From positions 1-64,000 of the forward strand of contig JAMQGV010000048.1 in NCBI GenBank assembly GCA_025994075.1: a stretch of 64,000 nucleotides of DNA. Reading direction: 5' to 3'. The notes beneath the pieces were generated by a model that was given only the letters and a program-made list of their open reading frames with translations, ran no database searches and had not been told where the DNA came from. The position numbers and the translations under genes were made by a program. This stretch comes from Vicinamibacteria bacterium. GTDB lineage: Bacteria; Acidobacteriota; Vicinamibacteria; Fen-336. Shown one piece after another: positions 1-64,000 of this stretch. The number at the start of each line of letters is the position of its first letter. The first letter of the stretch is position 1.

Positions 1-1
1 C

Positions 2-874
2 ACGGCCCGGCGCGCCGAACGCTTCGCCCCGATCGGGCAGCGGGCCAGGTCGATCTGGGAACAGTTGCGGCTGCAGAGCAACGTCGACCTGCGCGACGTG
101 GTGCTCGAAGGCACGGCGACCAAGCGCCGGGTCGAGCTCAAGGTCGCCGTGGACGGCGCCGACTCGGTGGCGCTCGGCGTGATGAGCCAGGGCGAGATCC
201 ACGCCCTCGCGCTGAGCCTGTTCCTCCCGCGCGCGACGCAGCCGGAGAGCCCGTTCCGCTTCCTGGTCATCGACGACCCCGTGCAGTCGATGGACCCGGC
301 CCGCGTCGACGGCCTGGCTCGGGTGCTGGCCGAAACTGCCCGCGAGCGCCAGGTGATCGTCTTCACCCACGACGACCGCCTCGCGGAGTCGGTGCGCCGC
401 CTGGCCCTCGACGCCGCGATCTTCGCCGTGACCCGCGCCGAGGGTTCGATCGTCGAGGTCAAGCCGAACGCCGACCCCGTCGACCGCGCGATCGGGGACG
501 CCCGGGCACTGGCGCTGACGGACGAGCTGCCGCCCGCCGCGGCTCGCCGCGTCGTGCCCGGGCTGTGCCGCCAGGCGATCGAGGCCGCGGCCATGCAGGC
601 CGTGCGCGCGCGCCGCATCGGCCGCGGCGACCGCCACGACGACGTGCAGGCCGTGCTCGAGAAGGCGAGCGGGCTGAAACTGGTCGCCCTCGCGCTGTTC
701 GACGACGAGCAGCGCGCCGGCGACGTGATGAACCGGCTCAACCGCGAGCGACGGACGTTCGGAGACGCCTGGCAGTGGTGCGCTGCGGGCAGCCACGAGG
801 AGGTGGCCGGCGACCTGATGGCCCACGTCAACGACGCGCACGCGCTGGCTCGCTGGCTCGCGAGGTCGGCATGA
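2..874 (+). CDS. SMC/RecF-like ABC ATPase, C-terminal part (5' end lies outside the window); about 130 aa of extension follow the H-loop
   Basis: The frame is open from nt 2. The translation shows an ABC signature-like MSQGE, a Walker B FLVIDDP, a D-loop SMD and an H-loop FTHDD. The stop overlaps the next start in an ATGA. Confidence 0.7.
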   Translation, partial: TARRAERFAPIGQRARSIWEQLRLQSNVDLRDVVLEGTATKRRVELKVAVDGADSVALGVMSQGEIHALALSLFLPRATQPESPFRFLVIDDPVQSMDPARVDGLARVLAETARERQVIVFTHDDRLAESVRRLALDAAIFAVTRAEGSIVEVKPNADPVDRAIGDARALALTDELPPAAARRVVPGLCRQAIEAAAMQAVRARRIGRGDRHDDVQAVLEKASGLKLVALALFDDEQRAGDVMNRLNRERRTFGDAWQWCAAGSHEEVAGDLMAHVNDAHALARWLARSA

Positions 875-1245
875 GCGGTGCGTCCGAGGTGCGATTCCTG
901 CTCGACACCGCACGCGACCTGCTCGCGCGCCCGCGCCGTGGGGAGCTGGCCGGCACCTGGCCGCGGGCCGCGGCGCTGCTGATCCGGCAGGCCCTGGAGG
1001 CGGCGCTCGACCAGTACTGGCGCGACCGCGGCCTGGCGCTCCACGAGTGCAACGCGCGCGCCCAGTGGATCTGCCTCGCCGACTACGAGCGCAAGGATCC
1101 CGCGACCGTCGCGGCACTCTCGGGCACCTGGCACGCCCTCTCGCGCGCCTGCCATCACCATGCCTACGAGCTGCCGCCGACCGCGGCCGAACTCCGGGGC
1201 TGGCTCGACGTCGTCGAGCGCTGGCACTCGCGGACCACGGGCTGA
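871..1245 (+). CDS. small hypothetical protein with a HEPN-like Rx4HxY motif (SRACHHHAYE)
   Basis: ATG at 871 overlaps the upstream stop (ATGA). The 124 aa product has a C-terminal RACHHHAY segment that fits the HEPN Rx4-6H consensus. The track ORF 565-1245 is an upstream extension of this frame. Confidence 0.5.
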   Translation: MSGASEVRFLLDTARDLLARPRRGELAGTWPRAAALLIRQALEAALDQYWRDRGLALHECNARAQWICLADYERKDPATVAALSGTWHALSRACHHHAYELPPTAAELRGWLDVVERWHSRTTG

Positions 1246-1315
1246 CGCTCGGTCGCGAACCGGACCTGCCGCGGCTGCAGGCGAGGCGATCATCGCTCCA
1301 CCGAGGAGGAACGCG

Positions 1316-1624
1316 ATGTTCGAGCCGGGACAGTTGAAGGCCGTGGCCGCGCGGGTCGAGGTGACGGTGCCGTTCGGCGTGATCGCGGAGTCGAAGGAGC
1401 AGGCGCCCCGGCGAGTGATGCGGTTCCTCGAGGCGCTCTCCGCGATGCTCGAGCAGTCGATGGCGCCGGGCACCTTCGGGATCCGGCGCCCGAAGGTCAC
1501 CCGGGTGGTGGTCGAGGAGGTGCTCCAGGTCCACACCAGCGAGGTCGAGGACGACGTGCGGATCACCCGCGAGCCGGTCAGGCGCGAGCGCAGGCCCCGC
1601 GCCGCGAAGCCCCGGCGGCGCTGA
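1316..1624 (+). CDS. small hypothetical protein with an Arg/Lys-rich C-terminal tail
   Basis: ATG at 1316 follows a GAGGAGGA RBS 5 nt upstream. The product is 102 aa and ends in RRERRPRAAKPRRR. It is convergent with the DinB gene. Confidence 0.5.
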   Translation: MFEPGQLKAVAARVEVTVPFGVIAESKEQAPRRVMRFLEALSAMLEQSMAPGTFGIRRPKVTRVVVEEVLQVHTSEVEDDVRITREPVRRERRPRAAKPRRR

Positions 1625-1631
1625 CGCCCGG

Positions 1632-2165
1632 TCAGCGCTCCCGGGCGAGGGCCGCGCGGATCTCGACGATCTGCTGGCGGTGGCGCTCCTCGTGGCAGGC
1701 GATCATCTCGAACCAGGCGTAGAGGTGGATGCCGCCGAGCGCCTTGTGGACCAGCCGATAGCGGGTGAGGTCGCGGTCGCGGTTCTCGGCGATGAACGCC
1801 TTCAGGTCCGCGCGCGAGCCGGCGAGGCGGGTGAGCAGTTCCTCGCGGGTCGGCGGCTGCTCCGCGGGGGCGACGATCTTCGGGTTCCGGATCCGGATTC
1901 CGCGCCACAGCACGACGCGCGGCGGCAGGCAGCGCAGGCGGTCGAAGAGCGAGACGGTGGACGGCTTCGTGCCGGCGACCATCGCGCGGAAGTGGGGGAC
2001 CAGCCGGCCCTCGAGCACGGCCAGGTGGTCGAGCACGTGACCCGCGCTCCAGGCGTCCGGGGCGGGGCGCCGCGCGAAGTCGTCGTCCGGCATCGGCGCG
2101 ACCTCGGCGAGCAGGCGGCCACGCGTGTCGTCGAGCAGCGTCAGCGTGCGGTCGAGATCGGCCAT
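1632..2165 (-). CDS. DinB/DinB_2 superfamily metalloenzyme-like protein
   Basis: 177 aa. His-rich helical-bundle features are present (HVLDHLAVLEG, CHEERHRQQ). Confidence 0.7.
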   Translation of the reverse strand: MADLDRTLTLLDDTRGRLLAEVAPMPDDDFARRPAPDAWSAGHVLDHLAVLEGRLVPHFRAMVAGTKPSTVSLFDRLRCLPPRVVLWRGIRIRNPKIVAPAEQPPTREELLTRLAGSRADLKAFIAENRDRDLTRYRLVHKALGGIHLYAWFEMIACHEERHRQQIVEIRAALARER

Positions 2166-2178
2166 GCGTGTCTCCGTT

Positions 2179-2784
2179 TCAGCGCTTCGTCGCGCACCAG
2201 GTCGTCATGGCGCGCTGCCCCTGCACGTTCGTGGTCTTGAGCGGCTCGGCGAGGGTGCCGCCCAGCTCTTCGGTCAGCCGCAGCAGCGCGGCTTCGTCGA
2301 CCAGGTAGCGGTCGGTTCCGTCCGGCAGCCGGTAGCGGCCCTCGCCCAGCGGGCGCACGCGGTCCTCGAGCCCGATCGTCGAGGCGAGCCGCGCGAAGAA
2401 GAAGCCGCCGGGCTTCAGCATGCGCCAGGCGCCGTCGACCATGCGCCGGAAGTGCCCCGGGTTCTCCGCGAAGTGCAGCACCGCGCTGCAGACCACTGCG
2501 TCGAAGTGGGCGTCGGGGAAGCTGGCGGTCTCGAGCGACTCGGCGCGGAAGTTGGCCGCGGGCAGAGCCGGGGCGAGGCGCGCGGCGAGCGCGCGGGTCT
2601 GCTCGACGGCCTGCGGCCACGGGTCGAGGCCGCAGACGTCGAAGCCCTGGCGCAGGAAGAAGACCAGGTTCCGGCCGCTGCCGCAGCCGGCGTCGAGCAG
2701 CCGCATGCCGGGCGCGAAGCGCCCCTTGAGCGCCTGGTCGAACAGGTAGATGTCGATCGCCCCGAACTCCTCGACGAGATCCAT
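2179..2784 (-). CDS. class I SAM-dependent methyltransferase
   Basis: The SAM-binding motif I LLDAGCGSGRN is present and the overall size (201 aa) fits. Confidence 0.8.
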   Translation of the reverse strand: MDLVEEFGAIDIYLFDQALKGRFAPGMRLLDAGCGSGRNLVFFLRQGFDVCGLDPWPQAVEQTRALAARLAPALPAANFRAESLETASFPDAHFDAVVCSAVLHFAENPGHFRRMVDGAWRMLKPGGFFFARLASTIGLEDRVRPLGEGRYRLPDGTDRYLVDEAALLRLTEELGGTLAEPLKTTNVQGQRAMTTWCATKR

Positions 2785-2812
2785 GACGCGGGCGATCGTA
2801 TCGCGCCAGCGG

Positions 2813-2836
2813 ACCCCTGACGCCGGTTGTCAGAGT
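2813..2836. promoter_or_regulatory. palindromic operator-like site CCCCTGAC-N6-TGTCAG (copy 1) in the divergent promoter region
   Basis: The sequence acccctgacgccggttgtcagagt lies between the divergent methyltransferase and lipoprotein starts. The same motif recurs at 3462-3488. Confidence 0.4.
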
Positions 2837-2890
2837 CGGGCGCCGATCCTCCCCGCGTCCGCAACGACGTGGACCAGGACAGGAGGCCCC

Positions 2891-3445
2891 GTGCGACGAT
2901 TCTTGACGACCCTCGCGATTCCCTTCGGCTTCGGCCTGCTGGCCGCGGCGTGCGGCGGCAGCAGTCCCTCCGCTCCCTCGACGCCACCGACCACGCTGCC
3001 GGCCCGCTCCAGCATCACCGTGGCCCAGAACGGCACGGCGCTGCTCGGCATCTCCCCCTCGGCGCTGCACGACTTCCGGCTCCGCGTCCCGTTCCGGGTG
3101 ACGGAGAGCGGGGGGCTGGGCGCGCGCATGAACTTCATCCGCCTCCAGCTCTTCCGCGGCGGGATCGAGATCGAGCGTTCCGAACTGGGCGCCGTGCAGA
3201 TCGAGCAGGGGCTCGGCAGCAACGTGATCCGCGCCTCGCAGACCACGACCTTCAGCGCCAACTTCGACTTCAACTCGAGCACCTTCGACTTCTTCCGGAT
3301 GACGTTCAGCTTCACCGACGACCGCGGCAACGCCCACACGGCAGAGATCTCGCGGCTGACCGACGTCCAGGTGTTCCCCGGGCTGCTGGCGATGGTGCCG
3401 GAGGGCCAGGGCTTCCGTCTCGTGCTGGCCCCCGGCGCGCACTGA
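2891..3445 (+). CDS. hypothetical lipoprotein (signal peptide plus lipobox LLAAAC)
   Basis: GTG at 2891 has an AGGAGG 4 nt upstream. The product has an N-terminal signal peptide with a lipobox cysteine. Confidence 0.6.
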   Translation: MRRFLTTLAIPFGFGLLAAACGGSSPSAPSTPPTTLPARSSITVAQNGTALLGISPSALHDFRLRVPFRVTESGGLGARMNFIRLQLFRGGIEIERSELGAVQIEQGLGSNVIRASQTTTFSANFDFNSSTFDFFRMTFSFTDDRGNAHTAEISRLTDVQVFPGLLAMVPEGQGFRLVLAPGAH

Positions 3446-3461
3446 AGCGCCTCCAACACGG

Positions 3462-3488
3462 CACCCCTGACAACCGATGTCAGGGGTG
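3462..3488. promoter_or_regulatory. perfect 11-bp-arm palindrome cacccctgaca-N5-tgtcaggggtg (copy 2 of the CCCCTGAC/TGTCAG motif)
   Basis: The inverted repeat is visible directly. It sits between the lipoprotein stop and the WYL regulator start. No T-tract follows it. Confidence 0.45.
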
Positions 3489-3533
3489 CCGCCCTCCTTG
3501 GAACCTCGCAGGGCAGGTGAAAATGCGCCTCGC

Positions 3534-4595
3534 ATGGCACGACAGCCTCGCCGTCCCTCCCGACGAGCCGTCCAGGTGACCCGCCCCGCGCTGCGCCGCC
3601 TGCTGTGGGCGATCGAGCAGTTGCGCGCGCGGCGCCCGCTGACCGCCACCGCCCTCGCCCGCGAGTTCGAAGTCAGCGTGCGGACGGCGTACCGCGATCT
3701 CGACTTCCTGCGCGACGAGTGGCGGGTCCCCCTGGACTTCGACCCGAGCGAGCGGACCTACACCCTGACCGGGCCCATCGGCGCACTGCCCACGGTCACC
3801 CTCAGCGAAGGAGAACTGGTCGCGCTCTACTTCGCCGAGAAGGTGCTCGGGCAGTACCGCGGCACGCCGTTCGAAGGGGACCTCGAGAGCGCGTTTCGCA
3901 AGATCCAGGAACTGCTGCCGCACCTGGTGCCCGTCTCGCCGGAGCAGATCCACGACTACCTGAGCTTCGACCCGGGAGCGCTCCACACGCCGGATGCCGG
4001 CGTCTTCCGCACGCTGCTCCGCGCCTGGCAGCAGCGTCGGCGCGCCCGCGTCCGCTACCGGAGCCTGAGCACCGGCCGCACCGCCACCCGCGATCTCGCG
4101 CCGTACCACGTCGCCAACCACCGCGGCGACTGGTACGTCGCGGCCCACGACCCGGGCCACGACGACGTGCGCCTCTTCGCGCTCCACCGCTGCCTTTCGG
4201 CCGAGCTCACCGACGAGCCGTTCGTGATCCCGGCCGGCTTCCGCTACGAGCGCTTCATGTCCGGCGCCTTCGGCGTGATGCGGGGCGGGACGCCGCGCGA
4301 GGTGGTGGTCCGCTTCGCGGCCCGGCAGGGGCGCTGGATTCGGGAGCGGCAGTGGCACCGATCGGCCCGGGTCGAGGTGCGCCCCGACGGCGACGTGATC
4401 CTGCGGATGCGGGTGGCGGAGACGAGCGGCGTACGCCGCTGGCTGATGCAGTTCGGCTCCGAAGCCGAGGTCCTGGCCCCCGCGGACCTGCGCCGCGAGG
4501 TCGCGAGGGAACTGTCGCGAGCCCTCGGCGCCTACCGCTCGCGGCGGACCACGGCCGCCGCCGAGCGCGAAGCGACGGACGGCTCGGCCGCCTAG
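3534..4595 (+). CDS. WYL-domain transcriptional regulator (HTH-WYL-WCX architecture, YafY/PafBC/BrxR-like)
   Basis: There is an N-terminal HTH (TALAREFEVSVRTAYRDLDFL), a central WYL-type region (HRGDWYVAAHD) and a C-terminal WCX-like region. The start may instead be the GTG at about 3577. Confidence 0.8.
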   Translation: MARQPRRPSRRAVQVTRPALRRLLWAIEQLRARRPLTATALAREFEVSVRTAYRDLDFLRDEWRVPLDFDPSERTYTLTGPIGALPTVTLSEGELVALYFAEKVLGQYRGTPFEGDLESAFRKIQELLPHLVPVSPEQIHDYLSFDPGALHTPDAGVFRTLLRAWQQRRRARVRYRSLSTGRTATRDLAPYHVANHRGDWYVAAHDPGHDDVRLFALHRCLSAELTDEPFVIPAGFRYERFMSGAFGVMRGGTPREVVVRFAARQGRWIRERQWHRSARVEVRPDGDVILRMRVAETSGVRRWLMQFGSEAEVLAPADLRREVARELSRALGAYRSRRTTAAAEREATDGSAA

Positions 4596-4650
4596 CCCCG
4601 CCTGCTTCAGTCCCGGCCCCCGCCCCCTTTCGTCGCCCTCGCCCTGAAAT

Positions 4651-4671
4651 ATACCTTGCGTGACAAGGTAT
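4651..4671. promoter_or_regulatory. palindrome ATACCTTG-N5-CAAGGTAT in an AT-richer stretch just upstream of padR (candidate PadR operator/promoter)
   Basis: The perfect 8-bp arms are seen directly. The site ends 20 nt before the padR GTG. Confidence 0.45.
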
Positions 4672-4690
4672 CTCGGCATACATTGGTCGT

Positions 4691-5062
4691 GTGACCAGGG
4701 ATGGAGAAGGCGGGGAGGGCCGGCGGAGCACACTCCGCGAGCTGAAGCGGGGCGCGCTGGAACTGGTCGTCCTGCAGCTCCTCGCACCCGGAGAAGCCTA
4801 CGGCTACGAGATCGTGTCCGCGGTGACGGCGCGCTCCCGGGGCGCCCTCGAGATCACCGACGGCACGCTGTACCCGCTCCTCTACCGCCTCGAAAAGGCG
4901 GGATTCGTGGCGACGCGGTGGGAAACCCCGGAGCGTGGAGTGCCGCGCAAGTACTACCGCCTGACGCCGGCGGGTCGCGAAGAGCTGGCGACGCTGGGGC
5001 GCGAGTGGGCGGCGTTTTCGAAGGCGATGGGTCGGCTGCTGCGCGACCAGGAGGGCCGATGA
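4691..5062 (+). CDS. PadR family transcriptional regulator
   Basis: PadR-type winged-helix features are present (ELVVLQLLAPGEAYGYEI, DGTLYPLLYRLEKAGFV). The start is GTG. Confidence 0.85.
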   Translation: MTRDGEGGEGRRSTLRELKRGALELVVLQLLAPGEAYGYEIVSAVTARSRGALEITDGTLYPLLYRLEKAGFVATRWETPERGVPRKYYRLTPAGREELATLGREWAAFSKAMGRLLRDQEGR

Positions 5063-5652
5063 CGGCGGAGGACTACGTCTCGCGGGTGCTGGCGGCGCTG
5101 GCGGCCGGTGTGGCCGATCGCGACTCGATCGCGCTGGAGCTGCGTGGCCACATCGCCGAACGGGTGGGCGAGGGGCAGCCGCTGCCCGAGGTGCTGGCTG
5201 GACTCGGCGATCCGGTGACGCTGGCGAGCTCCTACGGCGGCGCCGTGGCCCTGGAGCCCGCGGCCCACGGGCCCCGCCTCGGCGCCAAGCTCGTCGACGC
5301 GACGCTCGCCGCGACGCTTGCGGTCGGGCTGGCGCTGGCCGGCGCCACGCTCGCTCCGACCGAGGACCTGCAGGGAGTCCTGGTCGTCGCGGCGCTGCTG
5401 GCCGGCGCGTGTGCCTTCTGGGCGGGTACCGCCTGGGCGGAGTACCGATTCGGCACGACGCCGGGCAAGCGGCTCTTCGGACTCCGCGTCGTGTCCGAGG
5501 CCGGCACGCGTCCCTCGGCTGGCGCCGCCGCCGTGCGACAGCTCCCGCTGCTCCTGCAGGTGTTCTGGATCGACGCGGCCTTCGCGCTCTTCACCGAGCG
5601 CCGGCAACGCGCGTTCGAGCTGCTCTCGCACACCCGCGTCGTGCGCGGCTGA
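5059..5652 (+). CDS. RDD family membrane protein
   Basis: ATG overlaps the padR stop (ATGA). The product has hydrophobic segments and an RDD-like region (TTPGKRLFGLRVV). Confidence 0.65.
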   Translation: MTAEDYVSRVLAALAAGVADRDSIALELRGHIAERVGEGQPLPEVLAGLGDPVTLASSYGGAVALEPAAHGPRLGAKLVDATLAATLAVGLALAGATLAPTEDLQGVLVVAALLAGACAFWAGTAWAEYRFGTTPGKRLFGLRVVSEAGTRPSAGAAAVRQLPLLLQVFWIDAAFALFTERRQRAFELLSHTRVVRG

Positions 5653-5658
5653 CGGGCG

Positions 5659-6555
5659 ATGCTCGAGATCCGCGACCTGGTGAAGGTGTATCCCGGGCCG
5701 GTGGCGGCCCTCCACGGCGTCCGTCTCGACGTGCCGCGCGGCCTGTTCGGCTTGCTCGGGCCCAACGGCTCCGGCAAGTCGACGCTGATGAAGATCCTCG
5801 CAGGCCTGCTGGCCCCGACGTCGGGGCGCGTGGTCCTCGACGGCGTCGACGTCACCGATCGCCCGCAACTCGTGTGGCCGCGCCTGGGCTACCTGCCCCA
5901 GGACTTCGGGTTCTACCCGCGGCTCACGGGCGAGGCGATGCTGCGCCACCTGCTGGACCTCAAGGGCGTGGGGGAGCGCAGCCGGCGCAGTCGGATCGCC
6001 CTGGAGCTGCTGCACCGGGTGAACCTGGGGGCCGCTGCGGGCCGCAGGGTCGCGGAGTACTCGGGCGGCATGCGGCAGCGGCTGGGCATCGCCCAGGCGA
6101 TCGCCGGCGACCCGGAACTGCTGATCGTCGACGAGCCCACCGCGGGGCTCGACCCCGAGGAGCGGCTGCGTTTCCATCACCTGCTGGCCGAGCTGGCCGA
6201 GACGCGGACGGTGCTGTTGTCGACCCACCTCGTCGAGGACGTCGCCATGCTCTGCCCGCGCTTTGCCGTCCTGCGCTTCGGTCGTCTCCTCCTGGAGGGC
6301 ACGCCGGAGCAGGCCCGCCGCGCGATCCCGGGCCGCCTCGCGGAGGGCCTCGTCGCGCGCGATGCGCTGGAGTCGCTGCGGAGGACGGCGCGCGTCACGC
6401 AGCACCTGCTGTTCGAGGGTCGCCATCGGGTGCGGTTGCACGTGCCCGAGGGGCCGCTCCCGCCGGACTTCGTCGAGGTGCCGGCCACGCTCGAGGACGC
6501 CTACATGCTGCTCACCCTCGACGACGCCGCGCGGACCCTGCCGGCCTCGGCGTGA
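5659..6555 (+). CDS. ABC transporter ATP-binding protein
   Basis: Walker A GPNGSGKST, signature SGGMRQR and Walker B LLIVDEPTAGLD are present. Confidence 0.9.
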   Translation: MLEIRDLVKVYPGPVAALHGVRLDVPRGLFGLLGPNGSGKSTLMKILAGLLAPTSGRVVLDGVDVTDRPQLVWPRLGYLPQDFGFYPRLTGEAMLRHLLDLKGVGERSRRSRIALELLHRVNLGAAAGRRVAEYSGGMRQRLGIAQAIAGDPELLIVDEPTAGLDPEERLRFHHLLAELAETRTVLLSTHLVEDVAMLCPRFAVLRFGRLLLEGTPEQARRAIPGRLAEGLVARDALESLRRTARVTQHLLFEGRHRVRLHVPEGPLPPDFVEVPATLEDAYMLLTLDDAARTLPASA

Positions 6556-6608
6556 GCGGGCCCCGGGTCGAGCACGGCGCCGCAGCCGGTCGAACTCTGT
6601 CCGTTGCA

Positions 6609-9600
6609 ATGCGCGAGGCGCAGTTCCAGTTCGCGAGCCCCCTGCTGTGGGCGCTGGCGGCTGCCGCCGCTTTCGCGACGATCGCGGTCAACCCCGCGGC
6701 CATGGTCCCCACCGGACAGGCTGCGGTCGGCGGCGTCGCGCCGTTCGCCAATGCGCCGCTGGCCCTCGCCCAGGCGATGGCGCTTTCCGGCCTGATCTTC
6801 TACACCTTCCCGGCGACGCTGCTGGGCGGGCAGGCCGCGCTGCGAGACGACGAGGCCGGAGTGGGACCGCTGTTGCACGCGACTCCGCTGCGCGCGCGCG
6901 AGTACGTGGCAGGCAAGCTCGCGGGTGTCCTGCTGGCCCTGGGAGCCGTCGCGTTCGGCCATGCGCTGCTGATCGCGAGCTGGCACCTCGCCTCCGCCTG
7001 GCTCGGCGCGCGTCTGGCGATCGGCCCGATCTCACTCGTCGCCTACGCGCTGCCACCGCTGTTGTTCGTCGGCCCCGGCGTCGCACTTTGCGCGGTGGTC
7101 GGCTTCGCGCTCGGCGAACGAACACGAAGCCCGCTCGCCGTCTACGCCTCGGCCTCGGCGCTCTTCCCGCTGGGACTGGCCGGGCTCGCGGCGCGCCCAC
7201 CCGGCGTGCTCGCCGGCTGGGTCGACGGCTTCTTCGCCCTCGTCGACCCGTGGGGCGCACGCTGGCTCTCGGGGACTGTCTTCGCGGTCGACCGCGGGGC
7301 AGCGTGGTTCAACGACGCGGCGATCCCGTTCGACCTTGCTTTCTGGGGCAGCCGCGCGGTGATCGCCGCCGGCTGTGCCGTGATCGTGGTCGCCGCGATA
7401 CGGCACTGCGAGCGAGTGGTTCGGGGCCGCGAGGCGAGTCGACCCGCGCCGGCGGGCGCGATGACACCGAGGGAACCCGCGGCGGTCGTTCCGCTGCAAC
7501 CCCTGGGCCCACCGGCGACGATCTGCCCTCCGGGCGCGCTCGAGGCCAGCCTCGTCCTGGCTCGGACCGAACTGGCTCAACTCGTCCGTCAGCCGGGCAC
7601 GTGGATCTTCGCGGCGTTCCTGTGCCTCCTGGTCCTCGAACACGCAGGCGCCTCGCGCGGCGTGCTCGACAGCCCCGTCCGCTGGACCGCGGGCCTTCTT
7701 GCGACGAGCCTGGTTCCGACCGTCACCGCGATGGGCGCGCTGTTCGTCCTCTTCTCGCTGAGTGACGCGCTCGACCGCGGAAGTCGCACGCGGACCGTCG
7801 CCGTGGTCCACGCCACCGCCGTGCCGACGTCCGCGCTCCTGCTGGGACCCCTGCTCGCGAGCCACGTGGCGCTCGCGGGGTTGCTCGCCGGTGGTGCGCT
7901 GGTGGCGCTCGCCTCTTCCACCGGTGGCGCGGCGTGGCCGCTCCCGTTCGTGTGGGGCCTCCTGCTGGCTCCGAGCTTCGCGGCCTGGGGCGCGGCCGTG
8001 CTGCTCGGCTGGGCGTTCACCCACGACCGCGCGAAGACGATCGCGATCGGGCTGGGCCTGCTGGCGCTGACCGCCGCGGCGTACCTGCAGGATCGGCTCG
8101 ACTGGTGGTCCAACTGGCCGCTGTGGGGCGTGTTGCGCTGGAGCGAATCGGGCCCGGCGCTCGATATGGCCCGCGAGCCGCTGCTGCTGAACCGCGTGCT
8201 CTTCACGGCGCTGGCCGTGGCGCTCACGATCATCGCGATCGGGCGCTTCCCGCGACGGGAGGCCGATCGGCTTCGCGCGCGCCCCGGGATGCTGCGGGCT
8301 CCCGGGTCGCGCATGGCGCTCTCTCTCGCCTTCCTGGCCGGAGGACTGCTCGTGCACGGCGTCGCCCGGAGCACCGACGGGAGCGCGGCGCGGACGCGCG
8401 ACGCCGAGTACTGGCGGCTGAACGTGGCCGCCTGGCCCGGAGCGCCAGTGCCGACGATCCAGAGGCTCGACGCCCGCATCGACCTTCACGCCCCGAGCGC
8501 GGGCCGCGTTCACGGCACGGTCCGGGTCTCAGGGCGCTACCGACTCCGCAACGAGAGTCCGGCCGCACTCGGGGCGCTCCCGTTCACGCTCGGGCCCGCG
8601 GCCCGATCGATTCGGTGGACGCTGGACGGTGCCTCCATCGCCGCGGAGGACCGCGCTGGGCTCTTCGTGCTTCGCCCCGCCATGCCGCTCCCGGTCGACG
8701 CGACGGTCGAGGCCGGCTTCGACTACGACCTGTACCTGGGCGACGGCTACCGTCGCGGCGTCGAGGCCGTCGAGTTCGTGCTGCCTTCTTCGGTGCAACT
8801 CGACACGCTCGGCCGCCACCTGCTGCCCGTGCCCGGCTTCGTGGCTGGCGTCGGAGAGTCGGCGGAGCGACGGCACGAGCCGGCACCCGGGCCGTCGGCC
8901 CCTCCCGGCCAGGCCCGGGCGCCGATCCAGGGCAACCCGCGACCCTTCCGCACCCGCCTCGAGATCACTGCGCCCTCCGGCTTGTCCGTCGTGGCGACGG
9001 GCGAGAAGACGGCCGAGTTCGAGCGCGACGGTCGCCGCGTCACGGTGTGGGAGAGTGGCCCTCAGGGAGTGCGCTTCGTGAGCCTCGCCGCCGGCCGCTG
9101 GACGGCGCGGTACGGCGACGGCGTGGCCGTTTACCACCACCCGTCACTCGGGCACACGGCCGCGGAAGTGCTGGGGACGCTGGCTTCGGCGCGGAGGCGT
9201 TACTCCGAGTGGTTCGGGGCGTACCCCTGGTCGCGACTGCGGCTCGCCGTGATGCCGGATCACGCGACGCGCGCGCGCTCGTTCCCGACGCTCATCCACT
9301 TCTCGGAGGGCATGGGGCTCTTCTCCGGTGACGGCCCGGGTGCCCCCGCCGCGACGATCGTCGCCGTTCACGAGGCCGCGCATCAGTGGTGGGGGCACCT
9401 GCTCACGCCCGCGGCGGCGCCCGGGGCCGACGTCCTGCTCGAGGGCCTGGCGCACTACTCGACGCTGCTCTGGCTCGAAGCGGAGCGCGGGCCCGAATCG
9501 AGGCAGGCGTTCGCGCGGCATCTCGAGGAGCAGTACGTCTCGCGACGGCGGGTCGACCTGGAGCGTCCCCTGGTCGCGCTCGCCGCGGGCACCGATCACG

Positions 9601-10082
9601 AGCGCTCGTCCGCGGAGAACCGCGGCGCCTGGGCCTTCTGGATGCTCGATCGCCAACTCGGCCGCGAGCGCCTGCTCGCCGGCCTGCGGGAGCTGACCGA
9701 GCGCTATCGAGGCGGTCCCCACCATCCCACCCTGGAGGACGCGCTGGCACTACTGCGGGTGCGAGCCCACGACGCTGCGGCGTTCGACCATGTCGCGGAC
9801 CTCTGGTTCCGCAGCACTGAGCTGCCCGAACTGGAGCTGAAGGTCGTGCGCTCCGGAGCGTTCGCGCCGGGCCGTCACGACCTCGTCGTCGCGGTGGCAG
9901 GAGCGGCTGGCCTCGAACTCACGCTCGCCGCGTTCGGCGCCGCGGGCGAGCGCAGCGATGCGCCGCTGCAGGCGGGAATCGCGCGCTGGGAGCTGCCGTT
10001 CGCTCCGCTCCGCGTCGTCGCCGACCCGGACCTGCAAGTGCTCCAGCTCCACCGCAGCCGTGCCGCGGTGGAGCTGCACTGA
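6609..10082 (+). CDS. ABC-2 type permease fused to a C-terminal M1-family (aminopeptidase N-like) zinc peptidase domain
   Basis: The product is about 1157 aa. The N-terminal half is multi-span hydrophobic. The C-terminal half carries the M1 motif HEAAHQWWGH...LLEGLAHY (HExxH-x18-E). The track shows this as part of a longer ORF 5409-10082. Confidence 0.75.
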   Translation: MREAQFQFASPLLWALAAAAAFATIAVNPAAMVPTGQAAVGGVAPFANAPLALAQAMALSGLIFYTFPATLLGGQAALRDDEAGVGPLLHATPLRAREYVAGKLAGVLLALGAVAFGHALLIASWHLASAWLGARLAIGPISLVAYALPPLLFVGPGVALCAVVGFALGERTRSPLAVYASASALFPLGLAGLAARPPGVLAGWVDGFFALVDPWGARWLSGTVFAVDRGAAWFNDAAIPFDLAFWGSRAVIAAGCAVIVVAAIRHCERVVRGREASRPAPAGAMTPREPAAVVPLQPLGPPATICPPGALEASLVLARTELAQLVRQPGTWIFAAFLCLLVLEHAGASRGVLDSPVRWTAGLLATSLVPTVTAMGALFVLFSLSDALDRGSRTRTVAVVHATAVPTSALLLGPLLASHVALAGLLAGGALVALASSTGGAAWPLPFVWGLLLAPSFAAWGAAVLLGWAFTHDRAKTIAIGLGLLALTAAAYLQDRLDWWSNWPLWGVLRWSESGPALDMAREPLLLNRVLFTALAVALTIIAIGRFPRREADRLRARPGMLRAPGSRMALSLAFLAGGLLVHGVARSTDGSAARTRDAEYWRLNVAAWPGAPVPTIQRLDARIDLHAPSAGRVHGTVRVSGRYRLRNESPAALGALPFTLGPAARSIRWTLDGASIAAEDRAGLFVLRPAMPLPVDATVEAGFDYDLYLGDGYRRGVEAVEFVLPSSVQLDTLGRHLLPVPGFVAGVGESAERRHEPAPGPSAPPGQARAPIQGNPRPFRTRLEITAPSGLSVVATGEKTAEFERDGRRVTVWESGPQGVRFVSLAAGRWTARYGDGVAVYHHPSLGHTAAEVLGTLASARRRYSEWFGAYPWSRLRLAVMPDHATRARSFPTLIHFSEGMGLFSGDGPGAPAATIVAVHEAAHQWWGHLLTPAAAPGADVLLEGLAHYSTLLWLEAERGPESRQAFARHLEEQYVSRRRVDLERPLVALAAGTDHERSSAENRGAWAFWMLDRQLGRERLLAGLRELTERYRGGPHHPTLEDALALLRVRAHDAAAFDHVADLWFRSTELPELELKVVRSGAFAPGRHDLVVAVAGAAGLELTLAAFGAAGERSDAPLQAGIARWELPFAPLRVVADPDLQVLQLHRSRAAVELH

Positions 10083-10088
10083 GCGCCG

Positions 10089-12131
10089 TCAGCGCAGGAC
10101 GTCGATCTTCGCCAGGGCCGCGAGGTACTCGGCGACCAGGTCGATCGGCACGGGGCCCAGGATGGCCGACAGCGCGTCGCGGATCTCGCGCACCGTGCGG
10201 CGGCCGTCGACGAGGTTGAGGGCCTCGTAGTCGTAGCCGCCGCCCCCGAAGGCGGGCAGGCGCAGGGCCGCCGTGGCCGGGCGCCCGAGCTTGTCGGGGA
10301 GGTACTCGTAGCCGAACGCCGACATCGGCCCGCGCAGCGCCGGGTTGCGCGCGTAGACCCGCCTCTCGGCGGCGGTGGCGGGCGGCGGCGGAGGGGCGGG
10401 AGCGCCGCCCAGCAGCGCGGAGAGCTGCGCCGAGAAGCGGTCGGCGCGGGCGCGGGCCGCGGCGTCGAGCGGCGCGAACGAGGCCATCGACTCGAACACG
10501 CCGCGCTCGTACGCGAGCGCGAAGCGGGTCAGGTTCGCGGCCTCGCCGGCGTCGGCGAGTCGAGCCCGGCGCTCCAGCGTCGCCGCGGCGCGGCGCAGCG
10601 CCTGGCCCTCGAGCTTCGCCTGCATCGCGGGCACGTCGTCCGCGCCGAAGTCCGCGAGCACGAGCGCGGACGCGGCGGCGAGGAACCCCGCGCGCTTGAG
10701 CTTGGTCGGGTCGATGTTCGCGGCGCGATCGGCGGTCGTGTGGATGTAGCGGTCGGGCCAGTCGTTGAAGTAAAGCGACGGAATCCGCCACGAGCCCTCG
10801 GCGTAGACCTGGTGGTCGCTGCCCGTCGAGAACTCCGCGAGGTCGGCCTGCAGCGGCTCGCGGCCACCCTCGGGCGCGACGACGGGGAAGTCGGCGGCCC
10901 CGGTCGACGCGAAGGCGAGTGTCTCGGCGTTGAGCCAGCGCGCCAGCTCTTCCGCGACGTCGTGGACGAACGACGGCAGGCTCTTCGGCCCGCGGGTGAC
11001 GTGGAAGACAGCCTTCGTCTCCGGACCGCCGCCGACCATGTCGAGGTGGATCGCCGCCTTCAGGCGCTGCGCCCAGTCGCGCCGGCCCTCCAGCAGCGCG
11101 AGCGTGCCCTCGATCTCGGGCGGGAACACGAAGCGCAGCGTGCGCGCCGGGCGCGGGATCGTCCCGTCCTTCACGAGGCGGGCGAGCGAGCGCGCCGCCT
11201 CCAGGATGGCGGCGCAGCCGCTGGCGTTGTCGTTGGCGCCCGGGCGCGGGTGATCGAGGTGGCAGGAGAAGACGATCTCGCCGGCGCGCAGCTTCGGGTC
11301 GGCGCCGAGGAGGGCGGCGCTCGGGATGTCGTAGCTCGCCGCCTGCTGCACCGCCTCGACGCGGGCGTCGAGCCAGACGCTCTCGCCGCGGGCGAGCCGC
11401 GCCTGCCAGCCGCGCGCGCGGCCGGGCGAGACCATGAACGCGAAGGTGCGCTCCGCCTCGGGGGCGAACGTGTCGAGGTGCCCCCAGCGGATCAGCGACG
11501 CGTCTTCGCCCCACCAGGCGGTGCGCTGGTTCTGGGCCCAGCTCACGATGCCCGCCGCGCCGAAGCGGCCCACGGCGAGGGCGGCGACGGCTTCCGGCTG
11601 GCTCGAGGTCAGGACCAGGCGGCCGCGCACCTCGCGGCCGGCGTAGTCCTGCTCGCGGGTGCCGGCGCCGACGTCGACGAGTTCCGCGCGCGCCGCCCCG
11701 GAGTGCGAGTCCTGGGCGAGCGTCAGCGGCTGGGCCTCCCAGGAGGCGACGCGCTCGAGGCGCTCGCGGGTCCCGTCGGCGCGCGCCGCGCCGAGCTCCC
11801 ACAGCTCCGCGAACGCCGGGTTCCAGGCCGGCCGGGAGCGCTGGGTGCCGTAGAAGATCGTGCCGTCGGCGGGCAGTTCCTCGAGCTTCACCTCCTCGAG
11901 GCCGGCCGCCTTCAGCCGCTCGACCACGTGGAGCGCGGCGGCGCGGAAGCCCGCCGAGGCGCGCATCCGGTGCTGGCGCGCGAGGAACTCGAGCTCGCGC
12001 TTGGCCTGCTCGCCCGAGACCTCCCGCTCGAGCGCCTCGGCGGACGGGCGGGGGAGCAGCGGGGGAGCCTCGGCGGCGAGTGGGGAAGCGAGCCCGAGGG
12101 CGGCGATCGAGACGGCGGCGGCGATGCGCAT
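10089..12131 (-). CDS. secreted M28 family zinc peptidase
   Basis: There is a signal peptide, and M28 motifs are present (HLDHPRPGANDNASG). Confidence 0.8.
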   Translation of the reverse strand: MRIAAAVSIAALGLASPLAAEAPPLLPRPSAEALEREVSGEQAKRELEFLARQHRMRASAGFRAAALHVVERLKAAGLEEVKLEELPADGTIFYGTQRSRPAWNPAFAELWELGAARADGTRERLERVASWEAQPLTLAQDSHSGAARAELVDVGAGTREQDYAGREVRGRLVLTSSQPEAVAALAVGRFGAAGIVSWAQNQRTAWWGEDASLIRWGHLDTFAPEAERTFAFMVSPGRARGWQARLARGESVWLDARVEAVQQAASYDIPSAALLGADPKLRAGEIVFSCHLDHPRPGANDNASGCAAILEAARSLARLVKDGTIPRPARTLRFVFPPEIEGTLALLEGRRDWAQRLKAAIHLDMVGGGPETKAVFHVTRGPKSLPSFVHDVAEELARWLNAETLAFASTGAADFPVVAPEGGREPLQADLAEFSTGSDHQVYAEGSWRIPSLYFNDWPDRYIHTTADRAANIDPTKLKRAGFLAAASALVLADFGADDVPAMQAKLEGQALRRAAATLERRARLADAGEAANLTRFALAYERGVFESMASFAPLDAAARARADRFSAQLSALLGGAPAPPPPPATAAERRVYARNPALRGPMSAFGYEYLPDKLGRPATAALRLPAFGGGGYDYEALNLVDGRRTVREIRDALSAILGPVPIDLVAEYLAALAKIDVLR

Positions 12132-12135
12132 GGGC

Positions 12136-13074
12136 TCAGGGCTCCAGCTCGAGCGAGTAGTTCGTGAGGAACACCTGGAAGGCCGAGACCTCCAGCATGT
12201 CCTGGCCGACGAAGCGGATCGTGTGCGAGTCGACGCGCTGGACCCCGCGCAGGTAGGCGGCGACTTCGGCCGGGCGGTAGTTCTTGAAGGTGACGTCGAG
12301 CGTGACCGGGGTCGTGACCCGGAACGGCTCGAAGCCGGCGCGTCGCGCCAGGGCCCGCTTCACGCCCTCGGCGATCCGGGCGCACGCCGCGGCGGGCGTG
12401 AGCGTCTCCGCCGCGTGGAACCCGAGGTGGCGCTTGGTCTCGACGGCCTCGACGTCCCCGAGTTGCGCGCGCACCTCGGCCACCGCCGCGTCGTCGCCGG
12501 AGACGAACACCACCGGGACGCCGAAGTGCCCCGCGACGGCCGCGTTGAAGGAGCCCTCGCTGGCCACCTGGCCGTTGAGCTTCACGGAGTGCAGCCGCGC
12601 GCTCGAGAACGTGTGGGCGCGGACGCCCTGCGGGTTGTCGGTCGACGAGTGGTAACCGACGAAGAGCGCCGCGTCGAAGCTCGCGTCGAGGCCGCCCATC
12701 ATGCCGAGCGGCCGCGGCCACGAGCGCACGATCCGGACGTCGGGCGGGAACTGCTCGATCAGCAGGTTCTGGCCGTTGCCGTGGGAATCGGCGACGACGA
12801 TCTCGGTGGCGCCGGCCTCCTTCGCGGCCGTCACCGCCGCCAGCGCCTCCTTCGTCATGAACTCGCGGAAGCGGGCGTACTCGAACCCCGAGGGCCCGAG
12901 CTGGTCGGGGCTGACGACCCCGGCGACGCCCTCCATGTCGACGGAGACGAAGACCTTCAGCTTGGCGGGCGGCGCCGCGGAGGCGGCGGGACCGGCGAGC
13001 AGGAGCGCGACGAGAGCGAGGACACGATTCAAGGGCGGGCCTCCGGGAAGGCCCGATTGTAGGTGAGGCGGCAC
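12136..13074 (-). CDS. M55 family D-aminopeptidase (DppA-like)
   Basis: DMEGVAG and ADSHGNG motifs typical of M55/DppA are present, along with a signal-like N-terminus. Confidence 0.75.
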   Translation of the reverse strand: MPPHLQSGLPGGPPLNRVLALVALLLAGPAASAAPPAKLKVFVSVDMEGVAGVVSPDQLGPSGFEYARFREFMTKEALAAVTAAKEAGATEIVVADSHGNGQNLLIEQFPPDVRIVRSWPRPLGMMGGLDASFDAALFVGYHSSTDNPQGVRAHTFSSARLHSVKLNGQVASEGSFNAAVAGHFGVPVVFVSGDDAAVAEVRAQLGDVEAVETKRHLGFHAAETLTPAAACARIAEGVKRALARRAGFEPFRVTTPVTLDVTFKNYRPAEVAAYLRGVQRVDSHTIRFVGQDMLEVSAFQVFLTNYSLELEP

Positions 13075-13122
13075 GGCCCGGGGCGGCCCGACGCCGGAGT
13101 TCGCTCCGGCGCCGGGCCTCGT

Positions 13123-14226
13123 TCAGATCAGCTTGCCGACCGTCTCGGCCAGGCCCTTCTCGGTCAGCACGACCTTGAGCTGGGCCTTGCCGGCGACCTT
13201 CTCGAGCGTCTCCAGCTCGCGCAGGCGCATCAGCGCCGGCGCCTGCTCGTAGAGCCGCGCCGTGTTGAGCTGCGACCGCATGGCCGCCGTCTCCTCGCGC
13301 CGCGTGATGAGGTTGGCCTCCGAGGCCTTCTTCGCCTCGGTCACCTTGTTCATCAGCTCCTTCATGTCGCCCGGCAGGATCACGTCGCGGATGCCGAGGG
13401 TGACGACCTCGACGCCGAACGACGCGGCCCGACGGCCCACCGCCGCCGCCAGCTCTCCGGCCACGGCGTCCTTCTCCTGCAGCAGCGCGTCCAGCTCGCG
13501 CGTGCCGATCGCCGCCCGCAGCGCGAGCTGCGCCTCGCGGTACAGCGCCTGGCGGTGGTCCTCGACCTCGGCCACGGCCCGGGCCGCGTCCACGACGCGG
13601 GACACCACCACGGCGTTCAGGCGCAGCGTGACCTTGTCGGCGGTCATGATCTCCTGACCGGCGACGTCGAGGGTTTGCTCGCGCAGGTCGACGGCCACGA
13701 CCTTCAGCCGTGCGACGCCCTTCCAGAACGCGTGCGTGCCCGGGCGCAGGGTCGCCTCGTGGCGGCCCTCGCGCAGGTACACGCCCGCGTGGCCGGCCTC
13801 GACCACGTGGGCCTCGAGCGCCTCGCGCGCGCCCGGGGCCTGCAGGATCGCCGTCAGGCTGGCGTGCTCGAAGCGCACGGGCCGCGCGTCGATCCGCTCC
13901 ACGCGCACCTCGCGGAACGAGTTCCACAGCGCGTGCAGCCCCGGCCGCAGGACCGCGGCCACGCGGCCGTCGATCCACACGACCGCGCGCTCGTGCTCGG
14001 CCAGGTCGAGGACGACGGCCTCGCCCCTCTCGAGCGCGCCCTTGCGCACGATCACGTCGAGCTCCTTGTGGGCGAACCACGCCTCGCGGACCGAAACCCG
14101 CTCGACGCGCACGTTCATCAGCGGGTCGGCGATCACGTGCCAGCCCGGCTTCAGGAGACGCTCGAACACCTTGTCGCGGAACACGAGCGCCCGCTCGTGC
14201 TCCCGCACCTTCACGACCCGAATCAC
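13123..14226 (-). CDS. SPFH/band 7 (stomatin/prohibitin-like) family protein
   Basis: A band-7 core is followed by a coiled-coil region (GIRDVILPGDMKELMNK...). Confidence 0.85.
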   Translation of the reverse strand: MIRVVKVREHERALVFRDKVFERLLKPGWHVIADPLMNVRVERVSVREAWFAHKELDVIVRKGALERGEAVVLDLAEHERAVVWIDGRVAAVLRPGLHALWNSFREVRVERIDARPVRFEHASLTAILQAPGAREALEAHVVEAGHAGVYLREGRHEATLRPGTHAFWKGVARLKVVAVDLREQTLDVAGQEIMTADKVTLRLNAVVVSRVVDAARAVAEVEDHRQALYREAQLALRAAIGTRELDALLQEKDAVAGELAAAVGRRAASFGVEVVTLGIRDVILPGDMKELMNKVTEAKKASEANLITRREETAAMRSQLNTARLYEQAPALMRLRELETLEKVAGKAQLKVVLTEKGLAETVGKLI

Positions 14227-14244
14227 GACTTCACCTCCTTATTA

Positions 14245-14330
14245 GGGAGTCGAGGAGACGCCTCCTGGCGTCTCCTCGCTCCGCGGGGGCTACGTCGGGC
14301 AACGAAGCCTCCTCCGCCCCCGCACCCCCA
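14245..14330 (+). repeat. structured GC-rich repeat unit, copy A (begins GGGAGTCG; contains a GGAGACGCC/GGCGTCTCC hairpin and a GCGGGGGC...GCCCCCGC stem)
   Basis: It is near-identical to copy B at 14334-14420 and to the inverted copy at 22614-22701. Confidence 0.8.
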
Positions 14331-14333
14331 GTT

Positions 14334-14420
14334 CGGGAGTCGCCAAGATGCCCTGCGGCGTCTCCTCGCTCCGCGGGGGCTACGTCGGACGACGAAGCCT
14401 CCTCCGCCCCCGCGCCCCCC
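14334..14420 (+). repeat. structured GC-rich repeat unit, copy B (tandem to copy A)
   Basis: Direct alignment with copy A shows about 90% identity over the core gcgtctcctcgctccgcgggggctacgtcgg.cgacgaagcctcctccgcccccgc. Confidence 0.8.
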
Positions 14421-14650
14421 GGCACGACGCCTTCCGGAGGCGGCGCCGGCCGCGCCACGCCTCGGGCGTGGAGGGCCGGTGCGGCGGCGAGCCCCTGGTG
14501 CGGGCGGCTCGCCGCGCGCGAGCGCACGGCCCTGCAGGACGCCTTCGCGCGCTGCCCCGAGGTCGTCCACTCGAGCGGACGTGGCCTGGCCCCGGGGGCC
14601 GGCGCCGGACACGGCTTCCGCCTCCGGTCGGCGGTACGACTTTCAAGGAC

Positions 14651-14725
14651 TGGCTGAAGGAGCAGGAGTCGAACCTGCGACCCGCGAATCCGTGTTCGCT
14701 GCTCTACCCACTGAGCTATCCGTAC
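14651..14725 (-). tRNA. tRNA-like element, probably a tRNA pseudogene or scar (canonical D-arm and T-arm, encoded CCA, acceptor stem does not pair, anticodon loop 1 nt short)
   Basis: The reverse complement reads GTACGGA-TA-GCTCAGTGGGTAGAGC-A-GCGAA-CACGGA-TTCGC-GGGTC-GCAGGTTCGACTCCTGC-TCCTTCA-G-CCA. Confidence 0.45.
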
Positions 14726-14850
14726 GACCGCTTTCGAGGCGGTGGTGACTGCACGTCTCCCTTCGTCAGAACCCGTCGCGCGGAACACGCGCCTCCGACC
14801 GCTCGAGGCGGGGAAGCGGGCGCCGCCGGCCCGGGACACGATGAGTCCGT

Positions 14851-14892
14851 CTCAAAATGAAAAAGGCCTTCCGGGGAGCACCCGGAAGGCCT
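14851..14892 (-). terminator. rho-independent terminator (12-bp perfect stem aggccttccggg/cccggaaggcct, then a U-run on the minus strand)
   Basis: The hairpin is seen directly. The plus strand has aaaatgaaaaa immediately 5' of the stem, which is the U-tract on the minus strand. It lies downstream of the minus-strand YHS gene. Confidence 0.7.
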
Positions 14893-15055
14893 CGTGCCTC
14901 TCGCGAGGACGAGGAACGCCTCAGGGCGCACCGCCGCGCACACGGCCACAGGGCCGGGGGCGCGCGAGATCGAACTGGCGAGTCGACTTCATCCGGTACT
15001 CCATGAGCGTGACGCCCAAGTTAGGAAGCCGCGGCCGGCCTGTCAAGGAGAAAGT

Positions 15056-15535
15056 TCACCGCGCCTCCCGGACGGCCAGGACGCCGGGCCAGTTCGCGTC
15101 CGCGCGGGCGATGTTCGCCTCGAGCTCCTGGGCCCAGGTCGCCTGGACCTGCTTGTCGTAGTTCAGGAAGAGGCGGCCCCCGACGATCCGCCACGCCTGG
15201 GGGTCCGCGGGGTAGGTGTAGTTCCGGGAGACGGCCCAGGCACAGTACCCGCCGTACTGTGGCGCGTACTTCGCCGGAGCCTCGACGAACGCCGCGAGGT
15301 TCGCCGCGGTCGCAAAGCGCCAGCGCGCTCCGTTCCAGGCGTGCTCGAACTCGGCGGCTCCGAGCCGGGCCCGGGACTCCGTGAAGTACGCGACCGGGTC
15401 GTAGCCGGAGATGGCCAGGCCGTCTACGGCGCTCACGGGCGCGGTCGGGGGCGGTTCCTGTGTGAAGCCGAAGAAGGTGACGGCGGCAACGGCGAGGGCG
15501 ACGGCAGGCCGGAGAGCGGGATGGAGGCGGGTCAT
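15056..15535 (-). CDS. secreted YHS-domain-like protein
   Basis: An internal Met (MTRLHPAL...) begins a signal peptide. GYDPVAYF and YGGYCAWAV motifs are present. Confidence 0.6.
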   Translation of the reverse strand: MTRLHPALRPAVALAVAAVTFFGFTQEPPPTAPVSAVDGLAISGYDPVAYFTESRARLGAAEFEHAWNGARWRFATAANLAAFVEAPAKYAPQYGGYCAWAVSRNYTYPADPQAWRIVGGRLFLNYDKQVQATWAQELEANIARADANWPGVLAVREAR

Positions 15536-15664
15536 GCCGTCAAGATCGATCGCGAGCCGACTGTCATTCCCAAGCCAGCCTTTTTCCACTCCACTAGCGT
15601 ACATAACATATCTTATCGGCACTATCGCGCGGGGCGCAGCCGGGAGGCGGGCGTCCAGGAGGCG

Positions 15665-16984
15665 CTAGGAGGCGCGAACGAACCGGGCCACGGCCCGGAG
15701 GTCGGCCGGGATCTCGGTCGGCGCGTGACGGCCCCGGCCCTTCGTCGAGTGGTACTTCATGACGATCTCAGCGTCCTTCAGGACGTGACCGGTCAGTACG
15801 GCGACCACCGACTCGCCGGGACGGATGGTTCCGGCGCGGACCAGCTTCCGGACGCCCGCGACCGAGGCCGCGGACGCCGGCTCGCAGCCGATGCCCGCAG
15901 CGTCGATGATCGCTTTCGCCGCCAGGATCTCGACATCCGTGACTCGCGCGACCACGCCGCGGGTGTCCCGGATCGACCGCACCGCCCGGTCGTGGCTGGC
16001 CGGGTCGCCGATCCGGATCGCGGTCGCGACCGTCTCCGCCCGGACCGAGTACCGCTTCCGGAAGTCCGTCCGGTACGAGCGCTCGAACGGGCTGGCGCCC
16101 GCGGCCTGGATTGCCGCGATCCGCGGGAGCCGGTCGATCAGGCCGAGGTCGCGCGCCTCGACCAGCGCCTTGCCGAAGGCCGAGGTGTTGCCGAGGTTGC
16201 CGGCGGGCACCGCGATCCAGTCCGGCGGCTGCCAGCCGCGCTGCTGGAGCATCTCGAGCACGATCGTCTTCTGCCCCTCGATCCGCCACGGGTTGATCGA
16301 GTTGAGCAGCGTGACCCCGAGCTCGTCCGCCGCCTCGCGGCACAACCTCAGGCAGTCGTCGAAGTCCCCGCGGACCATCAGGGTGCGCGCGCCGTACGCC
16401 ACGGCCTGCGCCAGCTTGCCGGGAGCGACGCGGCCCGCGGGCACCAGGACCAGCGCCGGGAGTCCGGCGTGCGCTGCGTACGCGGCCATCGAGGCCGACG
16501 TGTTGCCGGTCGAAGCGCAGGCGACCGCGGTGGCGCCGTGGCGAGCTGCGTGGCTCACGGCCACCGTCATCCCGCGGTCCTTGAAGGAGCCGGTCGGGTT
16601 CTGGCCCTCGTGCTTGAGGCCCAGATCCGCGACGCCGGCGAAGCGGCTGACGGCCTCCCGCCGGTAGATCGGCGTGTCGCCCTCCGGGTGCGCCAGCGTG
16701 GCGCCGTCGCCCGGCAACAACAGTTCGCGGAACCGCCAGACACCGCTGGCAGCGACTTCCCCGCCGACCCGGCCACGAGCCAGGCTGGCCGCGCCCGCGC
16801 GCCGGTCGAAGACCGTCCGGAGCGCCGCGGCCGTCCGCTCCGGGCAGTGCCGCACCTCGAGCAGGCCGCCGCAGGGACAGGCCGACCCGCGGTACTCGAC
16901 CGGGAAGCGATGCCCGCAAGCGCCACAAAGGACGAGCACGCGGTCCTCCGGGTCCGGCTTGCGCGCTCGCCGCGGCGGCGTCAC
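15665..16984 (-). CDS. thrC: threonine synthase with an N-terminal Cys-rich zinc-ribbon-like extension
   Basis: It is a PLP fold-type II enzyme with the lysine motif NPTGSFKDRG. The N-terminus is CGACGH...CPCGG. Confidence 0.9.
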   Translation of the reverse strand: MTPPRRARKPDPEDRVLVLCGACGHRFPVEYRGSACPCGGLLEVRHCPERTAAALRTVFDRRAGAASLARGRVGGEVAASGVWRFRELLLPGDGATLAHPEGDTPIYRREAVSRFAGVADLGLKHEGQNPTGSFKDRGMTVAVSHAARHGATAVACASTGNTSASMAAYAAHAGLPALVLVPAGRVAPGKLAQAVAYGARTLMVRGDFDDCLRLCREAADELGVTLLNSINPWRIEGQKTIVLEMLQQRGWQPPDWIAVPAGNLGNTSAFGKALVEARDLGLIDRLPRIAAIQAAGASPFERSYRTDFRKRYSVRAETVATAIRIGDPASHDRAVRSIRDTRGVVARVTDVEILAAKAIIDAAGIGCEPASAASVAGVRKLVRAGTIRPGESVVAVLTGHVLKDAEIVMKYHSTKGRGRHAPTEIPADLRAVARFVRAS

Positions 16985-17910
16985 AGCAGGTGCGCGCCGC
17001 GCACGTCCACCCGCGCCACGCTCACGCTGGCGGCGATCGCCACGCCGGCGTAGGCCGCGCGCATCGCTTCGGCCACCCTGGGCCCGGCATCGGACTCCGT
17101 CGACACGACCGCGACGACCGTCGGCCCGGCGCCGCTGATCGTCGCGCCGAGCGCTCCGGCCTCGAGCGCTGCGTCGCGGGCCTCGGCGAAACCGGGGTAC
17201 AGCGGCGCCCGGTAAGGCAGCGCGATGCGGTCCTCGAGCGCGGCACCGAGAGTCTTCGCGTCACCCCGCTCGAGCGCCAGCACCAGCGCCCCGAGCCCTG
17301 CCGCCTGCGCGATCGCGTCCTCGCGCCGCACCGCCTCGGGAAGCGCGGCGCGCGCCTGCTGGGTCTCGACGGCATACTCGGGCGTCGCGATCACGAAGCG
17401 CAGCTTCTCGGCGACCCGCAGCGTGACGAGCCGCAGCGGCTCGAGTGCCAGCACGAGCACGGCGCCGCCCCACACGGCGGGCGCGACGTTGTCCGCGTGA
17501 CGCCCCGAGACGACCGCCTCCGCGTCGAGCGCGCAGAGCACGAGCTCGCGCCGCGACAGCGTCGAGCCGGTCACGGCGTTGGCCGCCACGGCCCCCGCGA
17601 CGGCGGACGCCGCGCTGCCGCCGAGCCCGGCCGCCAGCGGCAGCCCCTTCTCGACCGACAGCTCGAGGCCGGCCGACTGCCCGGTGCGGCGCAGCACCGC
17701 GGCGGCGGCCAGCGCCGCGGTGTTCCGGTCGGCCTCCAGCGGGAGCCGCGGGTCGGACACCGAGGCGACGCGCACCCCGGAACCGGGCACCCGGCGCACC
17801 GTGACGCGATCTCCGCCCGCGGTCACCGCCAGTCCGAGGCAGTCGAAGCCCGGTCCGAGGTTGGACAGCGTCGCGGGCGCGAAGGCCGTGGCAAACGTCG
17901 GCGTGCTCAT
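16981..17910 (-). CDS. thrB: homoserine kinase (GHMP kinase)
   Basis: GHMP motifs are present (PLAAGLGGSAASAVAG). It overlaps thrC by 4 nt. Confidence 0.85.
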   Translation of the reverse strand: MSTPTFATAFAPATLSNLGPGFDCLGLAVTAGGDRVTVRRVPGSGVRVASVSDPRLPLEADRNTAALAAAAVLRRTGQSAGLELSVEKGLPLAAGLGGSAASAVAGAVAANAVTGSTLSRRELVLCALDAEAVVSGRHADNVAPAVWGGAVLVLALEPLRLVTLRVAEKLRFVIATPEYAVETQQARAALPEAVRREDAIAQAAGLGALVLALERGDAKTLGAALEDRIALPYRAPLYPGFAEARDAALEAGALGATISGAGPTVVAVVSTESDAGPRVAEAMRAAYAGVAIAASVSVARVDVRGAHLL

Positions 17911-17919
17911 CCTTCCCTC

Positions 17920-20082
17920 TCAGGCGCGGGACAACGCCGCGGGGTCGAGCCGCAGCGGGCCGGTCTCGGGCTGGCGAGCGATCTCCACTTCGCCCGAGAG
18001 CAGCGCGACCCGGAACTCGATGGCCCCGGGACCGGAGCGCAACTCAGCCAGCGGAATCGCAACCTCGACGACCCTCCCGGCACACGCCCGGGCCTGGGTG
18101 GGCAGCGGCGCCCAGAAGTTGCCGCTGCGCTCCTCGCGGCGAACCGGGGCGCCGTCTCCGGAGACGCGGTAGCGAAGCGTGCGCGGCCCCGGAAAGCGGA
18201 CCGCGAGGTCGCCCGCGCGGAGCGCCTCCCGCGCCGGGCGGGCCGTCTCGATCAGCAGGTGGAAGAGGTCGCCGTCGGTGCCGAAGCGCACGCACTGGAC
18301 CACCTCGTCGCCACGGCGCATGGCGCCCGCCGCGACGGGCACGTGGAACACGCCCGCCAGCACCCACTCGCCCGGGGCGCTGATCTCGCCGTCGAGCGTC
18401 GGCTGCACCGCGCCGGTCGGGGCGCTGTGGCGCACCTCGTGGCGCCGGGCCGTGATCAGCGTCTCGTTCAGCACCTCGGGCACCGGCTGCTTCAGCTTCT
18501 GGTAGACCGTGCGCAGGTAGCGGCGGAAGAGCCGGTCGAACTCGAGGTCGTCCGCGGAGCTGTGGTCGTCGCCGTACCACCAGCACCAGTCGCTGCCGCA
18601 GGCGACGCGGTAGGCCTCCCATGCGGCCTCGCGCTCGGCCACGGGCACGGCGGGCCCGTGACGGTCCAGGGCCTCGCGCGCGCGGCCGAGCAGGTCCCAC
18701 GCCCGGCGGTCGTCGGGATGCCCGATCCAGACGTCGAAGCTCGCGTGAATCCACGACCCGGCGAAGACCCGCGGCAGCGGTGCCGGCTCCCCCGCGCCGG
18801 CCAGCGCCTGCGAGACCGTCACGGCCTCGAGCGCCGGGTCCTCCGCGAGCCCGGTGTACAGCGTGCGCAGGAACTCGCGCCCGCCGTCGCGGTAGTGCTC
18901 CCAGCAGTTCTCGCCGTCGAGGATCACGAACACCGACGGGTCGCCTGCGAGGCCCGCGCCGGCCCAGTGCTCGCCGATGCGTCGGAAGCGCTCCAGCAGG
19001 TCGACCGCCGCCAGCGACGGGTCGAGGCCGGAGTACGAGAAGCCGATCAGGTCGGACAGCGCGCGGTCCCGGAACGCGATGGTGAGCGGCCCGGCGGCCG
19101 TGTGTCGCACCCAGGGCCGGTACAGCACCTCGAGCGGGTGGACGGTGCCCCGCGAGTCGCGGTGGAGCGGACGGCCCGCGCTGCGCGCGAGCACGGCCTC
19201 GTCGGACGCCGTCCAGGAGAACCCGGCGCGCGCGATCTCCGTCGCCGCCGCCTCGGACAGCGATCCTTCCGGCGGCCACAGGCCGTCCGGGGCCCGGCCG
19301 AACACGGCCTGGTGGCGACGCCGGGCGCGCAGGAGCTGATCGGCCGCGTCCTCGGGGCGCGCGAAGCGGCGCGGCAGCGGCGCGCCCGGGGCCGCCTCGT
19401 GGTGGGCCTCGGTGTCGCAGATGAGGGGCAGGATCGGGTGGTAGTAGGGCGAGGTGCACAGCTCCACCTGCCCTGCCTCGGCGGCCTTGCGATACGCCGG
19501 CAGGACGGCTGCCAGCAGGGCGGCCTCCCGCGCGGCGACGGCGCGCTGGTCCTCTTCCGTGAAGTCGCGTCCCCTGCCGGCCAGGCGACCGAGCTCGGGG
19601 TCGCTCTCGAGCCAGCCGCGATCGAACCAGCACAGCCGCGCCAGCACCTGCAGGTCGCGCAACTCGGCCGTGTCGAAGCGCTGGAGCGCGTGGTGCAGCG
19701 ATGCCTCGTCGACCTCCGGCCCGCGCCGCTCGAGCAGCTCCTCGAGCCGCGGGAAGCGGCCGATCAGGTTCTGCCGGTTGGCCAGGAACAGGCCGCGCAG
19801 GGCCAGCCGGCGCTCCGGCTCGGTGAGCTCGGCCGCCGGGCGGTCGCAGACATCCTGCAGCGCGTCGCGCAGCCGGCCCTCGGCGTAGGCCTCGAGCTGG
19901 TCGACGAGGCTCGGGACCAGGTTGAACGTGACCCGCGCGGCCGCCGTCGTCGCCGCTTCGACCATGCCCAGGTAGTCCTTCAGGGCGTGCAGCCGGGTCC
20001 AGGGCAGGACGGCGTCCCCCCCTTGCGGGTCCCGGTAGTTCGGCTGGTGCATGTGCCAGAGGAACGCGACTCTTACGGGCAC
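17920..20082 (-). CDS. glycoside hydrolase family 57 protein (alpha-amylase / 4-alpha-glucanotransferase-like)
   Basis: A GH57 N-terminal signature is present (FLWHMHQPNYRDP...ALKDYLGMV). The product is 720 aa. Confidence 0.8.
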   Translation of the reverse strand: MPVRVAFLWHMHQPNYRDPQGGDAVLPWTRLHALKDYLGMVEAATTAAARVTFNLVPSLVDQLEAYAEGRLRDALQDVCDRPAAELTEPERRLALRGLFLANRQNLIGRFPRLEELLERRGPEVDEASLHHALQRFDTAELRDLQVLARLCWFDRGWLESDPELGRLAGRGRDFTEEDQRAVAAREAALLAAVLPAYRKAAEAGQVELCTSPYYHPILPLICDTEAHHEAAPGAPLPRRFARPEDAADQLLRARRRHQAVFGRAPDGLWPPEGSLSEAAATEIARAGFSWTASDEAVLARSAGRPLHRDSRGTVHPLEVLYRPWVRHTAAGPLTIAFRDRALSDLIGFSYSGLDPSLAAVDLLERFRRIGEHWAGAGLAGDPSVFVILDGENCWEHYRDGGREFLRTLYTGLAEDPALEAVTVSQALAGAGEPAPLPRVFAGSWIHASFDVWIGHPDDRRAWDLLGRAREALDRHGPAVPVAEREAAWEAYRVACGSDWCWWYGDDHSSADDLEFDRLFRRYLRTVYQKLKQPVPEVLNETLITARRHEVRHSAPTGAVQPTLDGEISAPGEWVLAGVFHVPVAAGAMRRGDEVVQCVRFGTDGDLFHLLIETARPAREALRAGDLAVRFPGPRTLRYRVSGDGAPVRREERSGNFWAPLPTQARACAGRVVEVAIPLAELRSGPGAIEFRVALLSGEVEIARQPETGPLRLDPAALSRA

Positions 20083-20167
20083 GGGGCTCTCCGTGATGAG
20101 TGGTCCGGACGGCTCCAGCTCGCTCTCCCTCGGATTCTAGCGCCTCGCGGTGCCGGGCTGACCCGCT

Positions 20168-22615
20168 GTGAAGGAAACGGAGCGCCACGTTAGGATGCGC
20201 GCGGTGACCCTGCGCGCGCGGCTCTGGCCGAAACTGCTCGACCGTTACGTGATCGCCGAGGTGCTGCCGCCGACCTTCCTCGGGCTGCTGGTGTTCACCT
20301 TCATCCTGCTCTTGCAGCAGATCACGCTGCTCACCGGCCTGCTGATCGCGCGTGGCGCGGACCTGCCGACCGTCCTGCGGCTGTTCCTCAACCTGCTGCC
20401 GAGCATTCTCGCCACGACGATCCCGATGGCGTTCCTGCTCGGGGTGCTGCTGGCGTTCGGCCGGCTGGCCGCCGACAGCGAGCTGATCGCGATGCGGGCC
20501 GGCGGCATCAGCCCCACCCGCCTGCTGCGGCCGCTGGGCCTGCTGGCGCTGCTGGCGGCGACGGTCAACTTCTACGTGCTGGCCTACGCGGTGCCGGAGG
20601 CCAACCAGACCTACCGCGAGATCTTCTACAACCTCGTGGTCAGCAAGGCCAAGACCGGGGTCAAGGCCCGCGTGTTCGTCGACGACCTGATCCCGGGCAT
20701 GGTGCTCTACGTCTCGGACATCCCGGCGGACACCGGCGAGTGGCGCGACCTGCTGCTGCACGACAACACGGTCGCCAACAGGCCGCGGCTGATCCTGGCC
20801 CGCCAGGGGCGTCTCGTGATCGACGAGGGCGCGAAGCGCGTGGAGCTGCACCTCGAGCAGGGCCAGCTCCACACCCTGGACCAGACGAAACCCGGGGCCT
20901 ACGAGCTGCAGCGCTTCCGGAGCGGCCAGTTTCCGCTGCCCTTCGACGAGTTCTTCCCCAAGATCCCGCTGCAGAAGGGCGACCGCGAGATGACCCTCGG
21001 CGAGCTGCTCGACGCCGCCGCTGCCCCGCCCGTCAAGGGCCAGCCCCACGAGCCGCACAAGCTGTGGGTCGAGATCCACAAGAAGTTCGCGATCCCGGCG
21101 GCGTGCTTCGTGTTCGCCGGTCTCGGCCTGGGCCTGTCGCTGGGCGCGCGCCGCGAGGCCCGCTCGGCGGCGTTCGGCCTGTCGGTCGCGATCATCTTCG
21201 CGTACTACGTGCTGATCCGGCTCGGCGAACAGGCCGGCGACAACCGCATGATCGCGCCGTGGATGGCGATGTGGGGCGCGAACGTCGTGCTGGGGCTGGC
21301 GGCACTCGGGCTCTTGTGGCTGAACCTGCGCGAACCGGCGTTCGATCCGCTCTCGCCGGCGCACTACCTCGCGTGGCTGCCGCGGCTGCTCCCCGCGCGC
21401 GCCGACGCCGCGCCGGAGACCGCGGCGCGCCGCTCGGGCGGCGTGCGCGCCGTGCGCCAGCCGCAGCGCCCGGTGGCGCGCTCGGGGGCGACGGTCGTGC
21501 TCAAGGTGCCGCGGCTCGGGGTCCCGGTCGGCAGTCGCCTCGACCGCTACATCGCCCGCGAGTACCTCGGCTACTTCCTGCTCGTGCTGACCAGTTTCTG
21601 GGCTATCTACACGCTCACCGAGTTCATGGACCTGTTCGACGACGTCCAGCAGAACCGGGTCAAGGGCGTCGTGGTGCTGCACTACTACCTGTTCCACGCG
21701 CCGTTCATCGTCCACCTGATCACGCCCGTCGTCGTGCTGGTCACGACGCTCGTCACCTTCGGCGTGATGAGCCGGCGCAACGAGATCACGGCGATCAAGG
21801 CCGGCGGCATCAGCGTCTACCGCGCCGCCGTCCCCGTGCTGGGCATGGGGCTGCTGGCGAGCGGCTTCCTGTTCGGGCTCTCCGAGTTCGTGCTGCCGGA
21901 GGCCAACCGCGTGGCCCAGCGCGACTTCAACGTGATCAAGGGCCGGCCGCCGCAGTCGGGCACCACCTTCGACAAGCGCTGGATCCTCGGCGCCGACGGC
22001 CGCTTCTACAACTACGACTTCTACGTCGACGGCCCGGAGCCGGGCCAGGCCTCGCTCTACGGGCTGTCGGTCTACGACGTCGAGCCGCGCCAGTGGCAGC
22101 TCGCCGACCGCTTCTACTCGCGGCGCGCGTCGTGGAACGGCAGCGTCTACGAGCTGACCGGGGGCTGGCGCCGCACCTTCCTGCCGGCGCCCGGCTACCG
22201 CGAGTTCGAGCAGGCCCGCACGGCGCAGATCGAACCCCCGCAGTACTTCCGCCGCGAGGACCGCGAGCCCGACACCATGGGCTTCGCGCAGCTCGCCCGC
22301 TACATCGACTCGCTCGACTCGCTCGGCCTCGACGTGACCCGGCTGCGCGTCCAGCTCCACCGCAAGCTGGCCTTCCCCACCCTCGGCCTGGTGATGACGC
22401 TGATCGGCATCCCTTACGCCTTCGTCGTCGGCCGCCGTGGCGCGCTGCACGGCGTCGCGATCAGCATCGTCGTCGCGATCGTGTACTGGGCCTGCCTCGG
22501 CGTCTTCGAGGCGCTCGGCAACAACGCGCTGCTGCCCCCGTTCCTGGCGGCCTGGGCCCCCAACCTGATCTTCGGCTCGGTCGGCGTCTACCTGATGCTG
22601 ACCCTGGAGACTTAG
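20168..22615 (+). CDS. LptF/LptG (YjgP/YjgQ) family LPS export permease; both permease units in one 815-aa ORF
   Basis: Two consecutive YjgP/YjgQ-like halves (RLLDRYVIAEV... and RLDRYIAREYLGYFL...) have no stop between them. The start may be the Met at about 20195. Confidence 0.75.
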   Translation: MKETERHVRMRAVTLRARLWPKLLDRYVIAEVLPPTFLGLLVFTFILLLQQITLLTGLLIARGADLPTVLRLFLNLLPSILATTIPMAFLLGVLLAFGRLAADSELIAMRAGGISPTRLLRPLGLLALLAATVNFYVLAYAVPEANQTYREIFYNLVVSKAKTGVKARVFVDDLIPGMVLYVSDIPADTGEWRDLLLHDNTVANRPRLILARQGRLVIDEGAKRVELHLEQGQLHTLDQTKPGAYELQRFRSGQFPLPFDEFFPKIPLQKGDREMTLGELLDAAAAPPVKGQPHEPHKLWVEIHKKFAIPAACFVFAGLGLGLSLGARREARSAAFGLSVAIIFAYYVLIRLGEQAGDNRMIAPWMAMWGANVVLGLAALGLLWLNLREPAFDPLSPAHYLAWLPRLLPARADAAPETAARRSGGVRAVRQPQRPVARSGATVVLKVPRLGVPVGSRLDRYIAREYLGYFLLVLTSFWAIYTLTEFMDLFDDVQQNRVKGVVVLHYYLFHAPFIVHLITPVVVLVTTLVTFGVMSRRNEITAIKAGGISVYRAAVPVLGMGLLASGFLFGLSEFVLPEANRVAQRDFNVIKGRPPQSGTTFDKRWILGADGRFYNYDFYVDGPEPGQASLYGLSVYDVEPRQWQLADRFYSRRASWNGSVYELTGGWRRTFLPAPGYREFEQARTAQIEPPQYFRREDREPDTMGFAQLARYIDSLDSLGLDVTRLRVQLHRKLAFPTLGLVMTLIGIPYAFVVGRRGALHGVAISIVVAIVYWACLGVFEALGNNALLPPFLAAWAPNLIFGSVGVYLMLTLET

Positions 22616-22701
22616 GTGGGGGTGCGGGGGCGGAGGAGGGTGCGTCGTCCGACGTAGCCCCCGCGGAGCGCGGAGACGCGATCAGCGGCTCCGCGACTCC
22701 C
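22614..22701 (-). repeat. structured GC-rich repeat unit, copy C (inverted orientation relative to copies A and B)
   Basis: Its reverse complement matches the 14.2 kb repeat core, including the GGGAGTCG end. It fills the convergent gap between lptFG and the PHP gene. Confidence 0.8.
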
Positions 22702-22712
22702 GTGTCGGTCAG

Positions 22713-24428
22713 TCAGTACACAGCGATGTCGTCGAGGAGGATTTCGCCCGCCGTGCCAGGGCGGATGGCGCCCTTGTCGAGGACCAGGGCAACGCCCACG
22801 ACCTTGCCGAGGTCGAGGCGGCCGTCGCTGTTCGGGTTGATCGAGCGGAAGCGCGAGAACGGCAGCGCCACCCGCTGCCAGCCCGGGCTCGTCCGGACCG
22901 ACGCGAACCACCACTCCGTGCCGTCGTCCTTCGATGCCGGGTTGCGGTCGCGCACCTGCACGTGGAAGCGGTAGACGCCGTCCGCCTTCACCCACATCGC
23001 GAGGCCCTGCCGCCCGCGCCAGTCCTGCTCCTCGCGCAACACGAGCGAGCACCAGGCGTCCGCCCCCGGCTCGACCTCGGCGAGCCGGAACGGCAACCGC
23101 CCGGCCCGCGATCCGGCGGGCCCGCCGCCGTCGAGCGTCGACTCTCCCGCCATCACCGAGCGCGGGTCGTGCTCGGGACGGAAGCGCGGCTCCGCCTCGA
23201 AGTCTTCGATCACGGTCGCCACGTCGGGCGCGACATCCGGGGCGGCCGGGGCGGCTGCCGCTCGGCGCGCCGCCGCGGCGGCCTCGTCGAACACGTAGAT
23301 CGGGTTGGCGATCACCCACGGCGCCGGCCAGCCCTCGACCCACGCCTCGACCCGGTACACGCCGGGCCCGGGCGACGCCACGTCGAGGGCGCCGATCGAC
23401 TCGTGCAGCAGCTTGCCGTCGCGCAGCAGGCGCAGGCGCGTCCCGGCGGGCACACGCCCGCCGACCCGGAAGCGCAGGCCGGCCGCTGGCGCGATCGTCT
23501 CCCCCATCACGACACGCCGCTCTCCCGCGCTGGCCTCGAAGAAGAACCCGTCGGCCGGGGCCAGCGCCTCGAGCGCGACGTACGCGCGGCCCGCGGCCAG
23601 CGCGTCCACGACCCGCGCTCCGTCGGCGGTGGCGTCGCCGGCCAGGGGGGCGTCGAGCAGGACGACGTTGCGGGCGAGGCCGAAGAGCGCCTCGTAGGAC
23701 GGGAAGCGCAGGCCGCTTCGTTTCGTGATCGGGACCCGCGAGTGGGCGTCGGCGCCCGTGATGCCCGCGGCATCGCGGCGGGCCAGCACCTCGTCCCAGC
23801 GGCGCAGCGCGTCGTCGACCGGGCCGATCGAGGAGAGCAGCGCGTGGCGGGGGTTGAGCGCGTAGGTGGCTCCCGTGCGCGCCAGGCGCAGCAGGCCCGC
23901 CGAGCGCCACTGCGAATCGCCATTGTGGAGCTCGACGCCCCAGTCCCCGGCGGCCTCCCAGTCGGTCCACAGCAGTTCCGCCCTCAGGTTCGTCGGGTGG
24001 GCCAGGAACGCGCGCCCGCCCAGGTGGCGGACGTCGTCGAAGGCGTCGCGGGCGTCGCCCGAGAAGCGGAACGCGGGGTCCTCGCGCAGGCCGAGGGCGA
24101 GGACGTGCCCTGACGTCGTCGAGATCTCCGAGCCGACCAGCACGAGCACGCCGTCGTGGTAGCCCTCGAAGGGTTTGGCGTCGAGGTTGTTGTGGTCGCT
24201 GATCGCCACGTAGCCGAGGCCTGCGGTCTTCGCCGCGCGCGCGACCTCGGCCGGGTCTCCCCCGCCGTCGGAGTGGGTCGTGTGCACGTGCACGACGCCC
24301 GAGACGCGAAAAAGCCCGTCGCCCGGCGCGGGGCCGGAGACGGGCAGGGGCCGCAGCGACGCGACGCGCGCGGCCGCGAGGAGCAACAGGGACGCGGCGC
24401 CGACGAGGATCGCGCGGCGCCGCGTCAC
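22713..24428 (-). CDS. secreted PHP-domain metallohydrolase (CehA/McbA-like) with a C-terminal extension
   Basis: There is a signal peptide. The PHP motif VVHVHTTHSDGGGD...AISDHNN is present. Confidence 0.75.
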   Translation of the reverse strand: MTRRRAILVGAASLLLLAAARVASLRPLPVSGPAPGDGLFRVSGVVHVHTTHSDGGGDPAEVARAAKTAGLGYVAISDHNNLDAKPFEGYHDGVLVLVGSEISTTSGHVLALGLREDPAFRFSGDARDAFDDVRHLGGRAFLAHPTNLRAELLWTDWEAAGDWGVELHNGDSQWRSAGLLRLARTGATYALNPRHALLSSIGPVDDALRRWDEVLARRDAAGITGADAHSRVPITKRSGLRFPSYEALFGLARNVVLLDAPLAGDATADGARVVDALAAGRAYVALEALAPADGFFFEASAGERRVVMGETIAPAAGLRFRVGGRVPAGTRLRLLRDGKLLHESIGALDVASPGPGVYRVEAWVEGWPAPWVIANPIYVFDEAAAAARRAAAAPAAPDVAPDVATVIEDFEAEPRFRPEHDPRSVMAGESTLDGGGPAGSRAGRLPFRLAEVEPGADAWCSLVLREEQDWRGRQGLAMWVKADGVYRFHVQVRDRNPASKDDGTEWWFASVRTSPGWQRVALPFSRFRSINPNSDGRLDLGKVVGVALVLDKGAIRPGTAGEILLDDIAVY

Positions 24429-24435
24429 GGACGGA

Positions 24436-25587
<1,152 letters not shown>

Positions 25588-25666
25588 CGCGTCCTTTCCT
25601 GCGTTGCCTTCCTTCGCGGCGGAGGGTACCAGAGGACCCCTGCCGGAGAAAGCCGATCGAGGGGCG

Positions 25667-26580
25667 TCAGGCCCGGGGGTGGAAGCGCTCGTAGACCTGG
25701 CGCAGGCGCTCGCGGGTGACGTGGGTGTAGATCTGGGTCGTCGAGATGTCGGCGTGGCCCAGCATCGCCTGCAGGGCGCGCAGGTCGGCCCCGCGCTCGA
25801 GCAGGTGGGTCGCGAAGGAGTGGCGCAGGACGTGGGGCGTCAGCACGCTGCCGACGCCGGCCGTCACGGCGTGCCGCCGCACGATCCCCCACAGCCCCAT
25901 TCGCGACAGCCGGCGGCCGCGCCGCCCGAGGAACAGCTCCACGGCCTGGCGCTTGCCCAGCCCGGGGCGCGCGTCGGCCGCGTACCGCCGCACCCAGGCG
26001 ATCGCCTCCGAGCCGAGCGGCACGATCCGCTCCTTGCGGCCCTTGCCCAGGGTCGTGACGAGCCCCAGCTCGAAGTCGATCTGCGCCGCCCGCAGCGCGA
26101 TCAGTTCCGACACGCGCAGGCCGGTGGCGTACAGCGTTTCGAGGATCGCGCGGTCGCGCAGGCCGAGCGGCGTGGCGACGTCGGGCGCGCGCAGCAGCGC
26201 CTCGACCTGGGCCGCGGTCAGGAACCGCGGCAGCGCCGGGAACGCCCGCGGCGCGCGCAGGTTCTCCATCGGGTCGTTCTCGAGCCGGCCCTCGCGCACG
26301 GCGAAGCGGAAGAGCCCGCGGATCGCGTGCACGGACCGCGCCACCGAGCGCGCGGAGAGGCCACCCTGGCGCAGCGCCATCATCCACTCGGAGACGTCGG
26401 ACTGGACGAGGTCGAGGGGGTCGCGGCCGCGCTCCTGCGCGAAGCGCTCGAGCTTCACGAGGTCGCGCCCGTAGGCCTCGAGCGAGTTGGCCGCGAGCCC
26501 CCGCTCCACCCTCAGGTGGTCGAGATACTCGCGGCCGATCCGGGTGCGCGGCCGGCTGCCGCTGCCCTTGTCCGCGGGAG
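25667..26580 (-). CDS. xerD: tyrosine site-specific recombinase XerD-like
   Basis: Catalytic R..HxxR..Y context is present ([36 protein letters not shown]). The start codon is uncertain: no ATG, GTG or TTG lies in frame before the N-terminal core. Confidence 0.8.
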
Positions 26581-26589
26581 CGGCAGCGG

Positions 26590-27351
26590 TCAGAAGCTGA
26601 TCTCGCCCCCGAACGTGAAGCCGCTCATCTCGTACTGCACGAAGTCGGGGTCGTCCTGGCCCTTGAACTTGACGATGCGGTAGCCCGCCGTGCCGGCCAA
26701 GCGGTCGGTCAGGTGCAGGCGCACGCCTGCTTCTCCTTCGTACATGTGGCCGCGGCTGCCCAGCGTGATGCCCGCGAAGTCGGCCGACATCGACAGCCGG
26801 CCCGCGTAGGCCCGGAAGGCGGCGCCCAGGGTCGGGATCGGCACCCGGAACTGCTCCGTCTCGCGGTCGCCGAGGGCCGGCGCCACCAGCACGACGTCGG
26901 CGTCCGAGAAGCGGCCGCCGATCTTGAGCCCGAAGTAGCCCCACTGCCCCTTCGCGAAATCCATCTGGAAGTCGACCGCGTAGATCCCGCCCTTGACCGT
27001 GGTGAAGAGCTCGGTGCCCCGGAAGAACGTGACGTCGCCGAAGCGGATGTTGCGCCCGGTGACCACGTCGCCGCGGTAGTCGACAGGCGTGTAGCTGCCC
27101 CGCAGCTTGGTGCCCGGACGAAGCTGCAGGCTGGCCCGCACCTCGAAGGTCCTCTCGTCGGCAATCCCCAGATCGTCGACCAGGTCGCTCAGCGTCCCGT
27201 CGCCCGCGGCGCCGGACTTCTGGACTTCACCGCTGAGCGTGGGGCGCCACTCGAGGTACTCGACGCGGAAGTTGTACTGCTCGTACACCGGCAGCTCCTG
27301 GGCCTGGACTCCGGACGCCGTCAGGGCCAGAAAAAGGGCGAATTTCCTCAA
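26590..27351 (-). CDS. outer membrane beta-barrel protein (signal peptide, C-terminal aromatic residue)
   Basis: The N-terminus is MRKFALFLALTASGVQAQ. Alternating amphipathic strands are visible and the protein ends in GGEISF. Confidence 0.6.
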   Translation of the reverse strand: MRKFALFLALTASGVQAQELPVYEQYNFRVEYLEWRPTLSGEVQKSGAAGDGTLSDLVDDLGIADERTFEVRASLQLRPGTKLRGSYTPVDYRGDVVTGRNIRFGDVTFFRGTELFTTVKGGIYAVDFQMDFAKGQWGYFGLKIGGRFSDADVVLVAPALGDRETEQFRVPIPTLGAAFRAYAGRLSMSADFAGITLGSRGHMYEGEAGVRLHLTDRLAGTAGYRIVKFKGQDDPDFVQYEMSGFTFGGEISF

Positions 27352-27461
27352 GGTCCCACCTCCGGGGCGCGCATCACTGAAAACTGCGGGACACTAGCAC
27401 GCCGCCGCGCTGAGCCACAAGGATTTGTGACTCGGCTCCGACGACCCCCAACACCTCGCGG

Positions 27462-29054
27462 CTAACTTCGCCTCAGGCGCCGCCGGACCGCCTGCGCCGC
27501 GAGCGTGGCCTCGGGCAACCGGAGAGCGAGAGCGGCGCCGGCGTAGACCGTGACGCCCGCCGCGACGCCGCCCAAAGTCACGGCCGCCTGCCGCCAGAGG
27601 CCTGCGCCGCCGATCCAGAGCTCGAGGCCGGCGGCGGCCGCCACCGCCCCTCCGCCCATCAAGGCCGAGGCTGCGGCCATCTTCACGCCCGCCCCGGCCA
27701 TGCCGTGGCCGCGCAGCCCTCCCCGCCGCCGCTGCTGCATCACGATCAGCACCGCGGCGTTGACGAAGCCCCCGGCACTCATGCCGAGCGCGACCGCGAG
27801 GTGGCCGAGTTGCCCCCAGGCGGCGAACATCACGACCAGGTTGGTGGCGATCGCGGCCAGGCTGGCGGCGAGCGGCACCCGCGGCTCCCCCGCCGCGTAG
27901 AAGGCGGGCGCCACCACCTTCACGGCCGTGAGGGCGCAGAGACCGAGCGCGTAGACGAGCAGCGCCGCCGCGACCTGCCGCGTGTCCTCGGCAGCGAAGC
28001 GCCCGCGCTCGTAGATCAGCCGCACGATCGGCTCGCGCAGCACCATCAGCCCGACCGTGGCGGGCAGGGTCAGGAACAGCGCGAAGCGCAGGCCCTGGCG
28101 CAGCGTGCGCGCGGCGGCTTCGTGGTCTCCCTGCGCGACCTGGCGCGAGAGGCCTGAAGCCGCCACCGTGGCGATCGCCACGCCGAAGATGCCGAGCGGC
28201 AGGTACAGCAGGCGGAACGCGTACTCGAGCCAGGAGACCGCGCCCGGGATCTCGGACGCGAAGTTGCTGCTCACGAAGACGTTGACCTGCACGGCCGCGA
28301 GCCCGACGGTGGCGGGAGCCATGAGCGCACCGATCCGCCGCACCCCGGGATCGGCAGGGCTCCACTCGGGCCTCAGGCGGAAGCCCTCGGCGCGCAGCGC
28401 CGGCCACTGCACGAGGAACTGCGCGGCGCCGCCGAGCAGGGTGCCGATGGCCCAGCCGAACGCCACGCTCTCGCCCTCGAAGCCCGCCAGCCACAGGGCG
28501 AGCCCCATCGCCACCGAGACCACGTTGAACATCGCCGGCGCGAAGGCCGGCAGCCCGAAGCGGCCGCGCGCGTTGAGCATGCCCATCGCGACAGCCGCGA
28601 ACGAGACCATCGGCAGGAACGGCAGCATCACGCGTGTCAGCCGCGTCGCCAGCTCGGCCTTCCCCGGCACGTCGGCAAAGCCGGGCGCGATCAGCGCCAC
28701 GATCGCGTCGGCGAAGAACCAGCCGAGCACGACCAGCAGCCCCAGCCCCACCGCCAGCAGCGTGAACAGGCGCGAGGCGAGGCGGTGGGCCGCAGGCAGC
28801 CCCTCCTTCTCGACCGTCGCCGCGTAGGTCGGGACCAGCGCCGCCGAGAGCGCCCCCTCGGCGAACAGGTCACGGACCAGGTTGGGGATGCGGAAGGCGA
28901 TGCGGAAGGCGTCCGAGTACGGACCGGCGCCGAGCAGGGCCGCGAACACCTGCTCGCGGACGAGGCCCATGACGCGGGACACGCCGACCATCGAGCTGAC
29001 CAGCGTCGCCGACCGCGCCAGCGAGGGCGATCCGTCCTTGACCGGATGGCTCAC
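27462..29054 (-). CDS. murJ: lipid II flippase MurJ (MviN)
   Basis: The product is a 530-aa polytopic protein. The N-terminus SRVMGLVREQVFAALLGAG...FRIPNLVRDLFAEGALSAA is characteristic. Confidence 0.9.
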   Translation of the reverse strand: MSHPVKDGSPSLARSATLVSSMVGVSRVMGLVREQVFAALLGAGPYSDAFRIAFRIPNLVRDLFAEGALSAALVPTYAATVEKEGLPAAHRLASRLFTLLAVGLGLLVVLGWFFADAIVALIAPGFADVPGKAELATRLTRVMLPFLPMVSFAAVAMGMLNARGRFGLPAFAPAMFNVVSVAMGLALWLAGFEGESVAFGWAIGTLLGGAAQFLVQWPALRAEGFRLRPEWSPADPGVRRIGALMAPATVGLAAVQVNVFVSSNFASEIPGAVSWLEYAFRLLYLPLGIFGVAIATVAASGLSRQVAQGDHEAAARTLRQGLRFALFLTLPATVGLMVLREPIVRLIYERGRFAAEDTRQVAAALLVYALGLCALTAVKVVAPAFYAAGEPRVPLAASLAAIATNLVVMFAAWGQLGHLAVALGMSAGGFVNAAVLIVMQQRRRGGLRGHGMAGAGVKMAAASALMGGGAVAAAAGLELWIGGAGLWRQAAVTLGGVAAGVTVYAGAALALRLPEATLAAQAVRRRLRRS

Positions 29055-29125
29055 GGCCCGTAAACTGCCGGTTTGTCGCGCGGCTCAAAGGCCTGGACGG
29101 CCCTCCGCGCCCCAGGAGGGAAGAC

Positions 29126-29404
29126 TTGGCTCATCACGCGTCGGCCCAGAAGCAGCAGAGGCAGAGCCTCAAGAAGCGGGCCCGCAACCGGAAGAACACG
29201 TCGCTGCTCAAGACCCAGATCAAGAAGCTCCGCTCGGCGATGAGCGCGGGCGACGCTGCCGCTGCCAAGGAACTGCTGCCGGCGACCGTCGGCCAGATCG
29301 ACAAGGCCGTGAAGAAGGGCATCGTCCACGACAACGCCGCCGCTCGCTACAAGAGCCGGCTCAGCAAGCGCGTCAACGCCCTCGCGGCGCAGAAGGCCTC
29401 CTAG
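29126..29404 (+). CDS. rpsT: 30S ribosomal protein S20 (TTG start)
   Basis: The product begins MAHHASAQKQQRQSLKKRARNR. The start codon reads ttg in the sequence. Confidence 0.9.
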   Translation: MAHHASAQKQQRQSLKKRARNRKNTSLLKTQIKKLRSAMSAGDAAAAKELLPATVGQIDKAVKKGIVHDNAAARYKSRLSKRVNALAAQKAS

Positions 29405-30428
29405 CTCCACGTCCTTCGGGCCCGGCCGTCCCCGGCCGGGCCGTGCGGCCCGCTCCCCCGAGGGCCGTCACCAGGGCTGCCGCCAGCGTCGCGCGCGGCT
29501 CGGCTCCCAGCTTCAGGCGCCGATCGGCTTCCTGCGCCGCCCCCAGCGCGGCGTCGAGCTGGGCGTCCGTCCAGTCGCGGGCCTGGGCCACGACCTCGTT
29601 GACCTTGAACGGGAGCACGCCGAGGAGCTGGGCGTGCTCGGTCCCGATCCCCCGCAGCCCGAGCGCGCGGGCTGCCCGCAGCCCCCGCAGCGCCGAGTAG
29701 ATCCGGCCCAGCAGGAGCGGCGGGTACTCGCGCAGGTCCAGTTCCTCCTCGACCAGTTCGAGCGCCGTGGTCAGGTCGCGCCGCCCCACCGCCTCGCCCA
29801 GCAGCCAGGGCGGGCGGCCCATCGCCCGGCCGAGCGAGGCCGCGGCTTCCTCCGCCGAGAGCCGTCCACCGTCCGCGAGCAGCTCCAGCTTCTCCACCTC
29901 CCCCATCAGGCGTCGGAGGTCCTGTCCCACGCGGGCGATCAGCTTTTCGATCGTGTCCGGCGAGAGTTGAAGCTTGCGCCGCGCCAGCTCGCCACGCAGC
30001 TCCGCGCGCACGTCGCCTTCCTTGAGCGGCAGAGCAGGGTGAACCGTCGCCCGCTCGTACAGCGCCTTCCAGAGCTTGAGGCGCTTGTCGGTCTTCGCGG
30101 CGATCACCACCAGGGCGTTGCCAGGACCGGGGGCGTCGAGCGCTGCCAGCAGCGCCTCGGCGTCGTCCGTCACGGCCTCGGCGCGGCGCACCACGACGAC
30201 CCGCCTGGAGGCGAACAGGGAGCCCGAGCGGAGCGCGTCCGCGATCTCGGGCCAGGTCGCGCGCTCCTCGCCGCGGAAGGTGACGATGGCGTCGGGGGGC
30301 GGGTCCGGGCCCAGCCACTGGCCGAGCACCCGCTGCAGCGCACGCTCCGCGAGGAACGAGTCGAACCGGTCCTTGTCGCCGTGGATCAGGTGCAGGAAGG
30401 CGGCCGGTGCCGCGCCACGGGCGGCCAA
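29373..30428 (-). CDS. holA: DNA polymerase III delta subunit
   Basis: HolA-like N-terminal and helical domains are present. Gene order holA-lptE-leuS is conserved. Its 3' end overlaps the rpsT 3' end on the opposite strand. Confidence 0.7.
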   Translation of the reverse strand: MAARGAAPAAFLHLIHGDKDRFDSFLAERALQRVLGQWLGPDPPPDAIVTFRGEERATWPEIADALRSGSLFASRRVVVVRRAEAVTDDAEALLAALDAPGPGNALVVIAAKTDKRLKLWKALYERATVHPALPLKEGDVRAELRGELARRKLQLSPDTIEKLIARVGQDLRRLMGEVEKLELLADGGRLSAEEAAASLGRAMGRPPWLLGEAVGRRDLTTALELVEEELDLREYPPLLLGRIYSALRGLRAARALGLRGIGTEHAQLLGVLPFKVNEVVAQARDWTDAQLDAALGAAQEADRRLKLGAEPRATLAAALVTALGGAGRTARPGTAGPEGRGARRPSAPRGR

Positions 30429-30432
30429 GGGG

Positions 30433-30963
30433 CTAGAACGCCTCGAGCATGGTGGCGACCAGGGCGCGCGCGAACTGCTGCGCGAGGCGCTCCGTCGCCT
30501 GCGTCTCGCGGTCGAAGAAGTCCGCGGGGTCGCCGCTGATGTCGTACTCGTCGCGGAACTGGAAGCCCGCGTTCTCGTAGAGCGGCTCGTCGACGCCGGT
30601 CTTCGTGTAGCGCACGCGCGCCGTCAGCACGATCGTGTAGCGGCTGGCCTGGGTGGTGCCGCCGCTGCCCTGCTCGAAGCCGACCGGCACGACCTGGTAC
30701 CCGGTCAGCTCGCCTTCGACGAGGGCGTCGACGCCGGCCTTGTCCTGGACGACGTCCACTCCGGACCCGCGCTTGAGCAACTCCTCGATCACGCGGGCAG
30801 TGATCTTCTGGTCGAGCCCCGGGCGGCCGGTGGCGTCCTTGAACAGCGGCACGCCGAGCCGCTTGATGGTCGGGTCGATGGAGCCGCCGCGACCGACGAG
30901 CCCGTAGCCGCAGCCCGCGGCAAGTCCCCCGCCGAGCAAGCCGAGCGCCGCGCGGCGCTTCAC
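30433..30963 (-). CDS. lptE: LPS-assembly lipoprotein LptE-like
   Basis: The GTG start overlaps the leuS stop (GTGA). There is a lipobox (LAAGCG). The position between leuS and holA fits. Confidence 0.7.
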   Translation of the reverse strand: MKRRAALGLLGGGLAAGCGYGLVGRGGSIDPTIKRLGVPLFKDATGRPGLDQKITARVIEELLKRGSGVDVVQDKAGVDALVEGELTGYQVVPVGFEQGSGGTTQASRYTIVLTARVRYTKTGVDEPLYENAGFQFRDEYDISGDPADFFDRETQATERLAQQFARALVATMLEAF

Positions 30964-33443
30964 TTGACCACCACGCTGACCAGCCGCCCGGGCACCACCA
31001 CCACCTTCTGCACCGTCTTGCCCGCGACCTGCTCCGCGACCCGCGGCTCGGCGAGCGCCGCCGCGCGGATGGCCTCCTCCGGCGTGCCGGCGGCGACGCT
31101 GATGCGGCCGCGCACCTTGCCGTTGACCTGCACGGCCAGCTCGACCGTCTCCTCGCGGGCCACCGCGGCATCGGCCACGGGCCACGGCGTGTCGACCAGC
31201 GGAGCGGTGCCCGCGGGCTGCAGCCGCTCCCACAGCTCCTCCGTGACGTGCGGCGCGAACGGGTTCAGGAGCTGGACGAGCGTGACCACGGCCTCGCGCA
31301 GCGCGAAGCGGCCGGCGGCGTCCTCGTGCAGCACCGGCTCCGCGGCGTGGATCTCGTTCGACAGCTTCATCAGCGCCGCCACGGCCGTGTTGAGCTGCAG
31401 GCGCTTCGAGACGTCGTCCGTGACCTTGGCGATCGTCTGGTGGGTGCGGCGGCGCAGGTCGCGGGCGGCGGCGGGCAGCTCGGCGGGCATCGCCCGCCCC
31501 GCCAGCGCGCGGAGGGCTTCGCCGTGGCGGGCGACCAGGCGCACCAGGCGCAGCAGGAAGCGGTGCGGCCCCTCGATCCCGTCTTCGCTCCACTCCAGCG
31601 AGTCCTCGGGCGGCGCCGCGAAGAGCACGTACAGCCGCAGCGTGTCGGCGCCGTAGCGGGCGTTGACGTCGTCGGGGGCGATGGTGTTGCCCTTCGACTT
31701 GGACATCACCTCGCCCTTCCAGTGGACCATGCCCTGCGGGAACAGCCGGGTCACGGGCTCGGCGTCCCTGACGAGGCCCAGGTCGCGCAGCACCTTGGTC
31801 CAGAAGCGCGAGTAGATCAGGTGCAGGATCGCGTGCTCGATGCCGCCGACGTAGAGGTCGATCGGGAACCAGTGGGCCACGGCCTTCGGGTCGAACGGGC
31901 CGTCCGCGTGCTTCGGCGAGCAGTAGCGGTAGAAGTACCAGGACGAGTCGACGAAGGTGTCCATCGTGTCCGTCTCGCGGCGGGCGGGGCCGCCGCACGA
32001 CGGGCACTTCGCCTTCACGAACGAGTCGACCTTCTCCAGCGGGTTGCCGCCTTCGCCGGTGAACGGGGCGTCGGGCGGCAGCGTGATCGGCAGCTCGGAG
32101 TCCGGCACGCCCTTCATGCCGCACTGGTCGCAGTAGACGACCGGGATCGGCGTGCCCCAGTAGCGCTGGCGGCTGATCAGCCAGTCCTTGAGCCGGTACG
32201 TGATCGTCGCCTTGCCGAAGCCCTTCGCCTCGGCGTGGGCGGCCATCTTCTCCTTGGCCGCCTCCCACTCGAGGCCGTTCCACTCGCCGCTGTTCACCAG
32301 CCGCCCCGGCCCCGAGTAAGCCTCGGCCACAGTGGCGCCGTCGAACGCTTCGCCCTCGGGCTGGATCACGACGCGCACGTCGAGCCCGTACTGGCGCGCG
32401 AACTCGAAGTCGCGCTGGTCGTGGGCGGGGACCGACATGATCGCGCCCGTGCCGTAGCCCATCAGCACGAAGTTGCCGACCCAGATCGGCACCCGCTCGC
32501 CGTTGAACGGGTTCACGGCGTGACGGCCGGTGAAGGCGCCCTCCTTGTCGACCTGGCCCGCGAGCCGCGCGCGCCGGTCCTGCTTGCGCAGGCGGGCGAC
32601 GACTTCTTTCGCCCCGGCGTCGGCGTCGCGCATCAGGCCGTCGACCCGCGGGTGCTCGGGGGCCAGCAGCAGGAAGGTCGCGCCGCAGATGGTGTCGACG
32701 CGGGTCGTGAACACGCGGATCGGCTCGGCCTCGCCTTCCACCGCGAAGTCGACGTGGGCGCCCGGCGAGCGCCCGATCCAGTTCTTCTGCTGGACCAGCA
32801 CCCGGTCGGGCCACTCGGTCAGGCCGTCCATGTCCTCGAGGAGCTGGTCCTGGTAGGCCGTGATGCGCAGGAACCACTGGTCCATCTCGCGTTCCTGGAT
32901 CGCGCTCTTGCAACGCCAGCAGGTGCCGCCTTCCGCCTGCTCGTTGGCCAGCACGGTCTGGCACGACGGGCACCAGTTGACCGGCGCCTTCTGCCGGTAG
33001 GCGATGCCGCGCTCCAGCATGCGCAGGAACGTCCACTGGTTCCAGTGGTAGTAGTCCGCGTCGCAGGTGGCGATCTCGCGGCTCCACGGGTAGCTGAAGC
33101 CCATCCGCATGAGCTGCCGCTTCATGCCCGCGATGTTCGAGCGGGTCCAGGCCTCCGGGTGGGTGCCGCGCTTGATCGCCGCGTTCTCGGCCGGCAGGCC
33201 CAGCGCGTCCCAGCCGATCGGGTGCAGCACGTTGAAGCCCTGCATCCGCTTGACCCGCGCGATCACGTCGGTGATGCAGTAGTTGCGGACGTGGCCGACG
33301 TGGATGTCGCCGGACGGGTACGGCAGCATCTCGAGGCAGTAGAACTTCGGCCGCGACGCGTCCTCGCGGACCTCGAACGTGCCCTCGTCCTGCCAGCGCT
33401 TCTGCCAGCGCGCCTCGATCGCCTCGAAATCGTAGTCGCTCAT
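30960..33443 (-). CDS. leuS: leucine--tRNA ligase
   Basis: The HIGH motif HVGH is present, with the N-terminus MSDYDFEAIEARWQKRW. The product is 827 aa. Confidence 0.95.
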   Translation of the reverse strand: MSDYDFEAIEARWQKRWQDEGTFEVREDASRPKFYCLEMLPYPSGDIHVGHVRNYCITDVIARVKRMQGFNVLHPIGWDALGLPAENAAIKRGTHPEAWTRSNIAGMKRQLMRMGFSYPWSREIATCDADYYHWNQWTFLRMLERGIAYRQKAPVNWCPSCQTVLANEQAEGGTCWRCKSAIQEREMDQWFLRITAYQDQLLEDMDGLTEWPDRVLVQQKNWIGRSPGAHVDFAVEGEAEPIRVFTTRVDTICGATFLLLAPEHPRVDGLMRDADAGAKEVVARLRKQDRRARLAGQVDKEGAFTGRHAVNPFNGERVPIWVGNFVLMGYGTGAIMSVPAHDQRDFEFARQYGLDVRVVIQPEGEAFDGATVAEAYSGPGRLVNSGEWNGLEWEAAKEKMAAHAEAKGFGKATITYRLKDWLISRQRYWGTPIPVVYCDQCGMKGVPDSELPITLPPDAPFTGEGGNPLEKVDSFVKAKCPSCGGPARRETDTMDTFVDSSWYFYRYCSPKHADGPFDPKAVAHWFPIDLYVGGIEHAILHLIYSRFWTKVLRDLGLVRDAEPVTRLFPQGMVHWKGEVMSKSKGNTIAPDDVNARYGADTLRLYVLFAAPPEDSLEWSEDGIEGPHRFLLRLVRLVARHGEALRALAGRAMPAELPAAARDLRRRTHQTIAKVTDDVSKRLQLNTAVAALMKLSNEIHAAEPVLHEDAAGRFALREAVVTLVQLLNPFAPHVTEELWERLQPAGTAPLVDTPWPVADAAVAREETVELAVQVNGKVRGRISVAAGTPEEAIRAAALAEPRVAEQVAGKTVQKVVVVPGRLVSVVVK

Positions 33444-33484
33444 CGCCCTCGTGTCCGTCCTGGTTGCCGTTCGAACCGTGAATG

Positions 33485-34522
33485 CTAGCGCAGGACGGGC
33501 CAGTGCCCCGAATGGGCGCTGCGCAGCGCCGCGAGCAGCGCGGCACCGCGATTGTCGATCGCGGGTGGCGAGGTCGACTCCCCCTCCCCGAGCGCGGCCC
33601 GTGCCACCTCCGCCGCGGAGCCGGCGATGCCGTCGAGGTCGTAGCCGCCCTCGAGCACGAACGCCACCCGTCCCCCGGCGGGAGCTGCCGCCGCGAGACA
33701 GGCACGGGCCAGCCTGCCGAAACCCGCGGCCGAGACCCGCATCCCGGCCAGCGGGTCGTCCGCGTGCGGGTCGAAGCCCATCGACACGAGCACGAGTTGA
33801 GGCGCGAAGGACTCGACGACCGGCCCGACGAGGTCCTCGTAGAGCGCACCGTACTCGGCATCGCCGCAGCCCTGGGGCAGCGGCAGGTTGACGGTGAACC
33901 CGCGCCCGCGTCCCTGCCCCATCTCGCCCAGCGCCCCCGTGCCCGGGTAGAACGGCCACGCGTGCGAGGAGACGAACAACACCCGGGGGTCGGACTCGAA
34001 GGCGTGCTGGGTCCCGTTGCCGTGGTGCACGTCCCAGTCGACGACGGCGACCCGGTCGAGCCCGCGCGCCAGGGCGTGGGCCGCGCCGATCGCGACGTTG
34101 CCGAGCAGGCAGAAACCCATCGGCCGATCGCGCTCGGCGTGATGCCCCGGCGGGCGCACCGCGACCAGGGCGCTGTCGAGTTCGCCGTCGAGCAGCGCGT
34201 CGACGGCCTCCGTCACGGCACCCGCGGCGAGCAGCGCCGCTTCGAGCGATCGCGGACCGGCCGGCGTGTCCGGGTCGAAGGCGACGCGGGCCGTGCGCGC
34301 CGCCTCGAGGTCGAGCAGGTGGCGGTCGGAGTGGATTCGAAGCACGTCCGCGGCATCGGCTTCGCGGGGCTGGCGGTGGGCCAGACGGCCATCGAGGCCC
34401 GCCTCGCGCAGGCCTCGATCGAAGGCCACGAGGCGCTCGGGGCGCTCGGGGTGCCCCGGCCCCGTGTCGTGCTCCAGGAAGGCCGGGTGGTCGAACAGGC
34501 CGACGCGCGGGGCCGCGCTCAT
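33485..34522 (-). CDS. histone deacetylase family / acetoin utilization AcuC-like amidohydrolase
   Basis: The HDAC fold signature is present (HPERPERL, DWDVHHGNGTQ). Confidence 0.8.
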   Translation of the reverse strand: MSAAPRVGLFDHPAFLEHDTGPGHPERPERLVAFDRGLREAGLDGRLAHRQPREADAADVLRIHSDRHLLDLEAARTARVAFDPDTPAGPRSLEAALLAAGAVTEAVDALLDGELDSALVAVRPPGHHAERDRPMGFCLLGNVAIGAAHALARGLDRVAVVDWDVHHGNGTQHAFESDPRVLFVSSHAWPFYPGTGALGEMGQGRGRGFTVNLPLPQGCGDAEYGALYEDLVGPVVESFAPQLVLVSMGFDPHADDPLAGMRVSAAGFGRLARACLAAAAPAGGRVAFVLEGGYDLDGIAGSAAEVARAALGEGESTSPPAIDNRGAALLAALRSAHSGHWPVLR

Positions 34523-34552
34523 CGCCCGCCCCCGCGCGCCGCCTTCACGCGA

Positions 34553-36235
34553 TCAGAGGTCGTCGTAGCGCGGACCGCCGCCGCCTTCCGGCGTCACCCA
34601 CGTGATGATCTGGTACGGGTCCATCACGTCGCAGGTCTTGCAGTGCACGCAGTTCGAGAAGTTGATCTGCAGCCGCTCCTGCTTCGGGTCGTCGCCCTTG
34701 GGCACCATCTCGTAGACCGCAGCCGGACAGAACCGCTCGCAGGGGTTGCCGAACTCCTCCTTGCACCGCGTCTCGCAGATGTTCGGGTCCGCGACGTGCA
34801 GGTGGGCCGGCTGGTCTTCGTCGTGCTTGGTGCCCGAGTTGTAGACGTCGGTCAGCCGGTCGAAGGTCAGCTTGCCGTCGGCCTTCGGGCGCTCGAACGA
34901 GTCCTTGCCCAGGCCGCCGCCCCAGTACCGGGCCAGCGTCTGCATCTCCGCGTAGCCGGCGGAGGGCTCGAGCGGGTCCTCGAGGCCGTGGCCGCCGGTG
35001 ATCTCCTGCAGCCCGAGCTGCGGCAGCGCGAACCACAGGCCGTTCTTGAAGGCGGCGTGGAAGTTGCGGGTCTTCCACAGCTCGTCCTTCACGTAGGAGC
35101 TGCGCACGCGGTCGTCGAACGCCTTCAGCTTCGCCGCCGACGTGTCGTCCGCCAGGAGCGCCTCGAGCGCGGTCTCGGCGGCCTGCATCCCGGTCTTGAG
35201 CGCGAGGTGCACGCCCTTGAGCCGTGCCGGGTTCAGGTAGCCGGCGGCCTCGCCGATCAGCATCACCCCGTCGGCGTACGGCCGCGGGATCGAGTACCAG
35301 CCGCCTTCGCCGATCGTGCGCGCGCCGTAGCGCACCATCGTGCCCTTCTCCAGCAGCGGCTTCACCAGCGGGTGCTGCTTCATGCGCTGGAACAGGCCGT
35401 GCGGGTCGAGCAGCGGGTCCTTGTAGTCGAGGCCGACGACGAGGCCGATCGAGACCAGGGTGTCGGTGAAGCCGTAGATGAAGCCGCCGCCGAAGGTGTC
35501 CTCCTCCAGCGGGAAGCCCGCGGTGTGGATCACCTCGCCGCGCGGCAGCGTGCCCTTCGGCACCTCCCACAGCTCCTTGATGCCGATCGAGTACACCTGC
35601 GGGTGGCGGCCCTTGTCGAGGCCGAGCCGCGGCACGAGCGACTTGGTCAGGCTGCCGCGGGCGCCCTCGGCGAGGATCGTGATCTTCGCCCGCAGGTCGA
35701 CGCCGGCCTCGAAGTTGCCCTTCTTGTTGCCGTGCTTGTCGATGCCCTTGTCGCCCGTGCGCACGCCGACGACGCGGTCGCCCTCGTAGAGCACCTCGGC
35801 GCCCGGGAAACCGGCCAGCAGGTCGATGCCGCGCTTCTCCGCCTCGCCGGCCAGCCACTTGACGAGCTGGTTGAGGCTGATGATGCGGTTGCCGTGGTTC
35901 TGCAGCGGCGGCGGCACGATCGGCAGCCGGAACGAGCGGTTCTCGGTCAGGAAGTAGACGCGGTCGCCCGTGACCCGGGTCGACACCGGCGCGTTCTTCG
36001 CGTCGAAGTCGGGGCAGAGCTCCTGCAGCGAGACCGGGTCGAGCACGGCGCCCGACAGGTTGTGGGCGCCGAACTCGGCGGCCTTCTCGACGACCATCAC
36101 GGAGGCCTCGAGCTTCGAGCCGGCCTTCGCGTTGTGGGCGTCGAGCAGGTCCTTGAAGCGGATCGCGGCGGCGAGCCCGGCGGGCCCGCCACCGACGACC
36201 AGGACGTCCGTCTCGAGAACGTCGCGCTCGGCCAT
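34553..36235 (-). CDS. electron-transfer flavoprotein:ubiquinone oxidoreductase (ETF-QO)
   Basis: FAD motif VLVVGGGPAGLAAA and C-terminal 4Fe-4S cysteines CVHCKTCD are present. Confidence 0.9.
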   Translation of the reverse strand: MAERDVLETDVLVVGGGPAGLAAAIRFKDLLDAHNAKAGSKLEASVMVVEKAAEFGAHNLSGAVLDPVSLQELCPDFDAKNAPVSTRVTGDRVYFLTENRSFRLPIVPPPLQNHGNRIISLNQLVKWLAGEAEKRGIDLLAGFPGAEVLYEGDRVVGVRTGDKGIDKHGNKKGNFEAGVDLRAKITILAEGARGSLTKSLVPRLGLDKGRHPQVYSIGIKELWEVPKGTLPRGEVIHTAGFPLEEDTFGGGFIYGFTDTLVSIGLVVGLDYKDPLLDPHGLFQRMKQHPLVKPLLEKGTMVRYGARTIGEGGWYSIPRPYADGVMLIGEAAGYLNPARLKGVHLALKTGMQAAETALEALLADDTSAAKLKAFDDRVRSSYVKDELWKTRNFHAAFKNGLWFALPQLGLQEITGGHGLEDPLEPSAGYAEMQTLARYWGGGLGKDSFERPKADGKLTFDRLTDVYNSGTKHDEDQPAHLHVADPNICETRCKEEFGNPCERFCPAAVYEMVPKGDDPKQERLQINFSNCVHCKTCDVMDPYQIITWVTPEGGGGPRYDDL

Positions 36236-36239
36236 CGGC

Positions 36240-37223
36240 CTAGCCCTTGGCGGCGAAGTACGCCTTCGCGGCCTCGGTCAGCTTCGGCATCACCTCGAAC
36301 GCGTCGCCGAGGATGCCGTAGTTGGCGACCTTGAAGATCGGCGCGTCGCCGTCCTTGTTGATCGCCACGATGATGCGCGAGGACGACATGCCGGCCAGGT
36401 GCTGGATCGCGCCGCTGATGCCGCAGGCGATGTAGAGGTTCGGCGAGACGGTCTTGCCCGTCTGCCCCACCTGGATGTGGTGGTCGACCCAGCCGGCGTC
36501 GACGATCGCGCGCGACGCGCCGACCGCCGCGCCGAAGGCCGCCGCCAGGTCTTCCACGAGGTGGAAGTGTTCGGGCCCCTTCATGCCGCGGCCGCCGGAG
36601 ACGATCGTCTGAGCCTCCGTCAGCTCCAGCTTGCCGCCGGCCGCCGCGTTGACCGCGGTGACCTTCGCCCGCGAAGCGGCGTCGACCGTGCGCGCGACGG
36701 TCTTCGCGGCGCGGGAGGTGTCCGGCGTCGCGAGCGAGAACACGTTCGCCCGCAGCGTCGCCATCTGGGGTTCGCCGCTCCAGCGCACGGTCGCGAATGC
36801 CTTGCCGGAGTAGACCGCGCGGCGGGCCTCCAGCTTGCCGTCCTTGACGGCCAGCGCGGAGCAGTCGGAGACGAGGCCGGCGCCCGTGGCGGCCGCCACC
36901 CGCGGCGCCAGGTCCTTGCCCATCGCCGTGAACGGGATCAGCACGGCCGCCGGCTTCACCTCGCCGATCACCTGGCCGAGCGCGCGGGCCCACACCTCGG
37001 TCGCGTAGTGGGCGAGCTCGGCGGCGTCGAAGACGTGGACGACGTCGGCCCCGTAGTGGCCCAGCTCGGCGGCGAGGGCGCCGCTGCCGGCGCCGATCAC
37101 GACCGCCTCGACCTGCGCCCCGCCCATCGCGTCGGCGACGCGGCGGGCCTCCGAGACGGCCTCCAGCGACGGCCGCCGGAGCTTGCCGTCGCGCTGTTCG
37201 GCAAACGTGACGATGGACTTCAT
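36240..37223 (-). CDS. etfA: electron transfer flavoprotein alpha subunit
   Basis: EtfA FAD-binding region ...[16 protein letters not shown] is present. The start overlaps etfB. Confidence 0.9.
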
Positions 37224-38002
37224 CAGATCACCTTCGCTTCTTCGTGGAGCAGCCGGAGCAGCTCGCGGGCCTGGGTCTCGGGGTCGCCGTCGATCATGCG
37301 CACGGCCGGCCGGGCCGGCGGCAGCTCGAGCGACGCGACGGTGGTGAGCGGCGCGAGGTCGGCGGCCGCGAGGCCGAGGGCCGCCGCGTCCTTGACGTCG
37401 ATCGCCTTCTTCTTCGCGGCCATGATGCCCTTGAGGCTCGCGTAGCGGGGCTCGTTGAGCCCCTTCTGGGCCGAGATCACCGCCGGCAACGCGGTCTCCC
37501 ACACTTCGCTGGCGCCCTCGATCTCGCGGGTGACGGTCGCCTTGCCTTCACCCAGCTCGATCTTGATCGCCATCGTCACCTGCGGCAGGTCGAGCAGCCC
37601 CGCGAGCAGCCCGGGCACCTGGCTGTGATCGCCGCCGACGCCCTGCTGCCCGGTGAGCACCAGGTCGGCGCCGCCGATCCCCTTGATCGCCGCCGCCAGC
37701 GCCTTCGCCACGCCCATCGTGTCGGCGGCGTCGAACGCCGCGTCCTTCAGGTGGACGGCCGAGTCGGCGCCCATCGCCAGGCCGTTGCGCAACGCGGTCT
37801 GGGCGCGGTCGGGGCCGAGCGAGACGAGCACCACCTCGCCGCCCTTCGCCTCCTTGATGCGGAGCGCCTCCTCGATCGCGAACTCGTCGTACGGCGAGAC
37901 GACCCAGTTCACGTCCTGGTCCACGATGCCGTTGCCCTCCGGGTTGATCCGGATGCGGGTCTCGGTGTCGGGGACCTGCTTCACGCAGACGATGATCTTC
38001 AT
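37223..38002 (-). CDS. etfB: electron transfer flavoprotein beta subunit
   Basis: The product begins MKIIVCVKQVPDTE. Confidence 0.9.
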   Translation of the reverse strand: MKIIVCVKQVPDTETRIRINPEGNGIVDQDVNWVVSPYDEFAIEEALRIKEAKGGEVVLVSLGPDRAQTALRNGLAMGADSAVHLKDAAFDAADTMGVAKALAAAIKGIGGADLVLTGQQGVGGDHSQVPGLLAGLLDLPQVTMAIKIELGEGKATVTREIEGASEVWETALPAVISAQKGLNEPRYASLKGIMAAKKKAIDVKDAAALGLAAADLAPLTTVASLELPPARPAVRMIDGDPETQARELLRLLHEEAKVI

Positions 38003-38047
38003 CGGTCCCTCAATTCAGTCGGGGAATGAAACGAGCGAATGCCGTTG

Positions 38048-39292
38048 CTACTGATGACGGCGGAACAGCAGGGCCGCATTGGTGCCCCCGAACCCGAAGG
38101 AGTTCGAAAGAGCGTAGGTGAGCGCCGCCTCGCGCGCGACGTTCGGCACGCAGTCGATGTCGCAGGCGGGGTCGGGATTCTCCAGGTTGATCGTCGGCGG
38201 CAGGACCTGGTCGCGCAGGGCCAGGACCGTGACCGCCGCCTCCACTCCGCCGGCCGCCCCGAGCAGGTGGCCGGTCATGGACTTGGTCGAGGATACCGCG
38301 ACCTTCCCGACCGCGTCGCCCCACACCGCCTTCACCGCGGTGATCTCGATCGGGTCGCCAGCGGGCGTCGAGGTGCCGTGGGCGTTGACGTAGCCGACCT
38401 CGGCCGGCGCCACGCCGGCGTCGCGCAGGGTGGCGACCATCACCCGGCGGATGCCGTCGCCGTCTTCGGCCGGGGCCGAGATGTGGAACGCGTCGGAGGA
38501 CATGCCGTAGCCGACGATCTCGGCCTGGATGCGGGCGCCGCGCGCCTGCGCGTGCTCGAGCGCCTCCAGCACCAGCACGCCCGCGCCTTCGCCGATCACG
38601 AAGCCGTCGCGGTCCCTGTCGAAGGGGCGCGAGGCCTTGTCCGGCGCGTCGTTGCGCTGCGAGAGCGCGCGCATCGCCGCGAAGCCGCCCACCGCGAGCG
38701 GCGTGATCGCGGCCTCGGAACCGCCACAGATCATCGCGTCGGCCTCCCCGCGCTGCAGGATGCGGAAGGCGTCGCCGATCGCGTGGGCACCGGTGGCGCA
38801 GGCCGTGACGACGGCCGAGTTGGGGCCCTTGGCGCCGGTGCGGATCGAGACCCAGCCCGAGGCCAGGTTGATGATCGCGGCGGGGATGAAGAACGGGCTG
38901 ATCCGGCGCGGGCCGCTCTTCATCAGCGTCTCGTGCTCGCGCTCGATCGTCGCGAAGCCGCCGATCCCGGAGCCGATCAGGACCCCGACCCGCTCGGCGT
39001 TGCCGGCGTCGATCACGAGCCCGGAGTCCTTCAGCGCGAAGTCGCTGGCCGCCACCGCGAACTGGGTGAAGCGGTCCATCTTCTTCACGTCCTTCTTGTC
39101 GACGTGGGCCAGCGGGTCGAAGCCCTTGACCTCGCAGGCGAACCGCGTCGAGTGCGCGGAGGCGTCGAACAGCGTGATGGGCCCGGCGCCGGAACGGCCC
39201 GCCTTCAGCCCCTCCCACGTCGCCTCGGTGCCGATCCCCACCGGGGACAGCACTCCCACCCCCGTCACCACGACGCGCCGCTTCTGGCTCAC
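38048..39292 (-). CDS. fabF: beta-ketoacyl-ACP synthase II
   Basis: The Cys-His-His active site context is present, with the N-terminus [13 protein letters not shown]. Confidence 0.95.
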
Positions 39293-39304
39293 TCGCTAGC
39301 TCCT

Positions 39305-39342
39305 GTAAGAAAGGGCCCCCGGGCGGCCTCGCCGCCCGGGGC
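39305..39342 (-). terminator. GC-rich hairpin between acpP and fabF (possible attenuator/terminator; weak U-tract)
   Basis: The stem gcccccgggcggc/gccgcccggggc has a 3-nt loop. On the minus strand it is followed by CCCTTTCTTAC. Confidence 0.4.
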
Positions 39343-39388
39343 GTCCTGGTCCGCAGCGAGCGCCCCGGGGGGAGAATCGCCGGACGGA

Positions 39389-39631
39389 CTACTTCTTGGC
39401 GGCGTGCTTCTCGATGTAGTCGACCGCCTCGCGGACGCGGGTGATCTTCTCGGCGTCCTCGTCCGGGATCTCGACGCCGAACTCCTCCTCCAGCGCCATC
39501 ACCAGCTCGACGGTGTCGAGGCTGTCTGCGCCGAGGTCGTCGACGAAGGAGGCGTCCGGGTTGACGAGGTCCTCCTCGACCCCCAGCTGCTCCACGATGA
39601 TCTTCTTCACGCGATCGGCAACAGGCTCCAT
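39389..39631 (-). CDS. acpP: acyl carrier protein
   Basis: The DSLD phosphopantetheine site is present ([19 protein letters not shown]). Confidence 0.9.
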
Positions 39632-39727
39632 GCGGTCCTCCGGGGAAGGGCCTCGCAGGCACTCCCCTCTCCTCCTCTGGTCGCGACGTCGTTGAGATCC
39701 GCCCGGCACGGGGCCGGGCGCGCCATT

Positions 39728-40471
39728 CTACATGTGGAATCCGCCGTCGACGCCGAGCACCTGGCCCGTCACGTACGACGCCGATTCCGAGAGCAGGAAC
39801 ACGACCGCCCCCGCCACGTCTTCACCGCGGCCGGCCCGGGCCAGCGGGATCGCCGAGAGCATCGCCTCGCGGGCCTTGTCGGTCATCGCGGCCGTCATCT
39901 CGGTCTCGATGTAGCCGGGGGTCACCGCGTTGCAGGTGATGCCCCGCGAGGCCACCTCGCGGGCGACGCTCTTGGTGAACCCGATCAGTCCCGCCTTGCT
40001 GGCGGCGTAGTTCGCCTGGCCGGGGTTGCCGGTGACGCCGACGACCGAGGCGATGTTGACGATGCGGCCGGCGCGCTGCTTCAGCATCGGCTTGAGCGCG
40101 GCCTGCGTGCACAGGAAGGCGCCGCCGAGGTTGGTCTTCAGCGGGGCTTCCCAGTCGTCGTCCTTCATCCGCAGCAGCAGCGTGTCGCGGGTGACGCCCG
40201 CGTTGTTGACGAGGCCGTCGATCCGGCCGTGGGCCTCCAGCAGCTTCGCGAACGCGGTCTCCACCGAGCCCCGGCTGGCCACGTCGATGGCCAGCGCAGA
40301 GGCTCGCCCTCCCGCCGCCTCGATCAGGGCGCAGGTCTCGGCCAGCTTCGCCTCGTCCCGGGCCGCGACCACGGCCACAGCACCCTCGGCGGCCACCGCC
40401 TGCGCGATGGCGCGGCCGATCCCCCGCGAGGCTCCCGTCACCAGCACGACCTTGTCCTTCAACGAGCCCAT
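39728..40471 (-). CDS. fabG: 3-oxoacyl-ACP reductase
   Basis: SDR motifs are present (TGASRGIG, NNAG, YAASK). Confidence 0.9.
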   Translation of the reverse strand: MGSLKDKVVLVTGASRGIGRAIAQAVAAEGAVAVVAARDEAKLAETCALIEAAGGRASALAIDVASRGSVETAFAKLLEAHGRIDGLVNNAGVTRDTLLLRMKDDDWEAPLKTNLGGAFLCTQAALKPMLKQRAGRIVNIASVVGVTGNPGQANYAASKAGLIGFTKSVAREVASRGITCNAVTPGYIETEMTAAMTDKAREAMLSAIPLARAGRGEDVAGAVVFLLSESASYVTGQVLGVDGGFHM

Positions 40472-41412
40472 CAGGCCGCCCCCCCGAGCGCCGCCGCCGC
40501 GGCTTCCAGGCCCTTCGGGTCCTCGACGTTCAGGACCCGGGCCGACTTCAGCGTCTTCTTGACGAGGCCCGCCAGCACGTTGCCGGGGCCGATCTCGACG
40601 AAGGTGTCGACGCCCGCTGCCGCCAGCCGCTCGAGCGATTCCTGCCAGCGCACCGCACCCGAGACCTGGCGCACCAGCCCGTCGCGGCAGGCGGCCGCGT
40701 CGCGGGCCGGCGCCGCGTCGACGTTGTTCATCAGCGGCACGCGCGGGTCGGCGAACGCGAGCGCCGCGAGGTCCGTGGCCAGGCGGTCCTGGGCGGGCTG
40801 CATCAGCGCGCAGTGGAAGGGCGCGGACACCGGCAGGCGCACCGCCCGCTTCGCGCCTTTCGCCTTGCACGCCTCGGCCGCGCGATCGACCGCCGAAGCG
40901 TGTCCCGCGATCACCACCTGCCCGGGGCAATTGAGGTTGGCGGGCGCCACGACCTCGCCCTGGGCCGCCTCGCGGCAGGCCTCCTCGATCGCCGCCGCGT
41001 CGAGCATCAGGATCGCGGCCATGCCGCCGACGCCGACCGGCACCGCATCCTGCATGTACTGGCCGCGACGGCGCACGGTGCGCACGGCGTCCGCGAAGGA
41101 CAGGCAGCCGGCGGCGACCAGCGCCGAGTACTCGCCGAGCGAGTGCCCGGCGACCCACGCCGGTGCGGCGACGCCGCGCGACTCGAGCGCCCGCAGCGCG
41201 GCGATGCTCGCGGTCAGGATCGCGGGCTGGGTGTTGGCCGTGAGCTGCAGGTCGGCCTCGGGGCCCTCGAAGCACAGCCGCGACAGCGGCTCGCCGAGCG
41301 CACTGTCGGCCGCCGCGAACACGGCCCTGCTCTCGGGAAAGGCCTCGGCCAGCTCGCGGCCCATGCCGACCTTCTGCGAACCCTGGCCCGGAAAGACGAA
41401 AGCGATGCTCAT
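40471..41412 (-). CDS. fabD: malonyl CoA-ACP transacylase
   Basis: The active site GHSLGEYSA is present, after FVFPGQGSQ. Confidence 0.9.
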   Translation of the reverse strand: MSIAFVFPGQGSQKVGMGRELAEAFPESRAVFAAADSALGEPLSRLCFEGPEADLQLTANTQPAILTASIAALRALESRGVAAPAWVAGHSLGEYSALVAAGCLSFADAVRTVRRRGQYMQDAVPVGVGGMAAILMLDAAAIEEACREAAQGEVVAPANLNCPGQVVIAGHASAVDRAAEACKAKGAKRAVRLPVSAPFHCALMQPAQDRLATDLAALAFADPRVPLMNNVDAAPARDAAACRDGLVRQVSGAVRWQESLERLAAAGVDTFVEIGPGNVLAGLVKKTLKSARVLNVEDPKGLEAAAAALGGAA

Positions 41413-42443
41413 GCGCTCTCCGCGGTGGCGGCCGGCGTCTTGCGAGCGCCCAGCGCGCGCAGCCCGCGCTCGATCTGGGCGTTGACGCCGCTCGAGTGGA
41501 AGTGGGCGGCCACCCGCACGCCGTGGTGGATGGCGTAGGCGCTGGAGCTGCCGTGGCCGATCACGCAGGCCCCGCGCACGCCGAGCAGCGGCGCGCCGCC
41601 GTACTCGGCGGGGTCGATCCGCTTCTTGACGTCGCGGAACGCGCCGCGCGCGAGCAACGCGCCGGCCTTGCGGATCGGGGTCCGCATCAGCTCGCCCTTG
41701 ACCAGCTCCATGAGCTGGGCGGCCAGGCTCTCGCTGGCCTTCAGCACGATGTTGCCGACGAAACCGTCCATCACGATCACGTCGAAGCGGCCGTTGAAGA
41801 CGTCGCGCCCCTCCGCGTTGCCGCAGAAGTTGAGCGCCGAGCCCTTGAGCACCTCGTGCACCTCGCGCACGAGCTCGTTGCCCTTGGTCTCCTCCTCGCC
41901 CACGCTCATCACGCCGACGCGGGGCCGCTCGACGCCGAACATCGCCCGCGTGTAGACGTCGCCCATCAGGGCGAACTCCTCGAGGTTGCGCGCCTTGCAC
42001 GAGGCGTTGGCGCCGACGTCGAGGATCACGGTCTGGCCGCAGCGGGACGGCATCACCGCCGCCAGCGCCGGCCGGTCGACTTCTTCGAGGGTGCCGAGCA
42101 CCAGCCGGGCGATGGTCCAGCACGCCGCGGTGTTGCCGGCCGAGAAGAAGGCGTCCGCTTCCCCGGCGCGCACGGCCTCGAGCGCGACCAGGATCGACGA
42201 GCGCTTCTTCAGGGTCGCGCGGGTGACCTTCTCCGCCATGCCCACCTCTTCGGGGGCATGGCGCACCTCGAGCGGCAGCCCGGACCCGCCCGCCGCCGCG
42301 ATTTCGCGGCGGACGGCGTCCTCCGGACCGACGAGCAGCACCCGGAGCCCGTAGGCGCGGGCGGCGTCGACGGCACCGCGGACCGCCACGGCGAGGCCGT
42401 GGTCGCCCCCGAGGGCGTCGACGGCGACGCGAGGGGAGTTCAT
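41409..42443 (-). CDS. plsX: phosphate acyltransferase PlsX
   Basis: PlsX family features are present. Its position between rpmF and fabD fits. Confidence 0.9.
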   Translation of the reverse strand: MNSPRVAVDALGGDHGLAVAVRGAVDAARAYGLRVLLVGPEDAVRREIAAAGGSGLPLEVRHAPEEVGMAEKVTRATLKKRSSILVALEAVRAGEADAFFSAGNTAACWTIARLVLGTLEEVDRPALAAVMPSRCGQTVILDVGANASCKARNLEEFALMGDVYTRAMFGVERPRVGVMSVGEEETKGNELVREVHEVLKGSALNFCGNAEGRDVFNGRFDVIVMDGFVGNIVLKASESLAAQLMELVKGELMRTPIRKAGALLARGAFRDVKKRIDPAEYGGAPLLGVRGACVIGHGSSSAYAIHHGVRVAAHFHSSGVNAQIERGLRALGARKTPAATAESA

Positions 42444-42458
42444 CGCGGCCTGGAGGGC

Positions 42459-42641
42459 TTACGCCTCCTTGGCCTCGACGACCTGCTTGCCCTTGTAGTG
42501 GCCGCAGTGCGGGCACACCCGGTGCGGGAGCTTCGGCTCGTGGCAGTTCGGGCAGTTCGACAGGCCCGGCGCGGTCAGGTGGTCGTGGGCGCGGCGGGTC
42601 GCGGTGCGGGCCTTGGAGTGACGTCGCTTGGGATTCGGCAT
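42459..42641 (-). CDS. rpmF: 50S ribosomal protein L32
   Basis: The product begins [20 protein letters not shown], with a Cys4 zinc ribbon. Confidence 0.9.
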
Positions 42642-42701
42642 CGGAAACGCTCCTGTTGCAGCGGGCCGCTCCGGCCCGCCGCGGGTTTCTGGTCTCGAAC
42701 T

Positions 42702-43259
42702 CTACTTGGTACCGAGCAGGCCGGCGAGGCCGGACAGCCGCGGGTCGGCCGCAGGCTGGCACCCGCAGTCGACGTGGTTGCGGTTGGCCCCGCACTGCGG
42801 GCACAGTCCGCGGCAGTCCTCGCGGCACAGCGGCTTCATCGGCGTCGACAGCACGATCTGCTCGCGCACCAGCTCGCCGAGGTCGAAGCGCCCGCCGTCG
42901 TAGTAGGCGACGACGAGGTCGTGGTCGGTGAGCTCCACGTCGTCTTCTTCTTCCGCGTCGACGGTCCGGTCCACGATCCGCGGCAGGTAGAAGACGTCGA
43001 GCGGCTGGCCCACCGCGACCTCCGCGCGCTCGAGGCAGCGGCTGCACGCGAGGCCGACGCCGGCGTCGAACCGGCCCTTGACGTGGACCGAGTCCCCCTC
43101 GCCCCGCTCGAGACGACAGGCGAGGCGGGCGCCGGGACGCAGATCGAAGCCCGCGTCTTCCTCCAGGTGGAGCCGCGGGCGGTCGAGTTCCGCGTCGATC
43201 TCGAGCCCCTCGGGCGGGATCTGGGCCAGCTCGATGAGCAGCCGGGTGTCTGCACTCAA
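42702..43259 (-). CDS. YceD/DUF177 family protein (23S rRNA accumulation protein)
   Basis: There is a C-terminal CxxC...CxxC. It sits upstream of rpmF, as in many bacteria. Confidence 0.8.
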   Translation of the reverse strand: MSADTRLLIELAQIPPEGLEIDAELDRPRLHLEEDAGFDLRPGARLACRLERGEGDSVHVKGRFDAGVGLACSRCLERAEVAVGQPLDVFYLPRIVDRTVDAEEEDDVELTDHDLVVAYYDGGRFDLGELVREQIVLSTPMKPLCREDCRGLCPQCGANRNHVDCGCQPAADPRLSGLAGLLGTK

Positions 43260-43293
43260 AACACTTGATGTTGCAGGGTTTTGGCTCCGGGTG

Positions 43294-44226
43294 TCAAGCT
43301 CCGGGCGGGGCTGGAGGCGGCGCGTCCAGCCACGCGCGAGCCGCCGCCAGCAAGGCGTGGGCGTCCGTGAACCACGAAGCGTCCGGCACCTGGTGGCGGA
43401 ACCAGGTCCGCTGCCGCTTGGCGTAGCGCATCGTCGAGGTCGTGATCGCGGCGGCGAGCCCCGCCGCGGGCAACTCCCCCCGGAGGTGGGCGACGACCTC
43501 GCGGTACCCGATCGCGGCCAGCGGTCGCACGTCCCCGTGCCGGCCGAGCAGGGTTCGCACCTCGTCCACCAGGCCCGCCTCCAGCATCGCCGCCGTCCGC
43601 CGCTCGACCCGGGACCGCAGCGCCGCCTGGCCGGGATCCAGGACCAGCACGCGGGTCTCGTGCCCGGGCAGGGGCTCCTCCCCCGCTCCGTGGTGGGCCG
43701 AGAGGGGGCGGCCGGTCAGGTGGAAGACCTCCAGCGCACGCACGACGCGAATGCGGTCGCGGGGCGCGATGCGCCGAGCCGCGTCGGGGTCGACCCGGCG
43801 CAGGTGACGCCACAGGCGGCGATCTCCGAAGCGGGCGGCGATCGCCTCGAGCCGCGCCCGCAGTACGGGGTCGCGCTCCGGCGCCGGGGCCAGGCCGTGC
43901 AGCAGGGCGCGCAGGTACAGCCCCGATCCCCCGGCCACGACGACGCCGCGCCCGCGCCGGGAGGCGTCCGCGATCGCCGCGCGGGCGGCCGCGAGGTAGC
44001 GCGCCGCCGTGAAGTCCTCGCCTGGCACCGCGACGTCGATCAGGTGGTGAGGCACCCGAGCCCGCTCCGCGGGGCTCGGCTTGGCGGAGCCCACGTCGAA
44101 GCCGCGGTAGACCTGCAGCGAGTCGCAGGAGACGAGCTCCGCCCCGCGCTCCTCGCACAGGCGCAGCGCGGCGTCGCTCTTGCCGGCCGCCGTGGGCCCG
44201 GCGACGACGACTAGCCGAGCCGCCAC
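43294..44226 (-). CDS. miaA: tRNA dimethylallyltransferase
   Basis: P-loop GPTAAGKS is present, as is DSLQVYRGFDVGSAKP. Confidence 0.9.
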   Translation of the reverse strand: MAARLVVVAGPTAAGKSDAALRLCEERGAELVSCDSLQVYRGFDVGSAKPSPAERARVPHHLIDVAVPGEDFTAARYLAAARAAIADASRRGRGVVVAGGSGLYLRALLHGLAPAPERDPVLRARLEAIAARFGDRRLWRHLRRVDPDAARRIAPRDRIRVVRALEVFHLTGRPLSAHHGAGEEPLPGHETRVLVLDPGQAALRSRVERRTAAMLEAGLVDEVRTLLGRHGDVRPLAAIGYREVVAHLRGELPAAGLAAAITTSTMRYAKRQRTWFRHQVPDASWFTDAHALLAAARAWLDAPPPAPPGA

Positions 44227-44307
44227 AGGCGCCAGGCGACGAGCAGGAGGATCGCGAGCAGGATCAACGCGCTGCCCCGCAGCCGCGCGCGCACGGCCGG
44301 GTCCACG

Positions 44308-45429
44308 CTACTTCTCGCGGATGGCCTTGATGATGCTGGCCTCGTGGTCCGAGCCCAGCGTGCGCTTGACCGCCAGCAGCTCGGCGTAGAGCAGCTCGTT
44401 GAGGGCGTCCACCAGCAGCATCCGGCGCTGCTCCTCGGGGAAGCGGTCGAGGTTCTGCTCGAGCAGTGCCGTGTCGAGGGTCCCGTCCTTCTGCAGCCTG
44501 ACGCCGGCGAACACGTCGCGCCGGCTCTCGCGGAGCTGGCCCAGGTACTTCTCGAGCACGTTCTCCGCGATCGGGCCCACCTCGCGCACCATGTAGCGGA
44601 AGACGTACGCGTACATGTTGTTGAAGGACTGGACGACGGAGACGACCGTGTCCTCGGGCACGAAGTCGGAGTCGAGCGCGTGCACCTTGCGCCCGCGGCC
44701 CTTGAGCAGGCCGACGCTCTGCAGCGCGTAGAGCACCTTGAGCGTCTCGCTGTCGCCGATCTCGCTCTCGCGGCAGACGTCGACGACTGCCCGCTGCCCG
44801 TCGACCAGTCCCAGCACGTGCCGCTCGTAGGCCTCGAGCCCCGAGTCCGGCTCGCCCGCCACGCGCTCCAGGACGACCGAGGGCTCCGGGAAGCGCTGCG
44901 CCAGCGCCCCGCCCGCGTCGACGCCGCGCACGCCCGACAGCACCAGGTCGCGCACGTCGAGATCCACGGTGATGCGCTCCTTCTCGGGCAGCGTGGAGGT
45001 CTCGAAGTGGAACTGGCCCTCGTCCCACGGGAACAGGCTGTTGACGATCTCGCGGACCTGGAACTGCACTCCCTCCCAGAAGTCCTTCGGCGACAGGGCG
45101 CCCATCTCGACCAGCACGCGGCCCTGGCGCTTGCCCTTGGACAGCGCCTTGATCGACGCCTCGTACTCCTCGACGCTGATCTTGCCCTCGCGAAGCAGGA
45201 TCTCGCCCAGGCGGTCGTTGGGAAGATTGGACGTGGCGAAGACGACGCGCCCGTCCTTGAGGTAGACGGACTTGCGCGCCCCGCCCGCCACTACCGAGAG
45301 GACGCCGGTGGCCCTGGTCTGGCGCAGGTGCTGGAGCAGCTCGGGCAGCGGCAGTTCCGCGAGCGTCCCGCGCAGCCCTCCCTCCACGGCGAACGCCTCG
45401 AGGCGCTTGGGCAGCGGGGCCGTGCTCAT
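44308..45429 (-). CDS. DUF4388 (PatA-N-like) domain-containing protein
   Basis: There are two repeats resembling the DUF4388 module (LPLPELLQHLRQTRATGVL...). Confidence 0.55.
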   Translation of the reverse strand: MSTAPLPKRLEAFAVEGGLRGTLAELPLPELLQHLRQTRATGVLSVVAGGARKSVYLKDGRVVFATSNLPNDRLGEILLREGKISVEEYEASIKALSKGKRQGRVLVEMGALSPKDFWEGVQFQVREIVNSLFPWDEGQFHFETSTLPEKERITVDLDVRDLVLSGVRGVDAGGALAQRFPEPSVVLERVAGEPDSGLEAYERHVLGLVDGQRAVVDVCRESEIGDSETLKVLYALQSVGLLKGRGRKVHALDSDFVPEDTVVSVVQSFNNMYAYVFRYMVREVGPIAENVLEKYLGQLRESRRDVFAGVRLQKDGTLDTALLEQNLDRFPEEQRRMLLVDALNELLYAELLAVKRTLGSDHEASIIKAIREK

Positions 45430-45457
45430 GGCAGCGGCATTGTAGCCGCTTCCCCGT

Positions 45458-47830
45458 TCAGCGGGCGGGCTGCACCGTGACGCCCCAGTAGTAGTGGCGC
45501 AGGATGGCGTCGAACTTCGCGCCGGCCCGGGCCAGCCCGAAGGCCCCGACCTGGCACAGCCCGACGCCGTGCCCCCAGCCCTTGCCGGTGAACACGAAGC
45601 GCGCGACCTGGCCGTCCGCGCCGTACTCGCGGTCGATCACGAACAGGTTCTCGCGCAGCCCGAGGCCCCAGCGCACCTGCAGCCCGGACAGGCTCAGCGT
45701 GCGCTCGGCGCCGACGACGTCGAGCTCGAGCACGCGGCCCGAGACGCCGAGCTGCCGCACCTTCAGGTCGCGCACGGCGCCCGGCGCGCCGTAACGTGCG
45801 ACGGCCTTCTCCACGTCCGCCGGCGTCAGCCGCACCTCCCAACGATAGAGGCGCGAGCTGCGATCGGCCGCGGCGCCGAGCCGCGTCTGTTCCACGTCCA
45901 GGTACACGGCCCGACCCGCTTCCTGCACCACGCGGACCCGGTCGCCGATCGTCAGCAGCAGCGCCGAGGCCGGGAGCGCGCGGCCCTCGTAGGCGCGGAA
46001 CAGCCGCGCGTCCGGCGCCACCGGCAGCGACCGCACCTCGTCGCCGACCTGCAGCGAGAGTTGCCCCTGCTCCAGGCCGCGGAACAGCCCCGAGACGAGC
46101 GCGGGCGGCCCGGCCTCGAGCGCCGCCCGGGCCAGCAGGCCGGCGGCTTCGGCCCGCGTCAGCGCGGCCTCGGGCCGCAGCCGGTTGCCGGCGTCGGGGG
46201 CCACCACGGCGAACCCGAGCAGGACCGCCGCGGCGCGACGCTCGGCCTCGCCGCCGAAGCCCGCCGCGTCCTCGACCTGCAGCAGGTACTCCGCGTCGCG
46301 CGGCGCCAGCAGGCGTTCGCCGCGCTCCTGCCAGCAGAGGCTGGAGACGACGTGGAGGAACGCGTTGCGGCGGCGGTTCAGCGGGGCCGTGGCGGTGCTG
46401 TCGCAGCCGCGCCGCTTGAGGGCGGCGACGAGGCGACTGGTCCAACCCCGGACCTCCTCGTCCGTGGCGATCCCCTCGAGGCCGCCGGCCGCCAGTCGCG
46501 CGTTTCCGAAGACGCCGAGTGCCACCAGCAACGCGGCATCCCGCGCGCGGTCACCGCCTTCGGTCCCCTCCGGACCGAGGCGGGCCGGAACCGTCGTCGT
46601 GCGCAGCGTGGCCCAGGCGCCCTGCTCCGGCACGCACGCGACTCCCGCGAGGTAGGGCGCGGGATCGCCGCCCTTGAACACCTGGGCGCCGTGTTCCGTG
46701 TGGCCGCCGCAGGTCGAGGTGTACAGGGCGTTGATCGGCCGCCCTGCGTGCGTCACCACGAGGCCGCGGGTCTCCGCGATCGCCTGGTCGGTGAGCGGGT
46801 GCTCGGTGCCCTGGCCGCGATAGACCTGGCAGGTGGGCGTGGCGCAGATGTCGTAGCCGAGCGACTCGAACTGGCCGCGGTTGCGCGCGGCGTAGGTCCG
46901 CGCGGCCACGGCCTGGGCCTTGAGCGCCTCGAGCTCCGGGAACGCGTTCGGCGACAGCTCGTTGGGCACCACGCCGCGCAGGTACTCCTCGAGCGGCAGG
47001 ACGTTGATGGCGGTGAGCGTGCCCTCCGGCGTCGCTCGCAGCTCGAAGCCGCCGCGATAGGGATCGGCTCCGACGGCCACGAACTCGTCGGCCGCGGCGG
47101 CCCGCACGCGCACGCCGAAGACCTCCTCCCCGGTCTCCACGATCCTCAGCTTGCCGGGGGCGCCGGCGCCCTCGGGCACGACGAAGCTGCCGCCGAAACC
47201 CTCGCGCGAGAGCGTGCCCGTGAAGAGGACCGCCTCCTCGCGGGTCGCGAAGGGACCGACCCTCACCTGCCAGGTGCGCGACGGCTCGCTCCACTGGAGG
47301 AGCGCCTCGCGGTGGGTCGTGGCGCCGACCTGCCGGGCCATCGCCTCGGCGGCGGCCTTGTCCATCAGGCTCGCGACCTGCACGCGATAGCCCGGTGCGA
47401 TCGCGGCGCCGCTCGGGAGCGCCGTGATGCGGGCCGCTCGAACGGGCTGCCCCCACTCCCCCGGCGCCCGCGCGACCCACACGTCGAGGCCCGCGTCGGC
47501 CCCCAGCGTGGCGCGCTTCGCCGAGGTCAGCACGCCGACGCGGATCGGGTCCGGACCGAGCCCCGCCTCCCACGCCCCCGGCGACGGGGGGGCTGGCGCC
47601 GAGGCGGGGGCCGGCGACGCCGAGGGCGCGGCTCGCGGGGCCTCCGGCACGACCGGAGGCGCCGAACTGCGGCACGAGGCCGCCAGCGAGACGGACGCCG
47701 CGAACAGCGCGACCAGCGACTGCCGCCACGTCGCGGAGCGGCGGCCACCCATCGCGCGGCGCACGAGCGACCAGCGGGCGCTGCGGGCCTTGCGCCGCGC
47801 GCCCTGTTCCATCCGGACCCAGGGGCTCAC
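45458..47830 (-). CDS. SpoIID/LytB domain protein (amidase enhancer-like), large secreted protein
   Basis: There is a signal/TM segment. The C-terminal SpoIID/LytB motif ...GKGWGHGVGLCQVGAFGLA is present. Confidence 0.7.
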   Translation of the reverse strand: MSPWVRMEQGARRKARSARWSLVRRAMGGRRSATWRQSLVALFAASVSLAASCRSSAPPVVPEAPRAAPSASPAPASAPAPPSPGAWEAGLGPDPIRVGVLTSAKRATLGADAGLDVWVARAPGEWGQPVRAARITALPSGAAIAPGYRVQVASLMDKAAAEAMARQVGATTHREALLQWSEPSRTWQVRVGPFATREEAVLFTGTLSREGFGGSFVVPEGAGAPGKLRIVETGEEVFGVRVRAAAADEFVAVGADPYRGGFELRATPEGTLTAINVLPLEEYLRGVVPNELSPNAFPELEALKAQAVAARTYAARNRGQFESLGYDICATPTCQVYRGQGTEHPLTDQAIAETRGLVVTHAGRPINALYTSTCGGHTEHGAQVFKGGDPAPYLAGVACVPEQGAWATLRTTTVPARLGPEGTEGGDRARDAALLVALGVFGNARLAAGGLEGIATDEEVRGWTSRLVAALKRRGCDSTATAPLNRRRNAFLHVVSSLCWQERGERLLAPRDAEYLLQVEDAAGFGGEAERRAAAVLLGFAVVAPDAGNRLRPEAALTRAEAAGLLARAALEAGPPALVSGLFRGLEQGQLSLQVGDEVRSLPVAPDARLFRAYEGRALPASALLLTIGDRVRVVQEAGRAVYLDVEQTRLGAAADRSSRLYRWEVRLTPADVEKAVARYGAPGAVRDLKVRQLGVSGRVLELDVVGAERTLSLSGLQVRWGLGLRENLFVIDREYGADGQVARFVFTGKGWGHGVGLCQVGAFGLARAGAKFDAILRHYYWGVTVQPAR

Positions 47831-48840
47831 GAGCCGACCGGTCCGTCCCCGTAGTAGAACGTCACGGCCATCGTCACGCTGGGCGGCGCGTAGTCGGCCG
47901 GCAGCGCGAGCAACTGGGACCCGAGCAGCGCGTTCTGTGCCGCGCGGTCGAGCGAGGGCGTGCCGGAGCTCTTGACGATCCGCAGGTCCGTGATCTTTCC
48001 GGCGCGGTCGAGCGTGAACGTGATGTCGACGTGACCGAGGAAGCCCATCATCGCGGCCTGCGGCACGATCCAGTTGCGGTAGACCTCGTTCTTGAAGTGG
48101 TTGAACCAGGCGGTGAAGTCGGCCCCCTGGTCGTCGAAGAACAGCGGCCCCATCTGCCGGCCCGTTCCCGTGGCCAGGCCCGCCGGCCCCGCCGCCCGCA
48201 TCCGGCGCTCCAGGCTCTCCTGCACCGCCGAGGAGAGCGGGCGCGCGCTGGCGTCGCGCGGGGGGCCGACCGGCACCTTGCCGTCTCCGGGCGGCAGCGG
48301 CAACCGCAGCCCGCCGGCCCGCCGGCTCTCCGGCCCGTCCACCTGGAAGGGCGTCGGCTGCGCGGCCGCCTGCGGCGCGGGCTGACGTTCGGCCTGGGCG
48401 ACCTGCGGCTTGTCGGCCCCGTCGCCCTCGCGGGTCCCCTTCGGCACCTGCGTCAGGTCGTCCTCGCGGCGCAGGATCAGCCGCTCCGCCCGCCGGTCCG
48501 ATGGCGCCCCCACGCTGATGCGGTCCTTCCCCGCTTCCGTGGGAGGCGGAGGCGGGGTGGGCACCGGCCGGGGTGCCGGAGGCGGCGCGGGCCGCGGCAT
48601 CACTTCGGCCAGCGCCGCGGGCGGCGGAAGGAACACGCGGCTGCGGACCTCGGGCGTTTCCGCCGGCTCGGGGAGCGGCAGGCGCAGGTCTCGGCCGGAC
48701 GTGGAGAGAAGCAGGGACATCGCGAGCAGGTGAATGAGCGCTGAAGCGAGGAAGCCCTGTCGGCGGTCGAAACGATCCATCCTGCTCGAAGGCGCTCCCA
48801 GCGAAACCCTTATCTTACTTGGACGCGCCAGGGGAGCCAA
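47827..48840 (-). CDS. TonB family energy transducer
   Basis: An N-terminal TM segment is followed by a Pro-rich spacer and a TonB C-terminal domain. It overlaps the SpoIID gene by 4 nt. Confidence 0.75.
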   Translation of the reverse strand: MAPLARPSKIRVSLGAPSSRMDRFDRRQGFLASALIHLLAMSLLLSTSGRDLRLPLPEPAETPEVRSRVFLPPPAALAEVMPRPAPPPAPRPVPTPPPPPTEAGKDRISVGAPSDRRAERLILRREDDLTQVPKGTREGDGADKPQVAQAERQPAPQAAAQPTPFQVDGPESRRAGGLRLPLPPGDGKVPVGPPRDASARPLSSAVQESLERRMRAAGPAGLATGTGRQMGPLFFDDQGADFTAWFNHFKNEVYRNWIVPQAAMMGFLGHVDITFTLDRAGKITDLRIVKSSGTPSLDRAAQNALLGSQLLALPADYAPPSVTMAVTFYYGDGPVGS

Positions 48841-48900
48841 ACGTCGCCCCTCTCCATTGTGGTACCTATCACAAGTTCACACAAGAACTTGCGGGGAGGC

Positions 48901-49827
48901 TCAGGAGCGGATGCGCTCCAGGATCGTCTCGGCCAGGGCCAGCGCCCGGCGCCCGTCGTGTCCCGAGACCACCGGCGGGGTCCGGGACGCGACGGCCTGG
49001 ACGAACGCCGCGAGCTGGCGGGCCAGCGGTTCCTCGTTCGGTGCGCTCGCCCGCTCGACCTCGATGTCCGGCTGACCGTTGCGGTCGTTGAGGCGGTAGA
49101 TCACCGCCTCCCGGCCCACGAAGTCGGCCGAGACGTAGGTCTTCGGCAGGAACACCCGGAACTTGCGGACCTTTTCGGCAGAAACCCGGCTGGCGGTCAG
49201 GTTCGCGATCAGGCCCGAGGCGAAGCGGAGCCGGGCGTTGGCGATGTCGACCTTGGGCGTCAGCACCGGGACGCCGACCGCGTCCACCTGGACCGCCTCG
49301 CTGCCGTCGAGCGCCAGGACGATGTCGAGGTCGTGGATCATCAGGTCGAGCACGACGTCGATGTCGAGGCTGCGCGGCGTGAACGGGGCCAGGCGGTGGA
49401 CCTCGACGAAGCGCGGGGCGCCGCCGCGGAAGAGCAGGTCGGCGGCGGGGTTGAAGCGTTCGATGTGGCCGACCTGGAGGATCCGTCCGGCGGCCTCGGC
49501 GGCCGCGATCAGCGCGTCCGCCTCGGCGAGGCTGGCGGCCAGCGGCTTCTCGACGAGCACGTCGCAGCCCGCCTCGAGCGCGGCGCGAGCCACCGCGAGG
49601 TGGTCGACGGTGGGCACCGCGACGGACACGGCATCGCACTCGGCGAGCAGTTCGGGCAGGCTCCCGAATCCCTGCCCTCCATGGCGCTCGGCCACCTCCC
49701 GGCCGCGCGCCACCTGCTGGTCGAACGCCCCCACGAAGCGGGCGTCGGGGGTGCTCGCGTAGACGCGGGCGTGGTGCTGCCCCAGGGCCCCGGTGCCGAC
49801 CACGCCGACGCGGATCGCCTCGCTCAC
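48901..49827 (-). CDS. Gfo/Idh/MocA family NAD(P)-dependent oxidoreductase
   Basis: The GTG start is preceded by GGAGG. The Rossmann motif IRVGVVGTGALGQHH and the EKP motif are present. Confidence 0.8.
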   Translation of the reverse strand: MSEAIRVGVVGTGALGQHHARVYASTPDARFVGAFDQQVARGREVAERHGGQGFGSLPELLAECDAVSVAVPTVDHLAVARAALEAGCDVLVEKPLAASLAEADALIAAAEAAGRILQVGHIERFNPAADLLFRGGAPRFVEVHRLAPFTPRSLDIDVVLDLMIHDLDIVLALDGSEAVQVDAVGVPVLTPKVDIANARLRFASGLIANLTASRVSAEKVRKFRVFLPKTYVSADFVGREAVIYRLNDRNGQPDIEVERASAPNEEPLARQLAAFVQAVASRTPPVVSGHDGRRALALAETILERIRS

Positions 49828-50645
49828 TCCCCCTCCTCGATGCCCCACACCGTGATGCTGGCGTCCTCCGCCGCGGCCAGGAACGCCGGGCGGTCGAGCA
49901 GCAGCGTGCGGCCCGCCTCGACGGCCAGCACCCGCGCCTGCGCCTCGGCCATCGCCTGCAGCGTGCCCGGTCCCACGACCGGCACGTCGAAGCGCATGTC
50001 CTGCTTCGGCTTCGCGACCTTGACCACGCTGCAGCCGGCGCCCGCGATGCGGCCCGCCCGCCGGATCGTCTCGTCGGTGCCCTCCATCGCCTCCAGCGCG
50101 ACCGCCGCCTGCGACTTCACGACCGCGGTCTGGCCCAGGTCGTGTCCCGAGAGCACCCGGGCGATGCGGGTCCCGTAGCGCACGTCCTTCTCCTCGTCGG
50201 CGGAGAGGCCGCGGCGGGTCATGCGCCCCGGCGTCGCGAGCTGATCGGCCAGCAGCTCGACGCTGGAGGCGAGGCGGATGCCCTCGCGCTCGAAGACGTC
50301 GGCCACGGCTCCGATCAGGCTGTCGGTGTTCTTGAACGCGAGCCGCGCCAGCACGCCCATCAGGGTCAGGTCCGGCACGATGCCCGCGAAGATCTGGCGG
50401 TGCTTGACCTGGCCCGCCATCACGGCCTCGCGCACGCCCGCGGCCTTCAGCGTCGCCACCGCCTTGCCGAGCTGGCCGAGCCCGATCGGGTGCCACTCGT
50501 CGACCTCGGCCTGCAGCTCGGGAAACGCCTCCTCGCGGATGGCGAGGGCCACCACCCGGCGGCCGCGAGCGCGAGCGGCGCGGGCGACCAGGAACGGGAA
50601 GCTGCCGTTGCCGGCGATCAGCCCCAGCGACTCCGGGCGCTCCAA
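49824..50645 (-). CDS. lpxI: LpxI family UDP-2,3-diacylglucosamine hydrolase (DUF1009)
   Basis: The N-terminus LGLIAGNGSFPF is LpxI-like. It is adjacent to lpxA. Confidence 0.7.
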   Translation of the reverse strand: MERPESLGLIAGNGSFPFLVARAARARGRRVVALAIREEAFPELQAEVDEWHPIGLGQLGKAVATLKAAGVREAVMAGQVKHRQIFAGIVPDLTLMGVLARLAFKNTDSLIGAVADVFEREGIRLASSVELLADQLATPGRMTRRGLSADEEKDVRYGTRIARVLSGHDLGQTAVVKSQAAVALEAMEGTDETIRRAGRIAGAGCSVVKVAKPKQDMRFDVPVVGPGTLQAMAEAQARVLAVEAGRTLLLDRPAFLAAAEDASITVWGIEEGE

Positions 50646-50649
50646 GGGC

Positions 50650-51903
50650 TCAGTCCTCGGCTTCGTCCTCGGCGCCGCCCGCGCGCCGGCGACGGGTGAT
50701 CACGCCGCGCTGGCTCTGGCGCACGAAGGCCAGCAGGGTCGCGACCTCCGCCGTCGCCGGGCACTCGGCCTCGATCTTCCGCACGGCTTCCGAGGTCGGC
50801 AGCTTCGAGGACATCAGCAGCCCGAACGCCTGGCGCACGGCCGCGATCGCCTCGCGCGAGAGGCCGCGCCGCTGCAGGCCGACGGTGTTGACGCCGTAGA
50901 GGCAGGCGCGGTTGCCGACCGTCTTCGAGTACGGCAGCACGTCCTGGGTGGCGATCGTGCCGCCGCCGATGAAGGCGTGGGTGCCGACCCGGCAGAACTG
51001 GTGCACGCCCGAGTAGGCGCCGACGGTCGCCCAGTCCTGGACCTCCACGTGGCCCGCCAGCGCGGCGTGGTTGGCGAAGATCACGTGATCGCCGACCTGG
51101 CAGTCGTGGGCCACGTGGGCGTAGGCCATCACGAGGTTGTCGGAGCCGATTCGGGTCACGCCGCCGCCGCCTTCGGTGCCGACGTGGATCGTGCAGCACT
51201 CGCGGAACGTGTTGCGGTCGCCGATCTCGAGGCGCGAGGCCTCGCCGTGGAACTTGAGGTCCTGCGGCGCGAGCCCTGCCGTGGCGAACGGGTAGAAGCG
51301 GTTGTCGCGGCCCACCCGCGTGTGCCCCCCGAGCACGACGTGCGACTCGAGCACGGTGCCGGCGCCGAGCTCGACCTCGGGGCCGACCACGCAGTAGGGG
51401 CCGACGCGGACGCCGGCGCCGAGCCGGGCGCCCGCCGCAACCCGAGCCGTCGGGTCGACCTCGGGCCGCGGCAGCGCGACGACGCGCAGGAACAGGGTCG
51501 CCTCCGCGACGCGGGCGTCGCCCGAGCGGACCTCGCCGCGCACCTTGCACAGCGGGCCGTGGCGGCGCAGCACCCGCACGTCGATCGACAGCCGGTCCCC
51601 CGGCAGCACCTGGCGCCGGAACTTGGCGCCGTCGATGCCGACGACGTGGACCTCGAGCAGGCTCGGGTCCCCGGCCTCGTTCAGCAGCCAGATCCCCGCC
51701 GCCTGCGCGAGGCTCTCGAGGATCAGCACCCCGGGCATCACCGGGGCGCCCGGGAAGTGGCCCTCGAAGAACTCCTCCGAGCCGGTGACGCCCTTGATCG
51801 CCCGCAGCCCGGAGTCGTCGTGGTCCAGCACCCGGTCGACCAGCACGAACGGGTACTGGCTGGGGATCTGGCGGATCAGGCGGCCGATGTCGATCGTCTG
51901 CAA
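50650..51903 (-). CDS. bifunctional FabZ (3-hydroxyacyl-ACP dehydratase) - LpxA (UDP-GlcNAc acyltransferase) fusion
   Basis: The N-terminal 145 aa form a hotdog FabZ (FEGHFPGAPVMPGVL). The C-terminal part is a left-handed beta-helix LpxA. There is no stop between them. Confidence 0.85.
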   Translation of the reverse strand: MQTIDIGRLIRQIPSQYPFVLVDRVLDHDDSGLRAIKGVTGSEEFFEGHFPGAPVMPGVLILESLAQAAGIWLLNEAGDPSLLEVHVVGIDGAKFRRQVLPGDRLSIDVRVLRRHGPLCKVRGEVRSGDARVAEATLFLRVVALPRPEVDPTARVAAGARLGAGVRVGPYCVVGPEVELGAGTVLESHVVLGGHTRVGRDNRFYPFATAGLAPQDLKFHGEASRLEIGDRNTFRECCTIHVGTEGGGGVTRIGSDNLVMAYAHVAHDCQVGDHVIFANHAALAGHVEVQDWATVGAYSGVHQFCRVGTHAFIGGGTIATQDVLPYSKTVGNRACLYGVNTVGLQRRGLSREAIAAVRQAFGLLMSSKLPTSEAVRKIEAECPATAEVATLLAFVRQSQRGVITRRRRAGGAEDEAED

Positions 51904-51982
51904 TGCCCCCTCGGAATGGACGAATCCGGGCGGCGTCGGCCCGTCGAGGGCCGGGCGCCGCCCGGGGTCGGCGACGGCGGGG

Positions 51983-52603
51983 CTAGTTGCCCGCCGGCGA
52001 AGCGGCCGGGGCCGCCGCGGGCTTGGGCTTGGCCGCGCGCTCGGCGTCGTCCGCCTTGACGATCACGTCGCGCGAGACGTCGTACTCCTTGGTCACCGCC
52101 AGCGCGGCCTGCGAGTCGAGCAGGATGTCGACGCCCTTGTCCTTGGCCACCGCCTCGACGATCGGCCGGATCTTGAGCTGGAACTCGTTGTTGAACTGCG
52201 CGGCCTGCTGCTGCGCGCGCTCGCGCATCCGGGCCAGCTCGGCCTGGGAGTCCTCGACGAACGCCTGGCGCTCGCGGGTCTTGCGCACGATCTCCTGCTG
52301 CTTCTTCTCCGCGCCCTCGGGCGAGAGCACGTTGGCCTGCTTCTCCAGTTCGTCGCGCAGCGCCTTGATCGCGGTGTCGAGCTTGTTCAGCTCGTTCTGC
52401 TTCTTGGTCGCCTCGGCGCCGATCTCGTTCTGCAGGTTCTCGATCTTCTGCGCGTAGCTCTTGCCGAGCAGGCTCTCGTTCGAGACCCGGGTCATGTCGA
52501 TGACCGCGATCTTGGGCGCCTTGGCGGGCAGCCCCGCGGCGGCAGGCTCCTGCGCGAACGCGACGGGCGCCGCGGCCAGCAGCAGCAGGGTGAGGCTCTT
52601 CGT
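51983..52603 (-). CDS. skp: OmpH/Skp family periplasmic chaperone
   Basis: There is a signal peptide and a coiled-coil Lys/Glu-rich body. It lies downstream of bamA. Confidence 0.8.
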   Translation of the reverse strand, partial: TKSLTLLLLAAAPVAFAQEPAAAGLPAKAPKIAVIDMTRVSNESLLGKSYAQKIENLQNEIGAEATKKQNELNKLDTAIKALRDELEKQANVLSPEGAEKKQQEIVRKTRERQAFVEDSQAELARMRERAQQQAAQFNNEFQLKIRPIVEAVAKDKGVDILLDSQAALAVTKEYDVSRDVIVKADDAERAAKPKPAAAPAASPAGN

Positions 52604-52632
52604 CATGATTTCTCCTTGAATGGAACGGCCCG

Positions 52633-55050
52633 TCAGAACGTGGTCCCGACGGCGAACTTGAACGTGGTCTTGGGCTGGAACTCGTCGCGGTGCGGGTTCC
52701 AGGCGTAGATCAGCCGGAACGGCACGTTGAGCACGGGCATCACGAAGCGCAGCTCGGCACCGGTCGAGGTGCGGAGCTTCCGGACCTCGAAGCGCTCGCC
52801 CTCCAGGAACGCCTGGCCCGCGTCGAAGTACAGCAGCGCGCGAAGCGGCCCCGCGATGTCCCAGTAGTACTCGGCGTTGAAGAGGAACGACTTGTTGCCG
52901 CCGATGGCGTAGCCGTTGGCGTCGCGCGGGCCGACGGTGCGCAGGTTGTAGCCGCGGATCTGGTTCTCGCCGCCCATGAAGAAGCGCTGGTAGAACGGCA
53001 GCGTCGGCAGCCCCGTCTCCGGGTTGATGGCCGCGGTCTCGTTGAACGGCCGGATGAACGACACCTCCGCGCGCAGGCCCAGCGCGGTCTTGCGCATGTG
53101 CGGCTTGTAGTAGATGGCCTCGAAGATCGGCCGCACGTAATCCAGCGTGCCGCCCAGCGGGCCGCCGGTGAGCTGGGTCGTGGCCGTCACCTTCCAGCCG
53201 GAGCGCGGCGTGTACGGGTTGTCGACCGTGTTGTAGACGAGCGACGGCGTCAGCCTGCTCTCGCGGCGCTTGCCGAGGTCGTCGAACAGGAACGGGTTGT
53301 TGAACAGCGGGATCGTGGGGTCGAACAGCCCCGGGTCGTCCAGCACCTCTTCCGAGTTCTCGATCTTGATCACCTCGTACGCGTACGAGGCGAACAGCCG
53401 GGTGAAGCGGCCGAGCGGGATGCCGGTCGTGAGGCTGAACCCGGTGCGGTCGTCGACGTAGCCCTGCAGGTTCTCGCCGGCGAAGGTCTGGTACTCGAGG
53501 CGCCGCCGGTAGACGTCGAAGCCCGCCGTGATCGGGCGGTCCAGGAAGTAGGGCTCGGTGACCGCGAGCTGGTAGACCTTGGTGCGGCGCCCGCTCTGCG
53601 CCGAGATCTGGAAGGTCTCGCCGAGGCCGAGGAAGTTCGAGGTCGAGAAGGCGAGGTTGATGAAGGTGCCTTCCAGCCCCGAGACGCCGCCGCCGAAGGT
53701 GAACTGGTTGCGGTTCTGCTCCTCGACCTTGAAGGTGACGTCGAGCTTGTCGTCGCCGAGCGGGCTCTGGGTGAGCTGCGGGATGCCCTCCATCGGCTTG
53801 AAGTAGCCGAGCTGGTTGATGCGCTTGATCGAGAGCTTCAGCAGTTCGGTGTTGAAGACGTCGCCCTCGGTCATGTAGACCTCGCGGCGGATCACCTTGT
53901 CGCGGGTCGTCTCGTTGCCGGTGAAGTTGATGCGGCCGACGAAGTAGCGCTTGTCCTCGTCCATCTTGAGCACGAGGTCGACGACCTTGCGCTCCGGGTC
54001 GGGCGTGCGCTGGGTCAGCGCGGTCCACTGGAAGTAGCCCTGCGCGCCGTAGGCGTCGCGCAGCTTCTCGTAGCCCTTCTTGATCCGCGACTCCTTGTAG
54101 ACGTCGCCGGGCTTGATCTTGAAGATCGGCAGCACCAGGTCGGGCTGGAACACCGTCATCCCGTCGATCTTCACCTCGCCGACGCGGTACTGGTCGCCTT
54201 CGATGACGGGGATCTCGAGGTGCGCCCACTTGATCGGCTTCTTCTTGAAGAAGCCCGACTTGCCGTCGGTGTAGGTGATCTTCGGCTCGCCCACCTGGGC
54301 CGAGACGTAGCCGTGGTTCAGGTAGAACTCGCGGATGTTCTCCTGGTCCTCGCCCCACTTCTCGCGGGTGTAGGTGGTCTTGCCCAGCAGCCAGGAGAAG
54401 TTCCAGAAGCCGGTCTTCTTGATCTTCTTCATCTGGCGCCGCAGGCGGCCGTCGCCGAAGTGCTCGTTGCCCTCGAACGCGATCGACTTGACCTTGGCCT
54501 TGGGCCCCTCGTCGACCGTGAAGGTGACCTGGACGCCGGCGCCGCCCAGGGTGCGCGCCGTGTGGGTGACGGTCGCGAACGGCCGCCCCTTCTCGTCGAG
54601 CATCTCGCGGATGATCGCCTCGACGCGGCGGGCCCTGGCCAGGTCGTAGAAGCTGTCGATCCGGAGCTGCGCCTCCTTCTCCTTCAGCTTGTCGTCGATG
54701 TTCGAGGTCGTGATCGCCTTGATGCCGCGGTAGTCGACGATCTGGACCCGCTTGCGCTCCTGGACCCGGAACACGACGACCTTGCCGCGGCGCCCGTCGA
54801 CCACCTGCAGCGACATGTCCTCCAGGAAGCCGGTGTCCCACAGGCGCCGGAAGTCCTCCTTGAGCTTGATCTCGTCGAGCGCCTCGCCCGCCTTCGTGTG
54901 GACGTAGAAGAGCAGCGTGTCCTTCTGCAGGAACTGGTTGCCCTGGAGGTCGACGCGCTCGATCAGCGGAGCCTCGGGCTCGACCTGGGCGTACAGGGCG
55001 CGCCCGTAGACGAGGGCCGCGAGGGCCGCGGCCCGGACCGTGCGCTTCAT
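52633..55050 (-). CDS. bamA: outer membrane protein assembly factor BamA
   Basis: POTRA repeats are followed by an Omp85 barrel that ends in F. The start overlaps the clpC stop (ATGA). Confidence 0.9.
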   Translation of the reverse strand: MKRTVRAAALAALVYGRALYAQVEPEAPLIERVDLQGNQFLQKDTLLFYVHTKAGEALDEIKLKEDFRRLWDTGFLEDMSLQVVDGRRGKVVVFRVQERKRVQIVDYRGIKAITTSNIDDKLKEKEAQLRIDSFYDLARARRVEAIIREMLDEKGRPFATVTHTARTLGGAGVQVTFTVDEGPKAKVKSIAFEGNEHFGDGRLRRQMKKIKKTGFWNFSWLLGKTTYTREKWGEDQENIREFYLNHGYVSAQVGEPKITYTDGKSGFFKKKPIKWAHLEIPVIEGDQYRVGEVKIDGMTVFQPDLVLPIFKIKPGDVYKESRIKKGYEKLRDAYGAQGYFQWTALTQRTPDPERKVVDLVLKMDEDKRYFVGRINFTGNETTRDKVIRREVYMTEGDVFNTELLKLSIKRINQLGYFKPMEGIPQLTQSPLGDDKLDVTFKVEEQNRNQFTFGGGVSGLEGTFINLAFSTSNFLGLGETFQISAQSGRRTKVYQLAVTEPYFLDRPITAGFDVYRRRLEYQTFAGENLQGYVDDRTGFSLTTGIPLGRFTRLFASYAYEVIKIENSEEVLDDPGLFDPTIPLFNNPFLFDDLGKRRESRLTPSLVYNTVDNPYTPRSGWKVTATTQLTGGPLGGTLDYVRPIFEAIYYKPHMRKTALGLRAEVSFIRPFNETAAINPETGLPTLPFYQRFFMGGENQIRGYNLRTVGPRDANGYAIGGNKSFLFNAEYYWDIAGPLRALLYFDAGQAFLEGERFEVRKLRTSTGAELRFVMPVLNVPFRLIYAWNPHRDEFQPKTTFKFAVGTTF

Positions 55051-57464
55051 GCCGAGAGTGCCCCTCCGTTCGCCCCCTGCCAGTACCAGAGCTGCCCGTC
55101 GTGGACGGAGACGCGGATCGGCACCCCCGACAGGATCTGCCCGCGGATGAAGGCCTCCGAGAGCGGGTCCTCGATCAACCGCTGGATCGCGCGGCGCAGC
55201 GGGCGGGCGCCGTAGCTGCGGTCGCCCAGGGTGCGCTCGAGGATGAAGCGGACGCCGGGATCGTCGATGCCGATCGCCAGCGCCTTCGCCTTCAGGTTCT
55301 CGTTGAGCTGCTCGACAAGCATGCGGGTGATCGCCTCCAGGTCGCCTTCCCCCAGCGCCTGGAAGACCACGATCTCGTCGATTCGATTGATGAACTCGGG
55401 GTTGAAGGTGCGCTTGACCTCGCCGCGCACCAGTTCGTCGATGCGCTCGTGCGTGTCGTGGGCCTCGCCCGAGCTGAAGCCCATCCGCCCCCGCTTCTCG
55501 ATGAAGCGGGCGCCGATGTTCGACGTCATGATCAGGATCGAGCTCTTGAAGTCGATCGCGTTGCCGAGCCCGTCGGACAGCCGGCCGTCCTCGAACACCT
55601 GCAGCAGGATGTTGAAGACGTCGGGGTGCGCCTTCTCGATCTCGTCGAGCAGCACCACGCAGTAGGGGTTGCGCTTGACGCGCTCGGTGAGCTGGCCGCC
55701 CTCCTCGTGGCCGACGTAGCCGGGAGGCGAGCCGATCAGCTTCGACACCGAGTGCTTCTCCATGTACTCGGACATGTCGAAGCGCACCAGCGCGCGCTCG
55801 GAGCCGAACAGGAACGAGGCCAGCGAGCGCGCGACCTCGGTCTTGCCGACGCCGGTCGGGCCCAGGAACAGGAACGAGCCGACCGGGCGGTTGGGGTTCT
55901 TGAGGCCGGCCCGGGTGCGGCGGATCGCCCGCGCCACGGCGGAAATGGCCGCGTCCTGCGAGATCACCCGCCGGTGCAGCTCCTCCTCCATCCGCAGCAG
56001 CTTGGCCGACTCCTCCTCCTTGACCGCGGTGATCGGGATGCCCGTCCACTTGGAGACGACCTCGTCCACGTCGGCCTTGACGACCGGCCGCGGCGCGGCG
56101 CCGCCCAGCTCCCAGTGCTCGCGGAAGATCTGCACGTTCTCGCGCTGTGCGCTCTCCTCGTCGCGAAACACCGAGAGGCCGCGCGGGTCGGGCTCGGCGC
56201 CGCGGTCGACGACCAGCCGCACCTTGCGCGTGAACTCCGGCTCCTCCTGCGGCACCTCGACCTCGCGCAGCTTGACCCGGCTGCCGGCCTCGTCGAGCAG
56301 GTCGATCGCCTTGTCCGGCAGGAAGCGGTCCGGGATGTAGCGGCTCGACTGGTAGACCGCCGCCTCCAGCGCCTCCTCCGTGTAGAGCACGTGGTGGAAC
56401 TTCTCGTAGCGGTCCTTGATCCCGCGCAGGATCTGGATCGTCTCCTCTTCGGTCGGCGAGGCGACCTTGACCGCCTGGAAGCGCCGTTCCAGCGAGCGGT
56501 CCTTCTCGATGTGCTTGCGGTACTCGGTCGGCGTCGTCGCGCCGATGCACTGGATCTCGCCGCGCGACAGCGCCGGCTTCAGGATGTTGGCGGCGTCGAG
56601 CGAGCCCTCGGCCGAGCCGGCCCCGACCAGCGTGTGCAGCTCGTCGATGAAGATGACGATGTTCCTGTTCTCGGTCAGCTCGCGCATGATCGTCTTGAGC
56701 CGCTCCTCGAACTGGCCGCGGTACTTGGTGCCGGCGACGATCAGCGAGATGTCGAGGGCGAAGATGCGCTTTTCGGCCAGGTAGGCCGGCACGTCGCCCT
56801 GCACGATGCGGTTCGCGAGGCCCTCCACCAGCGCGGTCTTGCCGACGCCGGGCTCGCCGATCAGCACCGGGTTGTTGCGGGTGCGGCGGCACAGCACCTG
56901 GATCACCCGCACCAGTTCCTCGTCGCGGCCGACCAGCGGGTCGAGCACGCCGCGCGAGGCCGCCTCGGTCAGGTCGCGCGAGAACTCGGAGAGCAGCGGC
57001 GTCTCCTTGGACTTGCCGGCGCTCGACTTCTCGTTGAGCAGGCCGACGATGTCGTCGCGCACCGCAGCCAGCCGCATGCCCTTCTCGCTCAGGATCGCGG
57101 CGGCGACGCTGTGCTCCTCGCGCATCAGGCCCAGCAGCACGTGCTCGGTCCCGATGTAGTTGTGGAGCATCCGCTCCGCCTCCTCCGAGGCGAAGGAGAG
57201 GACCCGCTTCGACTCAAGCGAGAGCGGGATGTCGACCGAGGTCGAGACCTTGTCGCGGTGCACCGCGCGGCCCTCGATCTCCTTGCGGATCGCCTCCATC
57301 GAGAGGTGGCTCTTGGCGAAGATGCGGGAGGTCAGGCCCTTGCCCTCGCGGATCAGGCCCAGCAGCAGGTGCTCGGTCTCGATGGAAGGGCTGCCGAGCT
57401 GGCTCGCTTCGTAGCGGGCGAAGAAGATGACCCGCCGGGCGCGCTCGGTGTATCGCTCGAACAT
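55047..57464 (-). CDS. clpC: ATP-dependent Clp protease ATP-binding subunit ClpC/ClpA-like (two AAA+ modules)
   Basis: There is a Clp_N repeat and two Walker A sites ([16 protein letters not shown]). The product is 805 aa. Confidence 0.9.
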
Positions 57465-57479
57465 AGGGGCTCGGGAATT

Positions 57480-58159
<680 letters not shown>

Positions 58160-58163
<4 letters not shown>

Positions 58164-59391
58164 TCGTAGCGAAGCGCCGTGGCGGGGTCGAGCGACGACG
58201 CCCCGCGGGCCGGGTGGAGGGTGGCCAGGAAGCAGATCACGAGCGCGCCCGCGATCACGAGCGTCGCGTCGGCGGGCAGCAGCCGGAACGGCACGTGGGA
58301 GATCTGGTACACGTCCTGCGGCACCTGCAGCAGCTTGTACGTGTCGAGCACCCAGCAGGCGCCGATGCCGAGGGCGGCGCCGACCGCAGTCCCGACCGCG
58401 CCGATCACTGTGCCCTGCAGCATGAACACCCGCGACACCATGGCGCGGGTGCAGCCCATCGCCATCAGGATGCCGATGTCCTTGTGCTTCTCCATCACCA
58501 TCAGCACAAGGGTGGCGACGATGTTGAGGGCGGCCACCGCGACGATCAGCCCGATGGTGATGCCGATCGCCGTCTTCTCCAGCCACAGCGCCGAGAACAG
58601 GCTCTCGTTCATCCGGATCCAGTCGTTGGCGACGTAGTCCTCGCCCACCGCCGCCAGCAGTGCCGGAGCGATCTCGCGCACCGCGTACATGTCGTCGACC
58701 TTGACCTGCACGAGCCCGGCCTGGTCGCCCACGTCGAACAGCCGCTGCGCGGTGGCGAGGGGCACGTAGGCCCACGCCGAGTCGAACTCGAACAGGCCGC
58801 TGCGGACCGTGCCCGCCACCCGCAGCTTCGCGGTGCGCGGCAGCACGCCCATCGGCGACAGCCGGCCGTTCGGCGAAGTCAGCGTCAGCACGTCGCCGAT
58901 CCCGACGCCGAGGCTGTTGGCGAGGTCGCGGCCGAGCAGGATCGGGTCGGGCTGGCCCTCGACCTGGCGCAGGTCGGCGAGGCTGCCGTCCTGCACCTGC
59001 CGCGCGAGCTCGGTGACCTGGGCCTCCTCAGCCGGGATCACGCCCTTGATCGTCGCCACGCCGGAGCCGGTGCGGCTCGAGAGCAGGGCCTTCGCGTACA
59101 GGGCCGGTGCGGCGCCCTGCACCCGCGGCAGCTCGCGCAGCCGGTCGGCGACCAGGCGGTACTCTTCGAAGGCGTCCTGGCCCGACCGGAAGATGCTGAC
59201 GTGGGCGGTCGCGCCCAGGATCCGCGAGCGGATCTCGGTCTGGAGGCCGGTCATCAGGCCCAGCGCGATCAGCAGCGCCATCACGCCGACGGCGACGCCC
59301 AGCACGCTGATGCCCGAGATCAGCGACACGAACGCCTGGCGCCGGCCGGCGCTCAGGTAGCGCAGCGCGACGCGCAGCTCGAAGGGCAGGT

Positions 59392-59395
<4 letters not shown>
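58160..59395 (-). CDS. lipoprotein-releasing system permease LolC/LolE (FtsX/MacB-like)
   Basis: The GTG start overlaps the lysS stop. The product has four TM segments around a periplasmic domain. Confidence 0.85.
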
Positions 59396-60968
<1,573 letters not shown>

Positions 60969-60972
<4 letters not shown>

Positions 60973-61424
60973 GGCTTCTCCCGCTTGCGCCGCGGGCGCT
61001 GCCCCTCGGCGGCCGGCTCCTGGCGCACCTCGTGGTAGACCGCGTCGAGCACGCCGTTGACGAAAGCCGGCGAGTCCGCTTCGCCGAAGCGCTTCGCCAC
61101 CTCGACCATCTCGTCGATCACGGTCTTGCCCGGCGTCTCCGGCACGTGCATCAGCTCGTGCACGCCGAGCCGCAGCACGGTGAGGTCGACCGCGGCCAGC
61201 CGCTCGAAGCGCCAGTTCTGCAAGTGGCGGTCGATCACCGCGTCGATCTCGGCCAGCTTCTCCTGCGCACCGCGGGCGAGGCCCTCGGCGAGCGCGCGGG
61301 TGCGGTCGGTGCTGGTCCGCAGCTTCCAGAAGTGGCCCATCACGCGCGGCATCGGCTCCCGCGACTGGTCCCACTGGTAGAGCATCTGGAAGGCGCACTC
61401 GCGCGCCTTGCTGCGGAAGCCCAA
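60969..61424 (-). CDS. nusB: transcription antitermination factor NusB (start uncertain; TTG proposed)
   Basis: NusB N- and C-terminal features are present (KARECAFQMLYQWD...AFVNGVLD). It overlaps lysS by 4 nt. Confidence 0.7.
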
Positions 61425-61426
61425 GT

Positions 61427-61936
61427 TCAGCGCCTCCGGCGCGGCCGGAGCGAGGCGAGCAGCCGCGCCTGCGCGACCGCCGCGCGTGCGGCCTCGGCGC
61501 CCTTGTTGTTCGGCCCCGGGACCGAGCGCTCGACGGCCTGCTCGACCTTGCGCACGGTCAGGACGCCGAAGGCCACCGGCACCAGGGTGTCGAGGCCGGC
61601 GCGCATCAGGCCCGACGCGGCCTCGCGGGCGACGTGCTCGTAGTGGTCGGTGCCGCCCTGGATCACCGCGCCGAGCGCGACGATCGCGTCGAAGCGCCCG
61701 CTGCGGGCGGCGGCCAGGGCGGCCTGCGGCAGCTCGAACGCGCCGGGCACGTCGATCACCTCGACGTCCTGCGCGCTCGCGCCCAGCTCCTTCAGCTCGG
61801 CGCACGCGCCCCAGGTCAGGCCGTCGACCACCTGCGCGTTGAAGCGGGCGCGCAGGATCGCGACGCGCAGCCCGCGGGCGGACTCCCGCTGCTCGCTCCT
61901 CTGCTTCGTCGCCGTCTTCCTCGCGCGCCCGGCCAC
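61427..61936 (-). CDS. ribH: 6,7-dimethyl-8-ribityllumazine synthase
   Basis: The GTG start is preceded by AGGAGG. The product begins RVAILRARFN...GAVIQGGTDHYE. Confidence 0.75.
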   Translation of the reverse strand: MAGRARKTATKQRSEQRESARGLRVAILRARFNAQVVDGLTWGACAELKELGASAQDVEVIDVPGAFELPQAALAAARSGRFDAIVALGAVIQGGTDHYEHVAREAASGLMRAGLDTLVPVAFGVLTVRKVEQAVERSVPGPNNKGAEAARAAVAQARLLASLRPRRRR

Positions 61937-61946
61937 CAGCAGCCTC

Positions 61947-62738
61947 CTACTTCCCCGAGAACGCGGCCTTGCGCTTCTCGAGGAAGGCCTGGGTCCCCTC
62001 GCGCTTGTCGTCGGTCGCGCACAGCACGCCGAACAGCGTCGCCTCGTGGTCCTGGCCATCGGCGAGCGTCATGCCGAGCCCGGCGTTCACCGCGTCGAGC
62101 GTGTAGCGCAGCGCGACCGGGCCGTTGCCCAGCATCTTGCGCAGCAGGGTCTCGCTCTCCTCGAGCAGCTTGTCCTGCGGGACGACCTTGTTGACGAGCC
62201 CGATCCGGTACGCCTCGGCGGCGTCCACGGGGTCGCCGGTGAGCAGGATCTCGAGCGCGCGCCCGCGGCCGACCAGGCGCGGCAGGCGCTGGGTGCCGCC
62301 GTAGCCGCAGATCAGGCCCAGCTTCACCTCGGGGGTGCCGATCTTCGCGTTCTCGGACGCGACGCGGACGTGGCACGCGAGCGCCAGCTCGCAGCCGCCG
62401 CCCAGCGCGAAGCCGTTGACCGCGGCGATCACCGGCTTGCCGAGGTTCTCGATGCGGTCGAAGATCCCCTGCCCCTTGCGCGCGATGTCACGGCCCTGGA
62501 GCGCCGTCTGCGTGGCCAACTCGCCGATGTCGGCGCCGGCGACGAAGGCCTTGGCCCCCGCGCCGGTGACGATCACGCCGCGCACCCCGGCGTCCTCGCG
62601 GAAGGCCGCGAACGCCGCGTCCAGCTCCCGCATCACGACCGACGACAGCGCGTTGAGCTTGTCGGGGCGGTTGACCGTCAGCACGGCCACCCCGCCGTCC
62701 TTGACCTCGACCTTCAGCGTCTCGAACTCGTAGGCCAT
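61947..62738 (-). CDS. enoyl-CoA hydratase/isomerase (crotonase) family protein
   Basis: The crotonase fold is present (LTVNRPDKLNAL, GGGCELALACHVRV). Confidence 0.85.
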   Translation of the reverse strand: MAYEFETLKVEVKDGGVAVLTVNRPDKLNALSSVVMRELDAAFAAFREDAGVRGVIVTGAGAKAFVAGADIGELATQTALQGRDIARKGQGIFDRIENLGKPVIAAVNGFALGGGCELALACHVRVASENAKIGTPEVKLGLICGYGGTQRLPRLVGRGRALEILLTGDPVDAAEAYRIGLVNKVVPQDKLLEESETLLRKMLGNGPVALRYTLDAVNAGLGMTLADGQDHEATLFGVLCATDDKREGTQAFLEKRKAAFSGK

Positions 62739-62747
62739 GGCGATCTC

Positions 62748-63632
62748 CTAGACGAGGCCCGCGACGGGCTTCGGCGGTTCCTGGCTGTAGTCGTAGAAGC
62801 CCCTGCCGGTCTTGCGGCCGTGCAGACCGGCCTGGACCATGCGCTTGAGCAGCGGCGGCGCCGCGAAGCGCTTCTCGTGGAACTCCTCGAACATGATGCC
62901 GGCGATGAAGTAGGTGGTGTCGAGGCCGACGAAGTCGAGCAGCGTGAACGGCCCCATCGGGTAGCCGCAGCCGAGCTGCATGCCCTTGTCGATGTCCTCG
63001 ACCGAGCCGACGCCCTCCTCGAGCGCGCGGATCGCGTCGAGCAGGTACGGCACCAGCAGCCGGTTGACGATGAACCCGCCCTTGTCCGTGGCCTTGATCG
63101 GCGACTTGCCGAGCGAGGTGGCGAAGGCGTATGCCTTGTCGAACGCCTCGGGCGAGGTCAGCGGCGAGCGCACCACCTCGACCAGCTTCATCAGCGGCAC
63201 GGGGTTGAAGAAGTGCAGGCCGACGAAGCGGTCCGGGCGCTTCGTCGCGGCCGCCAGCTCGGTGATCGACAGCGACGAGGTGTTCGACGCGAAGATCGTG
63301 TGGGCCGGGCAGATCGCGTCCAGCGTGCGGTAGGCCTCGCGCTTGAGCTCCAGGTTCTCGATCACCGCCTCGATCACGAGGTCGCAGTCCTTCAGGTCCT
63401 CGAGCTTCGAGGTGCCCGACAGCCGGCCCATCACCTCCTGCATCCGCTCCGGGGTGACCTTGCCGCGCTCGACGCCCTTCTGCAGGAACTTCTCGATCTT
63501 GCCGAGGCCCTTCTTCGCGACCTCGTCCGAGACCTCGCGCACGACGACCGTGTAGCCCGCCTCGGCGCAGACCTGGGCGATGCCCGAGCCCATCAGGCCG
63601 CAGCCGAGGACGCCGACCTTCTTGATCTCCAT
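62748..63632 (-). CDS. 3-hydroxyacyl-CoA (3-hydroxybutyryl-CoA) dehydrogenase
   Basis: The NAD motif VGVLGCGLMGSGIAQ is present. Confidence 0.9.
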   Translation of the reverse strand: MEIKKVGVLGCGLMGSGIAQVCAEAGYTVVVREVSDEVAKKGLGKIEKFLQKGVERGKVTPERMQEVMGRLSGTSKLEDLKDCDLVIEAVIENLELKREAYRTLDAICPAHTIFASNTSSLSITELAAATKRPDRFVGLHFFNPVPLMKLVEVVRSPLTSPEAFDKAYAFATSLGKSPIKATDKGGFIVNRLLVPYLLDAIRALEEGVGSVEDIDKGMQLGCGYPMGPFTLLDFVGLDTTYFIAGIMFEEFHEKRFAAPPLLKRMVQAGLHGRKTGRGFYDYSQEPPKPVAGLV

Positions 63633-63654
63633 CTGTCTTCTCCGGAGAGCGCCG

Positions 63655-64000
63655 CTACGATTCGCGGCGGATGATCATGGCGATGCCCTGCCCGCCGCCG
63701 ATGCAGGCGGTGGCGAGGCCGTAGGTGCCCTGTCGCCGGCGCAGCTCCAGCGCGACGGTCAGCAGCAGCCGGGTGCCCGAGGCGCCCAGCGGGTGGCCGA
63801 GCGCGATCGCGCCGCCGTTGACGTTGGTGCGCTCGCGGTCGAGGCCCAGCTCCTTCTCGACCGCCAGATACTGGCCCGCGAACGCCTCGTTGACCTCGAC
63901 GAGGTCGATCTGCGAGAGCTCCAGCCCGGCCGCGGCCAGCGCCTTGCGCGACGCCGGCACCGGGCCGATGCCCATCACCTCGGGCGGCACGCCGGCGATG
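63655..64000 (-). CDS. acetyl-CoA C-acetyltransferase (thiolase), C-terminal part (N-terminus lies beyond the window end)
   Basis: Thiolase C-terminal motifs are present ([25 protein letters not shown]). Confidence 0.85.

Follow-up and report, generated by a model that had tools for sequence, protein, structure and literature searches.

A widespread pair of coupled genes encodes a Rad50-like ABC ATPase with a fused HEPN-fold domain and a small stand-alone HEPN protein

The 64,000-nucleotide stretch of DNA analysed here (the window), from a Vicinamibacteria bacterium, opens inside a two-gene cassette that is widespread and so far undescribed. Its first gene encodes a Rad50-like ABC ATPase that carries a HEPN-fold domain at its C-terminus, and its second, coupled to the first, encodes a small free HEPN protein. 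We read the pair, with a little more confidence than doubt, as a self-contained conflict cassette of the abortive infection or toxin type, i.e., a HEPN RNase that is gated by an ATPase, as in RloC, but divided between two genes. Such a cassette would most likely act as a stress- or phage-triggered, RNA-cutting suicide or defence module.

The window contains the 3′ part of the ATPase gene on the forward strand (positions 1 to 874; codons 556 to 845 plus stop). The reading frame is open from base 2 through its stop codon (872–874) and supplies the final 290 codons, while 1.67 kb of 5′ sequence lie outside. The gene is cut by the window edge only: two contigs that are 99% identical to the window (L001 and L007) encode the whole 845-aa protein, and the missing N-terminus was read from these. 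The sequence-only reading had called the fragment an ABC ATPase of the SMC/RecF/SbcC type. The C-lobe motifs that it named are all present at 182–376 (signature MSQGE, 182–196; Walker B FLVIDD, 260–277; D-loop SMD, 287–295; H-loop FTHDD, 362–376), and the protein is of the SMC/Rad50 type, its head being most similar to SMC and Rad50. The motif residues are invariant or nearly so, both among 62 homologues and among 47 full-length homologues. In the full-length protein, GRNGSGKS, MSQGE, FLVIDDPVQSMD, and FTHDD are all present and conserved, which amounts to a complete ABC head set of Walker A, signature, Walker B/D-loop, and H-loop. Midway between Walker A (around residue 112) and the signature (around residue 616), a CPVC motif at residue 380 is found in 46 of the 47 full-length homologues, with CAVC in the remaining one; by its sequence and position, this is a predicted zinc hook of the Rad50 type. 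The Pfam SMC_N match is split over residues 81–689, from which we infer coiled-coil arms. A housekeeping RecF, RecN, or SbcC protein was considered and rejected, as NCBIfam scores are far under the cut-offs. The Rad50 model gives 17 bits (cut-offs of 453 to 1000) and the recF model 12.6 bits (cut-off 172); moreover, a phosphoesterase partner of the Mre11/SbcD kind is absent, and the flanks vary between loci.

Beyond the ATPase core, an uncharacterised C-terminal extension of about 130 residues had been noticed before, but its fold had been missed. The extension (476–871; about 130 to 140 aa) is a HEPN-fold domain in its own right, with an R-x3-E motif (RQAIE, 569–583) and a conserved histidine (GSH, ending at 796), arranged as R190-x3-E194-x70-H265 in the numbering of the fragment. 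His265 is kept in 56 of 62 homologues and Asn261 in 41 of 62. The position of the canonical arginine is taken by Cys, Val, or Ala, and nearly all clusters have a basic residue at 258, 261, or 262. The window protein has no such residue nearby (Q, A, and A at these 3 positions), and the ATPase-borne HEPN domain is probably catalytically dead in the window organism. Scans with the Pfam, PADLOC, and NCBIfam HMMs gave no match to the domain.

The second gene (871–1245, forward strand) encodes a protein of 124 aa. Its ATG at 871 overlaps the TGA of the ATPase gene at 872–874 (ATGA at 871–874). The protein had been proposed to be HEPN-like on account of an Rx4H motif; both the motif and the HEPN fold are there, and the best fold matches include HepT structures (5yep, 7bxo, 6m6u, 7ae2, and 8xdj). 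An R-x3-E motif (985–999) precedes an R-x4-H-x-Y motif (RACHHHAY, 1144–1167), the latter being the signature of HepT RNases (PMC7641770). Within R92-ACHH-H97-A-Y99, the arginine is conserved in 106 of 119 homologues (89%), the histidine in 116 (97%), and the tyrosine in all 119 (100%); E43, of the arrangement R39-x3-E43-x51-H95, is likewise conserved in 100% of the 119. The protein additionally has a near-invariant cluster of C68, C94, and H95–H97 and an extra, near-invariant GxWPR loop. R92 is replaced in 11% of homologues and the HEPN domain of the ATPase has no arginine at the canonical place, so nuclease activity cannot be taken for granted. The 2 HEPN modules differ, yet they are related: they align colinearly, with R-x3-E and histidine matched (hhalign E = 4.9e-4). 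No match to the second gene was found in Pfam, PADLOC, or NCBIfam (at E ≤ 1, Pfam gave a chance CpeT match only), and its profile had chance matches only among PDB sequences. A word-indexed search returned 384 homologues and an exhaustive HMM search 1335 clusters at 50% identity. With more than 1100 homologues of the ATPase fragment, these numbers place both genes far beyond chance open reading frames.

The 2 genes are conserved together. Wherever upstream DNA is available, gene 2 is in practically every locus immediately preceded by an ATPase homologue, so that the co-conservation check suggested with the sequence-only reading comes out in favour of a unit, and 60 of 78 loci retain the 4-nt start/stop overlap (NTGA). 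The pair occurs in at least 8 phyla and is found in Acidobacteriota, Actinomycetota, Chloroflexota, Gemmatimonadota, Latescibacterota, Dormibacterota, Spirochaetia, and Bacillota. Modestobacter sp. VKM Ac-2982, Geodermatophilus ruber DSM 45317, and Nocardia farcinica NCTC11134 are cultured carriers. Its distribution is sporadic (157 matches among 185,579 species genomes), it is mobile, turning up in differing contexts, and some genomes have 2 copies, one of them disrupted by an IS element. In one disrupted copy (locus L035), the ATPase is destroyed, gene 2 is intact, and a fragment with the ATPase C-terminal domain survives. An origin on a phage, plasmid, or virus was rejected: the phage and viral collections INPHARED and IMG/VR gave no match to the module, and the sole match in PLSDB is a 2.66-Mb replicon of Nocardia farcinica. 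As had been suspected, the pair is in none of the defence catalogues searched; Pfam, NCBIfam, and PADLOC hold no model for gene 2 or for the ATPase C-terminal domain, and full-text literature searches did not find a description of the pair.

A third open reading frame had been counted as part of the module. Its features stand: it encodes 102 aa on the forward strand (1316–1624), is preceded by a strong ribosome binding site (GAGGAGGA at 1303–1310), and ends in an Arg/Lys-rich tail. It also looks coding (GC3 of 0.97) and lies 70 nt downstream of gene 2 in the same orientation, all of which would fit a three-gene system with this basic protein as a functional third component. However, it is a lineage-specific orphan: a search of 5.8 billion sequences gives only 3 protein clusters, none of them below 81% identity. 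It is missing from a locus whose ATPase is 98% identical (L011), where a DinB gene directly follows gene 2, and from all 80 more distant loci, and the only diverged homologue (P0392, 81% identical) sits in an unrelated context with neither ATPase nor HEPN gene. Pfam, PADLOC, and NCBIfam gave no match. A three-gene system is thus hardly credible, and gene 3 as a conserved component is refuted; a strain-specific accessory role is possible.

The surroundings of the pair resemble defence loci only loosely. All-against-all tblastx of 4-kb flanks (60 to 68 loci) shows that the flanks are conserved among close relatives only. Among 148 neighbouring proteins from 21 loci, searched with Pfam and PADLOC, there is no conserved third gene on either side, and no family occurs in more than 3; most of these proteins are housekeeping. 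Some neighbours of the pair are toxin–antitoxin, Abi, or IS genes (AbiEii, PIN-PhdYeFM, PIN 3 times, HicB twice, and transposases). The pair's neighbours in the window genome are ordinary metabolic and transport genes, and the DinB, methyltransferase, and WYL regulator genes of the window do not travel with the pair. ARAGORN finds no tRNA within the window, which removes a tRNA-like scar that had been listed among the surrounding features. A scan for promoters and terminators around the operon found nothing and is uninformative at 74% G+C. In one locus (L093), the pair adjoins AddAB-like genes.

Among known systems, the anticodon nuclease RloC, which double-strand breaks activate, comes closest. 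In RloC, an ABC head is combined with a coiled coil bearing a CXXC hook, and the polypeptide ends in a HEPN nuclease whose triad is R-x3-E...H; both hook and ATPase govern this nuclease (PMC2610378; PMC3710099). The ATPase described here is likewise a protein of about 800 aa, with an ABC head divided by a putative coiled coil with a CxxC zinc hook and a HEPN-fold domain with an R-x3-E...H arrangement fused at its C-terminus; like RloC and PrrC, it is chromosomal, sporadic, and mostly unlinked to restriction-modification genes. There are also differences. The Pfam AAA_13 profile (PF13166) scores 22.5 bits against a gathering cut-off of 36, and the match (residues 614–682 on profile positions 498–573 of 713) covers the Walker B region only, as does a PADLOC PrrC match (E = 0.0078). 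The spacing from R-x3-E to His is 70 in the ATPase domain versus 36 to 52 in the RloC triad (Arg-X3-Glu-X36-52-His), a range into which the 51 residues of gene 2 do fall. The canonical Arg of Rx4-6H is absent from the fused domain, and RloC and PrrC have no counterpart of the obligatory second gene for a free HEPN protein. A likeness to PrrC and RloC with the parts split over small genes had been drawn from the sequence; the RloC likeness holds, but the parts are not simply split across genes, since the ATPase extension is itself HEPN-fold, giving an ATPase–HEPN fusion plus a second, free HEPN.

The comparison with ABC-three-component systems (Lamassu), also made earlier, fails because a conserved middle or effector gene does not exist. 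Lamassu needs the SMC-like LmuB, the kleisin-like LmuC, and the effector LmuA, whereas the pair has no third conserved gene, and LmuB models match head motifs of the ATPase only (63 bits); the AriA match of PARIS is partial (51.6 bits). In both systems an ABC or SMC-like ATPase sequesters a nuclease effector, which is a TOPRIM protein in PARIS (AriB) and Cap4 or other nucleases in Lamassu (LmuA); here, the effector would be a HEPN protein and the proposed docking site the fused HEPN domain. As a small free HEPN protein (about 120 to 130 aa) with R-x4-H-x-Y, the gene 2 product resembles HepT of the type VII HEPN/MNT toxin–antitoxin HepT/MntA, but it does not match PF01934, PF08780, or PF05168 and has the GxWPR loop and the C68/C94/H95–97 cluster in addition. 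Its partner is a Rad50-like ATPase instead of an MNT nucleotidyltransferase antitoxin (GSX10DXD), and NTP_transf_2 is absent from the recurrent families among the 148 neighbouring proteins of the 21 loci. ABC–HEPN fusions of the ERFG_01251 and APECO1_4465 types join an ABC ATPase to a classical MNT-type HEPN and have a predicted defence role (PMC3710099). These are single polypeptides, some with an N-terminal HEPN/TOPRIM domain, whose descriptions mention neither a paired free HEPN protein nor a zinc hook, and it is by description only that the pair is set apart from them. Finally, the PADLOC candidate PDC-S06 is an ATPase of about 850 aa with similar motif positions, but head motifs alone align (signature and Walker B, residues 592–700 on positions 600–710 of an 858-position profile; 59.6 bits), and it is catalogued as a single-gene candidate.

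The composite active site of HEPN RNases forms only in a dimer. The ATPase has 2 head halves, putative coiled-coil arms meeting at the predicted CPVC zinc hook, and the C-terminal HEPN-fold domain, and in the mechanism that we favour, this domain would pair with the HepT-like protein made from the translationally coupled gene 2. At rest, the small HEPN protein would be kept inactive as the hetero-partner of the ATPase-borne domain. The trigger may be a DNA signal picked up by the Rad50-like head and the hook, for instance DNA ends or foreign DNA that is being replicated, upon which ATP binding or hydrolysis would rearrange or free the HEPN partner. The active RNase would then cleave tRNA or mRNA and stop translation, perhaps with a defence phenotype as the outcome.

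A tentative variant keeps the trigger but distributes the RNase: a Rad50-type zinc-hook DNA sensor would carry one HEPN module and a separately encoded HepT-like subunit the other, with DNA sensing assembling or releasing the enzyme in an uncatalogued, phylum-spanning immune family. The pair could, on this same joint and equally tentative reading, be a split RloC with a Cas13-like two-HEPN active site, present mainly in little-studied soil phyla (Acidobacteriota, Actinomycetota, Chloroflexota). We consider it unlikely that the 2 proteins never dissociate, i.e., that both modules form a single RNase site closed by ATP- or DNA-driven head movement, and just as unlikely that catalysis always requires the small protein as a subunit, instead of this protein being a sequestered toxin. 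Such a nuclease would fit the distinct yet related modules, the retention of His265, Asn261, and a basic residue in most ATPase domains, and the strict 4-nt coupling, which suggests 1:1 stoichiometry; all 9 clusters without R92 in gene 2 have a basic residue at ATPase-domain position 258 or 262. However, the apparent complementary loss of basic residues between the modules (raw counts 14:2 versus 19:25) falls to 7:2 versus 10:14 after clustering at 70% identity and is not significant (Fisher p = 0.12), and the loss of all 3 basic positions in the window ATPase fits a dead scaffold better than a half-site.

Considerably less probable is a plain toxin–antitoxin or addiction cassette, in which gene 2 would be a HepT-like toxin and the ATPase an antitoxin or stabiliser replacing the MNT adenylyltransferase, and which would stabilise itself or its genomic island with no part in phage defence. 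The HepT-type motif and structural matches, the toxin–antitoxin pairs and IS elements among the neighbours, the patchy distribution, and the variable flanks are as expected from such a cassette. Yet a Rad50-type ATPase of about 820 to 845 aa with intact motifs and a conserved hook exceeds what an antitoxin needs, and all known pairings of an ABC ATPase with a HEPN protein or nuclease (PrrC, RloC, PARIS, Lamassu) are defence systems that respond to a trigger. The disrupted L035 copy, with gene 2 intact, should be lethal if the ATPase were the sole antidote, unless the surviving fragment of the C-terminal domain suffices. The HEPN modules may also serve to bind ligands or proteins, as they do in MtlR, sacsin, and the substrate-binding domains of nucleotidyltransferases. 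The pair could then be an accessory machine for DNA repair or DNA tethering, an idea that we rate slightly lower still. It draws on the existence of non-catalytic HEPN families (PMC3710099), on the SMC- and Rad50-like head, on R92 being less than invariant, on the AddAB-like neighbours in L093, and on the Cys/His cluster of gene 2, which could be a metal site instead of a nuclease centre. Against it, the pair lacks both a partner of the Mre11/SbcD type and a conserved repair neighbourhood, it is sporadic and shifts context, unlike core repair genes, and R-x4-H-x-Y together with the conserved glutamate matches catalytic HEPN families.

One central theme of bacterial immunity is the gating of a nuclease by an ATPase of the ABC or SMC type (PrrC, RloC, PARIS, Lamassu, Gabija, Septu), and each of these systems poses the question of how the effector is held by the ATPase and later let go. 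In the pair, this question takes a simple form, with a docking site that appears to duplicate the fold of the effector itself and is fused to the sensor. Because Pfam, NCBIfam, and PADLOC lack a model, present defence annotation misses the family completely, large as it is, with at least 1335 clusters in at least 8 phyla. Since it is present in cultured actinomycetes (Modestobacter, Geodermatophilus, Blastococcus, and Nocardia farcinica), direct testing is feasible, and should its function turn out to be other than that of an RNase toxin, the family would correct the habit of taking every Rx4H HEPN protein for a nuclease.

Translation of the window start confirmed the features described in the sequence-only reading, i.e., the ATPase motifs, the ATGA overlap and both small ORFs, all on the + strand. 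The 3' part of an SMC/Rad50-like ATPase gene (2-874) encodes 290 residues with no internal stop, including an MSQGE ABC signature (182-196), an FLVIDD Walker B (260-277), an SMD D-loop (287-295) and an FTHDD H-loop (362-376), with approximately 140 more residues C-terminal to the ATPase core. Gene 2 (871-1245; 124 aa) has its ATG at 871, overlapping the ATPase TGA (872-874). An exact-sequence look-up placed gene 2 in 15 contigs, several with 99% DNA identity to the window, and the upstream extension proposed earlier recovered the complete ATPase gene, encoding 845 aa, from related contigs L001 and L007. The full-length protein has a Walker A motif (GRNGSGKS) near residue 112, a long insert, CPVC at residue 380, and the C-lobe that the window encodes. 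Among 47 aligned full-length homologues, the motif at residue 380 reads CPVC in 46 and CAVC in one, always approximately midway between Walker A and the signature, where the Rad50- or RloC-type zinc hook sits (PMC2610378).

Pfam SMC_N matches the full-length ATPase once, over residues 81-689 (63.6 bits), and the other Pfam matches are AAA_21, AAA_23 and AAA_15. The top PADLOC matches (mad3 at 81 bits, then LmuB, PDC-S06, AriA and GajA) concern the head motifs only, and the solved structures nearest in sequence are heads of SMC and Rad50 proteins, matched at weak E-values. A housekeeping Rad50, SbcC or RecF was rejected, since the NCBIfam Rad50 and RecF models score far under their cut-offs. 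Residues 1-75 (L001:7467-7700, outside the window) form a conserved extension before Walker A, with the pattern L..V..RL ... LVLAAL.G, which could be a sensor or docking domain. At nine loci (L030, L044, L046, L049, L058, L066, L075, L085 and L089), the ATPase homologue falls into 2 to 3 tblastn segments, which implies frameshifts; some of the loci come from long-read MAG projects, so misassembly rather than pseudogenisation may be the cause.

Gene 2 matches no Pfam, PADLOC or NCBIfam model. Its fold matches include sacsin HEPN, Csm6 and the HepT toxins 5yep, 7ae2 and 8xdj, and an independent Foldseek search ranked 2hsb and MntA-HepT complexes highest (probability up to 1.00). A word-indexed search gave 384 homologues and an exhaustive HMM search (E <= 1e-3) 1335 clusters at 50% identity, the best-scoring 150 of which are all short stand-alone proteins (91-243 aa). 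Across 119 homologues, E43, H95 and Y99 are invariant (119/119), followed by C94 (118), H97 (116), C68 (116) and R92 (106). R92-x4-H97-x-Y99, in the RACHHHAY motif (1144-1167), corresponds to the RX4HXY signature of HepT toxins (PMC7641770), and R39-x3-E43-x51-H95 falls within the Arg-X3-Glu-X36-52-His pattern reported for the RloC and PrrC nucleases (PMC2610378). By fold and motif, the gene 2 product is a HEPN protein, as its Rx4H motif had led the first reading to propose. The conservation of C68, C94 and H95, H96 and H97 (window 1072-1075 and 1150-1161), invariant or nearly so in the 119 homologues, exceeds what an Rx4H RNase needs, and these residues could form a metal or redox site beside the catalytic motif. 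RloC is zinc-responsive.

The predicted structure of the 290-aa ATPase fragment (pLDDT 87) consists of the ABC C-lobe and then a bundle of helices arranged in the same order as in gene 2. Profile-profile comparison of this C-terminal domain with the gene 2 family gave 102 colinear columns (E = 4.9e-4, probability 32%), a likeness that is suggestive, not decisive; the R-x3-E motifs of both modules (CRQAIEAA versus IRQALEAA) are aligned, as are the His residues. The C-terminal extension reported earlier is thus present, but "uncharacterised" no longer describes it: as modelled, it is a second HEPN domain. Among 62 homologues, conservation is high for R190 (62/62), E194 (60/62) and H265 (56/62; fragment numbering) and lower for N261 (41/62). 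At the canonical Arg site, which precedes the His by five residues, the domain has Cys, Val or Ala, and position 258 is Lys or Arg in 39 of the 62. In the window's own ATPase, positions 258, 261 and 262 are Q, A and A, which leaves the domain with no basic residue nearby.

A pattern scan of one genome per species, from which 80 loci were fetched, gave 157 confirmed gene 2 relatives. The majority of loci are from Acidobacteriota, and others are from Actinomycetota (including cultured Modestobacter, Geodermatophilus and Blastococcus), Chloroflexota, Gemmatimonadota, Latescibacterota, Dormibacterota, Spirochaetia and Bacillota. At practically every locus with upstream DNA, tblastn placed the end of an ATPase homologue (41-65% identical) directly 5' of gene 2. 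Start and stop overlap as a 4-nt NTGA at 60 of 78 loci and as TGATG at 4 more. Similarity in the flanking DNA is confined to close relatives. In a set of 148 proteins encoded beside the pair at 21 non-redundant loci, any one Pfam or PADLOC family occurs at most 3 times; the recurrent families are PIN, HTH_3, HicB, several transposases, and UvrD with PD-(D/E)XK. Individual contexts comprise AbiEii and IS elements (L091), PIN-PhdYeFM (L094) and AddAB-like genes with a transposase (L093), and some Marinacidobacterales genomes have two copies. Judged by these sequence comparisons, the pair is a conserved, coupled and mobile unit. It was not found in INPHARED phages or IMG/VR, and the sole PLSDB match, a 2.66-Mb Nocardia farcinica replicon, has both genes.

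In the second copies that Marinacidobacterales genomes carry at L035 (L035:5152-7182) and L040, transposase- and integrase-like ORFs replace or disrupt the ATPase, and a remnant 123-aa C-terminal HEPN domain ORF still overlaps an intact gene 2; what is left is a copy in decay or a minimal HEPN-HEPN pair. In the clinical actinomycete N. farcinica NCTC11134 (NZ_LN868939.1; L096:5551-11971), the pair immediately adjoins rpoB2, a rifamycin-resistant second RNA polymerase beta-subunit gene.

The three-gene module proposed earlier holds for the coupled, co-conserved ATPase and gene 2, but not for gene 3 (1316-1624, + strand; 102 aa, with an Arg/Lys-rich tail and GAGGAGGA at 1303-1310). By tblastn, gene 3 is confined to the near-identical contigs L001-L010 and is missing from distant loci; in L011, with a 98% identical ATPase, the DinB gene directly follows gene 2. 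Only three gene 3 protein clusters exist in 5.8 billion sequences, and an 81%-identical homologue has unrelated neighbours, none of them an ATPase or HEPN gene. Gene 3 was therefore rejected as part of the system. A comparison of window 1290-1651 with L011:6373-6440 shows gene 3 on a segment of approximately 338 bp that the 96-98%-identical L011 lacks. Two loosely similar 20-mers (13/20 identical), TCATCGCTCCACCGAGGAGG at 1290 and TCAGCGCTCCCGGGCGAGGG at 1632, flank the segment, which hints at an indel via slippage or short-homology recombination.

DinB, the methyltransferase and the WYL regulator, earlier judged accessory, show no co-conservation with the pair, and the supposed tRNA-like scar found no support from ARAGORN, which detected no tRNA or tmRNA genes in 1-64000. 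An HTH_11-WYL-WCX regulator of BrxR/CapW-like architecture (3477-4595) lies 2.2 kb downstream of the pair, and a second lies 5 kb from the pair at a distant acidobacterial locus (L093:15546-16610); their proximity is probably coincidence, WYL regulators being absent from the recurrent neighbour families. A 328-aa HEAT-repeat protein is encoded just upstream of and divergently from the ATPase (L001:6373-7359, - strand). It is kept in L011 (98%) and L013 (69%) and not in more distant loci; rather than being part of the system, it may be a neighbour specific to the lineage.

Like RloC, the pair's ATPase combines an ABC head with a probable coiled coil bearing a CxxC hook and with a HEPN domain at the C-terminus; the RloC nuclease is controlled by its hook and DNA-dependent ATPase (PMC2610378, PMC3458546), and fusions of ABC and HEPN domains are recognised as a class of predicted defence proteins (PMC3710099). 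Unlike in RloC, the fused HEPN domain has degenerated at the site of the canonical Arg, and the ATPase is always co-translated with a second HEPN protein, which is HepT-like and well conserved. The likeness to PrrC/RloC and ABC-three-component systems drawn earlier thus extends to RloC architecture, but there is no third gene, and membership in Pfam AAA_13, the RloC/PrrC family, was rejected at 22.5 bits versus a cut-off of 36. A HepT/MntA pair was rejected as there is no adjacent MNT gene and no Pfam HEPN family match, and Lamassu or PARIS because the pair lacks a third gene and a TOPRIM partner. Full-text literature searches, with a 2020 ABC-ATPase classification paper outside their scope, gave no description of this pair.

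Because HEPN RNases work as dimers that form a composite site, the HEPN module of the ATPase would, on the most economical model, pair with the gene 2 protein. The ATPase might sequester the small RNase until a DNA-borne signal frees it, by analogy with PARIS and Lamassu, or the HEPN hetero-pair could itself be a switchable nuclease, as in Cas13. For the window's organism, we favour sequestration, since its fused HEPN domain is without basic residues. Across loci, complementary loss of basic residues between the two HEPN modules did not reach significance after clustering (Fisher p = 0.12). We class the pair as a putative, uncatalogued ATPase-gated HEPN nuclease; it is of interest as it is widespread, absent from current catalogues and directly testable in cultured actinomycetes.

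What the first reader, a model, noticed from the sequence alone, without database searches (positions are those of the whole stretch)
4691..10082. PadR - RDD - ABC ATPase - (ABC-2 permease fused to an M1 aminopeptidase) operon with 4-nt overlaps
Four genes are chained by ATGA overlaps or short gaps. The last encodes a polypeptide of about 1157 aa. Its N-terminal half is a multi-span ABC-2-type permease and its C-terminal half carries a complete M1 zinc-peptidase signature (HEAAHQWWGH followed by LLEGLAHY). Covalent fusion of an exporter permease to an aminopeptidase N-like catalytic domain suggests coupled transport and processing of a peptide substrate under PadR control. Possible roles are a bacteriocin or peptide resistance pump, or a maturation-secretion device. 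The physiological substrate is unknown.
Basis: partly seen in the sequence, partly recalled or inferred. Interest (0 to 1): 0.6.

Follow-up and report, generated by a model that had tools for sequence, protein, structure and literature searches.

The report
ABC exporter fused to periplasmic M1-like peptidase
The four-gene operon is real, but its striking last gene, an ABC-2 exporter permease fused to an M1-like zinc peptidase, belongs to a large family that is already catalogued and has no known function; this copy has a PadR/HAAS membrane-signalling switch in front of it and has lost a catalytic tyrosine.

Summary
The genes are PadR (4691-5062), a HAAS+RDD membrane protein (5059-5652), a DrrA-like ABC ATPase (5659-6555) and one uninterrupted gene, 6552-10082. 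That gene starts at GTG 6552, giving 1176 aa rather than 1157.

The fusion protein has two tandem ABC-2 (type V exporter) domains of six helices each. A 13th helix follows, then a roughly 570-aa M1-fold domain predicted to lie outside the cytoplasmic membrane.

The architecture is not new. It is TCDB family 3.A.1.145 (2013), and NCBI names it "ABC transporter permease/M1 family aminopeptidase". A profile search found 1,995 50%-identity cluster representatives at E<=1e-30. The ATPase plus fusion pair is the only conserved module.

"Complete M1 signature" overstates the case. HExxH...E is invariant, but the family lacks the Glu of GxMEN, and this lineage replaces the catalytic Tyr (YxKG becomes AENRG) and two other family-invariant residues.

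PadR plus HAAS-RDD is a portable regulatory pair: PadR lies directly upstream of HAAS-RDD in 55 of 56 testable loci. It is joined to this module only sporadically, though in three lineages. A conserved palindrome (4651-4671) is a candidate operator.

The function is untested. The best guess is stress-induced extraction of membrane-associated peptides, coupled to periplasmic binding or cleavage.

The parts
4651..4671 (.). Perfect palindrome ATACCTTG-cgtga-CAAGGTAT in an AT-rich island about 20 nt upstream of padR. It is a candidate PadR operator (autoregulation); function is inferred, not shown.
   Evidence: sequence; the only match in 64 kb at up to 2 mismatches, against 0.02 expected by chance. 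The same palindrome lies upstream of the padR orthologue in L081, and a near-copy in L082, whose fusion protein is only 44% identical and whose flanks differ.
4691..5062 (+). PadR-family winged-helix transcription regulator, 123 aa.
   Evidence: PF03551, E 2.3e-24. TIGR03433 padR_acidobact, E 2.6e-27 (below its cut-off). The start codon position agrees with the L082 orthologue.
5059..5652 (+). Membrane partner of PadR, 197 aa: an N-terminal cytoplasmic HAAS domain (aa 5-56, with the GDP kink motif) followed by an RDD multi-TM domain (aa 68-184). ATGA overlap with padR; AGGAGG lies 7 nt upstream of the start.
   Evidence: PF22564 HAAS, E 4e-9; PF06271 RDD, E 1e-21. (junction). PadR lies directly upstream in 55 of 56 testable metagenome loci encoding HAAS-RDD relatives. 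The HAAS-PadR pair is described in PMC11237479.
5659..6555 (+). ABC ATPase (nucleotide-binding subunit) of DrrA/GldA/NodI type, 298 aa. Expected to form a homodimer on the single permease polypeptide.
   Evidence: PF00005, E 9e-30. TIGR01188 drrA, E 1e-54; all ATPase motifs present (signature YSGGM); an orthologue (40-68% identity) lies immediately upstream of the fusion gene in about 70 of 80 genome loci.
6552..10082 (+). Fusion gene, 1176 aa: two ABC-2 transmembrane domains, a 13th TM helix and an M1-like zinc-peptidase domain. Starts at GTG, with a GTGA overlap onto the ATPase stop codon.
   Evidence: Full-length collinear homologues; 1,995 50%-identity cluster representatives at E<=1e-30.
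6573..7436 (+). N-terminal connecting helix and transmembrane domain 1 (TM1-TM6, aa 8-295), including the ABC-2 cytoplasmic motif LRDDEAGVGPLLHATPLRAREYVAGK after TM2.
   Evidence: helices. TMD-only model matches Rv1217c at E 5e-5, TM-score 0.49-0.60. K+R bias.
7437..7535 (+). Low-complexity linker between the two transmembrane domains (aa 296-328). Predicted cytoplasmic and poorly conserved.
   Evidence: pLDDT below 50; 44% identity to P0002 against 79-85% in the flanking domains; a mean of 9.3 K+R per sequence in the family.
7536..8246 (+). Second connecting helix and transmembrane domain 2 (TM7-TM12, aa 329-565).
   Evidence: Weak, non-significant sequence similarity of aa 326-500 to PmtD (E 0.08).
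8247..8369 (+). Arg-rich cytoplasmic loop (FPRREADRLRARPGMLRA) and TM13 (aa 584-606), which carries the chain to the outer face of the membrane.
   Evidence: this loop has the second-highest K+R density of the loops tested in the family (0.27; 6.2 K+R against 1.7 D+E). TCDB also counts 13 TMS for the homologue Q1D520.
8463..9137 (+). N-terminal beta domain of the M1 fold (aa 638-862).
   Evidence: strands. Foldseek alignments of about 580-600 columns to ERAP2, IRAP and ERAP1.
9141..9812 (+). Thermolysin-like catalytic domain (aa 864-1087). HEAAH is at 9369-9383 and the third zinc ligand, E964, at 9441-9443. The GxMEN-equivalent RARSF is at 9270-9284. AENRG, in place of the YxKG catalytic-Tyr motif, is at 9612-9626.
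   Evidence: PF01433, 22.4 bits, below the cut-off; alignment to ERAP2 in correct register (GAMEN 334-338, HELAH 370-374, Y455); conservation counts.
9834..10079 (+). C-terminal beta-sandwich (aa 1095-1176). The protein ends here, so the helical domain IV that caps the active site in long M1 aminopeptidases is absent.
   Evidence: secondary structure; matches to M1 chains stop within the catalytic domain. A solved short M1 protein, 6A8Z/6IFF (474 aa), matches at E 2e-9.

Best explanation
This is a member of the widespread, functionally uncharacterised family TC 3.A.1.145, which NCBI names "ABC transporter permease/M1 family aminopeptidase".

Architecture. Two copies of the ATPase (5659-6555) are expected to sit on one permease polypeptide. 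That polypeptide holds both ABC-2 (type V exporter) transmembrane domains, as in Mycobacterium tuberculosis Rv1217c-Rv1218c. A 13th helix then places a truncated M1-fold zinc domain on the periplasmic side, directly above the exporter's outer gate. The domain has the beta, catalytic and beta-sandwich parts but no capping domain IV.

Inferred mechanism. ATP binding collapses an outer-leaflet cavity and expels a membrane-associated, probably peptidic, substrate towards the tethered zinc domain, which binds or cleaves it.

Regulation in this lineage. The two-gene module has been placed behind a PadR repressor and its membrane partner HAAS-RDD. PadR probably binds the palindrome at 4651-4671, and the HAAS-RDD protein relieves repression when it senses a membrane signal. 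On this reading the operon is an inducible envelope-defence or clean-up device.

What is shown and what is inferred:
- Shown: gene structure, family membership, both folds, conservation of the zinc site, the ATPase partnership, and the co-occurrence of the PadR-HAAS pair.
- Predicted: the 13-TM topology with the M1 domain outside.
- Inferred: the substrate, the coupling of export to hydrolysis, the operator function and the inducing signal.
For: Family and architecture:
- Q1D520 is described as a 13-TMS ABC-2 domain plus a Peptidase M1 domain, TC 3.A.1.145.1 (PMC3924187).
- NCBI product names confirm the family.
- The profile search found 19,327 hits at E<=1e-3 and 1,995 at E<=1e-30. Most of the top 150 are full-length proteins of about 1130-1270 aa, the rest shorter fragments.
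- At least 482 loci occur in species-representative genomes of Acidobacteriota, Eisenbacteria, Planctomycetota, Gemmatimonadota, Myxococcota, Bacteroidota and Proteobacteria.

Core module:
- The ATPase lies immediately upstream in about 70 of 80 loci.
- No other neighbour is conserved.

Folds:
- The M1 domain matches ERAP2 and IRAP at E about 1e-16.
- The transmembrane part matches Rv1217c (8K1M-P) at E 5e-5 to 1e-4, then NosY, PmtD, ABCG2 and CcmB.
- Rv1217c is a fused-TMD type V exporter with an outer-leaflet cavity and a periplasmic gate (PMC11406275).

Topology:
- Hydropathy and AlphaFold helices give 13 TM segments.
- K+R density alternates between 0.12-0.31 (inside loops) and 0.04-0.11 (outside loops) across 123 members.

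Active site:
- H940, E941, H944 and E964 are 100% conserved, and E919 is 98% conserved.
- The catalytic domain is among the best-conserved parts of the protein: the most conserved against P0004, P0005 and P0006, and second to TMD1 against P0002 and P0003.

Regulation:
- The four-gene cassette recurs in L081 (79% identity) and in L082 (44% identity, different flanks).
- An analogous cassette with a different HAAS sensor occurs in L025 and L033: PadR, HAAS+PF13796, with or without Toastrack, then ATPase and fusion.
- The palindrome is conserved.
- HAAS-PadR has been proposed as an alternative to two-component envelope signalling (PMC11237479).
Against: - No member of the family has been characterised, and no relevant paper was found. 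The transported molecule is therefore unknown.
- The family lacks the Glu of GxMEN.
- This lineage has also replaced the catalytic Tyr (Y1022E) and the family-invariant residues H866 (to L) and E900 (to V). The domain here may be a poor peptidase or not one at all.
- PadR-HAAS is absent from most loci of the family. Most HAAS-RDD pairs are followed by unrelated genes: the ATPase or fusion follows in only 2 of 34 testable loci. The regulatory link says little about the family's general role.
- No consensus sigma-70 promoter was found.
Confidence: 0.4

Rival explanations
1. Mechanotransmission rather than transport. As in NosDFY (and functionally like FtsEX or MacB-type systems), the ABC-2 domains would move no substrate across the membrane. 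Instead, cytoplasmic ATP hydrolysis would drive conformational changes in the attached periplasmic M1 domain, switching on or gating a periplasmic protease or binding activity.
For: - NosY of NosDFY is the second-best structural match to each half of the transmembrane part (E 8e-3, TM-score 0.62-0.70 normalised to NosY).
- Homologues hit PF12679, and JGI annotates them as "multi-copper enzyme maturation permease", which is the NosY COG.
- The M1 domain lacks its own capping domain IV, so something else must gate the cleft.
- The covalent tether through TM13 is conserved in all members.
- That NosDFY uses ATP to drive a periplasmic partner is my own knowledge of the NosDFY cryo-EM work, not a tool result.
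Against: - The best structural match is a genuine efflux pump, Rv1217c.
- The NosY similarity is at fold level only (15-20% identity).
- No interdomain geometry could be examined.
Confidence: 0.25
2. One reading: a ribosomal peptide (bacteriocin or RiPP) is exported, and the fused peptidase trims its leader or N-terminus during export.
For: - Exporters of the ABC-2 type handle peptides in other systems: PmtCD shows fold similarity and a weak sequence hit at E 0.08.
- The ATPase also resembles lantibiotic-protection ATPases (TIGR03740, E 7e-37).
Against: - No precursor, modification or immunity genes are conserved next to the module in 80 genome loci or in the metagenome loci.
- Flanking genes differ between lineages.
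- The wide, housekeeping-like distribution, sometimes with two copies per genome (L001 and L040), is unlike a biosynthetic gene cluster accessory.
- The N-terminus-anchoring Glu of GxMEN is missing.
Confidence: 0.07
3. In this particular lineage the M1 domain is a pseudo-peptidase. It keeps its zinc site and fold but has lost catalysis, and serves only as a periplasmic binding or cap domain of the exporter.
For: - Y1022 becomes E (Tyr in 103 of 123 members). It aligns with ERAP2 Y455.
- E900 becomes V (Glu in 115 of 123) and H866 becomes L (95% His). These changes occur only in the window, P0001, P0002 and P0003.
- Loss of this Tyr strongly reduces peptidase activity in characterised M1 enzymes (my own knowledge of LTA4H and aminopeptidase A mutants).
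Against: - All three zinc ligands and the catalytic Glu are retained.
- The catalytic domain remains under purifying selection: it is 81-82% identical to P0002 and P0003, on a par with TMD1 (83-85%) and above the other domains.
- About 16% of the family carries other residues at the Tyr position, so the Tyr may be dispensable in this scaffold.
Confidence: 0.2

Closest known systems
TCDB family 3.A.1.145 (e.g. Myxococcus xanthus Q1D520, TC 3.A.1.145.1), which is NCBI's "ABC transporter permease/M1 family aminopeptidase"
   Same: Same architecture and size: about 1200 aa, 13 TMS and a C-terminal Peptidase M1 domain, with a separate ATPase gene upstream. Full-length collinear homology.
   Different: - This copy is a divergent branch: at most 44% identity to anything outside its own small clade, and about 20-25% to the named proteobacterial members.
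- It falls below the Pfam M1 cut-off.
- It has lost the catalytic Tyr and two other family-invariant residues.
- It sits behind a PadR/HAAS-RDD pair.
Rv1217c-Rv1218c of Mycobacterium tuberculosis (PDB 8K1M-8K1P), a type V ABC exporter that mediates rifampicin resistance
   Same: - Best structural match to the transmembrane part.
- Both transmembrane domains lie on one polypeptide, with a homodimeric ATPase encoded by a separate adjacent gene.
- Non-canonical Y-S-x-G signature in the ATPase (YSGGM here, YSKGN there).
   Different: - Rv1217c has no 13th helix and no extracytoplasmic enzyme domain.
- Only 16-18% identity over the structural alignment; no detectable sequence match.
NosDFY (PDB 7O0Y, 7ZNQ, 7QBA), an ABC-2 complex that works with the periplasmic protein NosD in nitrous oxide reductase maturation
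   Same: ABC-2 (PF12679-type) permease fold. A periplasmic protein module sits on the transporter (and the Pfam and JGI names).
   Different: - NosD is a separate beta-helix protein, not an M1 peptidase.
- NosY is a 6-TM homodimer.
- There are no nos genes here.
M1 aminopeptidases (ERAP1, ERAP2, IRAP, PepN) and the short two-domain M1 protein 6A8Z/6IFF
   Same: The beta-domain plus thermolysin-like catalytic fold. HExxH followed by WW/WF-G and a distal xEG Glu ligand. The YxKG Tyr is present in 84% of the family.
   Different: - 19 rather than 18 residues between HExxH and the Glu ligand.
- No Glu at the GxMEN position.
- No helical domain IV.
- Membrane-tethered through a transporter.
- In this protein the catalytic Tyr is Glu.
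HAAS-PadR signalling pair (PMC11237479)
   Same: A standalone PadR wHTH gene directly followed by a membrane protein with an N-terminal HAAS domain carrying the GxP kink (LGDP here). The L025 relative also has Toastrack.
   Different: That paper does not mention an RDD domain as the fused membrane module, nor an ABC-2/M1 output (no occurrences of "RDD" or "peptidase").

Membership tests
TC 3.A.1.145 / "ABC transporter permease/M1 family aminopeptidase" | A single polypeptide of about 1200 aa with an N-terminal ABC-2 membrane part of 13 TMS | tested here: met
   1176 aa. Hydropathy and two AlphaFold models give 13 helices. The fold matches type V exporters.
TC 3.A.1.145 / "ABC transporter permease/M1 family aminopeptidase" | A C-terminal hydrophilic Peptidase M1-type zinc domain | tested here: met
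   Foldseek matches to ERAP2 and IRAP at E about 1e-16. Profile match to PDB M1 chains at E 5e-13. HExxH...E is invariant.
TC 3.A.1.145 / "ABC transporter permease/M1 family aminopeptidase" | End-to-end sequence homology with named members | tested here: met
   tblastn covers residues 3-1156 in loci of Rudaea, Vitiosangium, Massilia and others. Rudaea relatives carry the NCBI name. 122 full-length proteins align collinearly.
TC 3.A.1.145 / "ABC transporter permease/M1 family aminopeptidase" | A cognate ABC ATPase encoded immediately upstream | tested here: met
   5659-6555 overlaps the fusion start. Orthologues lie upstream in about 70 of 80 loci.
Peptidase family M1 (aminopeptidase N type) | Zinc-binding motif HExxH-x18-E | tested here: met
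   H940, E941, H944 and E964 are present, with 19 residues of spacing, and are 100% conserved.
Peptidase family M1 (aminopeptidase N type) | GxMEN exopeptidase motif, whose Glu anchors the substrate's free N-terminus | tested here: not met
   ERAP2 GAMEN 334-338 aligns to RARSF (aa 907-911). The family consensus is [YF]A[QT][GSA][FY], with no Glu in 122 of 123 members.
Peptidase family M1 (aminopeptidase N type) | Catalytic Tyr in the YxKG motif, which stabilises the transition state | tested here: not met
   ERAP2 Y455 aligns to E1022 (AENRG). Tyr is present in 103 of 123 family members but is E in the window and P0001-P0003, and R in P0004.
Peptidase family M1 (aminopeptidase N type) | Pfam PF01433 at or above its gathering score | tested here: not met
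   22.4 bits against a cut-off of 27.7. Relatives P0004-P0007 do carry precomputed PF01433 hits.
Peptidase family M1 (aminopeptidase N type) | Aminopeptidase activity | not testable with these tools
   This needs an enzyme assay of the purified domain.
ABC-2 / type V ABC exporter | 6-TM domains without domain swapping, an N-terminal connecting helix, and external helices between TM5 and TM6 | tested here: met
   The TMD-only model matches Rv1217c, NosY, PmtD, ABCG2, ABCG5/G8 and CcmB. Connecting helices are at aa 8-27 and 329-346, and short helices lie in the TM5-TM6 loop. The confidence is that of a pLDDT-71 model.
ABC-2 / type V ABC exporter | Pfam ABC2_membrane family hit | tested here: inconclusive
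   The window protein has no hit at E<=0.01. Homologues P0004-P0006 and the Rudaea group have precomputed PF12698, PF12679 or PF12730 hits.
HAAS-PadR signalling pair | A standalone PadR wHTH gene adjacent to a gene for a protein with a HAAS domain fused to a membrane or sensor domain | tested here: met
   PF03551 and PF22564+PF06271 in overlapping genes. The adjacency holds in 55 of 56 testable loci.
HAAS-PadR signalling pair | HAAS-dependent control of PadR DNA binding | not testable with these tools
   Only a conserved palindrome upstream of padR was found.

The most novel reading that the evidence does not exclude
The family could be a new kind of ATP-powered periplasmic protease. A type V ABC engine would either feed membrane-embedded peptides (antimicrobial peptides, signal-peptide remnants) into, or mechanically gate, a covalently tethered, uncapped M1 zinc site. 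That would make energy-dependent proteolysis available outside the cytoplasm. In a few lineages the machine would be wired to a PadR/HAAS membrane-stress switch.
Probability: 0.2. Interest if true: 0.7.

Novelty: new member of a known kind. Interest (0 to 1): 0.35.

Why it matters
ATP is absent from the periplasm, so enzymes there that depend on cytoplasmic ATP hydrolysis (FtsEX-activated hydrolases, NosDFY, LolCDE, MacB) are of mechanistic interest. A transporter with a zinc peptidase welded to its outer face is a natural candidate for another such machine. The family is very common in soil and aquatic diderm bacteria, yet it has no assigned function.

This locus adds three concrete handles for experiments:
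- a predicted outside location for the peptidase domain;
- a recurrent link to PadR/HAAS membrane signalling, with a candidate operator, which suggests inducing conditions to try;
- natural variants that lack the catalytic Tyr, which could separate binding from cleavage.

The architecture itself has been listed since 2013 and is routinely annotated, so the finding is not a discovery of a new system.

Tried and rejected
- **Word-index protein search with the window protein.** It gave only 10 hits, which wrongly suggested rarity. The exhaustive profile search and the genome scan showed a large family.
- **Literature searches for a characterised member.** Searches found nothing on function. One search found only the TCDB-based survey (read), which catalogues the architecture without characterising it.
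- **Looking for a conserved third partner.** I clustered all ORFs within 4 kb upstream of the ATPase in the loci where one search found it. Only lineage-local synteny appeared, for example in Oxalobacteraceae. The downstream M28 and M55 peptidase genes are shared only with the 79% relative L081, not with L082, so I rejected them as functional partners.
- **Sequence-level link of the transmembrane part to solved structures.** Only non-significant PmtD hits at E 0.08-0.23. This was resolved at fold level instead.
- **Whether the HAAS-RDD pair is specific to this module.** Rejected: only 2 of 34 testable loci have the ATPase or fusion downstream.
- **Promoter and terminator consensus scans.** None found.
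- **ATG 6609 as the start codon.** Rejected in favour of GTG 6552.
- **Frameshift or chimera as the origin of the fusion.** Rejected, because the fusion is collinear with more than 120 full-length homologues.
- **Interdomain geometry.** This could not be examined, because model coordinates are not exposed by the tools.


Full report
**1. What is in the sequence**

The region lies in a 73-74% GC stretch, where long spurious ORFs abound on all frames. Gene calls therefore rest on homology.

Four same-strand genes are real:
- PadR, 4691-5062 (PF03551, E 2e-24).
- A 197-aa membrane protein, 5059-5652, with an N-terminal HAAS domain (PF22564, E 4e-9) and an RDD domain (PF06271, E 1e-21).
- An ABC ATPase, 5659-6555 (PF00005, E 9e-30). 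Its best NCBIfam hits are DrrA, GldA, NodI and the lantibiotic-protection type. All catalytic motifs are present.
- A long gene ending at 10082.

The junctions are ATGA (PadR/RDD), a 6-nt gap (RDD to ATPase) and GTGA (ATPase/fusion).

The long gene starts at GTG 6552, not at ATG 6609. Homologues have a conserved N-terminal helix upstream of that ATG (A1). The 98%-identical P0001 is 1176 aa. There is no other in-frame start between the two codons. Residues 8-27 are modelled as a confident helix. The product is therefore 1176 aa. Residue numbers below follow this numbering; subtract 19 to get the numbering that starts at the ATG.

**2. The fusion is genuine and common**

The frame is uninterrupted and aligns end to end with homologues.

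- The word-index search returned only 10 relatives. This reflects that method's limit.
- A profile of seven sequences, searched exhaustively, found 19,327 proteins at E<=1e-3 and 1,995 at E<=1e-30. These are representatives of 50%-identity clusters. Most of the best 150 are full-length proteins of about 1130-1270 aa; the rest are shorter fragments.
- A scan of one genome per species found at least 482 encoding loci. They fall in Acidobacteriota, Eisenbacteria, Planctomycetota, Gemmatimonadota, Myxococcota, Bacteroidota, Gamma- and Betaproteobacteria and others.
- The architecture is in the literature. A 2013 transporter survey describes M. xanthus Q1D520 (1200 aa, 13 TMS, C-terminal Peptidase M1 domain) as the founder of TC 3.A.1.145 (PMC3924187).
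- NCBI names relatives "ABC transporter permease/M1 family aminopeptidase". JGI calls them ABC-2 permease or "multi-copper enzyme maturation permease".
- I found no experimental study of any member.

**3. Anatomy of the fusion protein**

Hydropathy and two AlphaFold models agree. The full-length model has pLDDT 67.5 and the TMD-only model pLDDT 71.2. The layout is:
- a connecting helix, then TM1-TM6 (aa 8-295), with the typical ABC-2 cytoplasmic motif after TM2;
- a disordered, poorly conserved, basic linker (aa 296-328);
- a second connecting helix and TM7-TM12 (aa 329-565);
- an Arg-rich loop;
- TM13 (aa 584-606);
- a soluble domain running to the C-terminus.

Across 123 family members the K+R density alternates between presumed inside loops (0.12-0.31) and outside loops (0.04-0.11). 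The TM12-TM13 loop is among the most basic, at 0.27. This supports an N-in, 13-TM topology with the C-terminal domain outside. It is a prediction, not a measurement.

The TMD-only model matches, in order:
- Rv1217c (8K1M-P, E 5e-5 to 1e-4, TM-score 0.49-0.60);
- NosY of NosDFY;
- PmtD, ABCG2, ABCG5/G8 and CcmB.

Rv1217c is the closest in organisation as well. Both TMDs are on one chain, the ATPase is a separately encoded homodimer, the fold is type V, and it has an outer-leaflet cavity and a periplasmic gate (PMC11406275).

**4. The M1-like domain**

Foldseek on the full model returns ERAP2, IRAP and ERAP1 at E about 1e-16 over about 580-600 columns. The profile hits the same PDB chains at E 5e-13, and a short two-domain M1 protein (6A8Z/6IFF) at E 2e-9.

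The domain has the N-terminal beta part, the thermolysin-like catalytic part and a small terminal beta-sandwich. It lacks the helical capping domain IV.

The ERAP2 alignment is in correct register: I recounted GAMEN 334-338, HELAH 370-374 and Y455. On that alignment:
- H940, E941, H944 and E964 are the zinc and catalytic residues. They are invariant in 123 members.
- GAMEN aligns to RARSF. The family consensus there is [YF]A[QT][GSA][FY], with no Glu.
- The catalytic Tyr aligns to E1022 (AENRG). The family keeps Tyr in 103 of 123 members.

The window, P0001, P0002 and P0003 have also changed two other family-invariant residues, H866 to L and E900 to V. The catalytic domain nevertheless remains among the best-conserved parts: 81-82% identity to P0002 and P0003, on a par with TMD1 at 83-85%, and it is the most conserved domain against the more distant P0004-P0006. 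It is not decaying.

Pfam scores the window protein below the M1 threshold, at 22.4 against 27.7 bits.

So "M1 fold with an intact zinc site" is shown. "Complete M1 aminopeptidase signature" is not.

**5. What travels with it**

Only the ATPase does. An orthologue at 40-68% identity lies directly upstream in about 70 of 80 genome loci. Clustering of all upstream ORFs found no other widely shared neighbour. Gene tables for three further relatives show unrelated flanks.

The convergent M28 and M55 (DppA) peptidase genes downstream (10089-13074) are shared only with the 79% relative L081, not with the 44% relative L082. I treat them as local synteny.

**6. The regulator pair**

PadR plus HAAS-RDD precede the module in three places:
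- the window;
- L081;
- L082, whose fusion protein is only 44% identical and whose flanks differ.

Two Phycisphaerae-like loci have an analogous cassette with a different sensor. L033 has PadR, HAAS+PF13796 "Sensor", ATPase and fusion. L025 has the same with an added Toastrack protein.

This matches the HAAS-PadR pair proposed as an alternative to two-component envelope-stress signalling (PMC11237479). That paper mentions neither RDD nor this output.

In the other direction, a metagenome scan with HAAS-RDD found 69 loci. PadR is directly upstream in 55 of 56 testable cases. The ATPase or fusion follows in only 2 of 34, and the other downstream genes are diverse. The pair is therefore a portable switch that was attached to this module a few times.

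A perfect 8+5+8 palindrome (4651-4671) lies about 20 nt upstream of padR. It is unique in the window (0.02 expected) and is conserved in L081 and nearly so in L082. It is a candidate PadR operator.

No consensus sigma-70 promoter or intrinsic terminator was detected.

**7. How it most likely works**

Shown: a type V ABC engine with a tethered M1-fold zinc domain, most probably periplasmic. In this lineage it sits behind a membrane-linked PadR switch.

Inferred (confidence about 0.4): by analogy with Rv1217c and PmtCD, the exporter takes a hydrophobic or amphipathic substrate from the outer leaflet. It expels the substrate at its periplasmic gate, where the uncapped zinc cleft binds or cleaves it. 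The PadR/HAAS link suggests induction by membrane perturbation, which fits a defence or clean-up role.

Rivals:
- a NosDFY-like mechanotransducer that gates the peptidase without transporting anything (0.25);
- a catalytically dead cap domain in this lineage (0.2), which could hold alongside either of the mechanisms above;

**8. Verdict**

This is a divergent new member of a known, uncharacterised family. The modest new points are:
- the predicted outside location of the peptidase domain;
- the family-wide absence of the GxMEN Glu;
- the lineage-specific loss of the catalytic Tyr;
- the recurrent but sporadic coupling to PadR/HAAS, with a candidate operator.

Interest 0.35.

Noticed in passing
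window 4651-4671: Perfect palindrome ATACCTTG-N5-CAAGGTAT in an AT-rich island just upstream of padR. It is unique in the window and conserved upstream of padR orthologues in L081 and, with two changes, in L082. Candidate PadR operator. The possible -10 (TACATT, 4679-4684) would put the transcription start at or near the GTG, so the mRNA may be leaderless.
   Followed up: partly
window 3477-4595 (+): A WYL/WCX-domain HTH regulator (PF08279, PF13280, PF25583) lies directly upstream of the operon on the same strand. It is also present in L081 and L086 but not in L082, so it is probably unrelated local synteny.
   Followed up: partly
window 10089-13074 (-): Two further peptidase genes converge on the operon: an M28 family peptidase (680 aa, PF04389) and a DppA-type D-aminopeptidase (M55, PF04951, E 3e-95). 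They are shared with L081 only. Three peptidase genes cluster within 6.5 kb.
   Followed up: partly
window 14659-14721 (-): Rfam tRNA model hit (39.6 bits, model positions 5-66 of 71) that ARAGORN does not call. It may be a truncated or unusual tRNA, or a tRNA-like remnant, in the gap between 14226 and 15665.
   Followed up: no
window 55047-58163 (-): A second ABC ATPase (30% identical to the operon's ATPase, about 57360-58163) lies next to an 805-aa ORF (55047-57464) that may be its permease. There is no second copy of the fusion gene in the window.
   Followed up: no
L025 4026-7894 and L033 245-2562: Phycisphaerae-like loci carry PadR and HAAS+PF13796 "Sensor" in front of the ATPase and fusion pair; L025 also has a Toastrack (DUF4097) protein. 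This is an independent joining of a HAAS-PadR switch to the same module. L033 is labelled Bacteroidia, but its proteins closely resemble those of L025, so the bin label may be wrong.
   Followed up: partly
L086 (JAANMU010000021.1, 155695-167344): A public metagenome-assembled contig of 167 kb encodes a HAAS-RDD protein 99% identical to the window's, with the same PadR, ATPase, fusion and WYL genes around it. It is probably the same or a sister organism. No species-representative genome has a fusion protein more than 40% identical, so the lineage is poorly represented.
   Followed up: no
L134 2426-4960 and L124 1751-3850: Other PadR/HAAS-RDD pairs are followed by different envelope proteins. 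One is an 844-aa duplicated FtsX/MacB-like permease candidate. Another is a 699-aa secreted protein that looks like an S9 peptidase from its N-terminal sequence. Neither was scanned against Pfam.
   Followed up: no
L001 and L040 (same Thermoanaerobaculaceae MAG); L019 and L036 (same Gemmatimonadetes MAG): Some genomes carry two paralogous copies of the fusion gene on different contigs. L001 gave no ATPase hit within the 8 kb upstream.
   Followed up: no
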